Shown: positions 1 to 64,000 of the stretch, piece after piece | Layout: each line of letters starts with the position of its first letter | How positions within the stretch are numbered: the first letter of the stretch is position 1 | From: an uncultured Bacilli bacterium | Lineage (GTDB): Bacteria > Bacillota_I > Bacilli_A > RF39 > UBA660 | Direction: 5' to 3' | Assembly (NCBI GenBank): GCA_934098735.1 | Contig: CAKOOS010000004.1 | Span: 6,044 to 70,043 of the forward strand | Length of the DNA: 64,000 nt | The notes under the pieces: generated by a model | The model's input: the letters and a program-made list of their open reading frames with translations, nothing else | The model's database searches: none | Told to the model about the DNA's origin: nothing | Translations under genes and position numbers: made by a program

Positions 1-488
1 TAATAATCAAACGTTGTTGTACTTAAGGTATTTACATAATTTTTTAAATTGTAGTTTAAATTTTCTAAGGAACTTTTGCATTTTGGATCATTATTTTTAT
101 CAATGTCATAACATTTTTCATATAGATCTTTTTTCACTAATAATATTGTATTTATATTAAATGTATTAATAATAGTTTCAAAAGAATTTTTAGCATTGTC
201 ACTTAATTCTTTTTCTGTAAAAAGATTTTCAAAGTCAGAGCCAATAGTTATAATGTATGAATTAACAAATGAATTTCTTTTTACATTCTCAATATCGCTA
301 TTTTGTTCTAAAAAATTTTTAACATAGTTTGTTTTATAAATGTAAGAAATATCATCATAGTATAATCTTGTTTCTTCATCATTTATTATGGCATTATAAG
401 AATTATATAAATAAAGTAATGATGACGATAGTACTACGATTGTAATGATAGTTTCTATAAAAGTAAAACCATTTTTCTTTCTTGCCAT
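1..488 (-). CDS. Protein with a prepilin-type N-terminal cleavage/methylation motif (MARKKNGFTFIETIITIVVLS...), partial at the 3' end because the reading frame runs off the window start
   Basis: I translated the minus strand by hand: ATG at 486-488 preceded by AGAGGT, the class III signal motif G/FTxIE, and no stop before position 1. The supplied ORF track does not list it. Confidence 0.45.
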   Translation of the reverse strand, partial: MARKKNGFTFIETIITIVVLSSSLLYLYNSYNAIINDEETRLYYDDISYIYKTNYVKNFLEQNSDIENVKRNSFVNSYIITIGSDFENLFTEKELSDNAKNSFETIINTFNINTILLVKKDLYEKCYDIDKNNDPKCKSSLENLNYNLKNYVNTLSTTTFDY

Positions 489-720
489 ATTCTAACCTCT
501 AGTATATAAAAATGATAGCAAAAAAGCCAAAAAAAATCAACCATTACTGGTCTTATTACATATATTATTTATAGGTGATTACATGAAATGTTATAGAGGT
601 GGTAATGGTTTTACAGTAATAATTCTGTTCACATTAGCATTATTAATATTTTACCAAGCTATTGTAACATTAATTTTGCCTTTTCGTTTTAACATCTTTA
701 TTTTACTTTTAGAAATTTCC

Positions 721-1617
721 TTATTCTTTTTCTTCATGTTCCGAATAATATGGCCTTATTAATTCTTCTGTTTTAAAGATGTAATCTAAAACATCACTCA
801 TTTTTTGACAGCGTTCAAATTCATTTTGTGAGTTATCAATTTCTGGAGGTAAAGAGATTAAAATAAACAATAATTTTTTTTCATAATCTAAAAGAGGAAA
901 TTTATATATATATCTTGATAAAATTTCACTAAAATTTATATTCTTATATTCTTTTTTATATAACTTTACAATATCTATAATCGGAGTATCAATTAGATAA
1001 TTATCCCAGCTTATAATAGCATTTTTTTCATTTTCAAAAAAATGATTTATTTCTAAATTATTATGAACTACGCTTACTCTGATTTTTGTTTCATTAGAAA
1101 CTAAAGTAAACCAGTCATCTAAATTATTTGATGCAAAATCTAAAGCAGCTTTTACTTTGTAATAATTGCGCATATAAAGATAAGTTGATGGAGACATAAA
1201 CACTTCATGAAAGCCAATTTCATAAAGTGTTTTAAAATAATTTTTCAAATAATTTATATTACTTTTAATGTCTTCATAAATAGCTTTGTATGTATCTGGT
1301 GTTACTTCCTTAAAATAGCTAGTTTTATTATGCAAACTAGCTACAGTATCAATTAAATCAGCACATTTTTGTTCTTTGGGCGTTCTTACTTCTTCAAGCA
1401 TTTCAAAAACATTAACATCTTTTCGTGAAGAATCGATAATCTTTGGAAAAGAATCAAAACCTCTGCTTAATAAATAATTATATAATTCATTTAAATCCTT
1501 TTCTTTGGGTTTAATAATAAAGTCTCCACTACTTGTTTCAAGAATAGTTACTTTTCCTTTTATAGTGTATCTATAAGGCTTATAAATAGCCTTTAATACT
1601 TCTAAACTCCTATTCAT
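721..1617 (-). CDS. CotS/YsxE-like spore coat associated protein with a phosphotransferase-like fold and a degenerate HxDxxxxN motif
   Basis: 298 aa. It overlaps the downstream SpoVID-like gene by 8 nt, as ysxE-spoVID do in Bacillus. The kinase-like region is weakly recognisable. Confidence 0.35.
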   Translation of the reverse strand: MNRSLEVLKAIYKPYRYTIKGKVTILETSSGDFIIKPKEKDLNELYNYLLSRGFDSFPKIIDSSRKDVNVFEMLEEVRTPKEQKCADLIDTVASLHNKTSYFKEVTPDTYKAIYEDIKSNINYLKNYFKTLYEIGFHEVFMSPSTYLYMRNYYKVKAALDFASNNLDDWFTLVSNETKIRVSVVHNNLEINHFFENEKNAIISWDNYLIDTPIIDIVKLYKKEYKNINFSEILSRYIYKFPLLDYEKKLLFILISLPPEIDNSQNEFERCQKMSDVLDYIFKTEELIRPYYSEHEEKE

Positions 1618-2293
1618 CTATATTGGGAATTATTATTTTGTCTCCCATAGTAAGCGTACTTAAATCATTATATTCACTTAGTATACTTTGAGAAGTATTA
1701 TATTTTAAACAAATTGATTCCAAAGTATCACTTTCTTGCATTATATGAATATTATATGTTACATAATTATCTTCTGTTTCATTTATACTATTTAAAATAG
1801 TATTTTGAGTATCTTCATTTAATCTATCATCTTCCTTATCATTTTTAGATTTTTTAGGTTCTATTTCTATGGTCTTTTCCTCTTCTTCGACGGTGCTTTT
1901 TCTTTCATCTTCAATTTCATCTAATAAATTATCAAGCGATTCTTCAGTTGTGGGCTCAAATATTTCTTCTTTTACTTCATCAGCATTTATACTATATTCA
2001 ATATTTACACGTAATGTATCATTATCTATAACATCATAAGTAAAATCTTCAATTTCAAAATCAACTGAATCAGTATCTATTTTTGTAGTAAGATTAACTG
2101 AAAATGGTAAAACATGTTCAAAATGTTCTTTATTAATACTCACTTCATGACTTTTAAAATCTCCCGAAACAATAAAATTTCCTAAAATTTCTTCAGGATT
2201 AGCTGTATAATCATGTTCTAAGGAAATACTTAAAATTTCCGCAATGTTGCTCTTAAATTTAATATCTTTTGTAAATGGTATAATACAATTCAT
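1610..2293 (-). CDS. spoVID: SpoVID-like morphogenetic protein with an N-terminal SPOCS-like region (EILSISLEHDY), an acidic linker and a C-terminal LysM domain
   Basis: The N-terminus resembles the B. subtilis SpoVID N-terminus. The C-terminal LysM motif reads DTLESICLKYNTSQSILSEYNDL...GDKIIIP. Confidence 0.5.
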   Translation of the reverse strand: MNCIIPFTKDIKFKSNIAEILSISLEHDYTANPEEILGNFIVSGDFKSHEVSINKEHFEHVLPFSVNLTTKIDTDSVDFEIEDFTYDVIDNDTLRVNIEYSINADEVKEEIFEPTTEESLDNLLDEIEDERKSTVEEEEKTIEIEPKKSKNDKEDDRLNEDTQNTILNSINETEDNYVTYNIHIMQESDTLESICLKYNTSQSILSEYNDLSTLTMGDKIIIPNIDE

Positions 2294-2352
2294 ATTTTTC
2301 CTCCCTGTTTAATAATATGAAATCATTTATATACTTATACCAAAAAGGACTA

Positions 2353-2802
2353 TCAACTAGATAGTCCTAGATATTTTGCATAAACAGAATTATCATCAAT
2401 ATATATACATACTTTTTTATTATTTACATAATATCCTTCTTCATAATTTTCAGAATCAGTTTCATATTTAGTTTTTGTATAATCTATTAATACCTTTTCT
2501 TTATTTTGGACAGATACTTCTTTAGTTTTAATATAACCTCGATCTATTAAATTTTGAACAGTTACCTCTTTAGCACTATATTTAGTTTTTCCATCTACCG
2601 TGCACGTGCTATTTAAAATTGGTCTATTATCTTCACCAAATTTTTCAGCTGCTGTTTCAATCAAAGTAATATTGCTTTCCCACATACTATTATTTATAAT
2701 TTTTTTTACACTAGTAATTCCAACACTGCCAATAGTAAATATTATAGACATTAAAACTATAACAGAAAGTAGTTCTATTAAAGTAAACCCTTTTTTATTC
2801 AT
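2353..2802 (-). CDS. Type IV pilin or competence pseudopilin-like protein with a prepilin N-terminus KGFTLIELLSVIVLMSIIF
   Basis: Class III signal peptide (G/FTLIE) followed by a hydrophobic helix. 149 aa. Confidence 0.55.
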   Translation of the reverse strand: MNKKGFTLIELLSVIVLMSIIFTIGSVGITSVKKIINNSMWESNITLIETAAEKFGEDNRPILNSTCTVDGKTKYSAKEVTVQNLIDRGYIKTKEVSVQNKEKVLIDYTKTKYETDSENYEEGYYVNNKKVCIYIDDNSVYAKYLGLSS

Positions 2803-2808
2803 ATATAC

Positions 2809-3366
2809 CTACTTTAATAAAAGCTTTAAAGCTTCTTTGACTTGATTTTCTAAAGTACTGCTTTTATCTATTTGACCTATTACCTTTTTAATTTCAGCAT
2901 TTTTATATCCTAAAGCTACTAGAGTATCAATTAAATCTTCTGTACTATCGTTTTCAATTGCTTCAGTTGTTTCAATATTTATTTTTCCTTTTAAGTCTAA
3001 TATAATTTGTCTAGCTAACTTTTCACCTATTTTGGGAAACTTAGTTAAATATAAAATATTTTCTCGATCAATAGCATCAATTATTCCTGCTATAGATCCT
3101 GTTGCTAAGATTGGTAAAGCTAACTTAGCTCCTAGTCCTTTAACACTAATTAGTTTTATAAATAATTCATATTCTTCATTCGTTTTAAAACCATATAAAC
3201 TATATTCATCTTCACCTATTTTATTATAAACATATATTTTATATTCATTACCTATTTCATAACAAAATGGATTTGGAACATAAATTTGGTATCCTATATT
3301 ATTACATTCTATTATGACATTATTATTATTTATTTGAGTAATTTTACCGATAAAATAACTATACAT
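2809..3366 (-). CDS. ruvA: Holliday junction branch migration complex subunit RuvA
   Basis: 185 aa. N-terminal OB fold (MYSYFIGKI...), HhH region and C-terminal domain III. Confidence 0.8.
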   Translation of the reverse strand: MYSYFIGKITQINNNNVIIECNNIGYQIYVPNPFCYEIGNEYKIYVYNKIGEDEYSLYGFKTNEEYELFIKLISVKGLGAKLALPILATGSIAGIIDAIDRENILYLTKFPKIGEKLARQIILDLKGKINIETTEAIENDSTEDLIDTLVALGYKNAEIKKVIGQIDKSSTLENQVKEALKLLLK

Positions 3367-3718
3367 TTTTTGCCTCCATACAATTAAATAATATCATTTT
3401 TTAGATTAATTGGCAATTAGTTTCATATTATAAAGTATGAAACTAATTATTAAAAACACTTTATTTAATGAAGCCTCTAGCTATACTCAATTTAAAAATG
3501 ACTCTAAATCTTTTTTACTATTAAAAAATAGAAATTATTATTGGTCATTCTTTTTTAAAAAATGTGATTGTTTATTTATAGATAATCGAAATTCTGTTAT
3601 TTTAAAATATCTAAATATGCCCCGATTTAAATATATAACTAGTTATTATCCCAAAGAAAAAACCAGCATTTTACTACTTCACTGTAATGCTAGTTTGGGT
3701 ATAAGTATTGGTGATGTT

Positions 3719-4984
3719 TTATTCTTTGAAAGTGAACATATAATCTAGTATTGCTACTTCATCTCCAGGTTTAGCTCCCAGTTTTTCTAATTCTTCTTCT
3801 ATTTTCATTCCTTTAAATTTTCTTGCAAAACGCAAAACCCCTTCGTCTTCATTAAATTTAGTCATCTTTAAAAGCGTTTCTATTTCTTTTCCTTTTACAA
3901 CCCAAATATTTCCTTCTTTAGTAATTGTAAATGGTTTGTTATCTTCATATTTATAAAGTTTAAAAGTTTCAGTTTTATAAAGTTCAACTTTAGGAATACT
4001 TTCTAGTAGTTTTTCTAAGTATACCATAAGTTCATCAATACCTTGCATTGTATATGCACTTATTTCAAAAACATCTAAATTTGGATATGCTTTTTTAAAT
4101 AATTTTAAATTTTCTCTGGCAAGAGGAAGATCCATTTTACTTGCAACTACTATCTCTTTTTTATTTTTTAAAATATCATTATAAGATTCTACTTCATTTC
4201 TAATTATCTTGTAATCATTTATTGGATCTCTTCCTTCACTTGCTCCCATGTCAATGACATGAGCTAAAATTCTAGTTCGCATAGCATGTTTTAAAAATTC
4301 ATCGCCTAGTCCAACACCTTCATGAGCGCCTTCTATTAGTCCTGGTAAATCAGCCATAACAAATGATTTATTATTCTTTAATTTTACTACTCCAAGATTT
4401 GGACTTAACGTTGTAAAATGATAAGCTGCTATTTTAGGTTTTGATGCTGATATAACAGAAAGGAGTGTAGACTTTCCAACACTTGGCATACCGATTAGCC
4501 CAACATCTGCTAAGACTTTTAATTCAAGTCTAATTTCTTTTTCTTCTCCTGGTTCACCTTTTTCACTAAATTTTGGAGCTGGCACATCATGGGTCGCAAA
4601 AGATTTATTTCCTTTGCCTCCGCGACCTCCTCTTGCAATAATAAATTTTTCTTTATCATTTATTAAATCTACAATTACTTCATTAGTTAAATTATCATAA
4701 ATTGTGGTTCCTTCTGGTACACTTATAATTATATCTTCAGCATTTTTTCCATATTTATTTGAACCTTTGCCATTTTCTCCTTTTGAACCTTTTATTATTT
4801 TTTTATAGCTTAAGTCAACCAAAGTTTTAAGATTTTTATCAACTTTAAAAATAATACTAGCACCTTTACCACCATTTCCACCATCTGGTCCTCCCATAGG
4901 AACAAATTTTTCACGTCTAAATGAGGTACAACCATCTCCACCTGGTCCAGCTATTAATTTTATAGTTAGTTCATCTACAAACAT
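3719..4984 (-). CDS. obg: GTPase Obg/CgtA
   Basis: Glycine-rich Obg fold (GGDGGNGGKGASIIF), the G1 motif GMPSVGKST and a C-terminal TGS-like OCT domain. Confidence 0.9.
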   Translation of the reverse strand: MFVDELTIKLIAGPGGDGCTSFRREKFVPMGGPDGGNGGKGASIIFKVDKNLKTLVDLSYKKIIKGSKGENGKGSNKYGKNAEDIIISVPEGTTIYDNLTNEVIVDLINDKEKFIIARGGRGGKGNKSFATHDVPAPKFSEKGEPGEEKEIRLELKVLADVGLIGMPSVGKSTLLSVISASKPKIAAYHFTTLSPNLGVVKLKNNKSFVMADLPGLIEGAHEGVGLGDEFLKHAMRTRILAHVIDMGASEGRDPINDYKIIRNEVESYNDILKNKKEIVVASKMDLPLARENLKLFKKAYPNLDVFEISAYTMQGIDELMVYLEKLLESIPKVELYKTETFKLYKYEDNKPFTITKEGNIWVVKGKEIETLLKMTKFNEDEGVLRFARKFKGMKIEEELEKLGAKPGDEVAILDYMFTFKE

Positions 4985-5052
4985 AAAAATCCCTCCTTGT
5001 TTTCTTATATTTTAGCATGGTAAAATATAAAAAACAACTGAAAGTAATTATT

Positions 5053-5086
5053 TGCATTATTTACAACTTATGATATAATTTAGCAA
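5053..5086 (+). promoter_or_regulatory. Sigma-A type promoter for trmB: TTGCAT, a 16-nt spacer, then TGATATAAT (extended -10)
   Basis: Read from the sequence upstream of the trmB start. Confidence 0.35.
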
Positions 5087-5100
5087 GAAAGAAGGACAAT

Positions 5101-5739
5101 ATGGAATATAATGTTATAAAAAATGCTGACAAAATTATTGAAAGAAGCTCTTATTTTATCAAAAACCCTTATAAATATAAAAATAATTGGTCTAGTTTAT
5201 TTAATAATACAAATCCTATATCTTTGGAACTTGGAATGGGTCGTGGAGATTTTATAATAAATATGGCTAAAAAGTATCCAAATACTAATTTTATTGGTTT
5301 GGAACTATATCCATCACAAATGGTAAAGGCAACAGAAAGATTAGAAAAAGAAAAGTTAAATAATATAAAATTAATTAATGCTGATGCTAGAGAACTTGCT
5401 AATATTTTTGGTAAGGAAATAACAACTATATATTTAACATTTTCAGAACCTTGGCCTAAAAAAAGAGATGAAAAAAATAGATTTACTCATGAAAGCTATT
5501 TAAAACTTTATGATCGAATTTTCAAAAAAAATAAACACATTATTTTAAAAACTGATAATAAAGGCCTATTTGCTTACTCTTTAGAAACTTTATCGCAATA
5601 TTGGTATGTTTTTACTCGCGTAAGCTTAGATTTACATCATGATGAAAATCACATTGATAATATTATGACAGATTTTGAAAAACAATATTTTAAAGAAGGT
5701 CGCCCTATTTATTATGTTGATGCTAAATTTGATAATTAA
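5101..5739 (+). CDS. trmB: tRNA (guanine-N7)-methyltransferase
   Basis: SAM-binding motif ELGMGRGDF plus the TrmB family pattern. 212 aa. Confidence 0.85.
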   Translation: MEYNVIKNADKIIERSSYFIKNPYKYKNNWSSLFNNTNPISLELGMGRGDFIINMAKKYPNTNFIGLELYPSQMVKATERLEKEKLNNIKLINADARELANIFGKEITTIYLTFSEPWPKKRDEKNRFTHESYLKLYDRIFKKNKHIILKTDNKGLFAYSLETLSQYWYVFTRVSLDLHHDENHIDNIMTDFEKQYFKEGRPIYYVDAKFDN

Positions 5740-5744
5740 TATTA

Positions 5745-5798
5745 TCTTTTTTTATGCATAAAAAAAGCGTTTACTAAGCTTCGTAAACGCTAACTTTC
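5745..5798. terminator. Bidirectional rho-independent terminator with the palindrome AGCGTTTAC..GTAAACGCT flanked by A and T runs. It overlaps the last codons of rpmA.
   Basis: The hairpin sits between the convergent genes trmB and rpmA. Confidence 0.5.
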
Positions 5799-6058
5799 TT
5801 TCTATCTTTTCCTAATTTTTCATATTTAACCACACCAGTTACTTTAGCAAATAATGTGTGATCTTTTCCCATTCCAACATTTGTTCCTGGATAAATTCTT
5901 GTTCCTCTTTGACGATAAAGAATTGAACCTGCTGTTACAGTTTCACCATCACTAGCTTTAGCACCAAGTCTACGACCAGCTGAATCTCTACCATTTTTTG
6001 TTGAACCTTGAGCTTTAACGTGCGCAAATAATTGGATGTTTAACTTCATGAAATTCAT
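5774..6058 (-). CDS. rpmA: 50S ribosomal protein L27 with an N-terminal propeptide ([12 protein letters not shown]...). The true start is probably the M at 6049.
   Basis: [15 protein letters not shown] core. A Prp-cleavable N-terminal extension is typical of Firmicutes. Confidence 0.9.
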
Positions 6059-6357
6059 AGTTTTTCCTCCTTAATTATTTTAATATTTTTAGGATAAGTA
6101 TCTGCTAATTCTTCTAACATTGCTAGCATATTTTCTATAACTAGCTTAATATTTTCTGAATTTTTTATTATTTCAATTATTAATTTATTATCAAAACAAT
6201 CATATTTTATAGATTCTTTATCCATTCTCAAACATAAATTAATACTAGTAATTACAATTGAAGATGCACTAGCACATACTATGTCCTTGCCATAATCAGC
6301 AAAATTAGCATGACCTTTTATAATTATTTTTTCACTACTAATACTTACTTTAATCAT
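6055..6357 (-). CDS. prp: Ribosomal-processing cysteine protease Prp (YsxB)
   Basis: It lies between rplU and rpmA, with a GHA...DIVCASAS catalytic His/Cys pattern. Confidence 0.75.
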
Positions 6358-6653
6358 TAGCCGATTTTCTTAACTACTAATTTAGTATATGGTTGTCTGT
6401 GACCTTGAGTTTTTCTGTATTTTTTCTTAGGTCTGTATTTAAACACTTTAATTTTTTTGTTTTTTCCGTGTTTTTCTACAGTACATACAACACTTACTTT
6501 TTCAACGTATGGATTACCAGCAACGCCATTAGCAAATAAAACTTTATCAAAAGTTATATCGCTACCTACTTCAGCATCTAATTTTTCAACAAAAATTACG
6601 TCTCCTTCAGTAACATAGTATTGTTTTCCACCAGTTTCAAATATAGCTTTCAT
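6357..6653 (-). CDS. rplU: 50S ribosomal protein L21
   Basis: [14 protein letters not shown]... is a canonical L21 sequence. Confidence 0.9.
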
Positions 6654-6757
6654 TTCATACCTCCTTATTTTTTTGAAGTCGCGCCATTAAGGTACATTAT
6701 GTTTTAACCTCTTCTGTGCGGTTTTTTAAGAAATTACTTAAAAACAAATTAATTCTA

Positions 6758-7507
6758 TCAAATATACCCTGAATTGTCAAATTTTTCTTGCAATTTCGTA
6801 GATTCACTAATAATTTTTCCATCTTCTTTAAAAAATTGATAAGTTTCTAGTTTTAAAATATTTAAGGATCCTTTTTTAGTACTTATAAAACGATAATCAT
6901 AATTTTTTAGATATCTTTCTAATAAAAAACGATTATAAATATATTTGTAATCTTTTATGGACTTATATAGTTTAAATATAAATAAAAAAACTATTAAATA
7001 ATTATTAAGAGCAAACCAAAAATTAAAAACAATATAAATAGTTATTGATAATATACTTAATGTAACATAAATAAAATAAGATTTTTGAAAAGAAAAGAAA
7101 CGATTTAATATTGCTTTTAAAATTAAGCTTCCATCTAGTGGAATGATTGGTAAAATATTAAATATCATGATACTTAAATTATATTTTTCAAAAATATCTT
7201 TCATATCACTTTGAGGAAGAAATTTTAATACAAACATTAAAATAATTTGCATAATAATACCTGCACTTGCAATTACTATTTCTTTTTTTACTGGTGTATT
7301 TATATCTTTTTCAAGTTTAGTTATACCTCCAAAAGGATATAAAGTAACTTCTAAAACCTTATAATGAAATAATTTACTTGCTAGTACATGACCTAGTTCA
7401 TGAATAATTACAATTAAAAAAATAATCAAACCTATTTTTATATATCCACATAAAAAAAGAATAAAAAGAAAATACCACGTTAAGTAATTAATTTTTATAA
7501 TCTTCAT
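6758..7507 (-). CDS. spoIVFB: M50 family site-2 metalloprotease, SpoIVFB-like (HELGH motif in a transmembrane helix)
   Basis: HELGHVLAS motif in a polytopic membrane protein. Its position matches the Bacillus spoIVFA-spoIVFB-rplU order. Confidence 0.6.
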   Translation of the reverse strand: MKIIKINYLTWYFLFILFLCGYIKIGLIIFLIVIIHELGHVLASKLFHYKVLEVTLYPFGGITKLEKDINTPVKKEIVIASAGIIMQIILMFVLKFLPQSDMKDIFEKYNLSIMIFNILPIIPLDGSLILKAILNRFFSFQKSYFIYVTLSILSITIYIVFNFWFALNNYLIVFLFIFKLYKSIKDYKYIYNRFLLERYLKNYDYRFISTKKGSLNILKLETYQFFKEDGKIISESTKLQEKFDNSGYI

Positions 7508-8093
7508 ATTTTATAAACTCATTGTCTTTTTTTATAACAAGATATAATTTATCATCGACTGTTTCACCTATTACGGTATCTTTTTCAATATAATCATATA
7601 GCTTTACAGCAACGTTTGTTATATTACCATACCAAATATCTACTCCATCTATTCCTTGCACTATAACTGTATTTCCATAGCCACCTTTTTCCCCAATAAA
7701 AACTACAATTCCACTAGTTATATTGTTTACTAATGTGTGATTATTTACTTTTAAAAGTTCACCATCAGCATAGTTTTCAATTTCTTTATAAATTAATTTT
7801 CCATCAAATACCATCTTTGAATTATCATTTTTAGGCAGTACTTCACCGAATAAATCTTCATACCACCCTTTTATTTTAGTAAATGGCAGGCTTTCTGTTA
7901 AAACATACTCTTTATATAATAATAAATTTTTATCACTCATATTTGTAAATATAATACTTACAAGGAAGAATATTACCGCTAATAAAAATTTAGAAATATA
8001 ACCTTTTATATTTAACGAAATATTATTTTTAGGCAAATTACTACTTTTCTTTTTATTTTTAAAATTAGCTAAATATTCTTCCATAAGCTTCAC
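7488..8093 (-). CDS. spoIVFA: SpoIVFA-like protein with a degenerate LytM/M23 domain (GGYGNTVIVQ, no catalytic His)
   Basis: N-terminal transmembrane anchor and a C-terminal degenerate M23 domain. It overlaps the M50 protease gene. Confidence 0.45.
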   Translation of the reverse strand: MKLMEEYLANFKNKKKSSNLPKNNISLNIKGYISKFLLAVIFFLVSIIFTNMSDKNLLLYKEYVLTESLPFTKIKGWYEDLFGEVLPKNDNSKMVFDGKLIYKEIENYADGELLKVNNHTLVNNITSGIVVFIGEKGGYGNTVIVQGIDGVDIWYGNITNVAVKLYDYIEKDTVIGETVDDKLYLVIKKDNEFIKYEDYKN

Positions 8094-8473
8094 CCATACA
8101 AGTTTATGCTAGCTAAATACTTTTTATAACTTATTAAAATTAAGATACTATTTATAAAAAAAATGTTTGGAATCATATTAAATTTTGGATATTCTAAAAT
8201 AGATAAAAGTATGTAATAAAGAAATACAACTCCTATATTAAATATATAATAATTTAAAATATTGTAGAAATTTATTTTTAATTTATGTCTTATGATAAAA
8301 ATTAAAATCATAAAAATAGTTGTTGGAAAATAAAGATGGATTATAAAGTAATCTACAAATAAACCTACAGCTATATTATAAATAATGCTTCGGTAATTAA
8401 GGCTTGTTAAAAAGAAAAAAGATTTATTAGTGGTATAATTATATATTAAAACATCTATAAATACATTTATCAT
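8090..8473 (-). CDS. mreD: Rod shape-determining protein MreD-like small polytopic membrane protein
   Basis: Hydrophobic 127-aa protein immediately downstream of and overlapping mreC. Confidence 0.4.
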   Translation of the reverse strand: MINVFIDVLIYNYTTNKSFFFLTSLNYRSIIYNIAVGLFVDYFIIHLYFPTTIFMILIFIIRHKLKINFYNILNYYIFNIGVVFLYYILLSILEYPKFNMIPNIFFINSILILISYKKYLASINLYG

Positions 8474-9129
8474 TTATAATCACCATAAACAAATAAATAA
8501 TTTAATTCATTTAAATTTGCCCCAGTTTTTACTTTAACAATTTTTTCTATTTGAGTTTTATTTAGGTTAATTTCTTCAACAGTTCCTACAAAAATATTTT
8601 TAGGAAGATTACCAAGCCCTGATGTATAAATAGCATCCCCAACATTTATGTTTTCATAATTATTAATATCTGTAACAACTAATTCATTTTTTTGCATTTT
8701 TAAAATACCAACTGAATCGTTAATTGATACTGATATATTACTTGATTTACTTGTTATTAAACTACCAATACTATATCTTTCAAAAGTTTTGGTTATAACA
8801 CCTACTAAACCATCATTAGTTAGTATTGCACTACCAACATTTATATGATCTTTAAAACCTTTAAAAATAGTTATAGTATTACTAAACTCATAAACATTAC
8901 GATATTTAACTTTACTTATAATTAAATTAAGATCAGATTCTTCTTTTATATCATTATACTCTTTTAAACTTCTATATTCTTTTTCTAGATTAGTATCATA
9001 ATTTTTTTCTATTTTATCTTGTTTTAAATTAGGATTTATATTACTTAAAAAACCATTTATATGACTACTAAAAATGATTAATAAAAATACTCCAATTAAA
9101 ATAATATAATCTTTACTTTTCTTTCTCAT
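8470..9129 (-). CDS. mreC: Rod shape-determining protein MreC
   Basis: N-terminal anchor, coiled coil and a beta-rich C-terminal domain (GLGNLPKNIFVGTV). Confidence 0.65.
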   Translation of the reverse strand: MRKKSKDYIILIGVFLLIIFSSHINGFLSNINPNLKQDKIEKNYDTNLEKEYRSLKEYNDIKEESDLNLIISKVKYRNVYEFSNTITIFKGFKDHINVGSAILTNDGLVGVITKTFERYSIGSLITSKSSNISVSINDSVGILKMQKNELVVTDINNYENINVGDAIYTSGLGNLPKNIFVGTVEEINLNKTQIEKIVKVKTGANLNELNYLFVYGDYK

Positions 9130-9142
9130 ATTTTTATTATGC

Positions 9143-9592
9143 TTATTTATCTAAAATATATGTGTCAAACAAAGATAACATAGATGATTCAAGATTATTA
9201 ATTACTTCTTCATTATCACTTTTTTGAAGAATACTTTCATAACTTGCTATTTTTTCAATAAAGCTTTTAGTTACTTTTATCTCTTTTTTATAATAATTAA
9301 TTTCTTTGTTTTGATAAATATTTTCCAGCTTTAATATATTATCTTTTAAACTAGATAACGATATAATTACTCTGTAATAATCTTCATTTTTATAAATATA
9401 GGAAACTGGATAAGTATCTGCAACTTTTTGGGCATTTTGATAATTTTTAAACACTCCGACTTGAAAAAGAGTAATTACTTCTTCTTTTTTGGTTATAGCC
9501 CTTACTTCTTTGTTAATGTCTTTATAAAAAAAGAATGCAATTATTGCTCCACACATACCAGCAACTAATAAAATTTTTAAGTATTTTTTCAT
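9143..9592 (-). CDS. SPOR domain membrane protein
   Basis: The sequence LFQVGVFKNYQNAQKVADTYP...YRVI matches the SPOR peptidoglycan-binding motif. Confidence 0.45.
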   Translation of the reverse strand: MKKYLKILLVAGMCGAIIAFFFYKDINKEVRAITKKEEVITLFQVGVFKNYQNAQKVADTYPVSYIYKNEDYYRVIISLSSLKDNILKLENIYQNKEINYYKKEIKVTKSFIEKIASYESILQKSDNEEVINNLESSMLSLFDTYILDK

Positions 9593-9683
9593 ATTATCAC
9601 CCAGCTATATTCTAACAAATTATAAATAAATTATTTGTCGCTTTTTAGCTTTAAAACAAGAAAAAAATAGTCTTTTTTGACTA

Positions 9684-9845
9684 TTAATTCATTTTCTTAG
9701 CAATCATAGCTTCAGCACTGTCCATGGCTTTTAACATCGTCTTACCAGTTTTTTTGCGGGCATTTTTATTTTGCATTAAATAAACGCCTCCACCAACAGC
9801 TGCTACAGCACCTGAAATTGCCATTATTTTTAACATTTGTTTCAT
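9684..9845 (-). CDS. Small glycine-zipper membrane protein, 53 aa (MKQMLKIMAISGAVAAVGGGVYLM...), absent from the ORF track
   Basis: Translated by hand. A GAGGTGG Shine-Dalgarno sits 4 nt before the ATG, and a hairpin plus T-run terminator (9662-9688) follows the stop. Confidence 0.35.
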   Translation of the reverse strand: MKQMLKIMAISGAVAAVGGGVYLMQNKNARKKTGKTMLKAMDSAEAMIAKKMN

Positions 9846-9874
9846 AATCCACCTCATTATTATTATGAGTGTTT

Positions 9875-12055
9875 TTAATTATTATATACATCCATCAATG
9901 CATCTTTTAAACTAGTTTTTCGATTAGAAGAATAATTGTTTCCAACAGCACTAACAAATGATTTTACATCTCCAATTATTGTTAAACTTTTTTTGGCTCT
10001 ACTTACACCTGTATAGATTAATTTATTATAAAGCATTTTATAATAACTAGTACTAATTGGCATAATGACATGTTCAAATTCACTACCCTGACTTTTATGG
10101 ATTGTTATAGCATAGGCATGTTTTATTTGTTTTAAATCTTTTTTATCATATTCTACTCTATTACCTTCGTAATCAATTATTACTTTATTTCCATTTATTC
10201 TTTCAATAAAGCCTATGTCCCCATTGAAAACATTGTTGTCTAAGTCATTTACTAACTGAAGAACTTTATCATTTTCTCTATATATAGTATCAATGTAATG
10301 AATTTCAGATTTATTATTAGAGGGAGGATTATAAATATTTTGAAGAATATTATTTAAATTATCTATACCATTTTCGCCTTTATACATCGGTGCTAATATT
10401 TGCATTTTCCGTTCGTCAATATTCTTTTTTAAAGATATATCTATTATTTGCCTTATAGCACTTTTTATTTGACTATTTTCAGCTTTAAAAAAACAATAAT
10501 CATCTTTTTTATTTAAAAACTCTTCACTTAAATCATTGTTTTTTATTTCTTTAGCTAGATATGGTATATAAGAATTTTCACTTTGACGATAAATTTGATT
10601 TAAAGGAACAAAGTTGAAAAAATCACTTGTAATTAAATCATCTAAAACTAATCCTGGACCAACGCTTGGAAGCTGAAAAGTATCTCCGACCAAAATAAGT
10701 TTAACATTAGGACTTATTCCATTTAAAAGAGCATTAAATAAATCAGTATCTATCATACTAACTTCATCCACAATAATTAAACGGTGTGTAGTTTTATTAT
10801 ATTCGTTATAAAAAAAGTCATTACTATCTTTATACCATTTTAAATAACGATGAATTGTAGATGCTGGTAAATGAGTTGAAGATGATAACTTCTTACTAGC
10901 TCTTCCTGTCGGTGCTAAAAGAGCAATCGTTTGAAATATATCTGCTTGAGATAATTTATTTTCTTTAATATATAGCTGAACTATCGCATTTATGATGGTT
11001 GTTTTACCTGTTCCAGGGCCTCCAGATATGATGGTTATATTATTGTTTAAAGCAGTCGTTATGGCTTTTTCTTGATCGAAATTATAGTCAATATTTATTT
11101 TATTTTCTAACTCTTTTAATTTCTCATCTAAATTATAAATCATCTTCGGAGCATAACTATCTATTTTTTTTAAGGTTCTAGCTATATTTTTTTCTTTTAA
11201 ATAATATTTTTGCAAATATATTCTTCGACCATTTATAAATACTTCTTTTTCTTCTTTTAAAGATAGTAAACACTCTTTTAAAACATCTTCACTTAACTCA
11301 ATATTAAATTCTTTTAAAAGTACTTTTTTTATTTCTTCTTCATAATAGAAAGTATCTCCAGCTAAGTTACTTAAAACTTGCATTGCTTCTAGTATGCAGG
11401 CATCAATACGCGTTTTGGTTTTATCTCCATAATTATTGACATAAATATTATCAAGTTTATGAAATTCTATGATTTCTTTTAATTTATAAAAATTATTTTC
11501 TAATATGTTTTCTAGATCATTTTTAAAATGATTATATATTTTAGAGCACTCTTCGATAGAAAAACCTAAATTTTGAAGTTTTAAAATTAAATCACTACTT
11601 TTATTATAATTGATAAGAGAGTTATAGATCTTAGCAGCCCTTATTGATGTTATGCCTTCAATAGATAAAAGATTATCTTTATTTTCTTTTATTATTTCGA
11701 TTGCTTTTTCACCATATTTGTCAACAATTTTTTGAGCTGTCTTTTCCCCACATCCTGATATAAATGAACTAGATAAAAATTCTACAATAGTCTCTTTAGT
11801 TGTAGGCATTTCTATCTCATAATTGTTTACGACATATTGCATACCAAATTTTTCATTTTTCTTGTATTCTCCATATAGTATAACTGGAACATCTATATTT
11901 ACTTCTCTAAATACTCCTGTAATTGTAATGCTTTTATTTATTTTATCTAGCATATTTTTTTCATTAGTTTCTTTAATGCGAAATAAAGCGACTAAATAGC
12001 CACTTTCTTCGTTATAAAATATTGTTTTTTTTATCTTTCCTTTTATATAATTCAT
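9875..12055 (-). CDS. recD2: ATP-dependent RecD-like DNA helicase (RecD2)
   Basis: HhH region, Walker A GGPGTGKTT, UvrD-like helicase motifs and a C-terminal SH3-like domain. Confidence 0.8.
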   Translation of the reverse strand: MNYIKGKIKKTIFYNEESGYLVALFRIKETNEKNMLDKINKSITITGVFREVNIDVPVILYGEYKKNEKFGMQYVVNNYEIEMPTTKETIVEFLSSSFISGCGEKTAQKIVDKYGEKAIEIIKENKDNLLSIEGITSIRAAKIYNSLINYNKSSDLILKLQNLGFSIEECSKIYNHFKNDLENILENNFYKLKEIIEFHKLDNIYVNNYGDKTKTRIDACILEAMQVLSNLAGDTFYYEEEIKKVLLKEFNIELSEDVLKECLLSLKEEKEVFINGRRIYLQKYYLKEKNIARTLKKIDSYAPKMIYNLDEKLKELENKINIDYNFDQEKAITTALNNNITIISGGPGTGKTTIINAIVQLYIKENKLSQADIFQTIALLAPTGRASKKLSSSTHLPASTIHRYLKWYKDSNDFFYNEYNKTTHRLIIVDEVSMIDTDLFNALLNGISPNVKLILVGDTFQLPSVGPGLVLDDLITSDFFNFVPLNQIYRQSENSYIPYLAKEIKNNDLSEEFLNKKDDYCFFKAENSQIKSAIRQIIDISLKKNIDERKMQILAPMYKGENGIDNLNNILQNIYNPPSNNKSEIHYIDTIYRENDKVLQLVNDLDNNVFNGDIGFIERINGNKVIIDYEGNRVEYDKKDLKQIKHAYAITIHKSQGSEFEHVIMPISTSYYKMLYNKLIYTGVSRAKKSLTIIGDVKSFVSAVGNNYSSNRKTSLKDALMDVYNN

Positions 12056-13284
12056 AATATCCTGCTATAAATTTGGCCTATTTCAAGATTCTCAGAAACT
12101 TCCATTTTAATGTAGTTACTGGTATGACCAATACTGATATTATTATTACACTCTTCAACTAAAATATCAAGTGATTTACCTTTAAATTTATCTATATAAT
12201 TTTTTTCTAATTTATTACTTAATTCGATTAATTTTCTTACTCTATTTTTCTTAATTTCTGCTGGAACTTGATGATCCATTTGAGCTGCTGCTGTACCTTC
12301 TCTTAAAGAATAAGGAAAAACATGTATTTTACTAAATTCCATTTTTTCTGAAAATTTTAAACATTCAGCAAATAATTCATCTGTTTCATAAGGAAAACCT
12401 ACGATAATGTCAGTTGATATTGAAATGTCTGGTCTAATATTTCTAATTTCTTTTATTTTATTTTCATAAAACTCTAAATCATATTTGCGATTCATTCTCT
12501 TTAATATTTCATTTGATCCAGCTTGAAGAGGAATATGTAAGTGATCACATACTTTAGGATTTTCTTTTAGCATATTTAAAAACTTATCATTTAATTCAGT
12601 TATTTCAATACTAGATATTCTAATTCTTTTAATTTTTTCTATTTTACTTAAAGCATTTATTAAATCCGTTAGGTCATGATTATCACTTTCATATCTGCCA
12701 GTGTGAATACCAGTTAAAACTATTTCTTTATGATTCTTTTCAGCTAAAATTTTAGCTTCATTTATTACTTCAGCAAATTTTTTAGAACGGACACTACCCC
12801 TTACAAATGGAATAATACAATAAGAGCAAAAATTGTCACAACCATCTTCAATTTTAATAAATGCTCGAACATGATTATAATTATTTATCATCATATCTTC
12901 AAATTCTAAGTTTCTTTCATTATAAAATTTAATGACATGTTTTTCTGTTTGTAAAAATTCTTTTATATAATCAGCTATTTTACTTTTATCTTTATTTCCG
13001 ATTAAAATATCGGCATCTAATTTTTCATATATCTCTTGTTTATTCTGAGAACTACATCCTGTTATAGCTAACACTTTTTCAGGATATTCTCTCTTTATTT
13101 TTCTTATAGTCTTTAAACACTTTTTATCTGCTACATTTGTTACAGAACATGTATTTACTATTATTATATCGGCTTTGTCTAAATTTTCTTCAAACAAAAA
13201 ACTTGATGAAAGCATTTTTTCTTTCATCATATTTGATTCATATTGATTAACTTTACAGCCAAATGTTAAAATGTTAAATTTCAT
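12052..13284 (-). CDS. mtaB: MiaB-like radical SAM methylthiotransferase, MtaB type
   Basis: MTTase N domain, radical SAM CxxxCxxC (CDNFCSYC) and a TRAM-like C-terminus. Confidence 0.7.
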   Translation of the reverse strand: MKFNILTFGCKVNQYESNMMKEKMLSSSFLFEENLDKADIIIVNTCSVTNVADKKCLKTIRKIKREYPEKVLAITGCSSQNKQEIYEKLDADILIGNKDKSKIADYIKEFLQTEKHVIKFYNERNLEFEDMMINNYNHVRAFIKIEDGCDNFCSYCIIPFVRGSVRSKKFAEVINEAKILAEKNHKEIVLTGIHTGRYESDNHDLTDLINALSKIEKIKRIRISSIEITELNDKFLNMLKENPKVCDHLHIPLQAGSNEILKRMNRKYDLEFYENKIKEIRNIRPDISISTDIIVGFPYETDELFAECLKFSEKMEFSKIHVFPYSLREGTAAAQMDHQVPAEIKKNRVRKLIELSNKLEKNYIDKFKGKSLDILVEECNNNISIGHTSNYIKMEVSENLEIGQIYSRIL

Positions 13285-13287
13285 AAC

Positions 13288-13785
13288 CTACCCCAGTTCT
13301 TTTTGTAGTTGTTTTAATGCTTCTAAAAAGGCTTCTTCTTTAGCAAAACTAATAACTCTAACTTCAATTGATGGTGTATCAACACTACTTTTACTTACTA
13401 AATTTTCTAAATCTACTTTTTTTACTAATAAATCATCATGCATTTCTTCTTTTTCATAATTTAATGCATAGTTAGTATTTTTATGTAATAATTCATCATA
13501 ACTTATTATTGCTTTATCTTCTTGATCTTTTTCATAATTAGTAAAATTTATTGTTGGCTCACTTTTCTTCATATTTTCCTTTAATTCCTTTACTATCTTC
13601 ATTTCGGCGGTTTCTTCAAGATGTTTATTATCTTTTAGCTCATTTTTGTTTATATTTATAAAATATATTAATGTAATTACTAAAATCATCAGGATCAGCA
13701 CTGCAAAGAAAAATACTATATCCACAAATCTTAAAGCCATTATAAAGCTCCATATATCATTTAAAATTTTCATTATTACCACCAC
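13288..13785 (-). CDS. Hypothetical membrane protein
   Basis: N-terminal transmembrane segments. No recognisable domain. Confidence 0.3.
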   Translation of the reverse strand: MVVIMKILNDIWSFIMALRFVDIVFFFAVLILMILVITLIYFININKNELKDNKHLEETAEMKIVKELKENMKKSEPTINFTNYEKDQEDKAIISYDELLHKNTNYALNYEKEEMHDDLLVKKVDLENLVSKSSVDTPSIEVRVISFAKEEAFLEALKQLQKELG

Positions 13786-13933
13786 AATAATATTTTACCA
13801 TTTTATTATTTAAGAATTAAGCCTTAAATGTAAATTTGACACAAGCAAATGTCAAATATTGACATTATTATATCATTACTTATTTTAAAAGTCAAAGAAA
13901 TTCTTATAGAAATAAAGACACTAAGGCGTGTCT

Positions 13934-15151
13934 TTATTGATTAATTATTATTTGATATGGATCATCTATGGTTCCTGTTCCAGTTACTCTTGCCGTTTTA
14001 ATTATATTTATAACTGGCCTAATACCTCTAAGTAGACTTCCAGAAACTTCTGTTAAAAGTGCTCCATTTGTATCAACAACAAATGGTCTATATGTATCAC
14101 TAATAGTTGAACTTGTCATCGTATAATAGGCAGTTTTAATATTTTCATTATATAAATAATAATTTTTATTTTCATTGGTACTTCCACCTGCTAGCATTAC
14201 TTCATCTGCAGTTAGTAATCCTATTTTAGCATTTGATGAATTTCCTAAACAGACAAATGTTGGAATATTATTAGTTATAATACGACTATAAGCAATGTAC
14301 GTAGATGAATTATTTTCAAATACTGTATCATTACAGAATTTATAATATGCTATATAACTACTATAACTATTTAAATTATTGTTATACCAAGCATTTAATT
14401 TTTGATCAATCGGAGAATCTACAAAATCTGTAGCTATATCATAGTATTTAGAAATTTCTTCTAAAATATTATTTAAGACAAGTTTTATAGAGCCATCTCC
14501 ATTTATTTTTACTATTTTCCAATAATTATCTGCAAAATAAACATTGTTATTCGTTACAGCGCCACGAAAATAATAGGCTATACCTAAGTCATCTTCTGTT
14601 TTGAATAATCCTTCATTTAATACTGCTGATGTACCAATTTGAGTAAGGGGCGAATCGCTAACATTATTGTTGGCTAAGATGACATCCGAAAAGGTATTTT
14701 CTTCATTTGTTTTTAAACCAACTTGAATTGTACCAGAGTATGTATCATTTCCTTTATTAGTAAATTTTAAGGTATAATTAACTGTTTCATTTCCATTAAT
14801 AATAATTTGGTTTGAAATAATATCTGACTTTAAATCATTAGATATATCTAAGTTATTTGATGATTTTAATTCATACGAAACATCTTTAGCGGAAACATTT
14901 GTAAATGATATATAGTAATATTTTTGACTATCATCATTATTAGTAACTGAAAATTCTACTTCATTATCTTTATTAGATTTAAAATTTTTGCCACTTAAGT
15001 AATTTATTGTAATTTCTCCGTCCACTACGATGTCTGAGTCAGCGCTTAGTTCATTATAAAACATATAACCGATCCCAATAGCAAAACAGAAAATAATTAA
15101 TATTAATATGATTCCTAACATTGATTTAAATCTTAATCTCATCGGTACCAT
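13934..15151 (-). CDS. Signal-anchored extracellular protein, paralogous to 25571..27079. They share the C-terminal motif RPVxxxxxxxxxGxGTxxDPYxI.
   Basis: N-terminal transmembrane anchor. Asn/Ser/Thr-rich, beta-rich sequence. Confidence 0.35.
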   Translation of the reverse strand: MVPMRLRFKSMLGIILILIIFCFAIGIGYMFYNELSADSDIVVDGEITINYLSGKNFKSNKDNEVEFSVTNNDDSQKYYYISFTNVSAKDVSYELKSSNNLDISNDLKSDIISNQIIINGNETVNYTLKFTNKGNDTYSGTIQVGLKTNEENTFSDVILANNNVSDSPLTQIGTSAVLNEGLFKTEDDLGIAYYFRGAVTNNNVYFADNYWKIVKINGDGSIKLVLNNILEEISKYYDIATDFVDSPIDQKLNAWYNNNLNSYSSYIAYYKFCNDTVFENNSSTYIAYSRIITNNIPTFVCLGNSSNAKIGLLTADEVMLAGGSTNENKNYYLYNENIKTAYYTMTSSTISDTYRPFVVDTNGALLTEVSGSLLRGIRPVINIIKTARVTGTGTIDDPYQIIINQ

Positions 15152-15242
15152 TCCTTTTATTTTTCTTATATAAATTATACTTTAGTATATTTTCTTTGTC
15201 AATATTGCCATAGGAAATTGCCCAAGAAAAAAAGAATTGGCA

Positions 15243-16376
15243 TCAATTCTCTTTCAAATATTTCTTAAAGTTTTTAAATTCTGGTGCATCTTCAAGGTCT
15301 GTTTCTGATAAATCTTGTAGTAAACTTTTTTGTTTACGATCTAATTTTGTAGGTGTAATAATATTAATTACTGCATACATATTACCTTTTCCTAAACTAT
15401 TCGGAGTTTTAATTCCTTTGCCTTTTATTTTAAGCTTAGTATAGTTTTGAGTTCCTGCTTTTATTTCTAACACTATATTTCCATATAATGTTGGTATTTC
15501 TTTTTTGCATCCTAAAGCTGCATCTGTTATTGTGATTGGAACTTCTAAATAGATATCTGATCCATCTCTTTCAAATAATGGATGCTCTTTTATCTTAAAT
15601 TCTAAGAAAACATCTCCATTTGGGCCACCATTTAATCCAGCATTTCCTTTGCCACTTAAACGTAGTTGATACCCTTCATCTACACCTTCAGGAATTGTAA
15701 CTGTTAGAGTTTTTACTTTTTCTACTATTCCTTTTCCATGACATTCAGAACATTCTGTTTCATAACTTTTACCTAAGCCTCGACATGTTGGACAAGTTTT
15801 TTGAGTTTGCATATAGCCAAATATAGTTTGTTGTTGTTCTAAAACTTTTCCAGCTCCACCACAAGTTTTACAAGTTTTTTCATTAAATCCTCCTTTACCA
15901 TTACATTTTGAGCATGTACTTGTTAAATTTAATTTAATGTCTTTTTCACATCCAAAAGCAGCTTCTTCAAAAGTAAGATTCAAAACAACACGTATGTCTT
16001 TTCCTTTAGAACTTCTACTCGATGATCTTCCTCGTTGTCCAAATCCTGAAAAGCCTGAGAATCCTCCTCCAAAAAGATCACTTAAGATATCATCTAAATT
16101 AATATCTCCCATATCAAAACCACTAAAGCCACTGTTAGAGTTTCCTCCTCCATTTTGGAAAGCAGCATGTCCAAATTGGTCATATTGTCTTCTTTTAGTT
16201 TGATCAGATAAAACTGAATAAGCTTCTCCTATTTCTTTAAATTTTTCTTCTGCTCCAGGATCTTTATTTAAGTCTGGGTGATATTGTTTAGCCAGTTTAC
16301 GAAATGCTCTTTTTATTTCTTCATCTGTGGCAGTTTTACTAACTCCCAAGACTTCATAATAATCTTTTTTATTCAT
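15243..16376 (-). CDS. dnaJ: Molecular chaperone DnaJ
   Basis: J domain with HPD, a G/F region and four CxxCxGxG zinc fingers. Confidence 0.9.
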
Positions 16377-16379
16377 TTT

Positions 16380-17654
16380 TTACTCCTTTCCAGCAATAGT
16401 AATATTATCTAGTAAAAGTGATGGCGTGCTAACGCTTAAACTAAATTTAGATAAATCACTACCTACTTCCAATATATTTGTAAATACTTCGAAAAAGTTT
16501 GTTGATAAAATAATCATATTTAATCCTTTAGTAATTTTACCATTTTCAACTAACAATCCCTCTGCTTGGACAGATATATTTCCAGTCTTTTTATCTACTC
16601 CAGCATGAAAGCCAAAAGCTTCATCAATTATTATACCATTATTTAGCATGCTAACTAGTTCTGAAAAAGATTTGTTGCCCTTTTCAATATATAAATTATT
16701 TACTCCATCTGCATTACCCGTTGCTTCTTTATTTAACTTTATGGCATATTCAATGTTATTTATTTCTTTTACAAATACACCCTTATCTACTAAAGTTTGT
16801 TTCTTTTTCAAAGTCCCTTCACTATCAAAATTAGAATTTAAAATACCACTTGGTGAATCTTCTAAAATGCTTATTTTATCACTAAATATTTTACTTTTTA
16901 ATCTGCCAGTTAAAACTGATTCATTTAAGTAAATACCTTTACTTTGAAAAGAACTTGCAAACGTTGATAAAATACTAGCTACAACATTATTTGTAAGTAA
17001 CACTTTATATTTATTAGTGGCAACTGATGTACTATCTAGTTTAATTAGTAAATATTCTAGTTTTTCAAGTAAATATTCTTTTGCTTCTTCAAAATTATAT
17101 TCTTTAGTATAATAGCTAATATATAATACTCTAGTTAAATTATTTTTCTCAACAGTAACTGAAACTCCATAATAATTTAGGTATGTTTCATCTTCCATAT
17201 CACAATCATTTAAGGCATTAGATATATATTTACCGATTTCAGCATGAGAAAAGTCGGCTTCAACAGTTTTAATACAAGAATATTTATCTTTTAAATCATA
17301 TAGTGATAATAAATCTTCTTTAACTTTATTATAATCTATCTTTTCATATTTTTTCACTTTATTTTTGATATTACCAGAACATAATTTATTATTATTTTTA
17401 TTATCACTTGTATTAAATATTTCTTCTAAAGCATTAATAATTTCATTTGTATTTTTAATACTTTCTGTAACTAATTTAACACATTTATTATTTTTTATGG
17501 CTTTAATAATATAGCTTGTAACATTACTTATTTGAAATAATTTAATTTTATCATTTAATGTACTTATCTCAGTTGAATTATTTTTTTCTTTATAAATTTC
17601 AATATCAATATTGTGCTTTTTTCCAAGATCAATTAATTTATTCACTTTTTTCAC
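16380..17654 (-). CDS. pmbA: TldD/PmbA family metalloprotease subunit (PmbA/TldE-like)
   Basis: Architecture of a TldD/PmbA family partner. It overlaps the upstream tldD gene by 17 nt. Confidence 0.65.
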   Translation of the reverse strand: MKKVNKLIDLGKKHNIDIEIYKEKNNSTEISTLNDKIKLFQISNVTSYIIKAIKNNKCVKLVTESIKNTNEIINALEEIFNTSDNKNNNKLCSGNIKNKVKKYEKIDYNKVKEDLLSLYDLKDKYSCIKTVEADFSHAEIGKYISNALNDCDMEDETYLNYYGVSVTVEKNNLTRVLYISYYTKEYNFEEAKEYLLEKLEYLLIKLDSTSVATNKYKVLLTNNVVASILSTFASSFQSKGIYLNESVLTGRLKSKIFSDKISILEDSPSGILNSNFDSEGTLKKKQTLVDKGVFVKEINNIEYAIKLNKEATGNADGVNNLYIEKGNKSFSELVSMLNNGIIIDEAFGFHAGVDKKTGNISVQAEGLLVENGKITKGLNMIILSTNFFEVFTNILEVGSDLSKFSLSVSTPSLLLDNITIAGKE

Positions 17655-19011
17655 CTCCGATGAGTATATGACTTACCTTTATACGTGGCATTCCTACATT
17701 AACTGGAACATAGCCACTTATTGAACCACACATTCCTTGGCCAAGTGCTAAATTGTCTCCGACCATTTCAACACTTTGTAAAATATCTTTGCAATTGCCA
17801 ATTAGGCTTGCAGATTTAACACATTCAGCTATTTTTCCATCACGTATCATATAGGCTAAATCACAAGCAAAGTTAAAATCTCCAGTTTCTGGTGATACTG
17901 ATCCTCCGCCCATTTTCTTAGCATAAAGTCCTAGCTTAATACCTTTAATCATATCTTCAAAAGAATCTTGACCCTTTTCAAGATAAGTATTATTCATTCT
18001 AGAAGTCGGAGCGTATAAATAACTTTCTCTTCGAGAACTTCCTGTTTCCTTCATCATCATTTTTCGGTTATTTATTTCATCAATTAAGTATCCTTTTAAA
18101 ATACCATTTTCAATTAATATATTTCTTTTTGTTTCTCTTCCTTCATCATCTATTTTACTTGAACCCCATTCATTATTTAAAGTTCCATCATCAATGATGC
18201 TGACTTTTTCATTAGCAATTTTATTTCCTAAATCATGACTTAAGACTGATATACCATCTGCAACTGATGTTGCTTCCATTGCATGGCCACAAGCTTCATG
18301 AAATATGACTCCGCCAAAACCATTTTCTATAATTACTGGCATTTCGCCACCTAGACATGGGGCTGCATATAATTTGTCTATCCCTTCTTTTATAAGTTCA
18401 TTAATTACATCATCAAACTTTATTTCATCAAGTAAATCAAGACCAATCGTTTTACCAAAAGAATAAGAAATATTACATGCCTTTTCATTATCTTTAAAGC
18501 TAATTATAATATAAAGTCTAGTTCTTTCTCTTTCCTCACTTTTATATAAACCATTTTCACGAGCTATAGTTACATCTTGTTTAACATTTTGAAGTGTAAA
18601 ATTAACTTGATTTATTCTCTCATCTTTAGCTCTAATCATATTATCTAAATTGTGAAATAAATCTTTTATATTTTCATTTGTGTAATGAGTTTTATTATTA
18701 TTTTTGTATTTTTTTAGTCTATTCAAAGTAATATTTTTATACTGAATGTCATCATTTATATTATATTTTAATTCATCTATGATATTATCAATGTTTTTCT
18801 TACTAAAATCATTTGTAGAAGCATAATAAATATTATTATTTTTAGCTAATCTTAATCCAAGACCGTTTGAAAAATTTACATTATAGTCATCTAGATTATT
18901 ATCAATATAATTAAAGATGGTAGTCTTTTTGTCTTCAATAAATATTTCTGCAAAATCACCACCAGTAGATAGCATTTTATTTAACATACTTTCTAAACTA
19001 TTTTTTTTCAT
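17638..19011 (-). CDS. tldD: TldD family metalloprotease (HEACGH motif)
   Basis: HExxxH (HEACGHAME) zinc-binding motif and a GxC-rich C-terminus. Confidence 0.7.
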   Translation of the reverse strand: MKKNSLESMLNKMLSTGGDFAEIFIEDKKTTIFNYIDNNLDDYNVNFSNGLGLRLAKNNNIYYASTNDFSKKNIDNIIDELKYNINDDIQYKNITLNRLKKYKNNNKTHYTNENIKDLFHNLDNMIRAKDERINQVNFTLQNVKQDVTIARENGLYKSEERERTRLYIIISFKDNEKACNISYSFGKTIGLDLLDEIKFDDVINELIKEGIDKLYAAPCLGGEMPVIIENGFGGVIFHEACGHAMEATSVADGISVLSHDLGNKIANEKVSIIDDGTLNNEWGSSKIDDEGRETKRNILIENGILKGYLIDEINNRKMMMKETGSSRRESYLYAPTSRMNNTYLEKGQDSFEDMIKGIKLGLYAKKMGGGSVSPETGDFNFACDLAYMIRDGKIAECVKSASLIGNCKDILQSVEMVGDNLALGQGMCGSISGYVPVNVGMPRIKVSHILIGGEKSE

Positions 19012-19071
19012 ATTTCTCCTTTAATTGGTAAAAAGAGAGTTAAAACGCTCTCTTTTATCTTTATATTTTAA

Positions 19072-20895
<1,824 letters not shown>

Positions 20896-20925
20896 TCATT
20901 CCTTTCTTTTTTATATAGAGTAATA

Positions 20926-21462
20926 TTATTCATTTACTTTTACCATAGCTACTCTTATAACTTTATCTTTATAAGTGTAACCTTTTTGAAGTACTTCTAT
21001 AACTACTCCAGCTGGTAAATTTTTATCACTATCGGTTAAAACTGCTTCCATTTTATTTGGATCAAATTCTAACCCTTTACAATCTATTTCTTTAACATCA
21101 AGTTCATTTAAAATGCTTAACAAATTAGTATATATCATTTTAAATCCACTCAAGAACTTAGAAAGTTCATCAGTTAAATCACGATCATCTAAGCTAATTG
21201 CTCTTTCAAAATTATCTACGATAGGCAAAATTCTATTTATTAATTTTTCTCCATCGTATTTGCAAAGTCTAGCTATCTCATCTTCATTACGGCGTTTTAT
21301 ATTTTGCATTTCTGCAGCTAAACGTAATACTTTTTCTTGTAACTTAGCATTTTCTTCTTGCAATGTCTTTAGCTTTGTATCTTCATGTTTTACTTTTGGA
21401 TTATTTTTTTTCTTAACATTTTTTACTTTTTGTTTTCCTTTTATTTCTTTATTATTTTCCAT
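20926..21462 (-). CDS. grpE: Nucleotide exchange factor GrpE
   Basis: Coiled-coil N-terminus and the GrpE C-terminal beta domain. Confidence 0.9.
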   Translation of the reverse strand: MENNKEIKGKQKVKNVKKKNNPKVKHEDTKLKTLQEENAKLQEKVLRLAAEMQNIKRRNEDEIARLCKYDGEKLINRILPIVDNFERAISLDDRDLTDELSKFLSGFKMIYTNLLSILNELDVKEIDCKGLEFDPNKMEAVLTDSDKNLPAGVVIEVLQKGYTYKDKVIRVAMVKVNE

Positions 21463-21464
21463 TA

Positions 21465-22478
21465 CTAATCCTTTCTACTATCAATTTCATCATCAATATA
21501 CTCAAGCATACCAACAATTCTTTGATAATCCATTCTCTTAGGCCCTATTACAGCAATAGTTCCTTCTTCACCATTAATATGATATTTTTTTCTAATAATT
21601 GTAACATTAGAATCAAATTCATTTTCTTCACCTATATAAACTTTAATTTCATCTCCATCATTTTCTGAATCTTCTTCAAGTTTATCTGTTATAAATTCCT
21701 TATCTTCTAATTTATTTGCTAGTCTTTTTAGTTCATTGATATTATTATATTCAGGCTGTTCAAATATTTTAGTTTTGCCCATAATATGAATATTACTATT
21801 ATTATTTATAAAATCATTAAAAGCGTCATAGAAAATATTATATACTGTTTCATACTGATGAATTTGATTTCTTATAATTGGTTTTACCTCTAATTCTAGG
21901 CGTTTACCTACATCATTTATAGGTGTTCCAACAAGCATTTTATTAATAATTTCACTCGTTTTAATTACTTCATTTATATTAATTGTATTTGGTAAATTGA
22001 ACATTTTATTTTCAACATTACCCTTATCAGTACACACCACTGCTACCACTTGATTGTTGCCTAAATCTATAATATTTATTTGAAGTAAATTATTATCTAC
22101 ACTGTTTTTCCCAAGTACAACACTAGTATAATTGGTAATATCACTTATTATATCCATACATTCATTAATGGCATCGCTTAGTTTTACTTCAGTATTTGCA
22201 AATATTTTCTGAAGCTTAAGCATATCTTTTCCAGTAAGCTTTTCAGGTTCCATTAAATTTTTCACATAATATTTATAACCTGCTTCACTTGGAACACGTC
22301 CCGAAGATATATGATTTTTTTCTAAAAGTCCCATATCTTCTAGAATAGCCATTTCATTTCTAATCGTTGCACTTGAACAGTTAAATTTGTCGCACAAAGC
22401 CTTTGAACCAACTGGTTTAACCGTTTTTATGTATGTTTCAACAATTTCTTTCAAGAGATTATTTTTACGTTCATCCAT
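21465..22478 (-). CDS. hrcA: Heat-inducible transcription repressor HrcA
   Basis: Winged helix-turn-helix N-terminus and HrcA C-terminal domain. It is the first gene of the dnaK operon. Confidence 0.85.
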   Translation of the reverse strand: MDERKNNLLKEIVETYIKTVKPVGSKALCDKFNCSSATIRNEMAILEDMGLLEKNHISSGRVPSEAGYKYYVKNLMEPEKLTGKDMLKLQKIFANTEVKLSDAINECMDIISDITNYTSVVLGKNSVDNNLLQINIIDLGNNQVVAVVCTDKGNVENKMFNLPNTININEVIKTSEIINKMLVGTPINDVGKRLELEVKPIIRNQIHQYETVYNIFYDAFNDFINNNSNIHIMGKTKIFEQPEYNNINELKRLANKLEDKEFITDKLEEDSENDGDEIKVYIGEENEFDSNVTIIRKKYHINGEEGTIAVIGPKRMDYQRIVGMLEYIDDEIDSRKD

Positions 22479-22492
22479 AACTTTACCTCTAT

Positions 22493-22552
22493 TAGCACTT
22501 CTTCTTCTCTAGTGCTAATAACATTATAATATTATGCTTAGCACTTGTCAAT
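22493..22552 (-). promoter_or_regulatory. hrcA promoter (-35 TTGACA at 22547-22552, 17-nt spacer, -10 TATAAT at 22524-22529) with a CIRCE operator TTAGCACT-N10-TAGTGCTAA at 22493-22519
   Basis: The inverted repeat matches the CIRCE consensus TTAGCACTC-N9-GAGTGCTAA and lies right after the -10 element, upstream of the hrcA ATG. Confidence 0.75.
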
Positions 22553-22577
22553 ATATAACTGCTAATTTTTTAAATAT

Positions 22578-22606
22578 TTGACACAAACATATTTTTGTGC
22601 TATTAT
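22578..22606 (+). promoter_or_regulatory. Promoter for the plus-strand gene at 22634 (TTGACA, 17-nt spacer, TATTAT), followed by a strong AAGGGGG Shine-Dalgarno
   Basis: Read from the sequence. Confidence 0.4.
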
Positions 22607-22633
22607 ATTTGGCAATTAAAGGGGGATTTTTAA

Positions 22634-23104
22634 ATGGAAATTAAAACTGTAAATATACCTACTCATAATGAGAATGGTAAAATATTGCTAGATCAAAAAA
22701 CATTACAAGAAGTTATTTTAGAAGAAATGGATAATAGTAAAAAAGATTTAGAAGATCCAGTTTTGTATCGAAAGGAAGTTTATAAAAACTGGAGTGATGC
22801 GGTTTCTAAAGAAAGAAAAGCTTGGCAAAACAAAAACAATATAATCGGAGAAAGCTTAAATAATGATTTTTGTTTCAATTCAGAAATATTAAACTATTAT
22901 AAAGAGAGAATTGAATTGCTTCTTTCTTTAGTTGATAAAGCTAAAAAATATGAAGAATTAATGATTTTAAATAATGGAAAAAAATGGACTGAAGCGCGTC
23001 AAAAAATTGATTTTTTAATTTCTTTAGGTAATGCTTTAGGTTTAGTAAAAGTTAACAAAGAAACACAAGATGTTGAATTCAATTTAAAAAGGACTAAAAA
23101 ATAA
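22634..23104 (+). CDS. Hypothetical protein. It is the lone plus-strand gene in this region, with its own promoter and a bidirectional terminator at 23089-23125.
   Basis: ORF of 156 aa with a strong Shine-Dalgarno. No recognisable domain. Confidence 0.35.
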   Translation: MEIKTVNIPTHNENGKILLDQKTLQEVILEEMDNSKKDLEDPVLYRKEVYKNWSDAVSKERKAWQNKNNIIGESLNNDFCFNSEILNYYKERIELLLSLVDKAKKYEELMILNNGKKWTEARQKIDFLISLGNALGLVKVNKETQDVEFNLKRTKK

Positions 23105-24331
23105 TTAGTCCTTTTTTTCTAGCATGTTTAATGCTTCTAATAAAGCAATTTTTCCATATTCATACGTTAATGAACCTTGTAAATAAGCTATATAAGGTGG
23201 TTGAATTGGTCCATCACAAGATATTTCTATTGATGAGCCTTGTGTAAATGATCCTGATGCCATTATAATTTTATCATCATACCCTGGCATATCTGAAGGA
23301 ACTGGACTTACAAAAGAATCTATGGCACTTCCTTTTTGAATTCCTTTTACAAAATTTATAAGTTTGTCTTTATCATTAAAGTAGATTGATAAAACTAAAT
23401 CATTTCGTTCTTCATTCCATTTTGGTTTAACTTGGTATCCTAAATTTTCAAGAAGATAAGAAGCTAAAATCGAAGTTTTTAAAGCACTGGCAACTACAGA
23501 TGGAGCCATATATAAACCTTGATATAGCATTTTATTTGTCCCTAAACTTGGTCCTACTTCTTTTGCTTCTCCAGCCATATTTAATCTTTCACTGCATAAA
23601 TGAATCAATTCTTTTTTACCTACAATATATGCTCCATTTGAGGCAATACCACCTCCTAAGTTTTTAATTAATGATCCAACACAAATATCAGCTCCAACTT
23701 CAGTAGGTTCCTTTTTACCAACAAACTCGCAGTAACAGTTATCAATCATAACAATAATATTTTTATCAATACTTTTTATTTCTTTTATTACTTTTTCTAA
23801 TTTACTAATACTTATACTCTCTCTAGTACTATAACCAATAGATCTTTGAATCTCTATAACTTTAATATCTTTCTTCTTAATTCTTTCTTTTATTTTATCA
23901 TAATCAAAATCATTATTTTTTAAATCAATTTGTTCATATTTAATGTCAAAAGATTTTAAACTACTTTGATTATTATTAAATCCTATGACAGAATCTAAAG
24001 TATCATAAGGTTTTCCAGTGATTGATAATAATATATCATTTGGCCTTAGTAAAGCAAAAAAAGCTGTACTTAAAGCATGAGTGCCAGAGATAAATTGGTT
24101 TCTAACTAGTGCATCTTCAGTTTTAAAAATATCAGCATAAACTTTTTCTAAAGTATCTCTACCGATATCTCCATATCCATAACCAGTAGTGCCATTAAAA
24201 TGACTTTCTGTTACATGATTTTTCCAAAATGCTTTAATTACTTTTTGACTATTATAAAAACATATTTCTTGAATACTTTTAAATTTTTCTTCTAAAACTT
24301 TTTCAGCTTTAGTTAAAATATCTATATTCAT
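23105..24331 (-). CDS. Aluminium-resistance family PLP-dependent enzyme (Met_gamma_lyase-like, YnbB family)
   Basis: Family-typical N-terminus ...NSQKVIKAFWKNHVTESHFNGTTGYGYGDIGRD... and a PLP fold. Confidence 0.65.
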   Translation of the reverse strand: MNIDILTKAEKVLEEKFKSIQEICFYNSQKVIKAFWKNHVTESHFNGTTGYGYGDIGRDTLEKVYADIFKTEDALVRNQFISGTHALSTAFFALLRPNDILLSITGKPYDTLDSVIGFNNNQSSLKSFDIKYEQIDLKNNDFDYDKIKERIKKKDIKVIEIQRSIGYSTRESISISKLEKVIKEIKSIDKNIIVMIDNCYCEFVGKKEPTEVGADICVGSLIKNLGGGIASNGAYIVGKKELIHLCSERLNMAGEAKEVGPSLGTNKMLYQGLYMAPSVVASALKTSILASYLLENLGYQVKPKWNEERNDLVLSIYFNDKDKLINFVKGIQKGSAIDSFVSPVPSDMPGYDDKIIMASGSFTQGSSIEISCDGPIQPPYIAYLQGSLTYEYGKIALLEALNMLEKKD

Positions 24332-25050
24332 TTTTTACCTCCATCTACTCTTATTACTGTATCATTTATATAACTTGCATCTTCACTAGCAATAAAGTAA
24401 ATAACTTTAGCTATTTCGTCAGCACTAGCAAATCTATTTAAAAGTATTTTTTCTTCCTCTTCTTTTTTAAATACTATAGACATATCCTTAGTCATATCTG
24501 TTTCTATCCATCCTGGAGCAATAGCATTTACTCTGATATCAGGGGCTAAATATTTAGCAAAGTTATGTGTTAAAGATATAACTCCGGCCTTTGAAGCATC
24601 GTAATCAACGCTTTCTATATAGGGAGTATCTATGCCATTTGTACTAGCAATGTTTATTATCGTTCCATTTTTTAAAACCCGCAAGGCACTTTTTATTACT
24701 AAAAATGTTCCAACTAAATTTGTATTAATAACTTCTTGAAAATCCTGATATTCTTTTTCTTCCAAGGCTGAATCTTTAGCAGTTGCAGCATTATTTATTA
24801 GGCAATCAATATCCCCAACTTCTTTTTCTATTGCATCAAATAGTTTAACTATTTCTTTTTCATTTTTTAAATCTAATTTATAAATTAAGACTTTAATATT
24901 ATATTTTTCTTCTAATTCTTTTTTTATTTTTTGCGCTCTTTCTTTATTTTGATTATAAGTAAATAAAACATCATAATTATGACTAGCAAAGTATCTAGCA
25001 GTTTCTTCCCCTAGTCCCTTTGATGCTCCAGTTATTAATACTTTTTTCAT
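24328..25050 (-). CDS. SDR family oxidoreductase
   Basis: TGASKGLG Rossmann motif and YxxxK (YDASK) catalytic motif. Confidence 0.75.
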   Translation of the reverse strand: MKKVLITGASKGLGEETARYFASHNYDVLFTYNQNKERAQKIKKELEEKYNIKVLIYKLDLKNEKEIVKLFDAIEKEVGDIDCLINNAATAKDSALEEKEYQDFQEVINTNLVGTFLVIKSALRVLKNGTIINIASTNGIDTPYIESVDYDASKAGVISLTHNFAKYLAPDIRVNAIAPGWIETDMTKDMSIVFKKEEEEKILLNRFASADEIAKVIYFIASEDASYINDTVIRVDGGKK

Positions 25051-25107
25051 TTTCTCACCAAATTTATCTTACTATATTTTTAAACAAATTAAAAGAGCTA
25101 TAAAGCT

Positions 25108-25557
25108 CTATTTAATAATAATACCATTTTCATCAAATTCATAATGAGGTATTTTAAATTCATCTTCTTTAGGCTTTTCCTTTTCAGGTTCTTCTAAAGA
25201 ATCAAATTCAAAAGATATTAGTGGTTCTACATCTTCTTTTTCTTCGATTTTCTTATTTTCATCAATTTCATCAAATAACATTTCACTATCAGAATCACTC
25301 AAATTTTTATTAAATGCAATATAAGAATCATCTTTATATCCCATAAAATCAACAGTTTCAATATCACCATGATTAAATGAGCAATAATTACTTTTTAACA
25401 TCATTCCTTCTGGATAAGCACATCCAGAGTAATCATATACTACAATGTCATTTTTGTATTCTACAGAAAAATATCCTGTAATCATTATCTTTTTATTACT
25501 ATTTTTAAGTTTTACTATACTTCCTATTGGCAAATATCTTTCATTCATTTTAATCAA
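25108..25557 (-). CDS. DUF4176 family protein
   Basis: Pattern LPIGSIVKLK...IMITGYF...YDYSGCAYPEG. Confidence 0.55.
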   Translation of the reverse strand: MIKMNERYLPIGSIVKLKNSNKKIMITGYFSVEYKNDIVVYDYSGCAYPEGMMLKSNYCSFNHGDIETVDFMGYKDDSYIAFNKNLSDSDSEMLFDEIDENKKIEEKEDVEPLISFEFDSLEEPEKEKPKEDEFKIPHYEFDENGIIIK

Positions 25558-25570
25558 TCCCTTTCTATTT

Positions 25571-27079
25571 TTATGCTATCCGATATGGATCGGCCTTAGT
25601 TCCAGATCCACCAGCATAATTAACTTCATTATTTAGGTAAAATACTGGACGTACTGCATCATTTCCATTAACACGAATAGGTCCAACATCTCCATTATAA
25701 AAAATATACAAAGCATTAACTGAACTATCTGTAAGTGGTGAGATCATCCATTCAAGCAATCCCATGTACATCCAGTTAGCACTAGTTACACTAGAATCAT
25801 CATAATAATCAATAGTTATTTCCCATGCACTTGGAGAAGCTGAATATCCATAATCACTGGCATACATTAAACCTATTTTAGCAGTGTATTTTGTATCAGT
25901 CGCAGGTGAAGTAATCTCATTTTTATAAACTGTTGGAGCAACTTCAGTTCCAATATTAGCCGAAGTATTTCCACCTACTATCCATGTATGTGTTGCTATT
26001 TTATTTGCCCAAGTTGTTCCAATATTACTTATAAAGTTGGTATTTAAATTAGTTTTATTTAATCTACTAGAACTCCATGTATTTGTACTTGTACTTCCAT
26101 TTGAACAATTCCAACAATAAGCGCCTATCTCTTCTTTTGTATTTTCTCCTTTATTTGTTCCACTTAACGTAGTCCCTGAATAAGTATTAATATAATCTCC
26201 ATCTGTACCTAGTAATGAAGACTTCGCATAATCATATTTTATTAATTTAACTTGATCATCAAATACACCTATTATTCTATACAAATTATCTGTTGGACAA
26301 ACACTAGTATCCGTACCAAAACAAACAAAGTTATTTGTTGTATCATTTGATCCAGCAAATCGATAAGAATTATCTCCAGCTCCATTTTCTAAAGTACTAT
26401 CATGATAGTATAAATTATTTTCTCCTTGTGTTCCTGTATATAAGTCTTTTATTTTTTGAGACATGCTTAAGGTAAAATCATAAGATTTAACAGCTATACC
26501 TGCACTAAAAGTTTTACTCATTGTAGATGCATCAGTTACACTTTCATCTAAAAATAAGTATAAGTCATAAGTTGCATTTCCTTTTAATGGAATATTATCA
26601 TTAAAAACTTGATAAATATTTCCATAAGTTCCTTTTATGCCTAAATTAAGTTCATTTTTTTCTGAAGTGCTAAAACTTGCTTCAGCATCTGTTGCATCTT
26701 TCAATATTCCTTCTTTTAAAGCTTCTTTACTACCTGTTTTTGTAATAATATAATGAATAGCACTAGCATCTATCGTATTAGTATTAAGAGTTGCAATATA
26801 CATATTAAATCCTACTAAAGAATCACATGAACTAGAAACAGTAAATGTATAAGGTGTCGTCTTCAAGCCTTTATTTCTGCTCATTGGATAGCTATCCCCT
26901 AAATTGATTGAATTATTACCACTTAATTTTATTTTGGCACAGCTACTTAAACTAACCTCTGTAATTGCATCTGTATCCATTACAGGCTTCATAAAAGCTC
27001 TAGATATTCCTATAGCTAAGGTTATTACTATTAAAATAGATAAGATTGAAAGAATAATTATTCTTTGATTTTTTTTCAT
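25571..27079 (-). CDS. Signal-anchored extracellular Ser/Thr/Asn-rich protein, paralog of 13934..15151
   Basis: N-terminal anchor. The C-terminal VRPV...GGSGTKADPYRI matches the paralog. Confidence 0.35.
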   Translation of the reverse strand: MKKNQRIIILSILSILIVITLAIGISRAFMKPVMDTDAITEVSLSSCAKIKLSGNNSINLGDSYPMSRNKGLKTTPYTFTVSSSCDSLVGFNMYIATLNTNTIDASAIHYIITKTGSKEALKEGILKDATDAEASFSTSEKNELNLGIKGTYGNIYQVFNDNIPLKGNATYDLYLFLDESVTDASTMSKTFSAGIAVKSYDFTLSMSQKIKDLYTGTQGENNLYYHDSTLENGAGDNSYRFAGSNDTTNNFVCFGTDTSVCPTDNLYRIIGVFDDQVKLIKYDYAKSSLLGTDGDYINTYSGTTLSGTNKGENTKEEIGAYCWNCSNGSTSTNTWSSSRLNKTNLNTNFISNIGTTWANKIATHTWIVGGNTSANIGTEVAPTVYKNEITSPATDTKYTAKIGLMYASDYGYSASPSAWEITIDYYDDSSVTSANWMYMGLLEWMISPLTDSSVNALYIFYNGDVGPIRVNGNDAVRPVFYLNNEVNYAGGSGTKADPYRIA

Positions 27080-27167
27080 GAACTTGTGCTCCTTATTTTT
27101 ACTATATTAATTATAAATTAAAAATTTAATTTCTTCAAGTATAAAAAAAGAAGTATTACTACTTCCT

Positions 27168-30100
27168 TTAAAACAAACTAAGTTGAGCTGATTCTGGCAT
27201 GCCATCAAAAACACCAAGTTCCCTTAAGGCATTAACTGTTGTTTGATTTACATGTCCTCGATTAGCAAAGTCTTCAATACAATAAAAAGGTTTAATATTT
27301 CTTTCTTCAATTATTTTATTAGCAACGTTTTCGCCTAGTCCATCAACGGCCATGAATGGTAAATATAGACATTTATTAGCATCATCAATATAGAATGTTT
27401 TAGCTAAAGATTTTGTAATATCAATATTTTTAAAAGTAAAACCTCGGGCAAGCATTTCTAAAGCTACTGCTAATGTATCAGCAACAGCAGTTTCTTTGGC
27501 AGAGGCTCCAAAACCTTTTTCTTTTATTTCAATAAGTCTTCTTTTTATACCATCATAGCCTTTAAGCATAGCATTTACATCAAAATCACTTCTTCTGATA
27601 CTAAAAAATGCAGAATAATAATATAAAGGATAATATACTTTAAACCAAGCAACACGATAAGCCATCATTACATAGGCACAAGCGTGAGCCTTGGGAAACA
27701 TATACTCAATTTTTCGGCAACATTCTATAAACCATTCAGGCACACTAAATTCCCTCATATAAGCAACATGTTCTTGCCATGTTTCTGGTTCTTTTTTAGC
27801 TTTTCCTTTTCGAACAAATTCACTTATTTTGAAAGCTCTAGATGGATCAAGGCCATAGTTTATTAAACTAACCATGATATCATCACGACACCCCACTACT
27901 TCATTAAATGATGCAACATCATTCATAATTAAATCACGAACATTACCTTGCCATACGTTGGTACCATGAGATAAACCTGCAATTTTTACTAAATCTGCAA
28001 AATGAGTTGGTTTAATTTCAAGAAGCATGTTGATAGCAAAATTAGTACCAAATTCAGGAATACCCAATGTTCCAGTTTTGCATAATATTTGTTCTTCGGT
28101 TACTCCTAAAGCTTTAGGTGATGTAAACAAACTTATTATATTATGATCATCAAAAGGAATTTCTTCTTTAATATTTATGCCGGTTGTATCTCCAAGATAT
28201 CTAAGCATTGTTGGATCATCGTGACCAAGTATATCTAGTTTTAAGACGTTATCATGAATAGCATGGAAGTCAAAATGCGTTGTATACCAAGTACTATCTG
28301 GTTCATCTGCAGGATATTGATATGGAGTAAAATCAAAAACGTCCATATATTGAGGAATAACTATAATTCCACCTGGATGCTGACCTGTTGTTCTTTTTAC
28401 ACCAGTACAACCTTGAGCTATTCTTTCTATTTCAATATTATTTAAAATTATATTTTCATCTTCACAATAACCTCTGACATAACCAAAGGCTGTCTTTTCT
28501 GCAACAGTAGAAATTGTTCCGGCACGATAAGCGTGATCTTCACCAAATAGTACCTTTACGTGGTTATGGGCATCTGCTTGATTATCTCCAGAGAAATTCA
28601 AGTCGATATCTGGAACTTTTTCAGCTTTAAAGCCAAGGAATGTGGCAAATGGCATATCTTGACCTTCTTTTTTTAGTTTTGTTCCGCATTCACAGTTTCG
28701 ATCTGGCATGTCATAACCACTTGGATAAATGGTCGCAAGAGTTTCTCCATTTTCATCTTCAAAATATGATTTTTTACATTTAGGACAAACATAATGTGGT
28801 GGAAGCCCATTTACTTCTGTGATCCCCATCATCGTAGCAACAAGCGATGAACCTACAGAACCACGTGATCCAACAAAATAACCATCTTCATTAGATTTTT
28901 TTACTAATTTTTCAGCAATTAAATATATTACATCATATCCTCCACCAATAATACCTGCAAGTTCAGCTTCAAGTCTTTCTTCAATATTTTTAGGAAGAGG
29001 ATCTCCATAAATTTCATGAGCTTTATTATAAACCATTTCTTTAGTTATTTCAGCAGAATTTTCAAGAATCGGAGTATATAATTTATCTCTAATTATTTGA
29101 AGATGTTCAACCATATCTGCAATTATATTAGTGTTAGTTATAACAATTTCTTTAGCTAATTCTTCACCAAGAAAAGAAAAGGCTTCAAGCATTTCATTTG
29201 TAGTTAAAAAGTACATATTAGGTACTTCAATATCTTTATGGTTAAGTGGATGAAGGCGTCCATTTGTTTTTTGATGAACTATGACTTTACGATAAATTAA
29301 GTCATCTGGAGTTAAATTATGTACATCTCCTGTTGCAACCACTAGTTTGCCCATTTTTTTAGCTAATTTCACTAATCTTGATACATAACCATTATACTCA
29401 AAAACATTATGAAATTTTTTGTCTTCACCAATTAAATGAGTAGCACAGTTTACTGGTTGAACTTCAATGTAATCATAAAAATTCATAAGATCCATTAAAT
29501 CATCATCTTGAAGACCATAGCCCTTATCAAAGACTTCTCCGTTTACACATCCACTGCCAACAATCAAACCTTCTCTTAAGTCAATTAAATCTGTTCTTGG
29601 TATTTTAGGTTCTTTTCCTTTATATAAATATTTGGTATTAGCTAAACTTATTATTTTGAATAAATTTTTTAAACCAACTGGATTTTTAGCAATAACAGTT
29701 AAGTGAAATGGTCGGGCAAATTTTATAGCATTTTCTTTATCTGCAAGTTTTTCTAATTCTAAAGTCGTATTTATATTTTGATGCTTAAGTTCATATAACA
29801 TTTTATAAAAACACTTACTTGTTCCTTCACAGTCATAATCTGCTCGATGGTGTTTATCTTCATCCCATTCAACTTCAAGATTTTTTACTAATGTAGATAA
29901 TTTATGATTTCGCCAATCAGGATACATATTTCGAGCTAGTCCCATTGTATCTACTACTGTATTATTAAATTCTCCTAAATTATATTTTTTACAAGCACTA
30001 GTAACAAAAGAAATATCAAATTGAGCATTATGTGCAACAAGTGGTAAATCACCACAAAATTCTAAGAATCTTTTGGTAACATTTTCTTCTGAATCTTTAC

Positions 30101-31475
30101 CAACCAACATTTCATCAGTTATATTTGTAAGTTCTGTTATTATCTTGGGCAAAGGATTTGGACAAGCAATTAGTTCGTCAAATCTATCTATTATTTCATC
30201 ATTTTTTACCTTTACAGCCCCAATTTCAATCATTTGGTCTTTCCCACTACTAAGACCAGTGGTTTCAGTATCATATACAACATATTCTTGATCAAATAAA
30301 GAAAATTCTTTATTTTTAAAAACTATGTTAGATTCTACATCCACAGCATTAAGTTCTGCTCCATATAGAGCTTTAAACTTATCTTGATCTTCTTTTCCTT
30401 TATTTGCTTTTACAGTAGCATTATAAATATCTGGATAAGCTTGTAAAACATTATGATCTGTTACTGCGACAGCCTTATGTCCTAACTTTATAGCATGTTT
30501 AACTAAATCGGTAGTTTTTACAACTGAGTCCATCATACTCATCATAGTATGAGCATGAAGTTCTACTCTTTTTAAAGGAGCATCATCTTTAGTAGTTATT
30601 TCTTTAGATGGTATTGATTCAATATTTTTAGCATTTATAACCATTTGGTTTAAATAGGTATCCATCTCCATGTTTCCATGTACTCTATACCATGATCCAA
30701 CATTTAATTTTTTATTTATTTTCGTAAATTCTTCTTCATTATATTTTACTAATTTCATTAAATAACTATCTGTTTTATCACTAACTTTTAAATTCAAGAT
30801 AAATATAGGTCCTTTTTTACCTTGTCTTTCTACTACTTCTTTATTAAATATATATATTTCTACAATAATATTTTTAGTTTCTCCAAGTATATTATTTAAT
30901 TTAGTAACATTTCCGTCTTTATGAGCTCCCATTATTATTGGACTGTCTTCTTTTTTTACAGTTACACTGCTTCTTTCTTCAGCAATTTCTTCTTGAATTA
31001 CTTTACGCATATCGTCACTAATACTAATATCTATTTGATACTCTCCTAAACCATATCTTTTTAATTCTTTTACTAAACCAGCGGCCTCATGTAATAAATC
31101 ACTTTTTTCAAAATCATTTAAGACATGAAAATATATTTTATTATTATCTACTTCTACTTCACTTTTTTTAATACTTATTAAAGATGGTCTTCGAATAATA
31201 ATTTCATCTAAAAAATAATTTAAATAACTTATTACATCTTCATGAGTAATATTTTCATAAGAAAGCTCTACTTCACATTTTTTTTCACCATTAATTCCAT
31301 TCATGGCACATAAAAATAATCTATTTACGCTATTTACTGGTATTACTTTTTGATTTTTTATATAGACTAAAAATTTATTTTCATTTTTTCTTAATACTAC
31401 TTTTTCTAACTTAGCTTCATTAAATAACTCATCATTAAAACTAATACTATTAAAAAATCTTGATAACTCATTCAT
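27168..31475 (-). CDS. polC: DNA polymerase III PolC-type
   Basis: 1435 aa. Contains the OB domain, the PHP domain, a DEDDh exonuclease insert (YVVYDTETTGL) and the polymerase core. Confidence 0.95.
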   Translation of the reverse strand: MNELSRFFNSISFNDELFNEAKLEKVVLRKNENKFLVYIKNQKVIPVNSVNRLFLCAMNGINGEKKCEVELSYENITHEDVISYLNYFLDEIIIRRPSLISIKKSEVEVDNNKIYFHVLNDFEKSDLLHEAAGLVKELKRYGLGEYQIDISISDDMRKVIQEEIAEERSSVTVKKEDSPIIMGAHKDGNVTKLNNILGETKNIIVEIYIFNKEVVERQGKKGPIFILNLKVSDKTDSYLMKLVKYNEEEFTKINKKLNVGSWYRVHGNMEMDTYLNQMVINAKNIESIPSKEITTKDDAPLKRVELHAHTMMSMMDSVVKTTDLVKHAIKLGHKAVAVTDHNVLQAYPDIYNATVKANKGKEDQDKFKALYGAELNAVDVESNIVFKNKEFSLFDQEYVVYDTETTGLSSGKDQMIEIGAVKVKNDEIIDRFDELIACPNPLPKIITELTNITDEMLVGKDSEENVTKRFLEFCGDLPLVAHNAQFDISFVTSACKKYNLGEFNNTVVDTMGLARNMYPDWRNHKLSTLVKNLEVEWDEDKHHRADYDCEGTSKCFYKMLYELKHQNINTTLELEKLADKENAIKFARPFHLTVIAKNPVGLKNLFKIISLANTKYLYKGKEPKIPRTDLIDLREGLIVGSGCVNGEVFDKGYGLQDDDLMDLMNFYDYIEVQPVNCATHLIGEDKKFHNVFEYNGYVSRLVKLAKKMGKLVVATGDVHNLTPDDLIYRKVIVHQKTNGRLHPLNHKDIEVPNMYFLTTNEMLEAFSFLGEELAKEIVITNTNIIADMVEHLQIIRDKLYTPILENSAEITKEMVYNKAHEIYGDPLPKNIEERLEAELAGIIGGGYDVIYLIAEKLVKKSNEDGYFVGSRGSVGSSLVATMMGITEVNGLPPHYVCPKCKKSYFEDENGETLATIYPSGYDMPDRNCECGTKLKKEGQDMPFATFLGFKAEKVPDIDLNFSGDNQADAHNHVKVLFGEDHAYRAGTISTVAEKTAFGYVRGYCEDENIILNNIEIERIAQGCTGVKRTTGQHPGGIIVIPQYMDVFDFTPYQYPADEPDSTWYTTHFDFHAIHDNVLKLDILGHDDPTMLRYLGDTTGINIKEEIPFDDHNIISLFTSPKALGVTEEQILCKTGTLGIPEFGTNFAINMLLEIKPTHFADLVKIAGLSHGTNVWQGNVRDLIMNDVASFNEVVGCRDDIMVSLINYGLDPSRAFKISEFVRKGKAKKEPETWQEHVAYMREFSVPEWFIECCRKIEYMFPKAHACAYVMMAYRVAWFKVYYPLYYYSAFFSIRRSDFDVNAMLKGYDGIKRRLIEIKEKGFGASAKETAVADTLAVALEMLARGFTFKNIDITKSLAKTFYIDDANKCLYLPFMAVDGLGENVANKIIEERNIKPFYCIEDFANRGHVNQTTVNALRELGVFDGMPESAQLSLF

Positions 31476-31476
31476 C

Positions 31477-34326
31477 TTAACCCACCTTTCTTATATTATT
31501 TATTATAATGCTATATTTGTCAAACCTTTTTGTTACTTCTCCATTTATGAAAACTAAATCTCCGATTTTAATATTTGTTAACATATTATAATTAGCTGGA
31601 AATAAAGTAAAATCTCCGAAAGCAGTTTCATCACTAGCTGATAAAAAAGCCATATTTTCATTTTTCTTTGTTTTTATTTGATTTATTTTTTCTATTAAAA
31701 CAACCATTTTTACCTTTTTAAAAACATTTTCTTTAAGATGTTCTAATTTTGTTATATCTGAAGATTTATATTTAATGCTCGGATGGTTACTAATATAAAA
31801 GCCATAGCTATCAAGTTCATCTTGTCTTAAAATATCTTCACTATATTCAGGCATTTCTACAAGCAAAGGCTTTTTAATTAAACCAGAATCATCAGCTAAA
31901 GAGGCATAATTTAGGGCACTATCAATATTTTTTAATAAAGCATTTCTAGTTAAATTAAAATTATCTAGTGCTCCCCCTTTTATTAAAGTTGTAAGATTAT
32001 CTTTATTTATAAATTCTTTATTTTTATAACAAAAATCACACAAATCACTATATTTTTCGCCACGATTATAAATTATTTTATTAGCTAGTTCTTTTGATAT
32101 ATTCTTTATTTGCCATAAAGGCATAATAAGCTTATTTTCATAAATATAAAAATTTTCTTTGCTATAATTTACATTTGGTTTTATTAAAAATATATCTTTA
32201 CTTTTTAAATAACTTATATATTCATTAAAATTATTATCTTTATTATTTAACATTTCTATTAAGTAATGAGCTGGATAATAGACCTTTAAATAAGCCATTT
32301 GGTAAGCTATAAGGGCATAGGCAACAGAATGGGATTTATTAAAGCCATAACTAGCAAATTCTGCTATTTGTCCATAAATGATTTTTGCTTTGTGGGCATC
32401 ATAGCCATTTTGGATTGCTCTTTTAACAAAGTTTTCTTCTTCTTTTTTTATTATTTCTTCTTTTTTCTTTGATATTGCTCGGCGAATTAAATCTGCTTCT
32501 TTATAGGAATATCCTCCGACTTTTTTTAATATGGAAAGTATTTGCTCTTGATAAATAAGTATTCCATAAGTACTTTTAAGTATATCCTCTAAAGAATCGT
32601 CAATATAGGTAATATTTTTTAATTTATTTTTACGTAATATATACTCTTCTGCTTGACTTCGTGGGCCAGGTCTTCCTAAAGCTACTCCAGCAACTAAATC
32701 CTCAAATGAAGTTGGTTTAAGACGAACAATTAAATTTTTCATTAAATTAGTTTCAAATTGAAAAATACCTTCTGTTTTACCAGATGCAAATAAAGCAAAA
32801 ACTTTTGGATCGTTTAAAGAAATATCTTTTAAAACATTTGTTTTTAATGAAGATAAGATATGTGCTATAGTTGTTAAATTTTTTATTCCCAAAAAATCCA
32901 TTTTTAATAGTCCTAATTTTTCTAAATATTCTAAAGTTACACCAGTAATTATGGTATTATTTTCATAATGAATTGGTATTACTTCATCTAGTTTAACACT
33001 TGAAATAACTACTCCAGCAGCATGAATTGATGTATTTTTTTTAAGTCCTTCTAAATGCATAGATATTAAATAAAGATCTTTTATACTTGGGTAATTATCA
33101 ATATATTTTTTAATAATGTTATTTCCTAAATTTTCTTTTAAAGTTAAAGACGAATTAATATTTCCAATAAATTTCTCAAGTAAATCTGGAGATATTTTCG
33201 TAATTTTACCTACTTCTCTTAAAACCAAACGGCTTTTTAAAGTATTGAATGTAAGTCCTAAAGCAACATTATCGTGACCATACTTGTTTTTTACATACTC
33301 AATTACATCTTCTCTTTTTGTAGCATCAAAATCTACATCAATATCGGGCATGGTTACACGAGCTGGATTTAAAAAACGCTCAAATAATAAATCATATTTT
33401 AAAGGATCAATATCTGTTATACCTATAGAGTAACTTACTAGTGATCCTGCAGCAGATCCTCTTCCCGGTCCTACTAAAATATTATTTTTTTTAGCATACA
33501 AAACATAATCATATACAATTAAGAAATAATCTACAAAACCCATGTTTGATATTATATCTAATTCATAGTTTAAACGATTCAAATAATTTGAATCTGGAGT
33601 CTTATTTAACCTTTTTGTTAAACCTTTTAAAGCTAACTTTCTTAAAAAATCTTCAGAATTTATATCTTTATTATATTTAGGAATATAATAGTTATCTAAA
33701 GGTATTTCAACATTTAAAAATGATACTACTTCTTTTATTTTTTCTTTATCAATAAATTTATAATCATGATAGTAATTAGAAGTGTAATTTAAAGGTTCTT
33801 CTTTTTTTATTAAATCTAAATATTTTAAATATTTTAAATCTTCAGGATTTAATACTTTTATATTCTCAACATATACAGAATTATCTGTAATTTCAAGACA
33901 TTTTATTTTCTCTTCTTCAGTGTGATATCCAAGATATAATTTAGGTGCAAAACTTACATCATTTAAAAGTTCCAAACTAGAAAAAGGTAATATCATTAAT
34001 ATATTATCTTTATATTCTTTTAACTTTTCTATATCTAATATATTTTTTTCTATCAATGTATTAATTTTAAGAAGATTTAAAAATCCTTGATAGTTCATTG
34101 CATATAAATATATGTCTTTTGCAAATATTTGAGCATTTAGTCCAATTATGGGCTTAATATTATTACTTTTACAATTAAAATAAAAATCAAAAACGCCATA
34201 AAGATTATCATCACATATACCACAAGCAGAAATATTATTACAAGTTAAAAAATTAATTAAGTTTGGAATCTTAATTAGACTTTTTAATAGAGAATAATCT
34301 GTTGTAACTTTAAGTGGTATATACAT
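31477..34326 (-). CDS. dnaE: DNA polymerase III alpha subunit DnaE (short form, 949 aa). The usual PHP histidines are replaced (YIPLKVTTDYS).
   Basis: GPGRGSAAGSLVSYSIGITDIDP...PDIDVDF polymerase signature. The stop lies 1 nt before the polC start. Confidence 0.8.
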   Translation of the reverse strand: MYIPLKVTTDYSLLKSLIKIPNLINFLTCNNISACGICDDNLYGVFDFYFNCKSNNIKPIIGLNAQIFAKDIYLYAMNYQGFLNLLKINTLIEKNILDIEKLKEYKDNILMILPFSSLELLNDVSFAPKLYLGYHTEEEKIKCLEITDNSVYVENIKVLNPEDLKYLKYLDLIKKEEPLNYTSNYYHDYKFIDKEKIKEVVSFLNVEIPLDNYYIPKYNKDINSEDFLRKLALKGLTKRLNKTPDSNYLNRLNYELDIISNMGFVDYFLIVYDYVLYAKKNNILVGPGRGSAAGSLVSYSIGITDIDPLKYDLLFERFLNPARVTMPDIDVDFDATKREDVIEYVKNKYGHDNVALGLTFNTLKSRLVLREVGKITKISPDLLEKFIGNINSSLTLKENLGNNIIKKYIDNYPSIKDLYLISMHLEGLKKNTSIHAAGVVISSVKLDEVIPIHYENNTIITGVTLEYLEKLGLLKMDFLGIKNLTTIAHILSSLKTNVLKDISLNDPKVFALFASGKTEGIFQFETNLMKNLIVRLKPTSFEDLVAGVALGRPGPRSQAEEYILRKNKLKNITYIDDSLEDILKSTYGILIYQEQILSILKKVGGYSYKEADLIRRAISKKKEEIIKKEEENFVKRAIQNGYDAHKAKIIYGQIAEFASYGFNKSHSVAYALIAYQMAYLKVYYPAHYLIEMLNNKDNNFNEYISYLKSKDIFLIKPNVNYSKENFYIYENKLIMPLWQIKNISKELANKIIYNRGEKYSDLCDFCYKNKEFINKDNLTTLIKGGALDNFNLTRNALLKNIDSALNYASLADDSGLIKKPLLVEMPEYSEDILRQDELDSYGFYISNHPSIKYKSSDITKLEHLKENVFKKVKMVVLIEKINQIKTKKNENMAFLSASDETAFGDFTLFPANYNMLTNIKIGDLVFINGEVTKRFDKYSIIINNIRKVG

Positions 34327-34426
34327 AACTTCTCCCTTTAATTAATTATATCACGCCTAGATTTATAAATTAAGTATTATTTACAATGTTTTAATTATTT
34401 TGGTTATACTAATAATGGTGATATAG

Positions 34427-35071
34427 TTGAATAAGGAAAAAGTAAAAAGATTAATTTGCCAGTGCATTTGGTTATTTATCGTTGGGGCCTTTTTAGGATT
34501 TCTTTTTGAAACTCTTTGGTGTTATATAAAAACTGGTGAACTTATAAATAAACAAGGACTTTGGTATGGACCATTTAAACCAATATATGGAATAGGATTA
34601 ATTTTATTTACTGTTTTTCTTTATAAAATTAAAGATAAAAATATTATATTTTTGTTTTTGGGTGGGGTTATTATAGGAAGTGTTTTTGAATATGCTGCTT
34701 CCCTTTTCCAAGAATATTCATTTGGTACTTCGACTTGGTCTTACAAGAGATTAAGTAATAACCTAAATGGAAGAATTTATTTACCCTATTCTTTAGCATG
34801 GGGAGCTATATCTGTTATCTGGCTAAAATATGGGATTAATTTATTTAAAAAGACATTTAATAAGATATATGGTAAAAAATTTAGAATTCTTACAATAATT
34901 ATTTCCATTTTTATGATTTATAATATAAGTCTTACAACTTTGATTGTACATAGATATGCAGAAAGAATGAAAAATATTAATAGTAATAATATTATAAATA
35001 AATATTTAGATAAAAAATATCCAAGTTGGAAAATTAAAAAGAAATTCCCTAATTTAAAGGTAAAAAAGTAG
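34427..35071 (+). CDS. Hypothetical polytopic membrane protein
   Basis: Four or more predicted transmembrane helices. No recognisable domain. Confidence 0.3.
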   Translation: MNKEKVKRLICQCIWLFIVGAFLGFLFETLWCYIKTGELINKQGLWYGPFKPIYGIGLILFTVFLYKIKDKNIIFLFLGGVIIGSVFEYAASLFQEYSFGTSTWSYKRLSNNLNGRIYLPYSLAWGAISVIWLKYGINLFKKTFNKIYGKKFRILTIIISIFMIYNISLTTLIVHRYAERMKNINSNNIINKYLDKKYPSWKIKKKFPNLKVKK

Positions 35072-35137
35072 CTATTTATTTGACAAACATAAAATATAAT
35101 GATAAAATTTGGAAGTAAACGAAAAGGAGTGAGAATA

Positions 35138-35308
35138 ATGGCTACAAAAGTAACTACTAAAAAACCTTTAACTGGTAATAGAAGATCACATGCTTTAAAT
35201 GCAACTAAAATGACACAAAAACCTAATTTACAAAAGAAAACTATTAATGGAGAAAAAGTAATCATTAGTGCTAGAGAAGCAAGAACTTTAAATAAAAAAG
35301 CTGCTTAA
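35138..35308 (+). CDS. rpmB: 50S ribosomal protein L28. The true start is the internal MATKV, preceded by an AAAGGAG Shine-Dalgarno; the track ORF begins 39 nt earlier.
   Basis: MATKVTTKKPLTGNRRSHALNATK is a canonical L28 sequence. Confidence 0.85.
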   Translation: MATKVTTKKPLTGNRRSHALNATKMTQKPNLQKKTINGEKVIISAREARTLNKKAA

Positions 35309-35396
35309 TTAAATAAAGCAACTTTTTTTGTATATTATTTTATTTACTGTATATAATATTAGTATCAAGGAAGAATTATTTCCTTGATTATATAAA

Positions 35397-35430
35397 TCGA
35401 CGGGATTATTTATTCTCCCGTCTTTTTTAT
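35397..35430. terminator. Rho-independent terminator GACGGGA-loop-TCCCGTC followed by a T run, after rpmB
   Basis: Read from the sequence. Confidence 0.6.
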
Positions 35431-36512
35431 TTTTCTTTTGAAATACTTAATATAATTCCTACACTTATCATACTTACAAGCAAACTTGATCCTCCATAAG
35501 AAAAAAATGGTAGTGTTACACCTGTAACAGGAATTAAACCTATAACAACACAAATATTTAATAATGCTTGAATAATAATACCAAATCCTAAGCCAAAAGA
35601 AAGATATTTATAAAATAAATTTTCTGTTTTCATAGAAATACGCACAATGCGGTAAAAAAGAAAGCCAAAAAAGAAAGTTACAATTAAAATACCTAAAAAT
35701 CCAAACTCTTCAGAAATAATTGAAAAAATAAAATCTGTCTGAGGTTCTGGTAAATAAAATTGCTTTTGACGACTATTTAAAAAGCCTTGTCCTAATAAAC
35801 CTCCTGGTCCAATAGCATAAAGTGATTGTATTATTTGATACCCACTTCCTAAAGGATCTACCCAGGGATTTAAAAAAGATACTATTCTTAGCATACGATA
35901 TGGAGCCATAATTATAAGTCCTACAATTCCCAAAAGACCAAGTAATCCAATCTTAAAGAAAAAGGACATTTTTACTCCTGAAATAAATAGAATTGCAGTT
36001 AAAGTTATAACTATTACCATAGCAGTACCAAAATCTGGTTCAAGCATTATTAAAATAAAAAATATACCTATTACAAGTAAGATAGGAAATACTCCTTTTT
36101 TTATATCTTTAATTATTCTTCTGTTATTAGCTAAATATTTAGAAATATAAATAACTAACCCTATTTTAGCAAATTCGCTGGGCTGGATACCAAAACCTCC
36201 AAAACCAAACCAGCTTCTGCTTCCATTTCTTACTTGACCTAATCCTGGTATTAAAACAAGAGCTAGTAATATAAAACATATTAATAAAATTAAATTAGCT
36301 TTTTCATAATATATGTGAGGATTTATTTTTTTTAAAATAAAGACTAAAAATAGTGACATTATAAAAAAAGCACCTTGAGCTTTAACAAATTTAAAAGCAT
36401 CATTATATTTATATTGAGCCCAAACTGAACTAGCTGAATAAATCATGATAATTCCAAATACAGCTATAATAATGACTATGATTAAAAGCCATTTATCAGT
36501 CTTCTTTGGCAT
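35427..36512 (-). CDS. ftsW: FtsW/RodA/SpoVE family peptidoglycan glycosyltransferase. The likely start is MPKKTDKW.
   Basis: SEDS family polytopic membrane protein in the dcw position downstream of mraY. Confidence 0.75.
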   Translation of the reverse strand: MPKKTDKWLLIIVIIIAVFGIIMIYSASSVWAQYKYNDAFKFVKAQGAFFIMSLFLVFILKKINPHIYYEKANLILLICFILLALVLIPGLGQVRNGSRSWFGFGGFGIQPSEFAKIGLVIYISKYLANNRRIIKDIKKGVFPILLVIGIFFILIMLEPDFGTAMVIVITLTAILFISGVKMSFFFKIGLLGLLGIVGLIIMAPYRMLRIVSFLNPWVDPLGSGYQIIQSLYAIGPGGLLGQGFLNSRQKQFYLPEPQTDFIFSIISEEFGFLGILIVTFFFGFLFYRIVRISMKTENLFYKYLSFGLGFGIIIQALLNICVVIGLIPVTGVTLPFFSYGGSSLLVSMISVGIILSISKEK

Positions 36513-36568
36513 AATATCCCCCCATAAAAAAGTATGAAAAAAAAGAAGCATATATTACTATATACTTC

Positions 36569-37561
36569 TTATAACCAAACACCGTAAGTGATAGCAGCCA
36601 TTGCTAAAATAAACCCTATTACCCAAAACATTTTTATAATATCTTGTTCTTCCCATCCTAATTCTTCAAAGTGATGATGAAGTGGTGCTTTTAAAAATAC
36701 TTTTTTATTGAAATAGCGAATAGCTATTATTTGAATTAAACTACTAAGAGTTTCTACTACAAATACTCCACCAATAATAGCAAGAGAAACTTCATGTCTA
36801 GAAACAATAGCAATACTAGCTAAAGCTCCCCCTAAAGCTAAAGAGCCTAAATCTCCCATGAATATTCGAGCTGGATGAGTATTAAAAACTAAAAATCCTA
36901 CTAAAGCCCCAACTAATAAAAAACAAAAAATAGCAATTTCTTGATAGCCTTCTAGCCAACCGGCATTCCAACTAATAACTCCGTAAGCAAAAAAGGCAAT
37001 TGCTGATAAACCACCAGCCAAACCATCTAAGCCGTCAGTAATATTTACAGCATTTGTTGTTCCGACAAGTAAAAATAAAATAAATAATCCAAATGTCCAT
37101 CCTAAGTTAATATATACATTTAAGAATGATATGCTAAGTACTGGCTCTCCGCCGCCTTTCATAAATAAATAAAAGAAAACTAAAGCTATAATCATTTGGA
37201 CTAGAAATTTTGTTACTAGACTAATACCATTATTATTATGGTATTTTACTTTTAAAAAATCATCAACAAATCCAAGTAAACCATAAGCTAAGAAAACAAA
37301 TACGACGATAATTAAATTATAACTTATGGATATACTCCCTTTAATATAAAGTAATATTAAGGATACGATTACGGGAATGATGAAAATAATTCCTCCCATT
37401 GTTGGAGTTCCTTCTTTTTTTAAATGTCTTTCGCTTATTAATTTACTAACTGATTGGCCTAGATGCATTTTTTTAAAAAGAGGAACAACTATTAATCCTG
37501 TAATTAAAGATAAAATAAAGCCTAACATTAAAGCCATTGCAGCTTTAGCTAAAATTAGCAT
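36569..37561 (-). CDS. mraY: Phospho-N-acetylmuramoyl-pentapeptide transferase
   Basis: MraY motifs (NAVNITDGLDGLA, HHHFE). Confidence 0.9.
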   Translation of the reverse strand: MLILAKAAMALMLGFILSLITGLIVVPLFKKMHLGQSVSKLISERHLKKEGTPTMGGIIFIIPVIVSLILLYIKGSISISYNLIIVVFVFLAYGLLGFVDDFLKVKYHNNNGISLVTKFLVQMIIALVFFYLFMKGGGEPVLSISFLNVYINLGWTFGLFILFLLVGTTNAVNITDGLDGLAGGLSAIAFFAYGVISWNAGWLEGYQEIAIFCFLLVGALVGFLVFNTHPARIFMGDLGSLALGGALASIAIVSRHEVSLAIIGGVFVVETLSSLIQIIAIRYFNKKVFLKAPLHHHFEELGWEEQDIIKMFWVIGFILAMAAITYGVWL

Positions 37562-37638
37562 ATCCTCACCTCTTTTTTATTATACTATAATTTTATATTG
37601 CTTTTTATTTTTGATGCCTTTTTTTACATTTTTTGACA

Positions 37639-39543
37639 TTAATTAAGCATAACTACTACTGTACCATTTTCTTTAGCATACATTCCTCCACTTGGTGATT
37701 GATAAATTACATTTTCACCAGTACCACTATACTCTATTTTAAAGCCTTTTAAAACCTTTTTAGCTTCATCAACGCTTAAACCTACAACATCAGGTACTGT
37801 AACATATTTTTGATCTAACCAAGTATATTCTTTTGGTATTCCATTTGTATCTGGCTTAATATTTAAAATATCAATTGCACTTAAGAAAATATTTCGGGCA
37901 ATTGGAGCTGCTACAGTGCCCCCGTATTGAACTACCCCTTTTGCATTTTGAACAGCAACATAAACAACAATTTCTGGATCGTCCGCAGGCATAAAGCCTA
38001 TAAATGATAAAATATATTTACTAGATGAATAAACTCCATTTTCAACAGTTTGAGCTGTTCCTGTTTTTCCTCCTATTCGATAATTTTCTATATATGCATT
38101 ATGTCCTGAACCTTTAGCTACAACACTTTCTAAAGCATATTTTACCAAATCAGATGTTTCTTTACTTATGACATTTTTTTCGGCAACTGGTTCATTACTT
38201 TTAATAATTGAATTTGTTTCAGGTTCTAGATAATTTTTAACTATGTATGGTTTGTATAAAGTTCCTCCGTTTACTACAGCACTAACTGCCCTTATTTGCT
38301 GAATTGGCGTTACACTTATTCCTTGTCCAAAAGCTGTTGTTGCAAGTTCTACGTTTCCCATTTTATTTAAAGAAAATAGTATTCCAGAAGCTTCGCCATT
38401 TAAATCTATACCTGTTTTACTTCCAAAGCCAAAGTCTTTAATATAGCCCATCAATTTTTCTTTTTGAAGCATTAATCCTAAATTGACAAATCCTGGGTTA
38501 CAAGAATTTTCAACGACTTCTAAATAAGTTTGATTACCGTGGCCACCATGCTTCCAACAATGAAGTGTTGCTCCGTCAACAGTTATTGCTCCTGTATCTG
38601 TGTAACGATCTTCAAAAATATTAATAAGTTTTTCTTCAATAGCTGATGTTAAAGTAATTATTTTAAATGTTGATCCTGGTTCAAATGTCATCCATATAGG
38701 TAAATTTCTATTTATTACTTCTGTATCATAGTCTTTATATTTATTACTATTAAAATTTGGTCTACTTGACATAGCTAAAATTTCTCCGGTTTTAGGATTC
38801 ATTGCTATGGCCATAACACTATCAGGATTGTATTTGCTAACAACATTATCTAGTTCATTTTCCATGACCAGTTGTAAATCTAAATCAATAGTAAGTTCTA
38901 AAGTTATTCCACTTGTTGGTGCTTCATATATTTCTGCTAAATCAAGTTTATGACCTTTTCCATCTGAAAAATATTTTATTCCTCCATCTTCACCAGTTAA
39001 ATAATCATCATAGTAAAGCTCTAATCCAGATAAGCCCTGATTATCAATACCTACATATCCTAAAACATGACTTAAAAGTGTTTTGTATGGATAGTATCTT
39101 TTACTTTCTTTAACTAAATAAACTCCATCTAATTTTAAAGCATCTATTTTTTCGGCAATTTCATAACTTAGTCCTCTACCCTCTGGATGTACTCTTTCTA
39201 TGGATGTTTTTTTAGAAACATGTTTTAACATATCTTCGTAATCACTATTTAAAATTTCACTTAAACTCTTGGCAGTTTTTTCTTTATCTTTAATTTGATT
39301 AGGAATTACTACTAAACTTGTAGTTGTAATATTAGTAGCTAGTTCTTTTCCATTTCTATCTACGATTTTGCCTCGATCAGCAGAAATAGGAAGCTGTCTA
39401 CTCCATAAAGACTCAGCAAGTGTATTTAGTTTTTTATAAGAAAATACCTGAATATAAAATACTCTACCAATTGCTATTACTAAAATTAAAATTACAATCA
39501 AAAAAACATATCTAATTCTTGTGTGTATATTATTATAAAACAT
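37639..39543 (-). CDS. spoVD: Class B penicillin-binding protein, SpoVD/PBP2B-like, with one C-terminal PASTA domain. The start is the internal MFYNN, preceded by GAGGG; the upstream ATG at 39591 lies inside a terminator hairpin.
   Basis: Transpeptidase motifs SxxK (STFK), SxN and KTGT, plus a PASTA domain. Confidence 0.8.
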   Translation of the reverse strand: MFYNNIHTRIRYVFLIVILILVIAIGRVFYIQVFSYKKLNTLAESLWSRQLPISADRGKIVDRNGKELATNITTTSLVVIPNQIKDKEKTAKSLSEILNSDYEDMLKHVSKKTSIERVHPEGRGLSYEIAEKIDALKLDGVYLVKESKRYYPYKTLLSHVLGYVGIDNQGLSGLELYYDDYLTGEDGGIKYFSDGKGHKLDLAEIYEAPTSGITLELTIDLDLQLVMENELDNVVSKYNPDSVMAIAMNPKTGEILAMSSRPNFNSNKYKDYDTEVINRNLPIWMTFEPGSTFKIITLTSAIEEKLINIFEDRYTDTGAITVDGATLHCWKHGGHGNQTYLEVVENSCNPGFVNLGLMLQKEKLMGYIKDFGFGSKTGIDLNGEASGILFSLNKMGNVELATTAFGQGISVTPIQQIRAVSAVVNGGTLYKPYIVKNYLEPETNSIIKSNEPVAEKNVISKETSDLVKYALESVVAKGSGHNAYIENYRIGGKTGTAQTVENGVYSSSKYILSFIGFMPADDPEIVVYVAVQNAKGVVQYGGTVAAPIARNIFLSAIDILNIKPDTNGIPKEYTWLDQKYVTVPDVVGLSVDEAKKVLKGFKIEYSGTGENVIYQSPSGGMYAKENGTVVVMLN

Positions 39544-39750
39544 ATTATCCCTCGAATAATTATATGTTTTATTAAAATTAAAAAAAACCATTTTATTTAA
39601 AATGGCTCATTTAATGAATTATGTTTACTTTTTTGTTTTCCATCTTGTCATGCCAATAATTACTTGATTCAATAGTTTTATAAATTAATAATTTTTTAAA
39701 GTGCTACTTTTCCACTATAGTCTATTATTTAAATACAATTTTTAATTTTT

Positions 39751-40218
39751 TTAGTATAATTTTAAATTCCATCTTAATTTTTCATCTTGATTTTCATTTT
39801 CTTCATATACCATTTCATTAATTTCTTCATTTTTAAAAACTTCTAATAATTTATCAAAATCATCTGCAAGTTTTGTATTTTTTAGTTCATCTTCGTCTAT
39901 CCAATATATTTTACCTTCCGACGTTTCCGAAATAATATCACCACTATAATCATCTGATGTAAATAAAATAATTAATTGTCTTTCTTTTTCCTTTTTGTCA
40001 TACCAATCTTTGACTCCGCATATTTTAACAGAATTTAATTTTAATCCAGTTTCTTCATATACTTCTCTTTTAACTGAAGGAACAATACTTTCTCCTAGTT
40101 CTATTTTTCCTCCTGGAAAAGCAACACCTTTCCAACTTTTTATTCTTTCTTGTACTAATACTTTTTTTGTAGTTGGATCAATAATTTTGCACATATTCAT
40201 TAATTTTACATTTTCCAT
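39751..40218 (-). CDS. NUDIX hydrolase
   Basis: NUDIX box GGKIELGESIVPSVKREVYEETGL. Confidence 0.7.
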   Translation of the reverse strand: MENVKLMNMCKIIDPTTKKVLVQERIKSWKGVAFPGGKIELGESIVPSVKREVYEETGLKLNSVKICGVKDWYDKKEKERQLIILFTSDDYSGDIISETSEGKIYWIDEDELKNTKLADDFDKLLEVFKNEEINEMVYEENENQDEKLRWNLKLY

Positions 40219-40470
40219 TTTTTCTCCTTTTTTGTTTTAATATTAAAAAGAGGTTCTAAAAAAGAACCTCCTCCTCCAAATTAAATTCAAACTACATAAT
40301 ATAACAACTTTTGTTTATTTTAACATTCTCGCTCAATTATGTCAACACACATTATAAAAAAACATAGTTATTAATTTTAATTATCTCAACAAATAAATTG
40401 TCAAATCTATAATTTTAATAATGTTGAGATTGTGTAATTTATATTTTGTTTATGAAAAATTTAGAAATAA

Positions 40471-40872
40471 TTAAGTATTTATCCCATTAGACTGAAAATA
40501 CACTCCAACATCATTAGCAAGTAATTCTTGTGTATATTTGATACTATCAGATAAATTTCTAGAAAATCTAGAAACTTCTTTTGTAACTATTAAATCAAAA
40601 TAGCTAGATTTAGCATCATCAATCATTTGTAAAAATTTTTTTCTTCGTTTAACAGTGCTACCGCTAATACCTTCATCTATGTAACCATTTTACAAACTTC
40701 ATCATATTGTTGTTCAGTTATTACACCTTGATCATATAATTTTTTATTTATTATTAATTCATATTCAAGGATTGTTATTCTTGGAGTTTCAAATATATAA
40801 AAATGCCTCCACTAATGGAAGTGTATGATTTTAAGATAAATCTAATTACTGATTGTATTTTATTTGACATTT
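40471..40872 (-). pseudogene. Remnant of a serine recombinase (resolvase/invertase catalytic domain), frameshifted and truncated. Frame A gives ...ETPRITILEYELIINKKLYDQGVITEQQYDEVCKMVT*. Frame B gives NGYIDEGISGSTVKRRKKFLQMIDDAKSSYFDLIVTKEVSRFSRNLSDSIKYTQELLANDVGVYFQSNGINT*.
   Basis: Hand translation of the minus strand. Frame B matches the resolvase core (D-G-SG ... R-x-x-L ... D-x-V-V-x-x-x-x-R-x-x-R ... GV-x-F). There are stops in all frames upstream, and no C-terminal recombinase or zinc-ribbon domains follow. Confidence 0.55.
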
Positions 40873-40883
40873 TTATTTAATAT

Positions 40884-41294
40884 TTAAAAATATGTTTTTT
40901 TTAATTTTTTTGACATTTTTTCATCATCAACTGAATGTATTGAATGATTTCCTAATTTACAGAAATTTCTTACTTCTTGTTTGATTTTTCTTACTTTGTT
41001 TTCTGTTGAAAAAACATAAAAAAGTTTCACAAAATTAATTTTACTATTAAAACAAGAATTCATTTTATATTTTATTCCTTCCCAATCATTATTGGCATTG
41101 CCAATCCATGACTCTCCTTGATATAAAGTATAGATTAATCTAAATTTTTCTTTTTCGTCTAATTCTTTTTGCTTTTCATCAATAACTATTAAATTGTTTT
41201 TTATTAAATTTTCTATGAATTCCCAATTATCAAAACAAGCTGGAAATAAAACCAACATATAATGTTGCATATTTTTACTATTGTATAATCTCAA
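40884..41294 (-). CDS. Hypothetical protein
   Basis: 136 aa. It overlaps the histidine phosphatase gene by 17 nt. No recognisable motif. Confidence 0.3.
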   Translation of the reverse strand: MRLYNSKNMQHYMLVLFPACFDNWEFIENLIKNNLIVIDEKQKELDEKEKFRLIYTLYQGESWIGNANNDWEGIKYKMNSCFNSKINFVKLFYVFSTENKVRKIKQEVRNFCKLGNHSIHSVDDEKMSKKLKKTYF

Positions 41295-41796
41295 TTATTT
41301 CAGCTGGAGATATACATTCGACTCCAGTTATTGATTGAATTGCCATTTGATGAAAAACAAAAATAATACATTCATAATTACTATATTTCTTAATTACTCC
41401 TTGAATTCTTTTTTTCAAATGTTCTTTTGATTCCCAGTTTACTATTCTATCAACTGGTGGAATACCATTATTTTTAATATAATCTTTATAATATTCTTTC
41501 ATTTCTTTAGCCTTATATTGATATGTATTATCAGGTTCCCACTCTCTCAAATCAGGTTCTATTTTTATATCTAATCCTGTTTCTTTTGATATAATTGCAG
41601 CTGTTTGCAATGCCCTAGTATATGGTGAAGACACAATAAGTGTTGCTTCTTTTAAACGTGGATCTTTAGCTGTCTTTATTACATCTTCAATGTACTCTTC
41701 ACCTAATTTAGCCAAGTCATGTCCATGTCCAATGAAATTATGGGAATCGCCATAACTATAGTCTGCTTTACCATGTCGTATCATAAAAATTTTCAT
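41278..41796 (-). CDS. Histidine phosphatase (phosphoglycerate mutase-like) family protein
   Basis: RHG catalytic motif at the N-terminus (MKIFMIRHGKADYS) and a downstream His. Confidence 0.7.
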   Translation of the reverse strand: MKIFMIRHGKADYSYGDSHNFIGHGHDLAKLGEEYIEDVIKTAKDPRLKEATLIVSSPYTRALQTAAIISKETGLDIKIEPDLREWEPDNTYQYKAKEMKEYYKDYIKNNGIPPVDRIVNWESKEHLKKRIQGVIKKYSNYECIIFVFHQMAIQSITGVECISPAEIIEIIQ

Positions 41797-41845
41797 ATAT
41801 TCATCTCCTTAATTTTAATAGCTTGCATATGTGCTCGCTATCATA

Positions 41846-42379
41846 CTATTTATTTTTTCCAGTTGTGTCAATAAACTCTTTTTGTGATTCTAATGTCATT
41901 ATATCATAAAATTCAAAATCATTTTTAATCCATTTACTTTGTAAAATTTTGTTTCTGTTTAGATTTCTTTTTAACTTTTCACTTGGATCTGCTGTTAAAA
42001 TAAATGTTACATCCGGTTTAATATACCACGTTTGATCTATCATTTCTCTATATATTCTAAGTGCATTATCATAGCCGTTGTATTTACCTAATTTTAAAAA
42101 GGCATAGGAAACCGCCAAAATTGAAAGATAACTTCTTTCCATAAATACTATTTTATCATGTTTCAAAAATGATGATGCTAATATCATTCTCTCTTTCTCT
42201 ATTTCGAAGAAAATTTGTTGATTTTTTAGTTCTTCTTCTATGTTCTTTGATGGTTTTGGTGACAGTGGATGATCCATAAATTCCTCAATTATTTCGACTT
42301 TAGGAATTTTATTCAAAATTTTTGATGTAGTAGTCTTGCCAGAATTAGATGTTTCCTCTATCACATATAAATTTTTCAT
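41846..42379 (-). CDS. Deoxynucleoside kinase family P-loop protein with an atypical Walker A (EETSNSGKTT), an ERS motif (FMERSYLS) and an Arg-rich lid (LKRNLNRNK)
   Basis: The motif arrangement is characteristic of dNK/dCK/dGK-type kinases. Confidence 0.55.
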   Translation of the reverse strand: MKNLYVIEETSNSGKTTTSKILNKIPKVEIIEEFMDHPLSPKPSKNIEEELKNQQIFFEIEKERMILASSFLKHDKIVFMERSYLSILAVSYAFLKLGKYNGYDNALRIYREMIDQTWYIKPDVTFILTADPSEKLKRNLNRNKILQSKWIKNDFEFYDIMTLESQKEFIDTTGKNK

Positions 42380-42508
42380 TATATCACTACCTTTCTGTTT
42401 TATATTTTTTCATTTTAAAATTAAATATGGAATACAAAGGTCCTATATTAGATATAAATGTTGAACAATATATTTAGCCACATTTTAGCACATTAAAAAA
42501 GACTATTG

Positions 42509-44164
42509 CTAGTCTTTTAATAATTCTAAACTAATTTTTCCTTTAAATGTTTTTCCTTGATCATAATTTTGTTCTTCTCCAGTTCCATGTAATGTAAAGG
42601 AAACAGTGTAATTTTGCTTTGTATTAGGAGCTATAGCTACTTTACTTGCTAAGCGGCCACTTGTAAATGGTGCAACACTCCAATCAGCATTAAATCCACT
42701 ATAATTACTTACTACTTTGAACCAGAAATTATTGCTTTCAAAATTATTTTCTACATTAATCCAATCAATATTATAATAAAGAATTTTATCGGTATTATTT
42801 GATACACTAAATTTTATATCAGGTACTTTAGTATTTACATCATCATCTGTTTGGTCATCCGGATATAGATCTGATACTGTTACATTGTTACCATTTTCAA
42901 AAGCCACTACCAAAGCTGCGGCATCAATATTTACATTATTATCTCCAACTGTTGCTTGACCGCCTTTACCTGATGGATCAACTACATACGTACAATTGCG
43001 ATCACATTTACCATCGCCATCATCGTCAATATTAAAATCTGGTTTACCATCTTTATCAGTATCAATATTTAAATCTGGTGTTCCATCACCATTAGTATCG
43101 ATATTTAAATCTGCTTTACCATCACCATCTAAATCTATATTAATATCTGGCCATCCAGCATCATCTAAATCACAGTTTAAATCACAAATTCCATCACCAT
43201 TTTTATCTTGATTTACTTTATTTTTTAAATTTCCATTTTCATCTGGTACATTAAAGGTTGGTTTTTTATTTCCACCATAATCTATTTTTTCATCAGGCTT
43301 TTTATCGCCATTAGTATCACAGTTGACATCACAGATTCCATCACCATCTAAGTCTATATCTAATTCTTTGTCTTTGTTAACCAAATTAGAAATACAATTT
43401 TTATCACATTTACCATCATCATTAGTATCAATATTAATATCTGGAACACCATCGCCATTGGTATCAATATTTAAGTCTGGCTTTTTATCTCCATCCGTAT
43501 CAATATTTAAATCTGCTTTACCATCACCATCTAAATCTATATTAATATCTGGCCATCCATCATCATCAATATCACAGTTTAAATCACATTTGCCATCATT
43601 ATTAGTATCTTGATTTACTTTATTAAATATGCTTCCATCTTTTTTTACTACATTAAATATAGCTTTATTATTTTTCATATAATCGATGTTACGATCTGGT
43701 TTTCTATCATTATTAATATCACAATTGATATCACAAATTCCATCACCATCTAAATCTATATTTAACTCTGGTCTTCCATCATCATCTAGATCTATATTTA
43801 ATTTGGAACTTCTTATATATTTAGCTCCCATGTAAGTTGCAAAGCCACCAATAAATAAAAATGCAAGTAAGAAAAGAATTAATAGCATTCTATTTTTTTC
43901 TTTAAATTTAAAGATTAGTTTATTACCTTCTTTTATAACACATAAACTTTCCGGCAAATAAGTATCATTATCTTTATCATTAAAGACTACATTTAATACT
44001 TTTTCTACTTCTTTATTTGAAACTTTATAATTATCTTCATATATTTTATTTAATGTATCTAATATAAGTTTATCTTGTTCTTTGCTTTTTAAGAGCATAA
44101 ATTCTTTTATATTTATTACTTCTTTATTTTGTTTATACTCCTTCTTAACTTTTTCTTTTGACAT
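42509..44164 (-). CDS. Membrane-anchored protein with many thrombospondin type 3-like calcium-binding repeats (DxDxDGxxDxxC) and a C-terminal beta-rich domain
   Basis: Cytoplasmic N-terminus, one transmembrane helix (LLILFLLAFLFIGGFATYM), then repeats such as NIDLDGDGICDINCD. Confidence 0.6.
   Translation of the reverse strand: MSKEKVKKEYKQNKEVINIKEFMLLKSKEQDKLILDTLNKIYEDNYKVSNKEVEKVLNVVFNDKDNDTYLPESLCVIKEGNKLIFKFKEKNRMLLILFLLAFLFIGGFATYMGAKYIRSSKLNIDLDDDGRPELNIDLDGDGICDINCDINNDRKPDRNIDYMKNNKAIFNVVKKDGSIFNKVNQDTNNDGKCDLNCDIDDDGWPDINIDLDGDGKADLNIDTDGDKKPDLNIDTNGDGVPDINIDTNDDGKCDKNCISNLVNKDKELDIDLDGDGICDVNCDTNGDKKPDEKIDYGGNKKPTFNVPDENGNLKNKVNQDKNGDGICDLNCDLDDAGWPDINIDLDGDGKADLNIDTNGDGTPDLNIDTDKDGKPDFNIDDDGDGKCDRNCTYVVDPSGKGGQATVGDNNVNIDAAALVVAFENGNNVTVSDLYPDDQTDDDVNTKVPDIKFSVSNNTDKILYYNIDWINVENNFESNNFWFKVVSNYSGFNADWSVAPFTSGRLASKVAIAPNTKQNYTVSFTLHGTGEEQNYDQGKTFKGKISLELLKD
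42989..43765. repeat. Two tandem copies of about 400 bp (134 codons) inside the TSP3-repeat gene, each itself built of about 36-45-bp Asp-rich units
   Basis: Protein residues 134-258 and 268-392 are near-identical. The track's antisense ORFs 42996..43211 and 43323..43613 mirror this periodicity. Confidence 0.6.
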
Positions 44165-44177
44165 TTTTATCCCTCAT

Positions 44178-45266
44178 TTACTTTAAAATTGTATAAGCTT
44201 TTTTCTTTTGATGTTCAAAATCATCTAGAAAAGACACTACTGTTTTTCTAATGCTATTCATAGTTTTTTCTTTTCTTTTAGTGGCTCCCTTAAATTCTTT
44301 ATCAATTAATTTTTTAAATTCATTTTCAGTTATATTACTTCCAAAAACAAAATCATTTACTAATTTACTAATAATTGCTGAGTTGTATTCATTTACTTCT
44401 TTTTTATCATCTTTATTTAAAGCCTCATTATTTATAAAAAATGATAAATCATATAATGTTTTAATATTATCATCTTTTACTTCTTCAGTTCTTTTATCAA
44501 TTTGTGTAATTGGCTTAATATTATTCTTTTCAAGATATTCCCAAAGTTCCAATGCTTTAATAAAGTTTGGTTCTTTTAAAATAACATTTGTTTTTCTTAT
44601 AGGGCTTCGAACCGGTGAGCTTTCTTTTAAACTTTTTATAAATGTTGATGATCTAAAAGCTGAGACAATATCCCTTATATGTTCAATTCTTTCATCTAAA
44701 GAATGTCCATCTTTCGATGAATCTACAATTGTTTCTTTTTTACTGCTTAAAGATAATGTAACATTAACTTCTTCATCTTTATTTTTCATTAATCCATTAT
44801 AAGTTACTTCATTATTTACCTTAGCAAAACTTTTTTGATCAGATTCTTCTAATTTATTATTTACAAATATATAAAGATTATCTACTAAAGATTTTATAAA
44901 ACGGTTTTCATATAGGTCAACTGTTTCTTCCCGATAAACATTCAATAATTTTAAAGGAATAACCGTACCATCTTCATGAACTTCTTGAATTAAGTTAGTA
45001 TTTTGAGCCAAATGTCTAATACTTTCTTCAGTTACAACTTTTGCCTTTTCAATTGGTACGATGTTTTCTTCTTGAACAATAAATCTTCTGGGATTACGAA
45101 TTATATTATCTAAATAAGGTATGCACTCTTCAACCATATCAATCCATGATATATCACTTATTTGAGCATCTATATTTCTTTTTATGGTTAAATTAGATGA
45201 AGTTGCCCCGATAAAAGAGGCAGCTTTTTCTTTATTAAAATTATTAATGTATTCTACGATATCCAT
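44178..45266 (-). CDS. Hypothetical protein, third gene of the McrB-like operon. No identifiable nuclease motif.
   Basis: 362 aa. It starts 8 nt after the stop of the GTPase gene. Lys/Glu-rich, with no transmembrane segment. Confidence 0.5.
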   Translation of the reverse strand: MDIVEYINNFNKEKAASFIGATSSNLTIKRNIDAQISDISWIDMVEECIPYLDNIIRNPRRFIVQEENIVPIEKAKVVTEESIRHLAQNTNLIQEVHEDGTVIPLKLLNVYREETVDLYENRFIKSLVDNLYIFVNNKLEESDQKSFAKVNNEVTYNGLMKNKDEEVNVTLSLSSKKETIVDSSKDGHSLDERIEHIRDIVSAFRSSTFIKSLKESSPVRSPIRKTNVILKEPNFIKALELWEYLEKNNIKPITQIDKRTEEVKDDNIKTLYDLSFFINNEALNKDDKKEVNEYNSAIISKLVNDFVFGSNITENEFKKLIDKEFKGATKRKEKTMNSIRKTVVSFLDDFEHQKKKAYTILK

Positions 45267-45274
45267 GTTTTCAC

Positions 45275-46780
45275 CTATATCGTTTTCTTAAGTCTTAGTA
45301 AATAAGCTTTACATTCTGGAGTTTTATTTGCACCAAATAATTTTTCTAAATATTTAATTAATCCATCAATTTCATCTTTAATATATGCTAAATTTAATTG
45401 TTCAAATTTTCTTAAAATTTTATGGGCAATTAGATAATCTATAGCTGCTACTTCTTCTCCTCCACAGGCAACAAATGCTGGAACAAATTCTTTTAATTGT
45501 TTTACTATTCTATTACCAAAAGCTAAACGGAAATGATCAATAACATATCTATCTAGTTGAGCAACTTTTTCTAATGTTTCTTCTGATACTGGATGTTCTT
45601 CAGCAGATTTTTCGAAAAGTGATGATAAATAATTATAGCTTGTTTTAATTTTATCTGTATCTGGTGCTGTAAATTCTTCACACTTATCATCAATTGCAAT
45701 AGGCATTGCTCTATCATAAACTTTATCAGTAATCATAAATGTTGAGTCATCGTTGTTGATTGTACCAATATACCACATATTTTCTGGTATTTTTAGCTTT
45801 CCATCATCTAGTTTCTTAGGATCGTTTGGCCAAACATTTGGAACAAGTTCTACTACCCAGTCTTTCTTGTTAGGTAGTTCCAAGATTGATAACATTTCAG
45901 CAAAATAATATTCTACACGAGATATATTCATTTCATCTAGAAGGGTAATATATACTTCATCGTTATATTCTGCTTCATACATTTTTTCTAATATTTCAGT
46001 TTCGTTAAATTTTTTGGTAAATTCGTTAAAATAACCAAATATTTCTGTTGAATCTCTCCATGATGGTTGAACACTTGCTACAGTTGTTTCATTATCTATA
46101 AATGATCCAAAAGCATAAGCCAATGATGTTTTTCCTGTTCCTGATATACCTTCTAAAATTATTAGCTTATTTGAAGCAAATGAAGCAATAAATAAACGAA
46201 TTAAATTAATATCATAATATAGATGAAGTTTTGATGCTGAATAGTTTCTGAAGCTATCACAAAAACTTTCTAATGTAAATGTATTAGTTATTTCTTCTGG
46301 TTTCATACCATTAAACTTTTCATCAACATTACTTAATTTAAAGAATCTACTTTCTCCTTCTTTTAATTCATTTTTGATACTACCATCTTCATTGTATTCT
46401 ATTTCACCGTTTTGATTTGTTAGTTCACTAATTTTAGAATTTTGTCTTTTTAATTTTAGCACTTCATTATTTAATGATTCTATTTCTTCAATTAACATAT
46501 CTTCTTTTTTAACATTTCTTTTATATCTTATATAAGTTTTAATAGACTTATAAATTAAAAATATTATTAAACCAAATATAATTACCAAAAATATTATTGA
46601 AAATATCATGATAGCTAATCCTGCCCCAGTTAAATCACTTTTATAGTCATTTATAACTGTAATATAGTTAAGAATATTGAACATTTGAAATAATCCTTGT
46701 CCTATTCCTTTAAATATTTTAACAAATCCTTCAAAAAGTGGGGCCATAAATTTTGTAAAAAATTCTCCATACACTTCCAT
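45275..46780 (-). CDS. McrB-family AAA+ GTPase with an N-terminal transmembrane helix and a coiled-coil segment
   Basis: Walker A LILEGISGTGKTS. McrB-specific motifs VQPSWRDSTEIFGYF, LLDEMNISRVEYYFAEMLSILE (compare McrB IIDEINRANLSKVFGE) and WYIGTINNDDSTFMITDKVYDRAMPIAID (compare IIGTMNTADRS...RRF.FI). The transmembrane helix spans residues about 50-78 and the coiled coil about 90-120. Confidence 0.75.
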   Translation of the reverse strand: MEVYGEFFTKFMAPLFEGFVKIFKGIGQGLFQMFNILNYITVINDYKSDLTGAGLAIMIFSIIFLVIIFGLIIFLIYKSIKTYIRYKRNVKKEDMLIEEIESLNNEVLKLKRQNSKISELTNQNGEIEYNEDGSIKNELKEGESRFFKLSNVDEKFNGMKPEEITNTFTLESFCDSFRNYSASKLHLYYDINLIRLFIASFASNKLIILEGISGTGKTSLAYAFGSFIDNETTVASVQPSWRDSTEIFGYFNEFTKKFNETEILEKMYEAEYNDEVYITLLDEMNISRVEYYFAEMLSILELPNKKDWVVELVPNVWPNDPKKLDDGKLKIPENMWYIGTINNDDSTFMITDKVYDRAMPIAIDDKCEEFTAPDTDKIKTSYNYLSSLFEKSAEEHPVSEETLEKVAQLDRYVIDHFRLAFGNRIVKQLKEFVPAFVACGGEEVAAIDYLIAHKILRKFEQLNLAYIKDEIDGLIKYLEKLFGANKTPECKAYLLRLKKTI

Positions 46781-47850
46781 TATAATTCCTCCTTATTCTT
46801 TACAATTAATTTTAAATTCATTTTATCAAAAGCTAACTTGTTATCTAAATTATTATTTATAAATTCTTTATCTACTAGAAGTTCCATATTATTTACAAAT
46901 ATAGTACTTTCAACATTATCTGTTTTTGAAAATTCATAAATAAACTTAACATCTATATCTTTATATTCTTTAATAATATTTTGATATTTTATTTCATCTT
47001 CCCAAGGAATTAAGATTTTAACATATTCTTTAATATATTCATTATCAAAGAATTTAAGCAAACTTGATTTTTTAAAATCTTTATTAACTCTTACAACATA
47101 AGTTGGCATTTCTTTATTACTAATAAGTTCTTTTAAAATATCAAATTCTAATAAACTATAAGATATCTCATTTATTTTACTTGTGTATTCTTTTAAAACT
47201 TCAAGAGCAAGTTTTTCATCAAAATCTGTAATACCTGGTATATTATAAGAAAAATTCACTTCATAATATAATGGATTATTACTAATCATTTTATAATCAT
47301 TGTGATAATTATCAGAATTTAATGCCTCTAGAGCTTTTTTATCTTCATTTGAATTTCTTTTGATTTCATCAAATAAATCATTTATAAAATATTTATTATC
47401 TTTTATAATTAAAATTCTAGTCTTCCTTAAATATGAAAGCAAATACTTAAACTTTGCTTTAGTGTCTTGCAAATCTCCATCTATTATATTAGAAGCAAAA
47501 TCAACGTAACATGCTGTACAAATAATTACTGACATTAAAAATGTTTCATTTTTCCATGTATTAAGCATCTTCATTTGATCATGTTCTTGACAATATGAAA
47601 TAATAGATTTTAAAACAAAGTTTATATTATCATTTGAGTATTCAATGGGATTATCTTTATGAATATTATTTTGAAAGTAATAAGTTTTAGCATATATGCT
47701 TATTATGTCTTTAGCAAAATTTGCAAATTCTTTCTTACTTTTCCACATTTTATTTTCTTCGATTGTAATAATCGACTCTAGTATCTTCGTGTATTCAAGT
47801 AAATCTTTTTCTTTTTTTATCACGTATTTATCGATAACACTTAAACTCAC
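46780..47850 (-). CDS. Hypothetical protein, first gene of the McrB-like operon. GTG start, preceded by a GGTAAGGTGA Shine-Dalgarno.
   Basis: 356 aa. Its stop overlaps the ATG of the GTPase gene (ATGA). No recognisable domain. Confidence 0.5.
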   Translation of the reverse strand: MSLSVIDKYVIKKEKDLLEYTKILESIITIEENKMWKSKKEFANFAKDIISIYAKTYYFQNNIHKDNPIEYSNDNINFVLKSIISYCQEHDQMKMLNTWKNETFLMSVIICTACYVDFASNIIDGDLQDTKAKFKYLLSYLRKTRILIIKDNKYFINDLFDEIKRNSNEDKKALEALNSDNYHNDYKMISNNPLYYEVNFSYNIPGITDFDEKLALEVLKEYTSKINEISYSLLEFDILKELISNKEMPTYVVRVNKDFKKSSLLKFFDNEYIKEYVKILIPWEDEIKYQNIIKEYKDIDVKFIYEFSKTDNVESTIFVNNMELLVDKEFINNNLDNKLAFDKMNLKLIVKNKEEL

Positions 47851-47879
47851 TTCTATGTCACCTTACCTATTCTCTTTAA

Positions 47880-47909
47880 ATTATATCAAACATAAAAATA
47901 GATTGCAAT
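47880..47909 (-). promoter_or_regulatory. Promoter of the three-gene operon: -35 TTGCAA, 17-nt spacer, extended -10 TGATATAAT
   Basis: Read on the minus strand upstream of the GTG start. Confidence 0.35.
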
Positions 47910-48009
47910 AAAGTCTTTTCTTTTTTACAATTTATTTTAAACTGAACTATTTTTAGGTTGCCATTTAAAATTATTTAAGATAGAATTATAATAGAAGGAA
48001 GGAATAAAA

Positions 48010-48825
48010 ATGGAAAACAATTATGATATTGATATAGACGTTTGGAAAGGAAAAGATTTTTCTAAAAAAGCAATAAAGAATAATGATTCTTATCAAGGTA
48101 TTAATTTGGAGCAGGATTATGAAGTACAAGTTCCCGACCTTGAATCTTGGAAAAAAAGAGCTGAACAAAGAAAAGAAGATGCTGATAAACAAAGTTTCTT
48201 AGCTAATGCTTTTAATAATAGTTATAATAAAGCTCCGGTTAAGAATATTCAAACGACAAAAAGAAAACCTCTTAATTTTAAAGTTTTAGCTAAAAAAACT
48301 ATTCTAGTTGTAGCTCTTGGAGCTGGTTTAAAAGTTGGTGTTCCTGCTGTTAAAGATTTTGCTAAAGAAAAAATTGCTATTGAAAAAACTCTTGATACTA
48401 CAACTACTCAATTTGTTGGGTATGATAGTAAAACGCATCAACGCACTTGGGATTATAAAAATTTAAATGAATCTATGAGCGATGTACTTAATAAAAACAA
48501 AGAATATGATATTGATACAAGAATATATGGTTTTTATGAAGGACTAGAAGCATATCATAAAGATGAATATATGGATAAGCTTTTTAATTGGTTAAATCAA
48601 GTTGTAAGTAGTAATACAAATAATTTTACACCAGAGGAAATAAATGCATGTTGTCATGAAACTTTTCAAGAATACTTAGACAGCAAAGGATTATCTAAAA
48701 AAGATTATATAACTGTTATGAATAAAATAATTAATGCTTATGCTAATGAAGGCGTAGCAGAAGATAAAGTTGAAGATCTTTTAGCAAAACTTAATGAAAA
48801 TACCTTAAACGGAGGTGCAAGATAA
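48010..48825 (+). CDS. Hypothetical single-pass membrane protein, divergent from the McrB-like operon
   Basis: 271 aa with a transmembrane segment ILVVALGAGLKVGVPAV and an AGGAAGGA Shine-Dalgarno. Confidence 0.4.
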   Translation: MENNYDIDIDVWKGKDFSKKAIKNNDSYQGINLEQDYEVQVPDLESWKKRAEQRKEDADKQSFLANAFNNSYNKAPVKNIQTTKRKPLNFKVLAKKTILVVALGAGLKVGVPAVKDFAKEKIAIEKTLDTTTTQFVGYDSKTHQRTWDYKNLNESMSDVLNKNKEYDIDTRIYGFYEGLEAYHKDEYMDKLFNWLNQVVSSNTNNFTPEEINACCHETFQEYLDSKGLSKKDYITVMNKIINAYANEGVAEDKVEDLLAKLNENTLNGGAR

Positions 48826-49061
48826 TGGAAGAAGTAGATGTTATAACTTTAAATGATGGTGATTACATTATAACTGATGAAATTGATATTAATAATGTAA
48901 AATATTATTATTTAACTAAAGAAGATGATATTGCTAAATTTTGTATTAGAAAAATAAATATTATAAATAATGAGAAGTATTTAGTTAGTTTAGATAGTCA
49001 GGAAGAATTTGATAAAGCTTTACTTAGTTTTATTGAAAAAAATAAAGATATTGCAAAATAA
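48825..49061 (+). CDS. DUF1292-like small acidic protein, paralog of 54344..54610. Its start is overlapped by the upstream stop.
   Basis: VITLNDGDYIITDEI...KYYYL...LVSLDSQEEFDKAL resembles the DUF1292 pattern. Confidence 0.45.
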   Translation: MEEVDVITLNDGDYIITDEIDINNVKYYYLTKEDDIAKFCIRKINIINNEKYLVSLDSQEEFDKALLSFIEKNKDIAK

Positions 49062-49098
49062 AAAAGAAATTTGTAAAACGCAAATTTCTTTTTTATTT
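49061..49098. terminator. Bidirectional terminator AGAAATTTG-loop-CAAATTTCT flanked by A and T runs, at the island boundary
   Basis: Read from the sequence. Confidence 0.5.
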
Positions 49099-51195
49099 AT
49101 TTAATTCAACACTTAAAACAGTATTTTCTTTATCAATTATTGTTCCAGGGGCAATACTCTGGCTTGTTACATATCCATATCCCGAGTACTCCAATTTTAT
49201 ACCTAAAAGATTAGCAAATGTCTCAACTTCGTTAAGACTCCAGCCTTGTAAATTTTCCATTGCATATTCTGTAGCATTTGTTAGAAGAAATACTTTCCCT
49301 CCAGATAAAATGGTTTTGTTTTTTAATGGGTATTGATTTGTTATATATTTACCATTACCAAGAACTATAGCATTTATTTTATTTTCTTTTAAAGTATTTG
49401 TGACAAATTCTGTTTCTTTACTAATATAATTATCCAAAGTAATTAATTTTGTTTTATCTACATCTGTTTTGGTTTCGGTTAGTTTTGCATAACTTGCTAT
49501 TTCCTCAACTGCTGTTGTAATTACTCTAGCCCATGATCCTAAATTTGTTTCTGGTTTTTTTCCAACTACATAAACTATATATTTTGGATCATCTGTTGGA
49601 AATATGCCAGCAAAAGATTTTATGTAATCATAAGTTCCACTTAAATATCCGCCACTAGGTGATGCTATTTGGGCTGTACCTGTTTTCCCCATGATGCTCA
49701 CATTATTTACTTGCCATACTTTATTTACTTCAATAACCTTTTTCATTAGTTCTTGCATTTTAGAAACAGTTGAACTACTATAAACTTTTTCAACTACTTC
49801 TCTTCCACCCTTATAAGTTATATTTCCATCTTGATCTACTATTTTATCTACTATATAAGGTTTTATTGTTGAGCCATTATTTGTCATCGAACTTAAGGCT
49901 TCCAGCATTTGAATTGGAGTAATACTTACACCTTGACCAAATGATGCATTAGAAAGTTCTGATTGATATCTAAAACTTATATCTCCTTTTGCTTCATTGG
50001 ATAATTCTATTCCTGTTTTTTGACCAAAACCAAGATTATTATAATAGTTAGTAAGTTTATTTACACCAAGTCTTAAAGCTAAAATGGTAGCTGCAACATT
50101 TGAAGAATGAGCAAATCCTAAATCAAAGTCTATTTCACCCCATCCACTTCGAGTTGCATCCCTAATAATGGTTCCATCATCTAGAGTATATGAACCTGAT
50201 TTAAAAGTCTCAGCTCCATTATATAGATTTTCTTCAATAGCTGATGCAAAAGAAAATATTTTCATTACAGATCCTGGTTCATATTGGTAACTTACTAAAG
50301 GATTCATATAGCTTTTAATTGTATTAGTATCATTTGGGTTAAAGTTAGGACTTGTACTACTTGCCACAATTGCCCCAGTTTTAGCATCCATTACGGTAAA
50401 CGATGCCCAGTCTGTATTAAAGTCATTTTGCATATTTGATACTGCTTTTTCAGCAATAAGCTGGATATTACTATCAATCGTTAAATATATGTCTGATCCA
50501 TTTTGGGCTTTTTTGGTTTCAGAAGGCGTATTTGGAATTTGATAATTACTTGATGTATATTTTAAATACTTAGTATAACCATTTGTCCCAGATAGTATTT
50601 CATCATAATATCCTTCGATACCTAATTCTCCAGTTAGCTTTCCGTCTTTATTTTCTTTTGCATATCCTACTATATAAGAAGCAAAAGTGGCTTTACTGTA
50701 ATATCTTTTTTTAGAGTTGCTAATAAAGCTTATACCAGGTAATTCTAGTTTTTCTATTTGAGCTTTAACAACTTCTGTTATTCCTCTTCCACCAGGCCCT
50801 AGTTCTACTTGGTAGGCATCTTTATTTAATAATGCAAGTAAACGTTCTTTAGTCATATTTATAATCGGAAATAAAAGTTCTGCTGTTTTTTCTTTATCCA
50901 CTACATGTTTTGGATTGCTGGGATCGGTGGTCCTAGATTCACTTAAGTAGGCAATTACGGTGTAAGAGTTTACTGTCGTAGCAAGTTCTTCACCATTAAC
51001 ATCAAAAATATTTCCACGGCTTGCATATAATGTTTTTTCAACCGTAGCAATTGATGCAGCCTTTTCTTTTAATGATATTCCATCTACTTTGTCACTTAAA
51101 ACGACATAAGAAAGTTTAATAATTATTGCCATAAATAAAAGAGCAACAATTAAAATAATAAATCTTGATACTTTAACAGTTACTCCTTTTTTCAT
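49093..51195 (-). CDS. pbpB: Class B penicillin-binding protein PBP2B/FtsI type with two C-terminal PASTA domains
   Basis: Transpeptidase motifs (SVMK, SSN, KTGT). It follows ftsL in the dcw order. Confidence 0.85.
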   Translation of the reverse strand: MKKGVTVKVSRFIILIVALLFMAIIIKLSYVVLSDKVDGISLKEKAASIATVEKTLYASRGNIFDVNGEELATTVNSYTVIAYLSESRTTDPSNPKHVVDKEKTAELLFPIINMTKERLLALLNKDAYQVELGPGGRGITEVVKAQIEKLELPGISFISNSKKRYYSKATFASYIVGYAKENKDGKLTGELGIEGYYDEILSGTNGYTKYLKYTSSNYQIPNTPSETKKAQNGSDIYLTIDSNIQLIAEKAVSNMQNDFNTDWASFTVMDAKTGAIVASSTSPNFNPNDTNTIKSYMNPLVSYQYEPGSVMKIFSFASAIEENLYNGAETFKSGSYTLDDGTIIRDATRSGWGEIDFDLGFAHSSNVAATILALRLGVNKLTNYYNNLGFGQKTGIELSNEAKGDISFRYQSELSNASFGQGVSITPIQMLEALSSMTNNGSTIKPYIVDKIVDQDGNITYKGGREVVEKVYSSSTVSKMQELMKKVIEVNKVWQVNNVSIMGKTGTAQIASPSGGYLSGTYDYIKSFAGIFPTDDPKYIVYVVGKKPETNLGSWARVITTAVEEIASYAKLTETKTDVDKTKLITLDNYISKETEFVTNTLKENKINAIVLGNGKYITNQYPLKNKTILSGGKVFLLTNATEYAMENLQGWSLNEVETFANLLGIKLEYSGYGYVTSQSIAPGTIIDKENTVLSVELNK

Positions 51196-51215
51196 TTTTC
51201 TTTATCTCCTTATTT

Positions 51216-51524
51216 TTAATCAACAGATTTTATATTACTATTATTATACGACAAACCATATTCTTCAGCAACATTTTGAATATTCTCAAGACTAGCCAGT
51301 TCATCAACTTGCATTGACAAACTTTGATTTACTAATTCTTGCTTTTCAATATTTTTTTTGATTTTTTCGACTTCATTATTAGTTTCAGATAAAAGAGATG
51401 ATGTGTAAACATTAAACATTGGTATTGCTAATACTAAAAATAATAGCAATCCATACATCATTTTTTCTCCTTTTAGTAATTTAACTTTTTTACTCTTTTT
51501 AGCCATAAAATCAAATCCTTTCAA
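51216..51524 (-). CDS. ftsL: Cell division protein FtsL
   Basis: Small bitopic protein with a coiled coil, located between rsmH and pbpB. Confidence 0.55.
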   Translation of the reverse strand: MKGFDFMAKKSKKVKLLKGEKMMYGLLLFLVLAIPMFNVYTSSLLSETNNEVEKIKKNIEKQELVNQSLSMQVDELASLENIQNVAEEYGLSYNNSNIKSVD

Positions 51525-52422
51525 TTATTCTTAATTTTGCACTTCTACTTCGAGAATTTTCTTCTAATTCTTCTTCTTTAGGAAGAATTGGTTTTTTATT
51601 TATTAATTTTATTAAAGGTTTATATTCTTCAGGTATTTCAATTAAACCTTTAACAAATTCATCTACTTCGCTATTTTTCTTAAATATATTTTTTACTATT
51701 CTATCTTCTAGTGAGTGAAAAGTTATAACTAATAACCTTCCTCCCTTTTTTAACTTATTTATTGCTTTAGGAAGTATTTCTTCTAAAACTTTTAGTTCTT
51801 GATTTACTTCAATTCTAAGAGCCTGAAATATCTTTCTTTCTGGATGATTCTTGTAAAAATAATTAGCTCCGGTCGCATTTTTTATTGTTTCAACAAGTTC
51901 AAGTGTTGTATTTATATTATCTTTATTATTTTTAACTTTTCGAGCTATTACTTTACTCATCTTTTCTTCTCCATAAGTAAAAAAGATATTAGCTAATTTT
52001 TCTTCACTATAGTTTTCTATTATGTCTTTTGCTGTTATTCCTTTGCTTGACATACGCATATCTAAAGGACCATCATGCATAAAAGAAAAACCTCTTTCTT
52101 GATCATCAATTTGGGGTGAAGAAAAACCTAAATCAAATATTATTCCATCAACAGAATCGATATTGTATTCATTTAATTTTTCGATCATCTGATTAAAATT
52201 AACATTAAATATTTTAAAATTAGAACCTATTTTAGATAGTTCTTCTTCAGAATACATAACAGCCTTAGGGTCTTGATCAAAGCCATATAAAAAACCTTTT
52301 GGAATTCTTTTTAATATTTCTTTAGAATCTCCGGCGTACCCTACGGTGGCATCAACATATATCCCATCTTCTTTAATGTTAAGATTTTCAATTAATTCTT
52401 GTTTTAAAACACTATAATGCAT
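51511..52422 (-). CDS. rsmH: 16S rRNA (cytosine1402-N4)-methyltransferase RsmH. The likely start is MHYSVLKQE.
   Basis: YVDATVGYAGDS SAM motif and DLGFSSPQID. Confidence 0.85.
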   Translation of the reverse strand: MHYSVLKQELIENLNIKEDGIYVDATVGYAGDSKEILKRIPKGFLYGFDQDPKAVMYSEEELSKIGSNFKIFNVNFNQMIEKLNEYNIDSVDGIIFDLGFSSPQIDDQERGFSFMHDGPLDMRMSSKGITAKDIIENYSEEKLANIFFTYGEEKMSKVIARKVKNNKDNINTTLELVETIKNATGANYFYKNHPERKIFQALRIEVNQELKVLEEILPKAINKLKKGGRLLVITFHSLEDRIVKNIFKKNSEVDEFVKGLIEIPEEYKPLIKLINKKPILPKEEELEENSRSRSAKLRIIERI

Positions 52423-52852
52423 ATTTATCACCTTCAAATAAATGTTCTGCAACTTCTGATATTTTAGCACTGTTATCATTTAAAAATTCTGCAAACATTT
52501 TTTCACTCCATATCTCAATATGGTCATTTGCGCCGATTATGACACATTCTTTATTTAAATCGGCGTAACCAACCAATGGGGAGGTAATATTTATTCGACC
52601 ACTTTTGTCGAACTCGCAAACAGTGGCTCCCGAAAAGAAAAATCTAGTAAATGTTCTGGCGTCTTTTTTTGTGAAAGGTAGAGTTTCTAACTGGCTAACT
52701 ATTTTTTCCCATTTTGAACTAGGATAAATATATAGACATTTTTCAATTCCTTTAGTAATTATAAAATTACTTCCTAATTCTTCACGATATTTCGTTGGTA
52801 TAACTAGTCGGCCTTTATCATCTATATTGTGATGAAATTCCCCCAGCAACAT
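52412..52852 (-). CDS. mraZ: Transcriptional regulator MraZ. The likely start is MLLGEFHH.
   Basis: Duplicated DxxxR motifs (DDKGRLVIP and DKSGRINI). Confidence 0.85.
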   Translation of the reverse strand: MLLGEFHHNIDDKGRLVIPTKYREELGSNFIITKGIEKCLYIYPSSKWEKIVSQLETLPFTKKDARTFTRFFFSGATVCEFDKSGRINITSPLVGYADLNKECVIIGANDHIEIWSEKMFAEFLNDNSAKISEVAEHLFEGDKYAL

Positions 52853-52934
52853 GTTATCTCCCACTTTCTCCCACAGTATGCCACTGTCTATAATTATAAT
52901 AGCAAATAAAGAAAAAAAAGTAAATATTATTTAT

Positions 52935-53849
52935 TTACTTTTCACTTTGTTTACAGTCTTTATTCTCATCTTTCATTACTTCTTTTAAAGCACTTCCAAA
53001 TGTAGCTATGCCTTGAAGTTCAGCAGGAACAATAATTTTAGTTGATGAACCATTTGCTACAGTTTCTAGGGTTTCAAATGATTTTAATCTTAATACCGCT
53101 TCATCTGCTTTAGCTTCTTTTAAAAGTTTAATGCCATCTGCTTCAGCTTTTTTAATCTTAAGCATTGCTTCAGCTTCTCCTTCTGCAATTCTAATCTGAC
53201 TTTGCTTTTGTGCTTCAGCCCTAAGGATAGCACTTTCTTTTTCTCCTTCAGCTATTAATATACTAGATTTTTTTTCACCTTCTGCTTGAAGAATCTTTTC
53301 TCTTCTTTCTCTTTCAGCTCGCATTTGTTTTTCCATTGCTTCTTGAATGTCACGAGGTGGTAAAATATTTTTAACTTCTACCCTATTTACTTTAATTCCC
53401 CATGGATCTGTTGCTTCATCTAATATAGAACGCATCTTAGTATTAATAATATCTCTGCTTGTTAAAGTTTGATCCAGTTCAAGTTCCCCGATTAAATTAC
53501 GTAAGGTTGTAGCAGTTAAACTTTCTATAGCACTTACTGGATACTCTACTCCATAAGTGTATAGTTTAGCATCAGTAATTTGAAAATATACAACTGTATC
53601 AATTTGCATTGTAACATTATCTTTGGTTATTACTGGTTGAGGAGCAAAGTCTTTAACAATTTCTTTTAATGTAACCTTATTAGCAATACTGTCTATAAAA
53701 GGAATTTTAAAATGAGGGCCATGTTGCCATGTTTTTAAATATGACCCCAATCTTTCAATAACATAACATTTAGATTGAGGAACAATTTTAATATTTGGAA
53801 TAATTAAAATTATAACTATAACTAAAACAACTAATAATATTTGTGGCAT
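52935..53849 (-). CDS. floA: SPFH/band 7 domain protein, flotillin-like FloA/YqfA
   Basis: N-terminal anchor, SPFH domain and an Ala/Glu-rich C-terminus. Adjacent to nfeD. Confidence 0.65.
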   Translation of the reverse strand: MPQILLVVLVIVIILIIPNIKIVPQSKCYVIERLGSYLKTWQHGPHFKIPFIDSIANKVTLKEIVKDFAPQPVITKDNVTMQIDTVVYFQITDAKLYTYGVEYPVSAIESLTATTLRNLIGELELDQTLTSRDIINTKMRSILDEATDPWGIKVNRVEVKNILPPRDIQEAMEKQMRAERERREKILQAEGEKKSSILIAEGEKESAILRAEAQKQSQIRIAEGEAEAMLKIKKAEADGIKLLKEAKADEAVLRLKSFETLETVANGSSTKIIVPAELQGIATFGSALKEVMKDENKDCKQSEK

Positions 53850-53851
53850 AA

Positions 53852-54295
53852 TTATATCACCTTCCTTACAATTAATTTTACACCATCTATTTTTTCAACC
53901 TTAACTAGATCATGATTCTTACAAAAATCTTTGCTTATAGCACTCCATCTTTTACCTTGAATTTTAACTTCCCCTACTTTACTATCTGTAATTTCTTCTG
54001 TTACGATAGCATTTTCACCGATTAAACGTTCTAAATTAGTTTTTTCTTTTGGTAAACTTTTTTTAAGACGATTAACAATGGGCTTGGTAAGTATAAGAAG
54101 AAATAATCCTAGTAAAACAAAAATGCTAAAAGTAATTGTATCATTTTCTATAAAAAATGATAATAGTAATGCTACAATACCACTTAAAACAAACCAAATA
54201 GAAACTAGGTTTATGGTAAATGCTTCAACTAAAGATAAAATTAAAACAATGACAAGCCAATAAATCCAACTCATATTCTTTCCTTTCATTTTCAT
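53852..54295 (-). CDS. nfeD: NfeD-like membrane protein with a C-terminal OB fold
   Basis: Transmembrane helices plus a C-terminal beta domain. Its stop lies 3 nt before the floA start. Confidence 0.55.
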   Translation of the reverse strand: MKMKGKNMSWIYWLVIVLILSLVEAFTINLVSIWFVLSGIVALLLSFFIENDTITFSIFVLLGLFLLILTKPIVNRLKKSLPKEKTNLERLIGENAIVTEEITDSKVGEVKIQGKRWSAISKDFCKNHDLVKVEKIDGVKLIVRKVI

Positions 54296-54343
54296 TATAC
54301 AATAATTTTATTAATAAAAAAAGAAACAAATTTAATTTTGTTT

Positions 54344-54610
54344 CTATTCGTTTGGTAATTCATCTACAGATTTTTCTATAGATTCAGCAAATAATTTAAG
54401 AAGATCATGAGCAAGAGCTTCATCTTCAACTTTTTCTACATAGTTTTCATCATTTTCAATTATTTCTTTAAATATTATTGATTCATCACTTGGTTCTTCT
54501 TCTTCATTTAAAATATTAGCTAAAAAATAATTATTGTTATTGTAATTTATTTTTTCTAATAATAAGCAGTTTACATCATTATCTAAAGTTATAACTGTAT
54601 CAACTTCCAT
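54344..54610 (-). CDS. DUF1292 family protein (YqfB-like)
   Basis: Acidic 88-aa protein with VITLDNDVNCLLLEKI...YFLA. Confidence 0.5.
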   Translation of the reverse strand: MEVDTVITLDNDVNCLLLEKINYNNNNYFLANILNEEEEPSDESIIFKEIIENDENYVEKVEDEALAHDLLKLFAESIEKSVDELPNE

Positions 54611-54611
54611 A

Positions 54612-56276
54612 TTATCTTCCTCCTTGACTATTTAGTAAATCATCAATTGTTGCATATTCATTATAATCTGTTACTTCTTCTAGTTTTGCTTGATTATTGT
54701 TATTACTATTACCAATATCTGCTAAGGCATCACTTATAGATTTTTTAATATCATCATCAAGTTCTTCATATTCGTCTGGTTTTTTTTCTTCCTTAGGTTT
54801 ATTTACTACTTCAGGTTCTACAGGAGTTTTTTCTTCTACTGTTTTTTTATTTTTTCTTAGTCTTAAAAATGATAATAATTTTGTTTTGTTTCCTTTAACG
54901 GCATTTTTATCCATTGTTTCATCAAGTTCGGGAACATCAACTGTATTTTTACCTATTAATTTATTCTTTAATTTACTTCCAATATGAGATATTTCTTTTG
55001 CTACATCAATAAAACCATATTTAATATTTTCAGCACCAATAGCACTATACTTTAAAACATTCTTAGCAAACTTTTCAATAATGGCTTTTCTTTTTTTGGT
55101 AACTTTATGTTTTTCTTCAGGTTCTTTTTGAGAAGGCATTTCGTCAAGTTTTGGTTCTTCAAAATCATTTCTCAATTCATTTTCCCGAATAATTTCTTTT
55201 ACTTCAAGACGAATATAAGGTTTTAAATCATCTGTTTTATTATTTATTCCAAGATTTTTATTATAATTAAATCCTTCTGGCAAAACTAGTTTTGATGCAT
55301 CTTCTACTTCTATATATTTATAAGTACTTCCATCTTTTTCAACTTCTTCGTTTACTTTTAAATCTGGATTTAATACTTTCATTACTGATAATAAATCTTC
55401 AACATTTTCTATTTTTTTGCTATTTTCTTCTATTACTTCATTTTTAGGTACATTTTCAATAATTTCTGGAGCACTTATTTCATTTACTACTTCTTCTTGT
55501 AATTCAACTTTACGCATATCTGTTGCTTCAAGTCCATACTTTTTACATAATTCTGCAAATTCTCTTTGACTATTTTCAATATTTCTTCCAAAAACAACTA
55601 TCTTATCTCTGGTATCACCAATTATAGTGGCTAGTTTATCCATAGCACTACTTTCTAAAGATAATTTTCTATAACTTGTATCTAATGCTTTAATATTTTG
55701 AAGTAAGTCATTACGATATTTATTTAAATCAAAATTAGTCAAAGATTTATCAAAAATTTCTTTTTGTTCATCGCGAAATTTTAAAGCTCTTTCTTTTTCA
55801 ATTTTAGCTTCTTTCTTAGCTTCAACAAGTTCTAGTGTTTGATCTGACTTAAGTTGTCTATCCATAGTCTTGTCAGCATCTAAATCATGGATTCTTTGTT
55901 GAACATCACGTAAATTAGCCGCTCTATTTTCTAAAACTTTTTCAGCTTTTAAATAATTTTGAGCAAGTTCAAATTTTCCTCTTAAATTATTTAATAAGTT
56001 TTCAAAATCTTTAGCTCCGATATTGTTACGAAAATAGTTATCAGCATTAATTACTTTTTCTATTTCATCTAATTGAAAAGAAATATCTTTAGCAAATGTG
56101 CTTACATCTACTCCTTCATTTATAGATTTTTTTAAACCATTTAATGTACCTATTATTTCATTTAAATCAGAAGTACTAGCATTTCTATCATATACTTCTG
56201 CACTTGCAACTACAAAACCATTATCATCTAGTAATTTCTTTTTTGCTTTATAATTTTTTAATCCTTCTTCTGTCAT
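54612..56276 (-). CDS. Hypothetical coiled-coil protein with a Lys/Glu-rich C-terminus
   Basis: 554 aa, with long heptad-like segments. Confidence 0.35.
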   Translation of the reverse strand: MTEEGLKNYKAKKKLLDDNGFVVASAEVYDRNASTSDLNEIIGTLNGLKKSINEGVDVSTFAKDISFQLDEIEKVINADNYFRNNIGAKDFENLLNNLRGKFELAQNYLKAEKVLENRAANLRDVQQRIHDLDADKTMDRQLKSDQTLELVEAKKEAKIEKERALKFRDEQKEIFDKSLTNFDLNKYRNDLLQNIKALDTSYRKLSLESSAMDKLATIIGDTRDKIVVFGRNIENSQREFAELCKKYGLEATDMRKVELQEEVVNEISAPEIIENVPKNEVIEENSKKIENVEDLLSVMKVLNPDLKVNEEVEKDGSTYKYIEVEDASKLVLPEGFNYNKNLGINNKTDDLKPYIRLEVKEIIRENELRNDFEEPKLDEMPSQKEPEEKHKVTKKRKAIIEKFAKNVLKYSAIGAENIKYGFIDVAKEISHIGSKLKNKLIGKNTVDVPELDETMDKNAVKGNKTKLLSFLRLRKNKKTVEEKTPVEPEVVNKPKEEKKPDEYEELDDDIKKSISDALADIGNSNNNNQAKLEEVTDYNEYATIDDLLNSQGGR

Positions 56277-56412
56277 AATTCATATTCCCTTCTGTATTAA
56301 AATTTACCATAATATTGAAAAAAATGCAATGCTAAAAGTTTAAAAGTTTTTAATTAATCATCTATTTAGTAAACTAACTAAATATTTTCATAAAAAAAGT
56401 AGATTACTCTAC

Positions 56413-56601
56413 TTATTCTTCATTACTAGCAACTTTGATTACTTCTTTACCATTGTAGTTTCCACATTTAGTACATGCTCTATGAGGTCTTAATGTTGCT
56501 CCACATTTTGAACATGTTGTTAAAGCTCCAACTTCTTTTTTCAAATGTGTTCTACGCATTCTTTTTTTAGTCTTACTAGTTCTTCTAAAAGGAACTGCCA
56601 T
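56413..56601 (-). CDS. rpmF: 50S ribosomal protein L32 (zinc-ribbon form, CxxC...CxxC)
   Basis: [19 protein letters not shown]. Confidence 0.85.
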
Positions 56602-56603
56602 CT

Positions 56604-57074
56604 TTATTCACCACCTTTAAATAATTCACTCAATTTTTCAAATCTTGGATCAATATTTTCCGCATTACTTTTACCATTTAATTCCCAGCCATCACCGCTT
56701 TTTTGAACTCCGGCCTCATTTGTAATTCGAATGGGAACTTCCAATACAATATTTTCCCATAAAAATTCAATTATATCAAGTGTATTTTGATTTTTTTCAT
56801 AATTTTTAGTTAAATCTTCATTAAATTCTTCAATATTTTCAGCTATTTCGATATTTAAGGGATATTCTATCGGTTCATTAGTTATAGCATCAACTAAAGT
56901 CATTGAGCCTTCGACATTTAAAATTGCTTCCACTTCATCAGCAGAATTGTATTTTATAATACCTTCAACTTTTAATTTATCTATTTTTTTTATATCTGTA
57001 TTTTTATAAAAGCTTTCAGGAATTGTTACCTCTTCATTAATTTTGTATGGTAACATATTTAAATTTATTTTCAT
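56604..57074 (-). CDS. yceD: YceD/DUF177 family protein
   Basis: Conserved pairing with rpmF. Acidic, and ends in GDGWEL...F. Confidence 0.65.
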
Positions 57075-58072
57075 TAATTCACCTTCATTATATATAAATA
57101 ATTATTTGTATATTCTTTAACTATTTTTTGATTTTCTAAACTAAATATAATACTTTTTAATTTTTCCTCACTATCCATAACAGTAAAATGATATAAATCG
57201 TCACTAATACGTTCACATTTCTTTATTTGATAGTCATTTAACTCTTCTGTATTTATTGATTTTTCTTCTTCTGTTTTAACAAGATACTTACTTAAAACAT
57301 CTTCTTTTAATATAAGTATTCCATCTAATGTTAGATCTAAAAAGTTAGATTCATCTATTCCTAAAGCTTCGCTTAAATTTATATTTTTATTATTATTTAA
57401 ATCATACACATATAAATCATTATCTTCTAGATAAATAAGATAATTAGAATTACATTTTAATAATTTTAATTTAGAATAATAGTTACTTGGAATAATTAAA
57501 GTATTTTCTTTTGTCTTTAAATTATAACTATATATACCATCTTTTATATTATAATATACTAAATTATTATTAGTTAAAATATTATCATCTATTAAATTAG
57601 TTGAAATGCTAGTTTTCTCTGTTTTATCGTAGGTCCAGTAGTCTAAATTATAACCGTTGGTACGAAGTAAATAATCTTCACTTAGTTTAACTTTATAACT
57701 ATTGCTATAATAACTATCTAGTTCATAAAAATAAAAACTTTCACTACTATTTTCATATCTAACTTCATTTACAGCATCAGAGTATAATACTATTTTCTGA
57801 CCCTTTACATAGACATCTAAAATACTATAAAATGTATGAAGATTAAGATTTTTTTCTTCTTCATTAAGTCCATATAAATTATAAACATTATCCGTATCTT
57901 TTAAAATTCCATAGTATTCATAAATACTTGGATACTTATCATCTTCTCGCATCTTTACTTCATGTAATGATTTAATATACTTTGACAAATATCCGATTGC
58001 TATAACCACAATAATAAAGATAATTATGGCTATAATACTTACTATTATTTTTTTTCTTTTTTCTGGTAGCAC
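57074..58072 (-). CDS. Hypothetical membrane-anchored protein
   Basis: N-terminal transmembrane segment. Tyr/Asn-rich beta-type sequence. Confidence 0.3.
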   Translation of the reverse strand: MLPEKRKKIIVSIIAIIIFIIVVIAIGYLSKYIKSLHEVKMREDDKYPSIYEYYGILKDTDNVYNLYGLNEEEKNLNLHTFYSILDVYVKGQKIVLYSDAVNEVRYENSSESFYFYELDSYYSNSYKVKLSEDYLLRTNGYNLDYWTYDKTEKTSISTNLIDDNILTNNNLVYYNIKDGIYSYNLKTKENTLIIPSNYYSKLKLLKCNSNYLIYLEDNDLYVYDLNNNKNINLSEALGIDESNFLDLTLDGILILKEDVLSKYLVKTEEEKSINTEELNDYQIKKCERISDDLYHFTVMDSEEKLKSIIFSLENQKIVKEYTNNYLYIMKVN

Positions 58073-58073
58073 C

Positions 58074-59807
58074 CTATATCACCCTCTTAAACATTTTTTC
58101 TAATTCATAACTTGTAAATTTCATGATTGATGGCCTTCCATGACAGCAGTTATATGGATTATCACATTTAACTAAATCACTAAGAAGTTTTTCCATCTCT
58201 AGCATACTTAAATGCTCATTTGCTTTTACACTCATCTTACAACTAACCATCTTAGCTAGGCTATCTAAAAACTTTTCTTTATTAAAATTCTTACTTTCAT
58301 CAAGAACAAGGTCAACTATAAACTTTAAATTATCTCCCTCATAGTTTTGTTTAAGCCAAGTTGGATGACTTTTTATAAGAATAGTATTTATACCAAATTC
58401 TTCAATTTTAAATCCTAAATTTTCAAGTATTTCTTTTCTAGAATTAAAAATCATATAGTCTGATGAAGATAACTCAACTGTTAAAGGAACCAGCATATCA
58501 GTTACACTTACTTCAGATTCTTTAAACTTTTTAGTAATCATTTCATAATTTACTCTTTCATGTGCTGCATGCTGATCAATTATATACATAGCTTCTTCAT
58601 CTTCCGCTATTATAAATGTACCATGTACTTGCCCAACTGGATAAAGCTTTAAACTTTTAAAATCTTCATTTTTAATTATTTCTTGATTATCACCTAAATC
58701 AAAAGTTGTTTGAATAATATGTTCTATTTTTTTTTCTTCATAATTATTATTTTCTTCTAAAACAATATTATTATCTAATACTTTTTCCTCTTCATTACTT
58801 TCTATATTTACATCTGGTATTAATAAATTACTATATAATACTTCTTTTATTTTTTGATATAAACACTTTGTTAATACATCCATTTTACTCATTTTTATAT
58901 CTTGTTTCGTTGGATGAATATTTACATCTACTAAGGTTGGGTCTGTATAAATATTTAAAACTGTAATCGGATAGAATCCTTCATGTTTATAAGTATTATA
59001 TGCATCATTTATAGCTCTATTTATATCATTATTTCGTACAATTCTCCCATTTACAAAAGTATTAAAATGGTTTCTATTTTTTTTAAGAACACTAGGTTTA
59101 GATACAAACCCATATATTTCAAAATCATCAGTACTTGCTTTTACCAAAAGCATATTACTTGATACGTTAAGTCCGTATATTTCATGAATTGTTTTAAGTA
59201 GGTTATTACTTCCACTTGTTTTGACTAGTTCTCTGTGGTTATTGCTTAAACTAAAGGCTATTTCTGGCTTTGATAAAGCAAGCTTTTCTATAAACTGTAA
59301 ACAGTTATTTAATTCAGTTGCTTCACTTTTTAAATACTTTAATCTAGCCGGAGTATTATAAAATAAGTTTTTAACGGTTATTTCAGTTCCTATTCGAGCT
59401 GGAGAGCTTTCAATTAAATCGGATTTTCCTCCCTTTATGTGAACGTGCGTTCCTACTTGATCCTTACATGTTCTTAAATCTACTTCTGATACACTAGCAA
59501 TACTAGCTAAAGCCTCACCTCTAAAGCCTAAAGTTTCTATAAAGAACAAATCATCATCTTTATAAATTTTACTCGTTGCATGTCTAGCAAAGGCTAATGT
59601 AGCATCCTCTTTATCCATTCCCTCGCCATTATCTACGACTTTAATTTCTGTAAGGCCTCCATCAAGAAGCTCTACTTTAATTACACTTGCCCCAGCATCA
59701 ATAGAGTTTTCGACCAGTTCCTTTAAAACTGAAGAACACTTTTCAACTACTTCACCAGCAGCAATCTTGTTGGCTAAAAGCTCATTCATTATCCTTATTT
59801 TACTCAT
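58074..59807 (-). CDS. mutL: DNA mismatch repair protein MutL
   Basis: GHKL ATPase motifs (ELVENSIDAGA, DNGEGM, GFRGEAL) and the C-terminal endonuclease region. Confidence 0.9.
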   Translation of the reverse strand: MSKIRIMNELLANKIAAGEVVEKCSSVLKELVENSIDAGASVIKVELLDGGLTEIKVVDNGEGMDKEDATLAFARHATSKIYKDDDLFFIETLGFRGEALASIASVSEVDLRTCKDQVGTHVHIKGGKSDLIESSPARIGTEITVKNLFYNTPARLKYLKSEATELNNCLQFIEKLALSKPEIAFSLSNNHRELVKTSGSNNLLKTIHEIYGLNVSSNMLLVKASTDDFEIYGFVSKPSVLKKNRNHFNTFVNGRIVRNNDINRAINDAYNTYKHEGFYPITVLNIYTDPTLVDVNIHPTKQDIKMSKMDVLTKCLYQKIKEVLYSNLLIPDVNIESNEEEKVLDNNIVLEENNNYEEKKIEHIIQTTFDLGDNQEIIKNEDFKSLKLYPVGQVHGTFIIAEDEEAMYIIDQHAAHERVNYEMITKKFKESEVSVTDMLVPLTVELSSSDYMIFNSRKEILENLGFKIEEFGINTILIKSHPTWLKQNYEGDNLKFIVDLVLDESKNFNKEKFLDSLAKMVSCKMSVKANEHLSMLEMEKLLSDLVKCDNPYNCCHGRPSIMKFTSYELEKMFKRVI

Positions 59808-60724
59808 TTTACTCCTCCTATTATCGAAGGCCTTATTTCATAATCTAAGGTATTTATTTTTATAAATGTTGCTTTACTAAATTTAATAAAGCCATAACCT
59901 TTTATAATTAAATCACTGTTACTTGGCACTGCTACATCACATAACACATTTTCTTTTTCTCTTCTTTTATCAATACTTATAGTATTACTCATATAAATTG
60001 TTAAATTAGAATTGCTTTGAATATTTAATTTTAAATTATTTATTTTTAAATAATATTTATTTTCTAGTTGATATACAATTGGCTTAATTAAATTTTTAGG
60101 TACATTTTCTCTTTTAAAGTGACTCATAAAACCTGGAGCATCATATATAGTTACACCATCTACATTTAGTCTTATAAAATCTTGAGTTGTGTTACTTTTA
60201 TGGCTTACAGTAATATTACTACCAACTAACGAATTAATTAAACTACTTTTTCCTGCATTAGTAAATCCTGCAAATAAAACATTTTTTTCTTCTAAGCAAA
60301 TATTTCTTATTTCATTTAAATTTACCCTATTTTTACTACATATTAAAATATTTTCTTTTATATCATATATGTCTTTTATATTTTCTACTAAAGTATTTAT
60401 TTTAATATTTTTAGGAATTATATCACATTTTGTTAGCACTAAAGTTTTATAATTAGTAATACTTTTATAGGTATCTATTACCTCTTTATCTAAATTCAAA
60501 AAATCCACAATAAATAATACATAAGATTTTTTCTTATTTATTTTTGAAAGAATCTCTTTATTATCTATAACTACACCTTCATTTGTTAAAACATTGTAAT
60601 TTTTTAGTTTAAAACAACGCATGCACAAATCATTTTCTAACTTTGGGGTATATCCTACTTTTTCAGGATCTAGATTTTGAAGGCGTATTCCACATCCTTT
60701 ACATTTAGTCATAATATTCACCAC
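59804..60724 (-). CDS. yqeH: Ribosome biogenesis GTPase YqeH (N-terminal zinc ribbon, circularly permuted GTPase)
   Basis: CKGCGIRLQ...CMRCF followed by the order G4, G1 (GFTNAGKSS), G3. Confidence 0.8.
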   Translation of the reverse strand: MVNIMTKCKGCGIRLQNLDPEKVGYTPKLENDLCMRCFKLKNYNVLTNEGVVIDNKEILSKINKKKSYVLFIVDFLNLDKEVIDTYKSITNYKTLVLTKCDIIPKNIKINTLVENIKDIYDIKENILICSKNRVNLNEIRNICLEEKNVLFAGFTNAGKSSLINSLVGSNITVSHKSNTTQDFIRLNVDGVTIYDAPGFMSHFKRENVPKNLIKPIVYQLENKYYLKINNLKLNIQSNSNLTIYMSNTISIDKRREKENVLCDVAVPSNSDLIIKGYGFIKFSKATFIKINTLDYEIRPSIIGGVK

Positions 60725-61226
60725 TTATCAGAATATTTTTTTTAGCTAATCTTTTTAAAATAAAACTTTCAAAAAAACGATTAAATTTAGTAAATATTAC
60801 TTCATATTTGGCTATTCTATTTACTAAAATGCTAGTGAATCCCATACGATTTGCTCCCAAAACATCGGTCATTAACTGATCTCCAATACAAGCCACTTCA
60901 TCTATTTTAAACCTGTAAATATCAAGAATTTTTTGATATTTTCCTTTTAAGGGCTTTTTACTACTAAAAGCAACATCTACGTTTAACTTTTCTTTAAATG
61001 GTCTTAAACGATTTTTGCCACTATTAGATATAATTATTACTTTAAAATCATCTTCTAATCTAGCAAATAATTCTTTAACTTTAAGATCTGGTTCACTTAC
61101 TTTATAAGGAGCGATGGTATTATCTAAGTCAAAAAGCAAACACTTAATTCCATTTCTTTTTAATTTTTTATAATTAATCGTGTAAATACTTTGAGCATAC
61201 ACATCAGGTATAAATAAATCCAACAT
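60705..61226 (-). CDS. yqeG: YqeG-type HAD-superfamily phosphatase
   Basis: DLDNT motif. Conserved neighbour of yqeH. Confidence 0.7.
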   Translation of the reverse strand: MLDLFIPDVYAQSIYTINYKKLKRNGIKCLLFDLDNTIAPYKVSEPDLKVKELFARLEDDFKVIIISNSGKNRLRPFKEKLNVDVAFSSKKPLKGKYQKILDIYRFKIDEVACIGDQLMTDVLGANRMGFTSILVNRIAKYEVIFTKFNRFFESFILKRLAKKNILISGEYYD

Positions 61227-61395
61227 TTTTAATCACTCCTTTATCCGTTATATTTTATCATAAATTAATTAATTTAATCAATATTTAAAAAAAGAACTAA
61301 CATATAAGGCAAAATAAAAATTTTGAGCAATCCTAAATTATCTAGTTTTCATATGCAGCTTTTTTAGATAAGAATCCTTAATATATTTTTAAAAT

Positions 61396-61459
61396 AAAAA
61401 AATCAATCATTACGATTGTTTTTTCTATATCAAGTTCGAATAGATCCATCAATGGTGCG
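61396..61459. repeat. Direct repeat B, copy 1 (AAAAAAATCAATCATTACGAYTGWTTTTTCTATATCAAGTTCGAATAG...CATCAATGGTGC)
   Basis: About 85% identical to copy 2 at 62996..63068. Copy 1 lacks about 12 nt of the internal palindrome. Confidence 0.6.
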
Positions 61460-61562
61460 ATAGTTAAGATAGTCAGAAACCATCACAACAAATAAATAAA
61501 AAATTTAATTCTATAATCATTACACGATGACTTTAATTAATTTTGATAAATGATTTTTATAA

Positions 61563-61610
61563 AAATGAAAAAGACCTAGGGCTTCAAAAGTTTCCTAGGC
61601 ACATTTCAAT
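61563..61610 (-). terminator. 48-bp hairpin element A, copy 1: CCTAGG-N13-CCTAGG stem-loop followed by a U-rich tract on the minus strand. It is the 3' terminator of the Abi gene.
   Basis: 47 of 48 nt identical to copy 2 at 62537..62584. Confidence 0.55.
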
Positions 61611-61628
61611 ATTATTATATGCTATAAA

Positions 61629-62522
61629 TTAATATTTATACACATAATAATCCTTATCAAACCCCATTACTTTTAATACTTCATCAATAGTAATTGAAGT
61701 TAAATTATCTTTTAATGTATCTAATTCTTTTGCAATTAAATTCTTCATTTCAATTGCTTGATCATTTTCCAATAATAGCTCTAATGATCTAATTATTATA
61801 TACATATTTGTATGTAATGCTTTATTTGGTGATTTTTTAGTTTTATCTAATCTAATATAGAAAGTACTTCTATAAGTATATAATCTATCATCATGAGCTG
61901 ATATATTACGAACTGATGTTAAATTACCAAGTATATTTTTTAATATCCTATCATTTATATGGAATTGTTTACTAATTTCTTGTCTATCTTGTTGTTTCAT
62001 TAAGCCATAAAACTTACTAATAGTTCCAAGAGATAAGATTTTAGTAATAACCCAAGGTGGAACAAATCCATATTTACTCATATAATGGGTTATTGCATCA
62101 TGTTTACCATTTCCTTTATTAATTTCATTTTTAATTTCTTCAATTAATTTTTCTATATGTTCTAAGTTAGAATTATCATCTTTTAAATCAAAATTATTAA
62201 TATTTAAATAATTTTCTAATCCATGCTTTTCAGCAAATAAATTTGCAATTTTAGTTTTTATTACTGCCTCTATTTCAAGTATATATTTAAGCATTATTAT
62301 CTTTAAGCTTTTGTCAAACTTATACATTGCAAATATTTCTTCAAATGAGGCATTATCTTTATACTTTTCTCCTATTTTGAATATCCATTTATAAGAGTTT
62401 ATTATTGAATAGTAAGAATACTTTTCAATTAAATATCTAACACTGTTTTCATCTTTTATTGATACACTTTTTGAATTTAATATTTCTATTAATTCATTTG
62501 TTGATTTAAATACTTTAGCCAT
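61629..62522 (-). CDS. Abi_2 family (AbiD/AbiF-like) abortive infection protein
   Basis: N-terminal MAKVFKSTNELIEILNSKSVSI and internal VPPWVITKILSLGTISKFY match the Abi_2 family pattern. An AAGGAGGT Shine-Dalgarno precedes the start. Confidence 0.65.
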   Translation of the reverse strand: MAKVFKSTNELIEILNSKSVSIKDENSVRYLIEKYSYYSIINSYKWIFKIGEKYKDNASFEEIFAMYKFDKSLKIIMLKYILEIEAVIKTKIANLFAEKHGLENYLNINNFDLKDDNSNLEHIEKLIEEIKNEINKGNGKHDAITHYMSKYGFVPPWVITKILSLGTISKFYGLMKQQDRQEISKQFHINDRILKNILGNLTSVRNISAHDDRLYTYRSTFYIRLDKTKKSPNKALHTNMYIIIRSLELLLENDQAIEMKNLIAKELDTLKDNLTSITIDEVLKVMGFDKDYYVYKY

Positions 62523-62536
62523 TTTTACCTCCTTAT

Positions 62537-62584
62537 AAATGAAAAAGACCTAGGGCTTCAAAAGTTTCCTAGGCACATCTCAAT
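62537..62584 (-). repeat. 48-bp hairpin element A, copy 2. It lies in the 5' leader of the Abi gene, between a putative promoter (TTGCAA, 18-nt spacer, TATATT, at 62589-62618) and the Shine-Dalgarno.
   Basis: Same CCTAGG hairpin plus U tract as copy 1. Confidence 0.55.
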
Positions 62585-62995
62585 TGGTAATATACACTAT
62601 TTATAAATAAATTGCAATACTATTGAATAAATTTCTAATCATAATCTATACTAACTGATATTTTATCTCTCGCAACACATATTCCATCCTTTATAATATA
62701 ACTTCAACTAACTTTTTAATAAATATCGTATGGTTTTGGATTATCTGTTTGTGGATATTTTTTTAAGTATCTCTTATTTCTTAAAAGTTGGGATTGTCCA
62801 TTACTTTCATAATCATCAAATCTTTCAAACACTTCTTATATGAATAACATCTATATCTAATAATTGGTTTTGCTCTACAAAACTCACAAATAAATTCTAA
62901 TTTCTTTCTTAACGATTCTTCCATTCTAACTTTTTACTTGATAACATTTATCATTTTAATCAATCCTTTCTTTGAAAGCCTTTTTTCAAAACAAG

Positions 62996-63068
62996 AAAAA
63001 AATCAATCATTACGACTGATTTTTCTATATCAAAGTTCGAATAGTTCGAACAAATTCATCAATGGTGC
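62996..63068. repeat. Direct repeat B, copy 2, containing the perfect palindrome GTTCGAA-TAG-TTCGAAC
   Basis: See copy 1. The two copies bracket a segment of about 1.6 kb holding the Abi gene and a degraded ORF. Confidence 0.6.
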
Positions 63069-63184
63069 CAGCAAGGAGCAGGTCTAACAACTCCTAGGCT
63101 AAAAGATGATAGTAAGTAATAAACTTACTAACTATATTTATAATACCATAAAATATAAAATAATTAAATTATTTTTAAATACAT

Positions 63185-64000
63185 TTATCTTTTTTTACCA
63201 GTTAAAGTATTACCATTTGTAAATCCAATATTTATTTTAGTCTCATTTGCTAGTCCACTCAAAATTGGGTCACCAGAACTTTCATACTTTGTTAAAATAT
63301 CTGATATCATATCATATTCAATATTTCCATTAAAAGCTTTAAATAAATGATTAAACATATCTTGATAGTTCCAATAAGCATATTTAGGATTAGAAAACTC
63401 TTCAATTTTATATTCTGGATATTTTTTATTAATTATTGTTACAAGTTCTCTTTCCTTATAAACTAAACTAGCAACATTCTTAAATTTTTCTAAATATTTC
63501 TTTTGTAATGTTTCTTGATTATTATAATTAAAGTTTGTTTTTGTTTCTTTTAATTGTGAAAAATCAAGTTTTGATAATGAATTAATAAATTTTTTTTCCA
63601 AATGATAAGTATTATATATATTCATCATTAAATTTGTTATTTGATTTTTACTTAAAGTGTCATTTATCAAGTGTGATTTTAATACACTATACCCTTCATT
63701 TAAAATATAACCAGATAATTCGCATGACATAATATTTTCATCATTACCAGTATTATTTTTGCTTGTCAAATTATTATCAAACATAATTGTAGTTTTAACA
63801 TTTCCACTTTCATCAAATATTTTACTCATCATTGGATAATATTCTATTATTTTTTTAAAATAACTTTTATAATTTTCATTTGTATCAATATTGTATTTTA
63901 TCTCTTTAATATCAGTAGCAAAAAATCTTTCATTAGAATTAAATTTTGTTTGAATTGCACGTCTAGCAAATACTGACTCTTTATTTTGTATGCATTTATG
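63185..64000 (-). CDS. Hypothetical protein. The frame stays open to the window end, so the gene probably extends beyond 64000; the track start at 63832 is only the first in-window ATG.
   Basis: Hand translation shows no stop upstream of MMSKIF in the same frame up to the window edge. Confidence 0.35.
   Translation of the reverse strand, partial: HKCIQNKESVFARRAIQTKFNSNERFFATDIKEIKYNIDTNENYKSYFKKIIEYYPMMSKIFDESGNVKTTIMFDNNLTSKNNTGNDENIMSCELSGYILNEGYSVLKSHLINDTLSKNQITNLMMNIYNTYHLEKKFINSLSKLDFSQLKETKTNFNYNNQETLQKKYLEKFKNVASLVYKERELVTIINKKYPEYKIEEFSNPKYAYWNYQDMFNHLFKAFNGNIEYDMISDILTKYESSGDPILSGLANETKINIGFTNGNTLTGKKR

Follow-up and report, generated by a model that had tools for sequence, protein, structure and literature searches.

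In McrBC, the type IV restriction system of E. coli, the N-terminal domain of McrC binds and stimulates the McrB ring. The CoCoPALM class was named by Bell et al. (2024, eLife 13:RP94800; PMC11090510), who treat it as kin of the CoCoNuT defence systems; it is only named there, without description or test, and no experiment on any CoCoPALM system was found in the literature. The locus compared with these systems here lies in a 64-kb stretch of DNA (the window), in a division and cell wall (dcw) cluster.

The split dcw cluster

As in Bacillus-type dcw clusters (mraZ-rsmH-ftsL-pbpB-spoVD-murE-mraY-...), the window presents on a single strand (minus) mraZ (52412-52864), rsmH (51511-52479), ftsL (51216-51524) and pbpB, encoding a PbpB-like class B PBP (PBP1, 49093-51195), on the left flank, and a second, SpoVD-like class B PBP (PBP2, 37639-39543) followed by mraY (36569-37561) and ftsW (35427-36551) on the right flank. 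PBP_dimer, Transpeptidase and PASTA domains were identified in both PBPs. In contrast to the Bacillus arrangement, the two PBP genes are 9.5 kb apart, separated by 11 ORFs, and there are no mur genes and no ftsA/ftsZ downstream. The ORFs in this gap agree in content and coordinates with the preliminary description, which had also rightly doubted the ATG given for PBP2 in the ORF track: the gene callers of public contigs start this gene at 39543 (634 aa).

The splitting of so conserved an operon had been considered unusual, which does not apply to this lineage. Among 61 species-level loci whose sequence extends 3 kb or more 3′ of pbpB, the second PBP gene is adjacent to pbpB in two, located 1-6.6 kb away behind unrelated genes in eight, and absent from the covered downstream DNA (3-10.8 kb) in 51. 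A break 3′ of pbpB is the rule here, unlike in Bacillus, and the region is a general synteny break that gathers unrelated genes. PBP1 and PBP2 are side by side in two less closely related species (L013, L022), so at some level of the tree the site was once empty.

The hairpins earlier noticed at both ends of the gap fold well compared with shuffled sequences. The one between the convergent pbpB and hyp78 (49056-49098, both strands) resembles a bidirectional intrinsic terminator (dG -17.6 and -15.1 kcal/mol, z -8.1 and -7.0 on the plus and minus strand, respectively; 0/200 shuffles equally good). The other, terminator-like with a U8 tail (about 39577-39615, minus strand; dG -10.5, z -3.5), comprises the originally reported 39581-39606, is located ~35 nt upstream of the PBP2 start and is kept in three of three strain variants, including L085. 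Both were missed by a simple terminator scan because their stems are AT-rich. A third terminator-like hairpin (42494-42518, minus strand; dG -10.7, z -2.5) overlaps the rep551 stop codon, where the conserved block described below ends. Judging from their sequence, it is reasonable to regard these hairpins as predicted intrinsic terminators, which would bound the transcription units.

The conserved block 3′ of pbpB

Six of the 11 ORFs, covering 6.6 of the 9.5 kb (42452-49092), form a conserved block: hyp78, hyp271, hyp356, a McrB-like NTPase, a DUF2357 protein and rep551, an Asp-repeat membrane protein. Their order 3′ of pbpB is conserved in at least eight related species. The block directly follows pbpB, with the same order and orientation, in L002, L003, L004, L005, L080, L092-L095 and L111, and has the same order in L110 and L112, whose contigs end before pbpB; PBP2-mraY was seen on its far side in L092 and L112. 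It was not found after pbpB in two close species (L001, L006), and is contained in all same-species contigs spanning the site. Across species the NTPase is 82-89% identical, compared to 66-77% for pbpB, and identities to the sister species L092 are 88% for the NTPase, 78% for the DUF2357 protein, 75% for PBP1, 76% for rsmH, 70% for mraZ and 84% for PBP2. The compositional deviation looked for across 39.6-49.1 kb was not found, every gene being native (within 2 sd) in GC, GC3 and codon usage. Given its synteny, its native composition and an NTPase more conserved than pbpB, the block is therefore ancestral to the clade, whose MAGs bear the labels Bacilli, 'Tenericutes' or Candidatus Onthocola. 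It would represent a resident layer, vertically inherited in a genus-level clade of low-GC, uncultured Bacilli of the gut.

The block is made up of a divergent pair, with one gene for a membrane protein and one for a DUF1292-like protein, and of the operon hyp356-NTPase-DUF2357-rep551. In the pair, hyp78 (48825-49061, plus strand) encodes a small protein whose DUF1292 match (E 0.019) is below the cut-off, with a sister-species orthologue reaching 24.8 bits (cut-off 24). At the same site hyp78 is 43-63% identical in clade species and 39% in the more distant L009, so that conservation of this gene reaches deeper than the clade. The co-oriented hyp271 (48010-48825, plus strand), a single-pass membrane protein with a hydrophobic segment at residues 96-114, is the fastest-evolving block member (26-42% identity, at the same position in related species) and gave no match in family searches.

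The four-gene operon, on the minus strand, is headed by hyp356 (46780-47850), a clade-restricted family with just 263 homologues at E<=1e-3. This gene is 46-70% identical in related species, constantly immediately upstream of the NTPase; its AF2 model has a pLDDT of 54, and an hhalign comparison with the positionally equivalent gene in distant loci was not significant. The last gene, rep551 (42509-44164), encodes a 551-aa Asp-rich bitopic membrane protein with a cytoplasmic N-domain (residues 1-89), a TM helix, repeat loops and a C-terminal beta-rich domain. Its first annotation as a TSP3-repeat protein is supported by the motif, with 13 DxDxDG calcium-binding-type loops (next to six CxxxC pairs), but not by Pfam TSP_3, which gave no match even at E 5. 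The gene contains an internal duplication of 402 bp, and its orthologues (416-435 aa) are found 3′ of the DUF2357 gene, both in clade species and in L113.

The strain-variable segment upstream of PBP2

The accessory part of the gap is restricted to 2.8 kb (39643-42451), of which same-species strains lack part or all. The empty site suspected earlier was found in L085, but for 39643-42451 only, while L086-L088 are without 40438-42451 and carry a ~380 bp frameshifted ABC-ATPase pseudogene instead. The left junction (42451/42452) is common to three same-species variants, all of which align collinearly with the window as far as 42452. Att-like direct repeats were not found at the flanks of 39643-42451, and no tRNA is present at the island.

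The preliminary description had read the whole of 39.6-49.1 kb as one accessory or defence island of recent acquisition between pbpB and spoVD. The adjacency of the two PBPs in L013 and L022, together with the recombinase remnant and the defence-flavoured genes of this stretch, would agree with such an origin; it is nevertheless contradicted by the synteny and native composition of the block and by the partial empty site, and the lack of flanking repeats and of a tRNA also argues against it. Accessory status thus stands for 39643-42451, whereas for 42452-49092 (6/11 ORFs, 6.6/9.5 kb) relatives carry the same genes with native composition, and we consider a single island highly improbable. Two layers of differing age between the PBPs, an ancestral CoCoPALM-type block and element debris, are the likely interpretation.

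The variable DNA comprises two segments, both on the minus strand. The first (40438-42451) includes a thymidylate-kinase/dNK-like gene (41846-42379; E 1e-5, below the Pfam cut-off), a His_Phos_1 histidine phosphatase (41278-41796; E 3e-19), the hypothetical ORF hyp136 (40884-41294) and a large-serine-recombinase fragment (about 40471-40694) with a 51-codon piece of the Resolvase N-domain (40471-40626; E 1e-6). This fragment is 61-71% identical at the amino acid level to the 534-546-aa integrases of PBP2-splitting elements in L009 and L021, a range that also covers the end-truncated integrase gene of the L022 element. The second segment, a NUDIX cassette (39747-40433) absent in L085, harbors the NUDIX coding sequence (39751-40218; E 1e-15), a predicted sigma-70-like promoter (40345-40317; 11/12 with TG) and, based on folding, a leader hairpin (40245-40275). 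Over exactly 40433-39747 the cassette is 92.3% identical at the nucleotide level to L093-L095, and its protein is 97.4% identical to the cargo of a sister-species element that interrupts PBP2, compared to 70-92% for core genes. In other strains intact elements with attL/attR were found inside ftsW. The segment 39643-42451 is a decayed mosaic and no clean insertion. It probably represents strain-variable debris of small large-serine-recombinase elements, whose cargo in this lineage includes NUDIX and nucleotide-kinase genes and whose targets are genes of the dcw cluster (ftsW, PBP2).

The elements of related strains and species resemble the large-serine-recombinase integrative elements known to interrupt host genes (skin/SpoIVCA-type elements, phage in comK). 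They are 3.9 kb long or larger (7.3 kb in L087/L088), carry a serine integrase of 526-546 aa at one of their ends, and occupy defined positions within ftsW and PBP2, with imperfect palindromes that resemble attB/attP. The 51-codon integrase fragment and the cargo cassette of the window belong to this family, but the remnant here is decayed, has no recognisable att sites and is located upstream of PBP2 rather than inside it. The target genes here are division genes, and we know of no sporulation in the hosts of these elements.

The NTPase/DUF2357 pair and related systems

The NTPase (45275-46780, minus strand; AAA_5), a homologue of CoCoPALM-type CnuB/McrB, starts with ~47 residues ahead of a TM helix and continues through a basic stretch and a coiled coil into an AAA+ GTPase domain. 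This domain carries the Walker A motif GISGTGKT, the Walker B motif LLDEMN and the signature N342-x-D344. Its alignment to E. coli McrB (E 6.7e-5) spans the Walker and signature motifs. A homologue search retrieved 8240 cluster representatives; N342 and D344 are family-invariant and the TM plus coiled-coil architecture is retained down to 32% identity. The DUF2357 (McrC N-terminal-domain) protein (44178-45266, minus strand; 362 aa, E 4e-12) is 69-78% identical across clade species, and its gene adjoins the NTPase gene in essentially all of 80 loci. Neither PDDEXK_7 nor another PD-(D/E)xK nuclease domain was detectable in it by profile search. Structure models, with pLDDT values of 51-54, speak neither for nor against a cryptic nuclease fold in its C-terminal 110 residues. 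In this part D305 and E316-x-K318 are invariant, only among close relatives; a plasmid homologue (L109) combines DUF2357 with PDDEXK_7.

With canonical McrBC the pair shares the AAA+ GTPase core, including both Walker motifs (A and B) and the Asn/Asp signature, the McrC N-terminal domain of the partner and the adjacency of the two genes. It differs in having a membrane anchor in place of the DNA-binding N-domain, a partner without detectable nuclease domain, and NxD rather than NxxD as conserved motif; for these reasons cleavage of modified DNA is not expected.

Homologues 47-59% identical adjoin SipW-type signal peptidases. Such peptidases occur in 66 of 77 distant homologous loci, including all 35 that are 12 kb or longer, and ORFs with an xxYAWF-type signal amount to 51/792 in distant loci versus 2/1197 in control loci. 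These loci resemble the Bacillus tapA-sipW-tasA matrix-fibre loci in their SipW-type (archaeal-type) peptidases and in exported proteins with an aromatic-Ala-aromatic-Phe signal end, like the SipW-cognate signals of TasA/CalY. However, the Bacillus loci have no McrB/McrC-like genes, and the exported proteins of the distant loci did not match the Pfam/NCBIfam TasA/camelysin models.

The McrB and McrC homology could also indicate that the operon is an active anti-phage system, with a McrBC/PDC-M26-type NTPase sensor and a non-nuclease effector (e.g. membrane-directed abortive infection or surface-receptor masking), present in the dcw cluster by chance. The NTPase matches the PADLOC defence candidate PDC-M26A (E 8e-41), homologous hyp-AAA-DUF2357 trios are found on plasmids, in L. 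plantarum next to helicases, a pyrophosphohydrolase and an IS element, and the wider NTPase family occurs on plasmids beside nuclease-bearing DUF2357 proteins; Bell et al. place CoCoPALM near the CoCoNuT defence systems (PMC11090510). We consider this role unlikely, as there is no detectable nuclease domain, the very strong conservation and the presence in all strains seen are unusual for defence genes, and in distant lineages the pair is tightly linked with SipW peptidases and with secreted proteins bearing TasA signals, instead of with defence islands.

A part in the divisome or cell-wall programme, with the FtsB-like anchored NTPase acting with FtsL, the PBPs or FtsW, would account for the dcw position and the high conservation of the block. 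In the clade species having it, the block lies between ftsL-pbpB and PBP2-mraY-ftsW (both PBPs visible in L092 and L112), the architecture of the anchor is FtsB/FtsL-like and the anchor weakly matches DivIC and FtsL_2, the NTPase is conserved on par with dcw genes, and a PrsA-like foldase was found in the same gap of sister species. Yet the similarity to DivIC/FtsB is below threshold (E 0.03-0.2), unrelated genes also gather after pbpB, and none of 77 more distant loci has dcw neighbours, so the dcw position is clade-specific. A divisome role therefore seems rather improbable.

The features of the pair fit the CoCoPALM class, and we propose it to be a CoCoPALM-type McrBC derivative. An NxD-type McrB GTPase would be held at the membrane by its TM helix and coiled coil, with a partner that retains the McrC N-domain without a detectable nuclease. 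The anchored GTPase, putatively forming a ring and switched by the DUF2357 partner, may act on envelope or exported proteins instead of cleaving DNA, and in this clade the candidate client would be the co-operonic calcium-binding repeat protein rep551. What is shared with CoCoPALM (PMC11090510) is the NxD-type McrB-like GTPase fused to an N-terminal TM plus coiled-coil (FtsB-like) module, the adjoining McrC (DUF2357) homologue and, in homologues only, the SipW-type peptidase neighbours. Neither a SipW gene nor an ORF with a TasA-like signal is present within the 64 kb of the window, unlike in the tapA-sipW-tasA loci, so the 'pilus-assembly' association that defines CoCoPALM was observed in homologous loci but not at this one. 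The window locus further differs in its short DUF2357 partner (362 aa) with no clear coiled-coil insertion, in an operon that closes with a TSP3-like calcium-binding repeat membrane protein, and in a block that is lodged inside the dcw cluster.

Gene order and the dcw setting

Eleven ORFs separate the two class B penicillin-binding protein genes, PBP1 (pbpB) and PBP2 (SpoVD-like), and Pfam scans together with an ORF listing confirmed the gene list and coordinates of the preliminary description. On the minus strand, mraZ, rsmH, ftsL and PBP1 (49093-51195) are located on one side of this 9.5-kb stretch, and PBP2 (37639-39543), mraY and ftsW on the other. GC content varies between 20 and 33% along the window (20-31% inside the stretch versus 24-33% in the flanks). 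The closest public relatives of pbpB, with at most 77% identity, are found in MAGs that bear the labels “uncultured Bacilli”, “Tenericutes” or “Mycoplasma”, and one homologue of the NTPase gene discussed below carries the annotation Candidatus Onthocola.

The hairpins described at both ends of the stretch are real features, as each folds far better than shuffled sequence. The hairpin at 49056-49098, between the convergent genes pbpB and hyp78, gave z values of -8.1 and -7.0 (one per strand) and reads as a putative bidirectional terminator for both genes. The second one (approximately 39577-39615, z -3.5) has a U8 tail and is located about 35 nt ahead of the PBP2 start. Further hairpins were found at 42494-42518, overlapping the stop codon of rep551 (the repeat-protein gene), and at 40245-40275, in the leader of the NUDIX gene. 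A simple terminator scan missed real hairpins because it demands three G-C pairs.

Compared with a Bacillus-type dcw cluster the same genes are present, but the second class B PBP gene and mraY lie 9.5 kb off instead of being adjacent. Of the 61 species loci that extend 3 kb or more past pbpB, two have PBP2 adjoining pbpB; in eight it is located 1-6.6 kb away, with unrelated genes between (including ABC-transporter-like and alanine-racemase-like genes identified by ORF inspection, and one DUF1292 protein confirmed with Pfam), and in 51 it is absent from the downstream DNA covered (3-10.8 kb). At greater depth in the lineage synteny generally breaks after pbpB, and the split cluster, previously presented as unusual, is therefore routine here. 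The dcw cluster is also minimal: past ftsW, in the region 31477-37561, come rpmB (L28), a CmpB-like gene, dnaE and polC, with no murE/D/G/C or ftsQ/A/Z genes in that region, a content compatible with a reduced genome. On the other side, a 554-aa ORF (54612-56276) upstream of the DUF1292, NfeD, Band_7 and mraZ genes shows the lowest GC3 in the window (0.08) and has no precomputed Pfam match in the annotation publicly available for this contig.

An inherited block and a strain-variable segment

Every window protein was mapped onto 80 species-level loci around pbpB homologues. In the five close species that offered sufficient sequence (loci L002, L003, L004, L005 and L080; PBP1 66-77% identical), six genes located at 42452-49092 in the window, namely hyp78, hyp271, hyp356, the McrB-like NTPase, a DUF2357 protein and rep551, directly follow pbpB with order and orientation kept. 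Further loci came from exact-protein look-ups and a metagenome scan (L092-L095 and L111, all from one sister species, plus L110 and L112). In L092 four other genes separate the block from PBP2-mraY, while in L112 PBP2-mraY-ftsW begin 157 bp past the repeat-protein gene. The block is not universal, since in the close species L001 and L006 other genes stand after pbpB. Cross-species identity is 82-89% for the NTPase versus 66-77% for PBP1, 71-76% for rsmH and 67-76% for mraZ. In GC content, GC3 and synonymous-codon likelihood no ORF of the stretch departs by more than 2 sd from the 57 window genes, so that the compositional deviation looked for as a sign of insertion is absent. Together, synteny across related species, native composition and high NTPase identity argue that 42452-49092 is ancestral to this clade.

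The preliminary description had interpreted the whole stretch as a single accessory island. For 42452-49092 this interpretation fails on the very outcome that it had itself named as contrary, as the block is present in at least eight related species with native composition; it holds for 39643-42451, where a same-species strain (L085) presents the empty site and three others (L086-L088) lack 40438-42451. Other hallmarks of a horizontally acquired island were not found: next to the absent compositional deviation, no tRNA target was detected in 30-58 kb, no integrase with att repeats is present, and the expected junction repeats did not materialize, with no convincing direct repeats at 39643/42451 or 40437/42451 and only AT-rich chance matches among direct and inverted repeats at the segment borders. 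Rfam families were likewise absent from 35-53 kb. The stretch is thus a lineage-old block, probably of the CoCoPALM type (a McrBC-derived class, see below), joined by 2.8 kb of element debris that varies between strains. The tempting reading of a gene block within a famously conserved operon is thereby corrected: it is mostly old and inherited, with mobile debris making up only a third.

Contigs encoding an identical PBP2 were aligned to the window, revealing three strain variants with a common left junction at 42451/42452, so that the truly accessory part measures 2.8 kb. In the first variant (L085) 39643-42451 is missing and replaced by approximately 49 bp, in which ten initial codons of an ABC-ATPase gene survive; in the second (L086-L088) 40438-42451 is replaced by approximately 380 bp of this ABC-ATPase gene, here a frameshifted pseudogene, and the NUDIX gene is retained; in the third (the window, L082 and L089) everything is present. 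The ABC remnants, sited after the repeat-protein gene at 9851-9899 in L085 and 8657-9035 in L086, with equivalents in L087 and L088, correspond to a frameshifted N-terminal fragment of a MacB/FtsE-like ATPase (MIELKDICKTYKSKKG...GKSGSGKST). In L046 an intact fused ABC gene stands between the PBP genes and looks related by eye. The strain fragments and the L046 gene point to an older transporter gene that decayed at this site.

The accessory part itself, which holds a kinase-like gene, a histidine phosphatase, hyp136, a recombinase fragment and the NUDIX cassette, is a mosaic. The recombinase remnant is a 51-codon fragment covering Resolvase positions 55-105 of 145, and is 61-71% identical to integrases of the elements that split PBP2 in L009, L021 and L022. 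The NUDIX cassette (39747-40433) shares 92% nucleotide and 97% amino acid identity with cargo of the elements in L093-L095, while core genes of the window species and the sister species are just 70-92% identical. A perfect inverted repeat of 9 bp (ATCTCAACA at 40430-40422, TGTTGAGAT at 40391-40383) opens the cassette; it is followed by a near-consensus promoter at 40345-40317 (TTGACA, 17 nt, TAAAAT, with TG) and by the G+C-rich hairpin with a U tract at 40245-40275, just ahead of the NUDIX ribosome-binding site. This upstream region (40245-40437) looks like a putative operator plus attenuator and has no Rfam match. The variable 2.8 kb had no nucleotide match in the phage database searched. We read 39643-42451 as decayed leftovers of serine-integrase elements over an older decayed ABC-transporter gene.

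Serine-integrase elements in ftsW and PBP2

Of a large-serine-recombinase element the window holds the recombinase fragment, but no intact integrase (Resolvase, Recombinase and Zn-ribbon domains); likewise, att sites with a short crossover core occur in intact relatives and not at the window remnant. Intact integrase genes (526-546 aa) were found in L085, L087, L088, L009 and L021; the relatives of the intact integrase among viral contigs are just 31-39% identical, which is uninformative. An unoccupied attB (GTTACAGGTGTAAC, an imperfect palindrome) is located inside the window ftsW at 35514-35527, approximately codons 342-346. Same-species strains carry an element of 3.9 kb or 7.3 kb integrated at this site, with hybrid attL and attR in L085 (14017-14030 and 17922-17935) and in L087 (attR at approximately 21310). 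The cargo comprises NUDIX and guanylate kinase genes (the latter with or without a methyltransferase gene), a Schlafen-like helicase gene and the 526-aa integrase. Integration creates a stop codon at the crossover, by which FtsW loses its last 30 residues, including the PFFSYGGSS motif.

In the sister species, an element splits PBP2 at approximately codon 365 in strains L093-L095, while the gene is intact in L092. PBP2 is also interrupted by related elements in three more distant species (L009 13139-19379, L021 14877-22073, L022 4019-15008). The integrases of the PBP2 elements measure 534-546 aa where complete, the L022 copy being cut by the contig end, and in L009 and L021 the integrase gene lies beside the PBP gene's displaced 3′ portion. 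In these uncultured Bacilli, which are abundant in the human gut, small serine-integrase elements land preferentially in the dcw region.

The McrB-like NTPase and its DUF2357 partner

The NTPase (501 aa) aligns with the E. coli McrB AAA+ domain at GISGTGKT, LLDEMN and INNDDST (against MNTADRS in McrB). The residues G339-T340-x-N342-x-D344-x-S346-T347 are invariant in 18 sequences down to 32% identity, with D, E or Q at position 345. The family comprises 8240 cluster representatives, and its C-terminal 360 residues are common to proteins of 600-870 aa with other N-termini. The subfamily of 470-530 aa keeps one layout down to 32% identity: a short N-terminus and a transmembrane helix, then a basic segment and a coiled coil ahead of the NTPase. 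Accordingly, residues 1-140 of the window protein contain an amphipathic stretch, a transmembrane helix (approximately 48-78) and a coiled coil, the helix being followed by a basic stretch and a heptad-rich segment. Matches of this anchor to DivIC (E 0.03-0.2) and FtsL_2 (E 0.003) were all below the cut-offs.

The DUF2357 gene starts 9 bp downstream of the NTPase gene. Its product measures 362 aa versus 611-705 aa in plasmid homologues, which form trios of a hypothetical, an AAA and a DUF2357 gene and of which the L. plantarum DUF2357 protein (L109) has a PDDEXK_7 domain (E 2e-7). In BLASTP searches, neither hyp356 nor the DUF2357 protein gave significant similarity to the plasmid trio proteins. 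The DUF2357 protein may hold a cryptic minimal nuclease fold, its structure model being poor; a C-terminal helix (314-361) is predicted with low confidence. AF2 models were of low confidence in general, and the fold search gave noise.

The last operon gene, rep551, encodes a type II membrane protein with 13 DxDxDG loops and six CxxxC pairs. Its earlier label as a TSP3-repeat protein is backed by the motif and not by a Pfam match. The gene includes a 402-bp tandem duplication (43001-43769; 1.9 copies, 80% identical, 36-bp units), while most related species have a single-unit form of 416-419 aa. In the same species several contigs stop within rep551 or shortly beyond it, probably because the repeat breaks assemblies.

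The distant relatives of the pair were investigated in 77 loci from a metagenome scan with the subfamily alignment (47-59% identity; GC 25-45% in the 13 examined). In these loci the NTPase and DUF2357 genes always adjoin, and dcw genes are never nearby. SipW-type signal peptidases, with TIGR02228 scores over the cut-off, are present in 66 of the 77 and in all 35 loci of at least 12 kb, and exported proteins with xxYAWF-like signal ends account for 51/792 ORFs versus 2/1197 in control loci. No SipW-like gene or ORF with a TasA-like signal was found in the 64-kb window. Among clade neighbours, L002, L005 and L092 have ORFs with an xTYAYF signal past the repeat-protein gene, and L004 has an ORF resembling a signal peptidase by sequence motif only; rep551 showed no similarity to the neighbouring TasA-like-signal proteins of related species. 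The hyp356 family did not match the same-position gene of the distant loci significantly (hhalign E 0.066). The DUF2357 partner measures 367-399 aa in the low-GC distant loci examined and 686-848 aa in the higher-GC loci L125, L136, L145, L179 and L183 (GC 34-45%), the size classes being sharply separated (long forms in all distant loci: 683-989 aa). The long partner of L125, the one scanned, has coiled-coil family matches and no nuclease match.

A pure “defence island” reading was rejected in view of the conservation pattern and because no nuclease domain could be detected. That the operon acts as a defence system in a wider sense is suggested by the PADLOC candidate model PDC-M26A, which matches the NTPase at 8e-41, although over residues 186-307 only, while neither PDC-M26B nor any other PADLOC model matched the DUF2357 protein or hyp356; given the same conservation pattern and undetected nuclease domain, we consider a defence role rather unlikely.

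The most likely working model follows McrBC, in which the McrC N-domain stimulates the GTPase of McrB rings (PMC11090510): the NTPase would form a membrane-tethered ring under the control of its DUF2357 partner. Since no nuclease domain is detectable, the targets of such a ring would be envelope or exported proteins and not DNA. In this clade rep551 is the candidate client; elsewhere the candidates are SipW substrates.

The NTPase/DUF2357 pair is more conserved than the surrounding division genes, and it adjoins ftsL and the two PBP genes; the function of a nuclease-less, membrane-anchored McrBC can therefore be approached by comparative genomics and heterologous expression. A specific link of the block to the divisome is unlikely, because the dcw position of the pair is confined to this clade. 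Scarcely less speculative is the view that this gut lineage, with its reduced genome, has domesticated a CoCoPALM-type module as housekeeping machinery of the envelope or of division and that, separately, the serine-integrase elements act as reversible ftsW/PBP2 switches. A membrane-tethered McrB GTPase ring with an FtsB-like anchor, and with a nuclease-less McrC stalk protein as its regulator, would then cooperate with rep551, as a predicted calcium-binding surface protein, and with the neighbouring PBPs. If true, an NTPase motor of restriction-enzyme ancestry would have been recruited to cell-surface assembly or septation.

The anatomy, conservation and family resemblance of the block are observed, whereas the mode of action proposed above is inferred from McrBC. 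In common with McrBC, the window NTPase has the Walker A, Walker B and Asn/Asp signature of a McrB-type AAA+ GTPase, and its partner the McrC-type DUF2357 N-domain (PF09823, E 4e-12, above the cut-off). It differs from McrBC in the N-terminal specificity domain of McrB, as the NTPase gives no DNA-binding domain match, and in the PD-(D/E)xK nuclease domain of McrC, as the partner has no PF04411 match at E<=0.01. Bell et al. (2024; PMC11090510) reported a large clade of McrB GTPases of the NxD type, in which the GTPase is fused to an FtsB-like domain (transmembrane plus coiled coil) and linked to signal-peptidase-family pilus-assembly factors. The clade was named CoCoPALM and left for later work; the literature covered here contained no later paper on it. 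The window NTPase carries the NxD variant of the signature and matches the FtsB-like fusion in architecture, with sub-threshold FtsB-family scores. CoCoPALM has coiled coils on both partners, while here the McrB side has one and the McrC side only the low-confidence helix. The association with signal peptidases, strong in the homologous loci, is absent at the window locus. Judged from sequence, the pair appears to fit CoCoPALM in motif, anchor architecture and McrC partner, and to misfit in the signal peptidase. The pair would be a concrete, well-delimited and stripped-down natural example of this barely described class.

Follow-up and report, generated by a model that had tools for sequence, protein, structure and literature searches.

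On the minus strand of the 64-kb window (the whole 64,000-nucleotide stretch that was analysed), four consecutive genes, A to D, form an operon around a membrane-tethered, nuclease-free McrBC derivative. The genes and the features located within them are as follows:

47880..47908, minus strand: candidate sigma-70 promoter (TTGCAA-17-TG-n-TATAAT), ~30 nt upstream of the start of gene A
46780..47850, minus strand: gene A, 356 aa, GTG start, cytoplasmic
46783..47313, minus strand: predicted EAL-like (TIM-barrel-like) region of A, residues ~180-356
45275..46780, minus strand: gene B, 501 aa, McrB-family AAA+ GTPase of the NxD branch
46544..46618, minus strand: transmembrane helix of B, residues ~55-79, next to the basic stretch KSIKTYIRYKRNVKK
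46415..46507, minus strand: short coiled-coil segment of B, residues ~92-122, with the heptad-like EDMLIEEIESLNNEVLKLKRQNSKISEL
45665..46273, minus strand: GTPase core of B, residues ~170-372, placed from the invariant columns of the alignment and from the E. coli McrB alignment
46124-46150, minus strand: Walker A of B, within the GTPase core
45926-45943, minus strand: Walker B of B (LLDEMN), within the GTPase core
45740-45757, minus strand: NxD signature of B (N342, D344), within the GTPase core
44178..45266, minus strand: gene C, 362 aa, McrC homologue cut down to DUF2357 and a helical tail
42509..44164, minus strand: gene D, 551 aa, fourth gene of the operon

A sequence-only reading of this DNA had described a three-gene operon with its own promoter. 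The three reading frames were present as described, and to these was added a fourth coupled gene, D, which follows C in 20 related loci. The three-gene arrangement is also conserved elsewhere, with A, B and C tightly spaced across Bacilli loci. At the A/B junction the sequence is TAATG, an overlap of 1 nt and not the 4-nt ATGA overlap first read; the gap between B and C is 8 nt, in agreement with the earlier reading, and that between C and D is 13 nt, with a GAGGGA ribosome-binding site preceding D. No terminator was found in a scan of positions 42000-48300. The candidate promoter, read from 47908 to 47880, matches at 10 of 12 hexamer positions and also carries the TG, inside a 159-nt divergent intergenic region. 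Such sites, however, occur at chance frequency in the AT-rich DNA of the locus (48 observed, 48.9 expected from shuffles), so that the match alone is weak evidence for the promoter that had been claimed.

Assignment of B to the McrB-type GTPases, made previously from its motifs GISGTGKTS (residues 211-219), LLDEMNISRVEYYFAEM and WYIGTINNDDST...DRAMPIAID, was borne out: the motifs are present, and E. coli McrB in the PDB (6hz4) matches residues 194-359 of B (E=7e-5). When 25 diverse homologues were aligned, G211, K217, T218, D282, N342 and D344 were invariant. The signature, GTINNDDST, is the NxD variant, with D, E or Q at position 345 across these homologues, the residues reported after NxD in the NxD branch by Bell et al. 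(2024, PMC11090510). An amphipathic segment, the transmembrane helix and the coiled coil make up the N-terminal 170 residues. The earlier proposal that a helix and short coiled coil replace the DNA-binding domain agrees with a single segment of strong hydrophobicity (residues 57-75, where the Kyte-Doolittle mean over a 19-residue window is 3.3), with the heptad-like segment and with the failure of the N-terminus to match any DNA-binding family, the modified-base reader domain of canonical McrB being missing. The coiled-coil region gave only weak matches to ZapB and DUF6377. By the positive-inside rule, the basic stretch that follows the helix would place the GTPase domain in the cytoplasm.

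C is homologous to McrC, but of the McrC domains it retains only DUF2357, at the N-terminus, and lacks the nuclease. Residues 52-146 match Pfam PF09823 (DUF2357, the McrC N-terminal domain) with E=4e-12 and 46 bits against a cutoff of 23.3, and a precomputed Pfam match to DUF2357 is present in all 120 of the homologues listed for C. The claim that the operon has no recognisable McrC partner was therefore wrong for the N-terminal half of this protein. Conservation of the family ends at about residue 250, leaving residues 250-362 unconserved. Searches of C against nuclease families gave no match and the PD-(D/E)xK endonuclease domain was not found; given also the unconserved C-terminus and a low-confidence model with helices only after the hairpin, a nuclease in C was rejected. 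C is thus not the standard McrC with an intact PD-(D/E)xK that had been named as an alternative. The AF2 model (mean pLDDT 53) comprises, at low confidence, a helical bundle, a long beta-hairpin (residues 146-181) and a terminal helix (314-361). This predicted helix spans 48 residues with pLDDT 57-74, and C is short, with one terminal helix where its Clostridial homologues (680-1000 aa) have long coiled coils. In further comparisons, the C profile did not match McrC among PDB sequences, Foldseek of the model against the PDB returned only meaningless matches because the model is poor, and an hhalign comparison of the C family with E. coli McrC was not significant, aligning only the motif DtYENRFI / DTLANRII.

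In A, a helical N-terminal half is joined to a C-terminal half for which a degenerate EAL-like beta/alpha fold is predicted, with no conserved catalytic residues. The similarity is structural only: the closest structural matches of the AF2 model, which is poor overall (mean pLDDT 57), are the degenerate EAL receptors LapD, FimX and YdiV. In these receptors an EAL domain without catalytic activity links a signal to the retention of adhesins, the assembly of pili or the control of flagella. A differs from them in lying outside PF00563 (EAL) by sequence, with no match in any of 43 A-family members at E up to 10, and in having no GGDEF, HAMP or PilZ partners; an hhalign comparison between the A family and the EAL family of neighbouring genes was not significant. 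Nor were conserved c-di-GMP- or other ligand-binding residues found in the family, in which Y9 is the sole nearly invariant residue. A weak ERCC4 match (E=0.04) was seen in only 2 of the 43 members, with no conserved acidic or lysine residues, and a nuclease in A was rejected. The earlier statement that neither gene flanking B shows a nuclease thus held for both A and C in family searches.

D has a cytoplasmic N-terminal domain (residues 1-92), a transmembrane segment (93-115) and a conserved C-terminal domain (~400-551). Between them, residues ~120-395 hold 13 DxDxDG motifs, which are of calcium-binding type, and 6 CDxNC motifs; the repeat number varies among the related loci. In hhalign, the C-terminus of D shows weak similarity to secreted proteins encoded beside the core in sister loci (probability 78%, 44 columns). 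A, C and D were also considered as paralogues, and this was rejected: hhalign was negative for each pair, and their grouping by BLAST came from low-complexity K/E-rich tails.

Gene neighbourhoods were surveyed in 80 related genome loci. A SipW-type signal peptidase lies near the B-C core in 63 of these, the SipW identity in sister loci being given by TIGR02228 above its cutoff, and many related loci have neighbours whose signal peptide matches TIGR04088, the type cognate to SipW, with scores at or close to the cutoff. In the sister loci, the SipW-type peptidases are accompanied by several small secreted proteins whose signal peptides are of the TasA/CalY 'AWF' type. A stand-alone degenerate EAL protein (PF00563, E=2e-45) is present in 18 Clostridial loci and A in 54 loci, the two never together; this exclusion follows phylogeny (Bacilli versus Clostridia) and is therefore not an independent test. 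In the 64-kb window itself, no gene for SipW, a SipW-type secreted protein, EAL or GGDEF was found, and the single SipW-profile match was a low-complexity artefact. The cassette is chromosomal and lies between mraZ-rsmH-ftsL-PBP and PBP-mraY-ftsW, that is, between the halves of the dcw (division and cell wall) cluster, a position that is syntenic in this species and in close relatives.

The architecture had been taken as undescribed, and it has in fact already been named: the CoCoPALM clade of Bell et al. (eLife 2024, PMC11090510), left uncharacterised there, consists of NxD-motif McrB GTPases with an FtsB-like transmembrane and coiled-coil fusion, linked to signal peptidases. The locus shares with CoCoPALM an NxD McrB GTPase with an N-terminal transmembrane helix and coiled coil, a DUF2357 partner, occurrence in Bacillota and, in sister loci, signal-peptidase genes adjoining the core. 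It differs in that the window has the anchored DxDxDG-repeat protein D instead of a signal peptidase or SipW-type secreted protein, and in the extra upstream gene A with its predicted EAL-like fold. With canonical McrBC (E. coli EcoKMcrBC; PDB 6hz4, 6ut6) it has in common the AAA+ GTPase core with Walker A and B motifs and an asparagine/aspartate signature, the ring-activating N-terminal domain on the partner, and adjacent coupled genes. Unlike canonical McrBC, it has no DNA-binding domain on B and no PD-(D/E)xK on C, but a membrane anchor, NxD in place of NxxD and two extra genes, and restriction-modification genes are not associated with it. CoCoNuTs (coiled-coil nuclease tandems) likewise belong to the NxD McrB branch, with coiled-coil fusion and McrC homologues often without an active nuclease; they always carry HEPN or other nucleases together with predicted RNA-binding domains, however, and none of these was found here. 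Finally, the sister loci resemble the sipW-tasA and sipW-bsaA biofilm-fibre operons of Bacillus and Clostridium (PMC11580942) in pairing SipW with small secreted proteins. Those operons have no McrBC-like GTPase, in contrast to the sister loci, whose secreted neighbours did not match the TasA Pfam family, and in contrast to the window they do have SipW.

On balance, with a probability of roughly 0.55, we regard the locus as a nuclease-free McrBC derivative of CoCoPALM type that controls or assembles a surface structure and does not cut nucleic acid. It is probably a SipW-less variant of a known, uncharacterised McrBC derivative, with a role at the cell surface rather than in phage defence, because its relatives in other gut bacteria adjoin genes for secreted surface proteins. 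This function of the A-B-C-D cassette is inferred from gene context only, and the link to surface fibres is drawn from the sister loci, since the window has no SipW, SipW-type secreted protein or canonical EAL gene. In such a machine, B would be held at the inner face of the membrane by its single transmembrane helix and short coiled coil, and would form a hexamer; by analogy with the cryo-EM structures of McrBC, the beta-hairpin of C may enter the B ring and set its GTPase rate. A could serve as a sensor or adaptor in the manner of LapD, FimX and YdiV, and may respond to c-di-GMP or to a partner protein. D would be bitopic, showing its DxDxDG-repeat stalk and conserved terminal domain on the cell surface, and in the window form it would occupy the position of SipW. 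The output would be control or assembly of a surface structure, the component being D in the window and the SipW-processed secreted proteins in sister loci. A fuller version of this reading can be put forward only tentatively: that a restriction motor of Bacillota became a membrane GTPase running SipW-dependent (TasA-like) fibre or adhesin assembly, gated by a degenerate EAL sensor and possibly by c-di-GMP, and that the window holds a streamlined form in which anchored D replaces both the peptidase and the secreted subunits.

The sequence-only reading had suggested a so far undescribed system of phage defence or abortive infection. In such a system B would detect infection, and the effector would be A, C or D, working by some means other than a nuclease, such as membrane disruption; we consider this rather unlikely. 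B is of McrBC ancestry, in a family that descends from restriction systems, and its best PADLOC match is the candidate-defence model PDC-M26A (E=8e-41, profile positions 314-436 of 724); for the sister clade CoCoNuT, a defensive role has been predicted (PMC11090510). The fast evolution of A and the variable repeat number of D are also as often seen in conflict systems, and a 51-aa Resolvase fragment (40471..40626; PF00239, E=1e-6) lies 1.9 kb past D. Against this, A, C and D have no nuclease, HEPN, PLD, TIR or pore-forming signature and match no PADLOC model, so that B alone of the candidate system PDC-M26 is represented. No recurrent defence family was present among 150 sampled neighbours of 25 related loci, and gene context thus gives the defence proposal no positive support. 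The partners that do recur are SipW, SipW-type signal-peptide proteins, EAL proteins and a sortase. Of the island with a recombinase remnant that had been described, the remnant stands as the Resolvase fragment, but the island is weak, as the GC of the locus (0.22-0.29) is like that of the rest of the window, the cassette keeps its dcw position in relatives and the fragment is three genes away from D. The ordinary GC and the conserved dcw position also count against a defence system.

That position would be explained if the cassette encoded an accessory machine of cell division or the cell wall, whose FtsB-like anchor would put the GTPase at the divisome and account for the site between the ftsI-like PBP genes and mraY-ftsW. 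Both the flanking genes, in the window and in close relatives, and the description of the N-terminal fusion as FtsB-like by Bell et al. (PMC11090510) agree with this idea. Linkage to dcw is, however, confined to the closest clade (B identity of at least 77%), more distant A-B-C-D loci and all SipW-containing loci lying outside the cluster, and the stretch between D and the second PBP differs among relatives. B also has no Pfam match to DivIC or FtsB at E up to 1, and a division role appears improbable. Least credible by far are two standard assignments, an unmodified McrBC enzyme of Type IV restriction and a housekeeping AAA+ chaperone of the MoxR type: B does align to E. coli McrB and has a weak AAA_5 match (E=0.004, below its cutoff), and C carries the McrC N-terminal domain, but the missing DNA-binding domain of B and a nuclease in C refuted at the sequence and profile levels speak against the former, and the McrB-specific NxD signature, the DUF2357 partner and the lack of any VWA gene against the latter, which had been named as an alternative earlier.

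McrBC-type GTPases are treated as immunity proteins. PADLOC-style tools mark B as a defence candidate, yet the evidence presented here points the other way; a large branch of these GTPases has no nuclease and is found beside genes for signal peptidases, for surface proteins that are secreted and for signalling proteins of EAL type. If the surface-structure reading is true, the locus would clearly illustrate how a motor of immune origin was turned to building the cell surface, and the so far uncharacterised proteins that accompany SipW-type fibre operons in gut Firmicutes would gain a name. Microbiome surveys would then have reason not to score loci of this kind as defence. A directly testable handle is offered by the EAL link, and neither EAL nor c-di-GMP is mentioned in the sole paper naming the CoCoPALM clade (Bell et al. 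2024, PMC11090510). A search of the literature on PDC-M26 or CoCoPALM follow-ups yielded nothing past Bell et al. and the PADLOC preprint. The nuclease-free branch itself is large: clustering at 50% identity gives 8,240 clusters, and species-representative genomes hold at least 598 related stretches.

All three of the co-directional open reading frames proposed by the sequence-only reading (A, B and C) were found on the minus strand, and a fourth, D, starts 13 nt past C with the ribosome-binding site GAGGGA. The operon and the features discussed with it are as follows.

47850..46780, minus strand: gene A, 356 aa, GTG start with AAGGTGA upstream
46780..45275, minus strand: gene B, 501 aa
45266..44178, minus strand: gene C, 362 aa
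44164..42509, minus strand: gene D, the fourth ORF, 551 aa
43001-43769, minus strand: repeats of D, with 36-nt arrays at 43007-43150 and 43412-43585
40471..40626, minus strand: serine recombinase catalytic-domain fragment, 51-aa ORF (PF00239, E=1e-6, profile positions 55-105 of 145)

The 8-nt gap reported between B and C was measured at 8 nt; the A/B junction, described as a 4-nt ATGA overlap, is in fact TAATG, an overlap of 1 nt. As for the promoter assigned to the operon, a -35/-10 pair of good quality, accompanied by a TG, does lie at 47908..47880, but in this 25% GC DNA promoter-like matches are no commoner than chance. No terminator-like site was found in a scan between 42000 and 48300.

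All of the motifs quoted earlier for the McrB-family GTPase were located in B. Residues 194-359 of B matched McrB of E. coli in the PDB (chains of 6hz4, E=7e-5), and this span takes in both Walker motifs, A and B, as well as the signature segment. When 25 homologues, with identity as low as 33%, were aligned, G211, G214, G216, K217, T218, D282, N342 and D344 were invariant and position 345 was D, E or Q. A major non-canonical McrB branch is defined by an NxD signature after which D or E is usual (Bell et al., PMC11090510), and by sequence this is the signature carried by B. A single strong hydrophobic helix (residues 57-75) is followed by KSIKTYIRYKRNVKK and a heptad-like stretch; by the positive-inside rule, this would place the GTPase on the cytoplasmic side. 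A scan covering all 1.84 billion representatives gave 8,240 clusters at an E cutoff of 1e-3, a number that fell to 736 when the cutoff was 1e-30. The top PADLOC match of B was the candidate-system protein PDC-M26A (E=8e-41), and PADLOC returned zero matches for A, C and D.

The absence of an McrC partner, as previously concluded, did not hold. C matched Pfam DUF2357 (E=4e-12), as did every homologue among the matches listed, and DUF2357 is the McrC N-terminal domain, the portion that inserts into the ring of McrB and speeds up its hydrolysis of GTP (Bell et al., PMC11090510). Across 53 diverse homologues, conservation extends over residues about 40-250 and collapses beyond. The AF2 model of C, which is poor (pLDDT 53), shows a helical bundle in its secondary structure, together with a long beta-hairpin at 146-181 and, at 314-361, a terminal helix; it contains no alpha/beta nuclease module. 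C is thus an McrC without its nuclease, and the earlier failure to find a nuclease was correct. One homologue of C with DUF2357 only, P0137, bears the JGI name 'peptidase S26B, signal peptidase', a label probably transferred from the gene that is commonly found beside it.

A could be assigned to no family in Pfam, NCBIfam or PADLOC, and its distribution is narrow (263 matches). Conserved polar residues are nearly absent among 43-47 diverse members, and only the C-terminal ~100 residues are confident in the AF2 model. The A-family profile matched a designed TIM barrel (E=3e-5); when it was aligned directly to a profile of real EAL proteins, no significant similarity resulted. We read A as a helical N-domain joined to a strongly degenerate EAL-like domain, and an adaptor or sensor is more likely than an enzyme. 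A weak ERCC4 match was considered as a possible nuclease and rejected, as it did not recur across the family. On a same-species metagenome contig (L001, 8941-10001), where B is 100% identical, A is split into ORFs of 137 and 220 aa, which reflects a frameshift or else a mistake in assembly; should the split be genuine, it hints that A is dispensable.

D comprises a conserved cytoplasmic N-domain (1-92), a TM segment (93-115), a region with 13 DxDxDG and 6 CDxNC motifs encoded in 36-nt repeats, and a conserved C-terminal domain. The 36-nt arrays sit inside a 402-nt higher-order duplication (1.9 copies, 80% match), and relatives have a D as short as 416 aa or as long as 698 aa. Over its final 44 columns, the D alignment shows weak similarity to a family of secreted neighbours from sister loci (hhalign probability 78%).

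In this species and in relatives with B identity of 77-89%, gene order is mraZ-rsmH-ftsL-PBP-[two small divergent genes]-A-B-C-D-(variable genes)-PBP-mraY-ftsW, and for this reason the cassette is considered chromosomal and inherited in place. Its GC content (0.22-0.29) is the same as in the rest of the window. Of the recombinase-bearing island proposed earlier, the resolvase fragment is real; it lies three genes past D, in the variable segment, whose content changes from one related genome to another. Linkage to the division and cell wall (dcw) cluster is absent from more distant A-B-C-D loci, so the dcw position was treated as synteny, not function. The dcw halves lie at 35427-39591 and 49093-52864, with mraZ-rsmH-ftsL-PBP apart from PBP-mraY-ftsW, and the ~9.5 kb between them holds the cassette and NUDIX, histidine-phosphatase and dNK-like genes. 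The divergent pair (48010-49061, plus strand) encodes a 271-aa protein with one TM and no family and a 78-aa protein with a weak DUF1292 match, and it also adjoins A in the close relatives L004, L008, L010 and L014. Elsewhere in the window, two genes for DNA polymerase III alpha, one PolC-like (1435 aa) and the other DnaE-like (949 aa), stand back to back at 27168-34326 (minus strand); both were recognized from their translations alone.

A genome scan confirmed at least 598 relatives, from which 80 loci were kept for ORF and HMM analysis. Three layouts were seen across Bacillota: A-B-C-D as in the window, mostly without the signal peptidase SipW; SipW, two secreted proteins, A-B-C, SipW and further secreted proteins; and, in Clostridia, where A is absent, secreted proteins, SipW, B and a C lengthened to 680-1000 aa by coiled coil. 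SipW cores occur in 63 of the 80 loci, confirmed by TIGR02228 above its cutoff. The small neighbours have a TM at the N-terminus, with a TasA/CalY-type 'AWF' motif, and their scores against TIGR04088, the SipW-cognate model, are at its cutoff or close to it. Among 150 neighbours sampled at random, signal-peptidase families and EAL were the commonest in Pfam, the latter as stand-alone proteins (PF00563, E=2e-45). No locus had both EAL and A, the former being present in 18 and the latter in 54; the EAL genes adjoin SipW-B-C clusters in L047 (2166-2942) and 17 other Clostridial loci. Their 'EAL' motif has become S-x-R and the catalytic lysine is lost, with DDFG retained, which suggests receptors, not phosphodiesterases.

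Bell et al. (PMC11090510) named a McrB clade, CoCoPALM, in which an NxD GTPase is fused to an FtsB-like TM and coiled coil and linked to signal-peptidase proteins. It was covered there in one paragraph, with no mention of EAL, c-di-GMP, TasA or SipW and with analysis deferred to a later paper (PMC11090510); no follow-up was found in the literature searched. Compared with CoCoPALM, the window operon is read here as a SipW-less, D-bearing variant of that named, uncharacterised group, and the suggestion of an undescribed class is set aside. The operon was confirmed and holds more interest than an ordinary McrBC. Of the partners of B, one is a cryptic derivative of McrC, and another, noticed here for the first time, is EAL-like. 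Because its ancestry is defensive, a defence system, as first put forward, is retained as an alternative, but positive contextual support is absent, with no recurrent defence family detected by PADLOC among the same 150 neighbours, and we judge it unlikely.

The domain content of A-D and their recurrent gene partners were observed directly; the mechanism is proposed from analogy and gene context. From McrBC cryo-EM work (PMC6624300, PMC7680126), B would form a membrane-tethered hexamer, into whose ring the hairpin of C may insert, controlling GTP hydrolysis. A could serve as a regulatory input in the manner of LapD, FimX or YdiV, given its structural similarity and the fact that A and stand-alone EAL genes occupy complementary sets of loci. 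Gene context suggests that the output would act on a surface component, D in the window and SipW-processed proteins elsewhere. Neighbours of related clusters also include a sortase (PF04203, E=1e-12) and a Cna_B-domain protein (L024, 2542-3306, and one other sampled neighbour), which add to the cell-surface theme.

Follow-up and report, generated by a model that had tools for sequence, protein, structure and literature searches.

We found that the segment of about 1.6 kb bounded by the repeats B in the window (the whole 64,000-nucleotide stretch of DNA analyzed here) is probably a decayed integrative mobilizable element (IME) that carries an AbiF-RNA module and forms part of a tandem array at the CCA of tRNA-Arg(CCG), between ileS and yqeG. 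This reading was drawn from gene fragments in the cassette and from its right end, …ATCGCACCA, which abuts a different tRNA-type trailer at at least 11 other genomic sites. The cassette is situated between yqeG and the ileS-tRNA-Arg pair, the latter lying past the end of the window. Its content agreed with a preliminary description of the region: one intact gene (Abi_2), two hairpin repeats and gene debris, the "degraded ORF" of that description being fragments of p91 and of a CBASS-type cyclase. The cassette adjoins yqeG as had been reported, but it lies upstream and not downstream of this gene in the direction of transcription, because all genes there are on the minus strand, as are all features located below. 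The conserved core flank of the hotspot comprises yqeG itself (HAD phosphatase, 60705-61226) and its promoter (61252-61281). On the other side of the cassette is a neighboring array module (63068..64000), composed of its own right-end segment (63068-63184, end …GCTGGCACCA) and the 3' 272 codons of an HExxH protein of 658 aa (63185-64000); no match to this protein was found in Pfam, PHROGs or PADLOC.

Both imperfect direct repeats that had been described as bracketing the segment were recovered, and related loci supported the extents 61396..61457 for copy 1 (B1) and 62996..63067 for copy 2 (B2). They are identical at 60 of 63 ungapped positions (95%), or 81% with indel columns counted, given which the earlier figure of about 85% was fair. 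Exactly two occurrences of each half of B were found in the 64-kb window, where shuffles gave an expectation of 0.00-0.01. B1 consists of CACCA (61457-61453), a trailer, a terminator hairpin (about 61397-61424) and a T-run, and its minus strand reads as a tRNA-Arg-type trailer with TTCGAAC at +13 to +19. B2 consists of CACCA (63067-63063), a trailer, hairpin 1 (63035-63051, GTTCGAA-CUA-UUCGAAC), a terminator hairpin (about 62997-63024) and a T-run. The two copies differ by one indel and several substitutions. A 10-bp tandem unit is present in B2 and absent from B1; since the paralogous B trailer behind tRNA-Arg(TCT) in another locus (L021) also has these 10 bp, B1 most likely lost them by deletion. 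The inverted repeat of B2 exists because B2 carries this unit. The palindrome previously noted in B2 is present (GTTCGAA-TAG-TTCGAAC, 63035-63051), but it is not strict, being a 7-bp inverted repeat with a 3-nt spacer.

B is the trailer and terminator of the tRNA-Arg(CCG) gene downstream of ileS, counted from the last five bases of the tRNA (CACCA), and it is att-like, not MITE-like. In four related contigs (L002, L010, L013 and L113), the tRNA-Arg(CCG) ends in …GGGACACCA and B2 follows directly. ARAGORN detected no tRNA in the 64-kb window; the tRNA-Arg was found in related contigs only, and the contigs identical to the window end (L003 and L014) stop short of it. Rfam searches of the whole window at gathering thresholds, and of stretches of 2 kb and 146 nt, 12 homologue loci and locus L104 with relaxed E-values, gave no family for B or for the hairpin H described below. 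B2 is of the same type as the lone B behind tRNA-Arg(CCG) in empty-site strains. B1, directly followed by the yqeG promoter region, is the distal (attR-side) junction.

The occupancy of this junction varied among strains of the same species with identical YqeG, which had an empty site (ileS, tRNA-Arg, one B and yqeG), the Abi cassette or other cargo. A comparison with empty sites had been proposed as a check, and a single B was indeed found in six loci (L007, L008, L010, L111, L112 and L114) whose YqeG was 100% identical. Different cargo at the same junction was also found, namely a serine-recombinase element (L113) and a YhcG/DUF1016 island (L117), and B1 stands beside yqeG behind all three cargoes. 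The empty, Abi, L113-element and L117-island states are all located between the same tRNA CCA and B/yqeG, and the flanks are identical between strains with different cargo. These states at one junction supported the earlier suggestion of a mobile or recombination-delimited defense islet, and among the related loci compared there was no strain with Abi at this site and without B. The empty-site contigs are metagenome assemblies; an artefact of assembly collapse is unlikely because the final assembly k-mers exceed B in length and empty sites turned up in several samples. Including that of relatives, the hotspot cargo comprised AbiF, CBASS cyclase, defense reverse transcriptase and YhcG nuclease. 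As in tRNA-adjacent defense islands and hotspots, the cargo between conserved core genes is variable, defense-rich and strain-specific; the present site does not differ from them in principle, and is a clear small example in which the element ancestry is traceable.

The right end of the cassette is formed by a segment that we named sp95 (61458..61555), which contains an outward promoter-like site, about 60 AU-rich nucleotides and the pseudo T-loop GGTTTCTGA, and ends in …CTTAACTATCG directly ahead of CACCA. It looks like an attP-derived arm that mimics a tRNA 3' end. Behind abi, sp95 was present in 19 metagenome loci with 85-94% conservation. In all 17 sp95 loci examined, homology stopped exactly at GCACCA and a tRNA-type trailer followed, and these trailers were of 11 different kinds besides B1. 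We rejected the sequence ahead of CACCA as a decayed copy of tRNA-Arg, with which it did not align; its resemblance to the end of tRNA-Thr(GGT) covers only about 11 nt (CTATCG-CACCA). A conserved stem GTGAT/ATCGC in the right-end segment was likewise considered, but no structure is claimed for it because it is broken in natural variants of the L033 type and had a poor folding z-score.

The left end retains a leader and a 5' fragment of p91 (62858..62995; about 32 codons, with an in-frame stop). p91, for which no match was found in Pfam or PADLOC, is the first gene of serine-recombinase mobilizable elements. An intact copy is present in L034, and positions 62858-63008 of the window are 90% identical to the terminator arm and leader of that locus and to the 5' end of its p91. 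Elements of the p91 type began directly after a tRNA or pseudo-tRNA CCA in six of six cases, a trailer standing between the CCA and p91; the CCA ends ahead of p91 belonged to tRNA-Arg, tRNA-Thr(GGT), tRNA-Thr(CGT) and three pseudo-ends. Two motifs flanked each CCA junction: YTCGAAC at +13 to +19 and, about 22-27 nt before the CCA, GTTYGRW, which resembles a T-loop. Next to the p91 fragment, three fragments of a CBASS-type cyclase (SMODS and AGS_C), including its last codons and stop, occupy 62636..62857. They are 82-91% identical (blastn) to the intact gene of two relatives (L030 and L038), whose product matched SMODS (E 4e-41), AGS_C (E 3e-46) and the PADLOC Cyclase (E 1e-157); the window remnant alone gave a weak AGS_C match (E 4.6e-4). 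The families recurring near abi homologues were Mob_Pre (11 loci), defense reverse transcriptase (7), serine recombinase (5), p91 (5) and cyclase (3). The recombinase of L084 has Recombinase and Zn_ribbon_recom domains, and that of L113 has Resolvase and Recombinase domains; at 307 aa, the latter is short and perhaps defective as well.

From these relatives, a course of events can be proposed. An intact element would begin, after the (tRNA…CCA), with its own trailer and terminator and p91, and continue with a large serine recombinase and a Mob_Pre (MOBV) relaxase; its cargo would be, for example, a CBASS cyclase or defense reverse transcriptase, then abi, and it would end with a promoter and a pseudo tRNA 3' end (…CACCA), beyond which the resident trailer would follow. 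Presumably, the serine recombinase is the integrase and the crossover falls within CACCA. The junction of a circular form would be …CTTAACTATCGCACCA joined to TTGATGAATTTGTTCGAAC…. In the window, internal deletions would have taken away all that lay between the beginning of p91 and the cyclase end, recombinase and relaxase included, and both junction regions and the abi module would have survived. As both junction regions were kept, the B copies would be tRNA-Arg-type trailer/terminators, one per junction (att-associated), and not the footprint of a transposase. They could also recombine with or convert each other, producing the single-B empty state and mosaic copies.

The att-type repeats, the empty, filled and alternative-cargo states at one junction and the position of the junctions at a tRNA or pseudo-tRNA CCA are as expected of site-specific insertion by an IME. 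There was no integrase gene within 61396-63067 and neither a relaxase nor an oriT in the window cassette, and the mobility of the window copy is therefore putative; none of the loci captured comprised a whole element in which both ends were present together with a full-length recombinase. Two observations speak against the simplest model: the B copy at the left, B2, does not differ from the trailer of empty sites, and every occupied strain has B1 at the right. The proposal that the element brings its own trailer therefore works only if the B copies have additionally recombined or been converted, or if B1 and B2 represent an old polymorphism. Site-specific integration is also not the sole route, since abi modules at tRNA-Met (L056 and L029) and in L080 have long flanking repeats and no pseudo-CCA end.

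Elements flanked by att sites and lacking recombination genes are known as CIMEs in Streptococcus thermophilus. The cassette and its relatives resemble the IMEs of Firmicutes in small size, in the integrase at one end and MOBV/Mob_Pre relaxase (both seen in relatives of the cassette), in integration at tRNA 3' ends, in tandem arrays and in frequent decay that leaves cargo between att-type repeats. What sets them apart is a junction that coincides exactly with the encoded CCA, a new trailer and terminator provided by the element, and a far end made up of a promoter and a tRNA-like 3' end. For streptococcal IMEs, tandem accretion and decayed derivatives have been documented (Coluzzi et al. 2017, PMC5357655). 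In streptococci, the IMEs that insert at tRNA genes have tyrosine integrases, and insertion by serine integrases mostly interrupts protein genes (PMC5357655), whereas the linked recombinase here is a serine recombinase. An integron gene cassette, which would call for an attC site and an IntI-type tyrosine integrase with attI, was considered in passing; the repeats here come from a tRNA trailer and the linked recombinase is of the serine type.

It might also be supposed that the islet was never a site-specific element, that its cargo was swapped by double crossovers in the ileS/tRNA and yqeG flanks, and that B was duplicated once by illegitimate or unequal recombination. The missing integrase, the identical flanks around different cargo, the identity of the left B2 with the empty-site B and the abi sites whose long flanking repeats lack a CCA end would all fit such homologous recombination, as would a mosaic B1/B2 copy in L012 and L016, which indicates recombination or conversion inside B. 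Yet this supposition leaves unexplained why the abi right end falls exactly at …GCACCA before at least 11 different trailers, why p91/serine-recombinase elements always start after a tRNA or pseudo-tRNA CCA, and why the cassette has a p91 5' fragment at the expected left-end position. As the whole explanation we consider it unlikely. Homologous exchange probably spreads the islet within the species, and in that sense it complements the reading of the cassette as a decayed IME.

The cargo retained by this decayed element is the abi gene (61629..62522), which encodes a HEPN protein of 297 aa of the Abi_2/AbiD-F family. The protein matched Abi_2 (PF07751; E 2e-44, 152.6 bits against a curated cut-off of 25.6), PADLOC AbiD (E 3e-55) and PHROG 2158 (E 1e-59), and an identical protein was encoded on 13 contigs. 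Its HEPN R-x4-6-H motif reads R205-N-I-S-A-H210, of which R205, N206 and H210 were invariant in 17 homologues. The family profile matched chain A of PDB 8VZ6 (PbAbiF) over profile residues 3-281 (E 4.9e-23). No Abi relative was found in a scan of viral contigs, and homologues in phage genomes were only about 20-31% identical. A ribosome-binding site, GGAGG (62528..62532), is located 5 nt upstream of the ATG and is conserved in homologues. Further upstream is a sigma-70-type promoter (62589..62617; TTGCAA, 17 nt, TATATT), the position of which is conserved in homologues at unrelated sites. Across unrelated contexts the conserved unit corresponds to window positions 62624-61553; a retro-insertion origin of this unit was dropped, as it includes the promoter and the nearby reverse transcriptase is of the defense type.

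The gene is bracketed by 51-nt hairpin repeats (61560-61610 and 62534-62584) that are 96% identical and contain the 39-nt hairpin H. With our model R1, the 5' copy (62544..62582; 62.3 bits) was found in the leader directly after the promoter and the 3' copy (61570..61608; 61.8 bits) behind the gene, each followed by a U-run. The stem of the 3' copy is 7 bp long, and the conserved loop, AAACUUUUGAAGC, contains an inner helix of 3 bp; the conserved 5' flank of H is UGAGNGGU. Of 80 loci, 79 had H 5' of abi and 76 had it 3'; H flanked nearly all abi homologues with 45-94% protein identity, and its loop sequence was invariant. Covariation was strong: 99.2% of cells paired, six of the seven outer pairs had double changes, and 83 cells were compensatory, while 0 of 500 shuffles reached as high a value and slid controls gave at most 59% pairing. 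The thermodynamic z-scores of the single copies were modest (-0.9 and -2.4). H was distinct from the Rfam abiF motif (RF03085), which gave no match at E up to 10 in scans of 146 nt, 1.1 kb and 2 kb or at E up to 1 in 12 homologue loci; in the positive control phiC2, RF03085 scored 37.6 and 19.5 bits and model R1 gave no match.

Since H flanks the homologues, covaries strongly and is not the Rfam motif, these results point to an AbiF system that resembles type III toxin-antitoxin systems and has an RNA of another kind. A structured cis ncRNA that ends in a terminator lies between the promoter and the toxin gene, and reading of the sequence upstream of abi (62523-62995) revealed no tandem RNA repeats. 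The order of promoter, antitoxin RNA, terminator and endoribonuclease toxin is that of ToxIN, CptIN and TenpIN, in which the terminator is thought to set the RNA-to-toxin ratio; unlike these, H-abi has one H upstream and one downstream and no tandem RNA repeat array. The HEPN fold is unrelated to the ToxN/AbiQ fold of type III toxins. In the proposed mechanism, the promoter of the AbiF-family HEPN RNase toxin would first transcribe the conserved 39-nt H; because H ends in a U-run, most transcripts would stop at the 5' copy and yield a small RNA, and read-through would produce the abi mRNA, ending in the second copy. The 5' copy is a putative attenuator and putative antitoxin RNA, and the 3' copy acts as the abi terminator and is a putative second AbiF-binding RNA. 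From the analogy with PbAbiF-AbiFr and AbiFCd-RCd22 we infer that H is the antitoxin: each monomer of the AbiF dimer would be bound and neutralized by one H RNA, and infection by a phage would upset this balance.

PbAbiF-AbiFr (PDB 8VZ6; PMC12737573) and AbiFCd-RCd22 (PMC12373285) are regarded as type III TA-like ancestors of Cas13. H-abi shares with the AbiF-ncRNA systems the Abi_2/HEPN protein, the R-x4-H motif and full-length profile similarity to 8VZ6, as well as the layout of a single gene with its own promoter. The succession of a leader RNA of about 37-39 nt, a terminator, a ribosome-binding site and the toxin gene is also that of RCd22-abiFCd (PMC12373285) and AbiFr (PMC12737573), and two H per locus fits the PbAbiF-AbiFr dimer with one RNA per monomer (PMC12737573). 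On the other hand, besides not being the Rfam abiF motif, H differs in the side of the stem on which the internal loop is found, and the gene stands between one H copy at 5' and one at 3', whereas the known RNAs are in tandem upstream; identity to the phage AbiF homologues is only about 30% at the protein level.

The H repeats could instead be DNA-level recombination ends of an abi mini-cassette, or ordinary terminators, and not an RNA partner. Homology between unrelated loci does stop near their outer edges, and in the clade of the window both copies have a U-run and can terminate transcription. Nevertheless, an invariant loop and a covarying stem across proteins of 45-94% identity are atypical of ordinary terminators, 48 G-U cells fit the abi-sense RNA strand only, the 3' H of distant homologues lacks a U-run, a terminator of its own kind standing separately behind it, and the promoter upstream of H belongs to the conserved unit. 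We therefore regard this alternative as very improbable.

Two further accounts concern B. One is that B is a long target-site duplication left by an insertion that targets intrinsic terminators, through a transposase, a casposase-like enzyme or template switching at hairpins. Local sequence with a terminator is indeed duplicated around abi at several independent sites, as B in the window and as repeats of about 38 nt (L029), 103 nt (L052/L056) and 211 nt (L080). However, repeat lengths of 21-211 nt far exceed known transposase duplications, the indel and substitutions between B1 and B2 are unexpected from a recent duplication of one target, the left repeat boundary coincides with the tRNA CCA, and the cassette has no transposase and no terminal inverted repeats around it, so that this account is highly doubtful. 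That B is a MITE-like or dispersed intergenic repeat flanking the Abi gene by chance is scarcely credible: hairpins within B and a second B-like locus behind tRNA-Arg(TCT) in L021 could suggest it, but the many copies, terminal inverted repeats and short target duplications of MITEs are absent, the 64-kb window holds 2 copies only, every copy begins at a tRNA or pseudo-tRNA CCA, and a scan of GTDB species representatives with the B pattern gave 1 relevant match, an uncultured Bacilli MAG, which also argues against the ubiquitous intergenic repeat that the preliminary description had named as a refuting case.

That description is refined in three respects: B is an att-like tRNA-Arg trailer with terminator, the cassette is probably what deletion has left of a larger IME and not a self-contained mobile unit, and the evolutionarily conserved unit is the inner hairpin-abi-hairpin. 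The RNA motif H is moderately new, and the mobile-element part is ordinary. We tentatively entertain a broader joint reading, in which H, whose fold topology differs from that of the Rfam abiF motif, would be an undescribed class of RNA partner for a large gut-Bacilli branch of AbiF toxins, and its carrier an uncharacterised family of serine-recombinase IMEs. These would insert exactly at the CCA encoded by several different tRNA genes and provide the tRNA with a new trailer and terminator; the displaced trailer would pass to a tRNA-like 3' end, transcribed from a promoter, at the other end of the element. The cassette offers a worked example of how a single-gene defense islet may originate, by landing at a tRNA end, tandem accretion and whittling to a toxin module and junction repeats, and the latter offer a practical means of recognizing decayed elements and empty sites in metagenomes. 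A current proposal is that Cas13-crRNA descends from AbiF-ncRNA pairs. If the broader reading is true, AbiF proteins, the proposed ancestors of Cas13, would have exchanged or re-invented their cognate RNA, with RNA repeats on both sides of the gene in a repeat-"spacer"-repeat geometry, and this second, structurally different flanking RNA partner could show how RNA recognition by HEPN toxins diversifies.

All genes at 59.8-64 kb of the window lie on the minus strand: mutL, a YqeH-like GTPase gene, yqeG (HAD phosphatase), the Abi_2 gene (abi, 61629-62522, minus strand) and a larger ORF represented by its 3' portion. The preliminary description had placed abi in a segment of about 1.6 kb, here called the cassette, flanked by two copies of a repeat B, and this was borne out. 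The best-supported extents were 61396-61457 (B1, on the yqeG side) and 62996-63067 (B2), and neither half of B recurred elsewhere in the 64 kb, with at most 0.01 matches expected by chance. The two copies were identical at 60 of 63 ungapped positions (81% when indel columns are counted). What had been taken for a perfect palindrome in copy 2 is indeed an inverted repeat, but its 7-bp arms are separated by a 3-nt spacer; it results from a 10-bp tandem unit that is missing from B1, and corresponds to the motif YTCGAAC twice in tandem.

Contigs encoding exactly identical Abi or YqeG proteins were collected from human-gut metagenomes (Hadza, Nepal, and others). We found four states of the site, with yqeG and its neighbours identical. 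The empty state (L007, L008, L010, L111, L112, L114) consists of ileS, tRNA-Arg(CCG), a single B of the B2 form, and yqeG. In the first filled state (L001, L002, L011, L012) the order is tRNA, B2, cassette, B1, yqeG, and in the second (the window, L003, L014) B2 is preceded by the gene of a 658-aa protein. The fourth state comprises two unrelated inserts, each with its own trailer directly after the tRNA CCA and a right end …ACTCGCACCA abutting the B1 beside yqeG: contig L113 carries p91 (described below), a serine recombinase, a relaxase fragment, KilA-N, an aminoacyl-tRNA-synthetase-like gene, and an acetyltransferase, and contig L117 a YhcG/DUF1016 island. None of the strains carried the Abi gene at this site without B. 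In this uncultured gut Bacilli (G+C 26%), a 529-aa serpin gene lies directly upstream of ileS, past the window end (L111, same species, 4724-6313).

In cassette-free strains B starts at the last five bases of tRNA-Arg(CCG) (…GGGACACCA, then TTGATGAATTTG…; tRNA placed by ARAGORN in related contigs), and B is therefore the trailer of this tRNA, predicted to fold into a small hairpin with GTTCGAAC followed by an AT-rich intrinsic terminator. Among GTDB species-representative genomes the B pattern gave one relevant match only, in an uncultured Bacilli MAG, directly behind another tRNA, tRNA-Arg(TCT). Because this paralogue has the 10-bp unit, B1 is most likely the form with a 10-bp deletion. The earlier reading of a mobile or recombination-delimited islet was supported, with one refinement: the B copies are tRNA trailers, and they mark the att-type junctions where a decayed mobilizable element sits in a tandem array.

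Abi homologues at 45-94% identity were gathered with their genomic contexts, plus 80 metagenome loci. At the right end, a 95-nt segment of the window (61458-61555) also stands behind abi throughout the close clade; homology between sites stops exactly after …CTTAACTATCGCACCA, and beyond it follow tRNA-type trailers of 11 different kinds besides B1. At the left end, window 62858-63008 matches the related locus L034 at 90%; there an intact 90-aa gene, p91, comes next after tRNA-Thr(GGT) and its trailer, and of this gene the window has a remnant of about 32 codons with a stop. The interior (62636-62857) is made up of three fragments of a cyclase gene (SMODS + AGS_C) that is intact directly upstream of abi in L030 and L038. 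The "degraded ORF" of the preliminary description is thus real debris, composed of these three fragments, which explain its weak AGS_C match, and a 5' fragment of p91. Clustering of all ORFs adjoining abi homologues gave five recurrent neighbour families: Mob_Pre relaxase (11 loci), defence reverse transcriptase (7), large serine recombinase (5), p91 (5), and cyclase (3). The usual gene order was p91, recombinase, relaxase, cargo, abi, and p91 was preceded by a tRNA or pseudo-tRNA CCA plus trailer in 6 of 6 cases with a visible left end. We infer a family of integrative mobilizable elements (IMEs) that would target the encoded CCA end of tRNA genes and build up tandem arrays there, and the cassette would be a member that has lost all that lay between p91's start and the cyclase gene's end. 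The mobile-element part belongs to a known kind of element. Tandem accretion and decay of IMEs are documented (PMC5357655). However, in streptococcal IMEs tyrosine integrases target tRNAs and serine integrases mostly disrupt genes (PMC5357655), whereas the recombinase linked here is a serine one.

The p91 protein (about 90 aa, conserved NGNxR…TNxxYxEPH) is always encoded first behind the trailer, ahead of the serine recombinase (L113 4091-4366, L034 2086-2358, L036 3196-3471, L079 771-1043, L108 3107-3379); it had no family in Pfam or PADLOC and is a candidate directionality factor or regulator. In sister elements the gene next to abi on its upstream side encodes a CBASS-type cyclase (SMODS + AGS_C, PADLOC 1e-157, two small genes upstream; L038 1124-2389) or a DRT UG31/Drt6/Drt4-like defence reverse transcriptase (L033 581-2389), a pairing that may reflect either cooperation with abi or mere co-cargo.

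When CCA junctions were aligned (L010, L021, L034, L036, L041, L044, L071, L079, L113, and the window), a T-loop-like GTTYGRW about 22-27 nt upstream was common to real tRNAs and element right ends, and YTCGAAC occupied +13 to +19 in nearly all trailers, behind different tRNAs and element left ends. This roughly symmetric layout would fit a serine-recombinase att site with CACCA at its centre; YTCGAAC may serve as a recombinase half-site or as a signal for tRNA 3' processing. The right end was laid out alike in every module (window 61458-61555 and 63068-63184; L113, L117, L049, L071, L108): an outward sigma-70-like promoter (TGGTATAAT in L034/L036), about 60 AU-rich nt, the T-loop-like motif (GTTTCGGA/GTTTGAAA) about 22-27 nt ahead of xCCA, then the next unit's trailer and terminator. 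This segment, for which no covariation support was obtained, could encode a small tRNA-like RNA or be no more than the attP arm of the recombinase. Behind the abi module of L038 (3565-3600), two ATCGCACCA ends stand in tandem, 16 nt apart, and may be a trace left by the excision or deletion of a neighbouring element. Window 63068-64000 (minus strand) forms a module of its own, which has a promoter-like segment and the pseudo tRNA end …GCTGGCACCA, and thus the window holds at least two modules in tandem. It encodes the C-terminal 272 codons of the 658-aa protein, with a HEMTH (HExxH) motif and no match in Pfam, PHROG or PADLOC; the ORF list gives 215 aa because the ORF runs off the window.

If the element had brought its own trailer, B2 should belong to the element and B1 to the resident tRNA, yet B2 is the form found at empty sites. 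This leaves three readings. Homologous recombination may have spread the islet within the species, the left crossover falling in the terminator arm GATTGATTTTTTT, which is common to L034 and the window; the empty sites may be B2 x B1 deletion scars; or B1 and B2 may be old alleles. The right B copy of L012 and L016 (one strain type) is a B1/B2 mosaic, so B copies do recombine or convert. Long direct repeats of local sequence also flank abi modules elsewhere: 103 nt in L056 (at tRNA-Met, starting exactly after the CCA) and L052, about 38 nt at tRNA-Met in L029, 211 nt in L080, and 67 nt in L092. The modules of L056, L029 and L080 lack the pseudo-CCA end, which at tRNA-Met is missing from the right junction. 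These repeats suggest a second insertion route, Campbell-type or other, e.g., a single homologous crossover of a circle.

The unit conserved across unrelated contexts, including znuA/sufC, proS/radC, and glycosyltransferase/SIR2 neighbourhoods, is window 62624-61553: a promoter (TTGCAA, 17 nt, TATATT), a hairpin repeat H, GGAGG, abi, and H again. The protein belongs to the AbiD/F-family HEPN proteins (PF07751, E 2e-44; PADLOC AbiD, E 3e-55), its HEPN motif R205-x4-H210 is invariant, and the family profile matched PbAbiF (8VZ6) at E 4.9e-23. The 51-nt H repeats (61560-61610 and 62534-62584, 96% identical) are an inner pair bracketing the abi ORF; H lay on the 5' side of abi in 79 of 80 loci and on the 3' side in 76. 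Over 65 distinct copies the 7-bp stem was 99% paired, with both-side changes in 6 of 7 pairs and 83 compensatory cells; none of 500 shuffles scored as high, and slid controls did not exceed 59% pairing. The loop AAACUUUNGAAGC shows essentially no variation, and the many G-U pairs are compatible only with an abi-sense RNA. Distant homologues have a U-run on the 5' H and a separate terminator after the 3' H; in the window clade the two copies are nearly identical, each with a U-run. The Rfam abiF motif RF03085 detected both RCd22 motifs in phage phiC2 and did not detect H at any setting tried, and an H covariance model, run on 217 kb including phiC2, hit nothing but the two copies of the window.

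The layout seen here is that of published AbiF systems. In the Clostridioides difficile AbiF system a promoter drives RCd22, which ends at a terminator ahead of abiF (PMC12373285). RCd22 neutralises the AbiF toxin in cis and in trans in C. difficile (PMC12373285), and the PbAbiF dimer binds one AbiFr RNA per monomer (PMC12737573). Based on this likeness of layout, we propose, by analogy, that this AbiF branch has H as its cognate RNA, acting as antitoxin and attenuator. Transcription would mostly stop at the H copy 5' of abi, read-through would yield a toxin mRNA with H at both ends, and loss of the RNA supply in phage infection would free the RNase. The H motif and its bracketing of abi add a new variation to the known AbiF-ncRNA systems.
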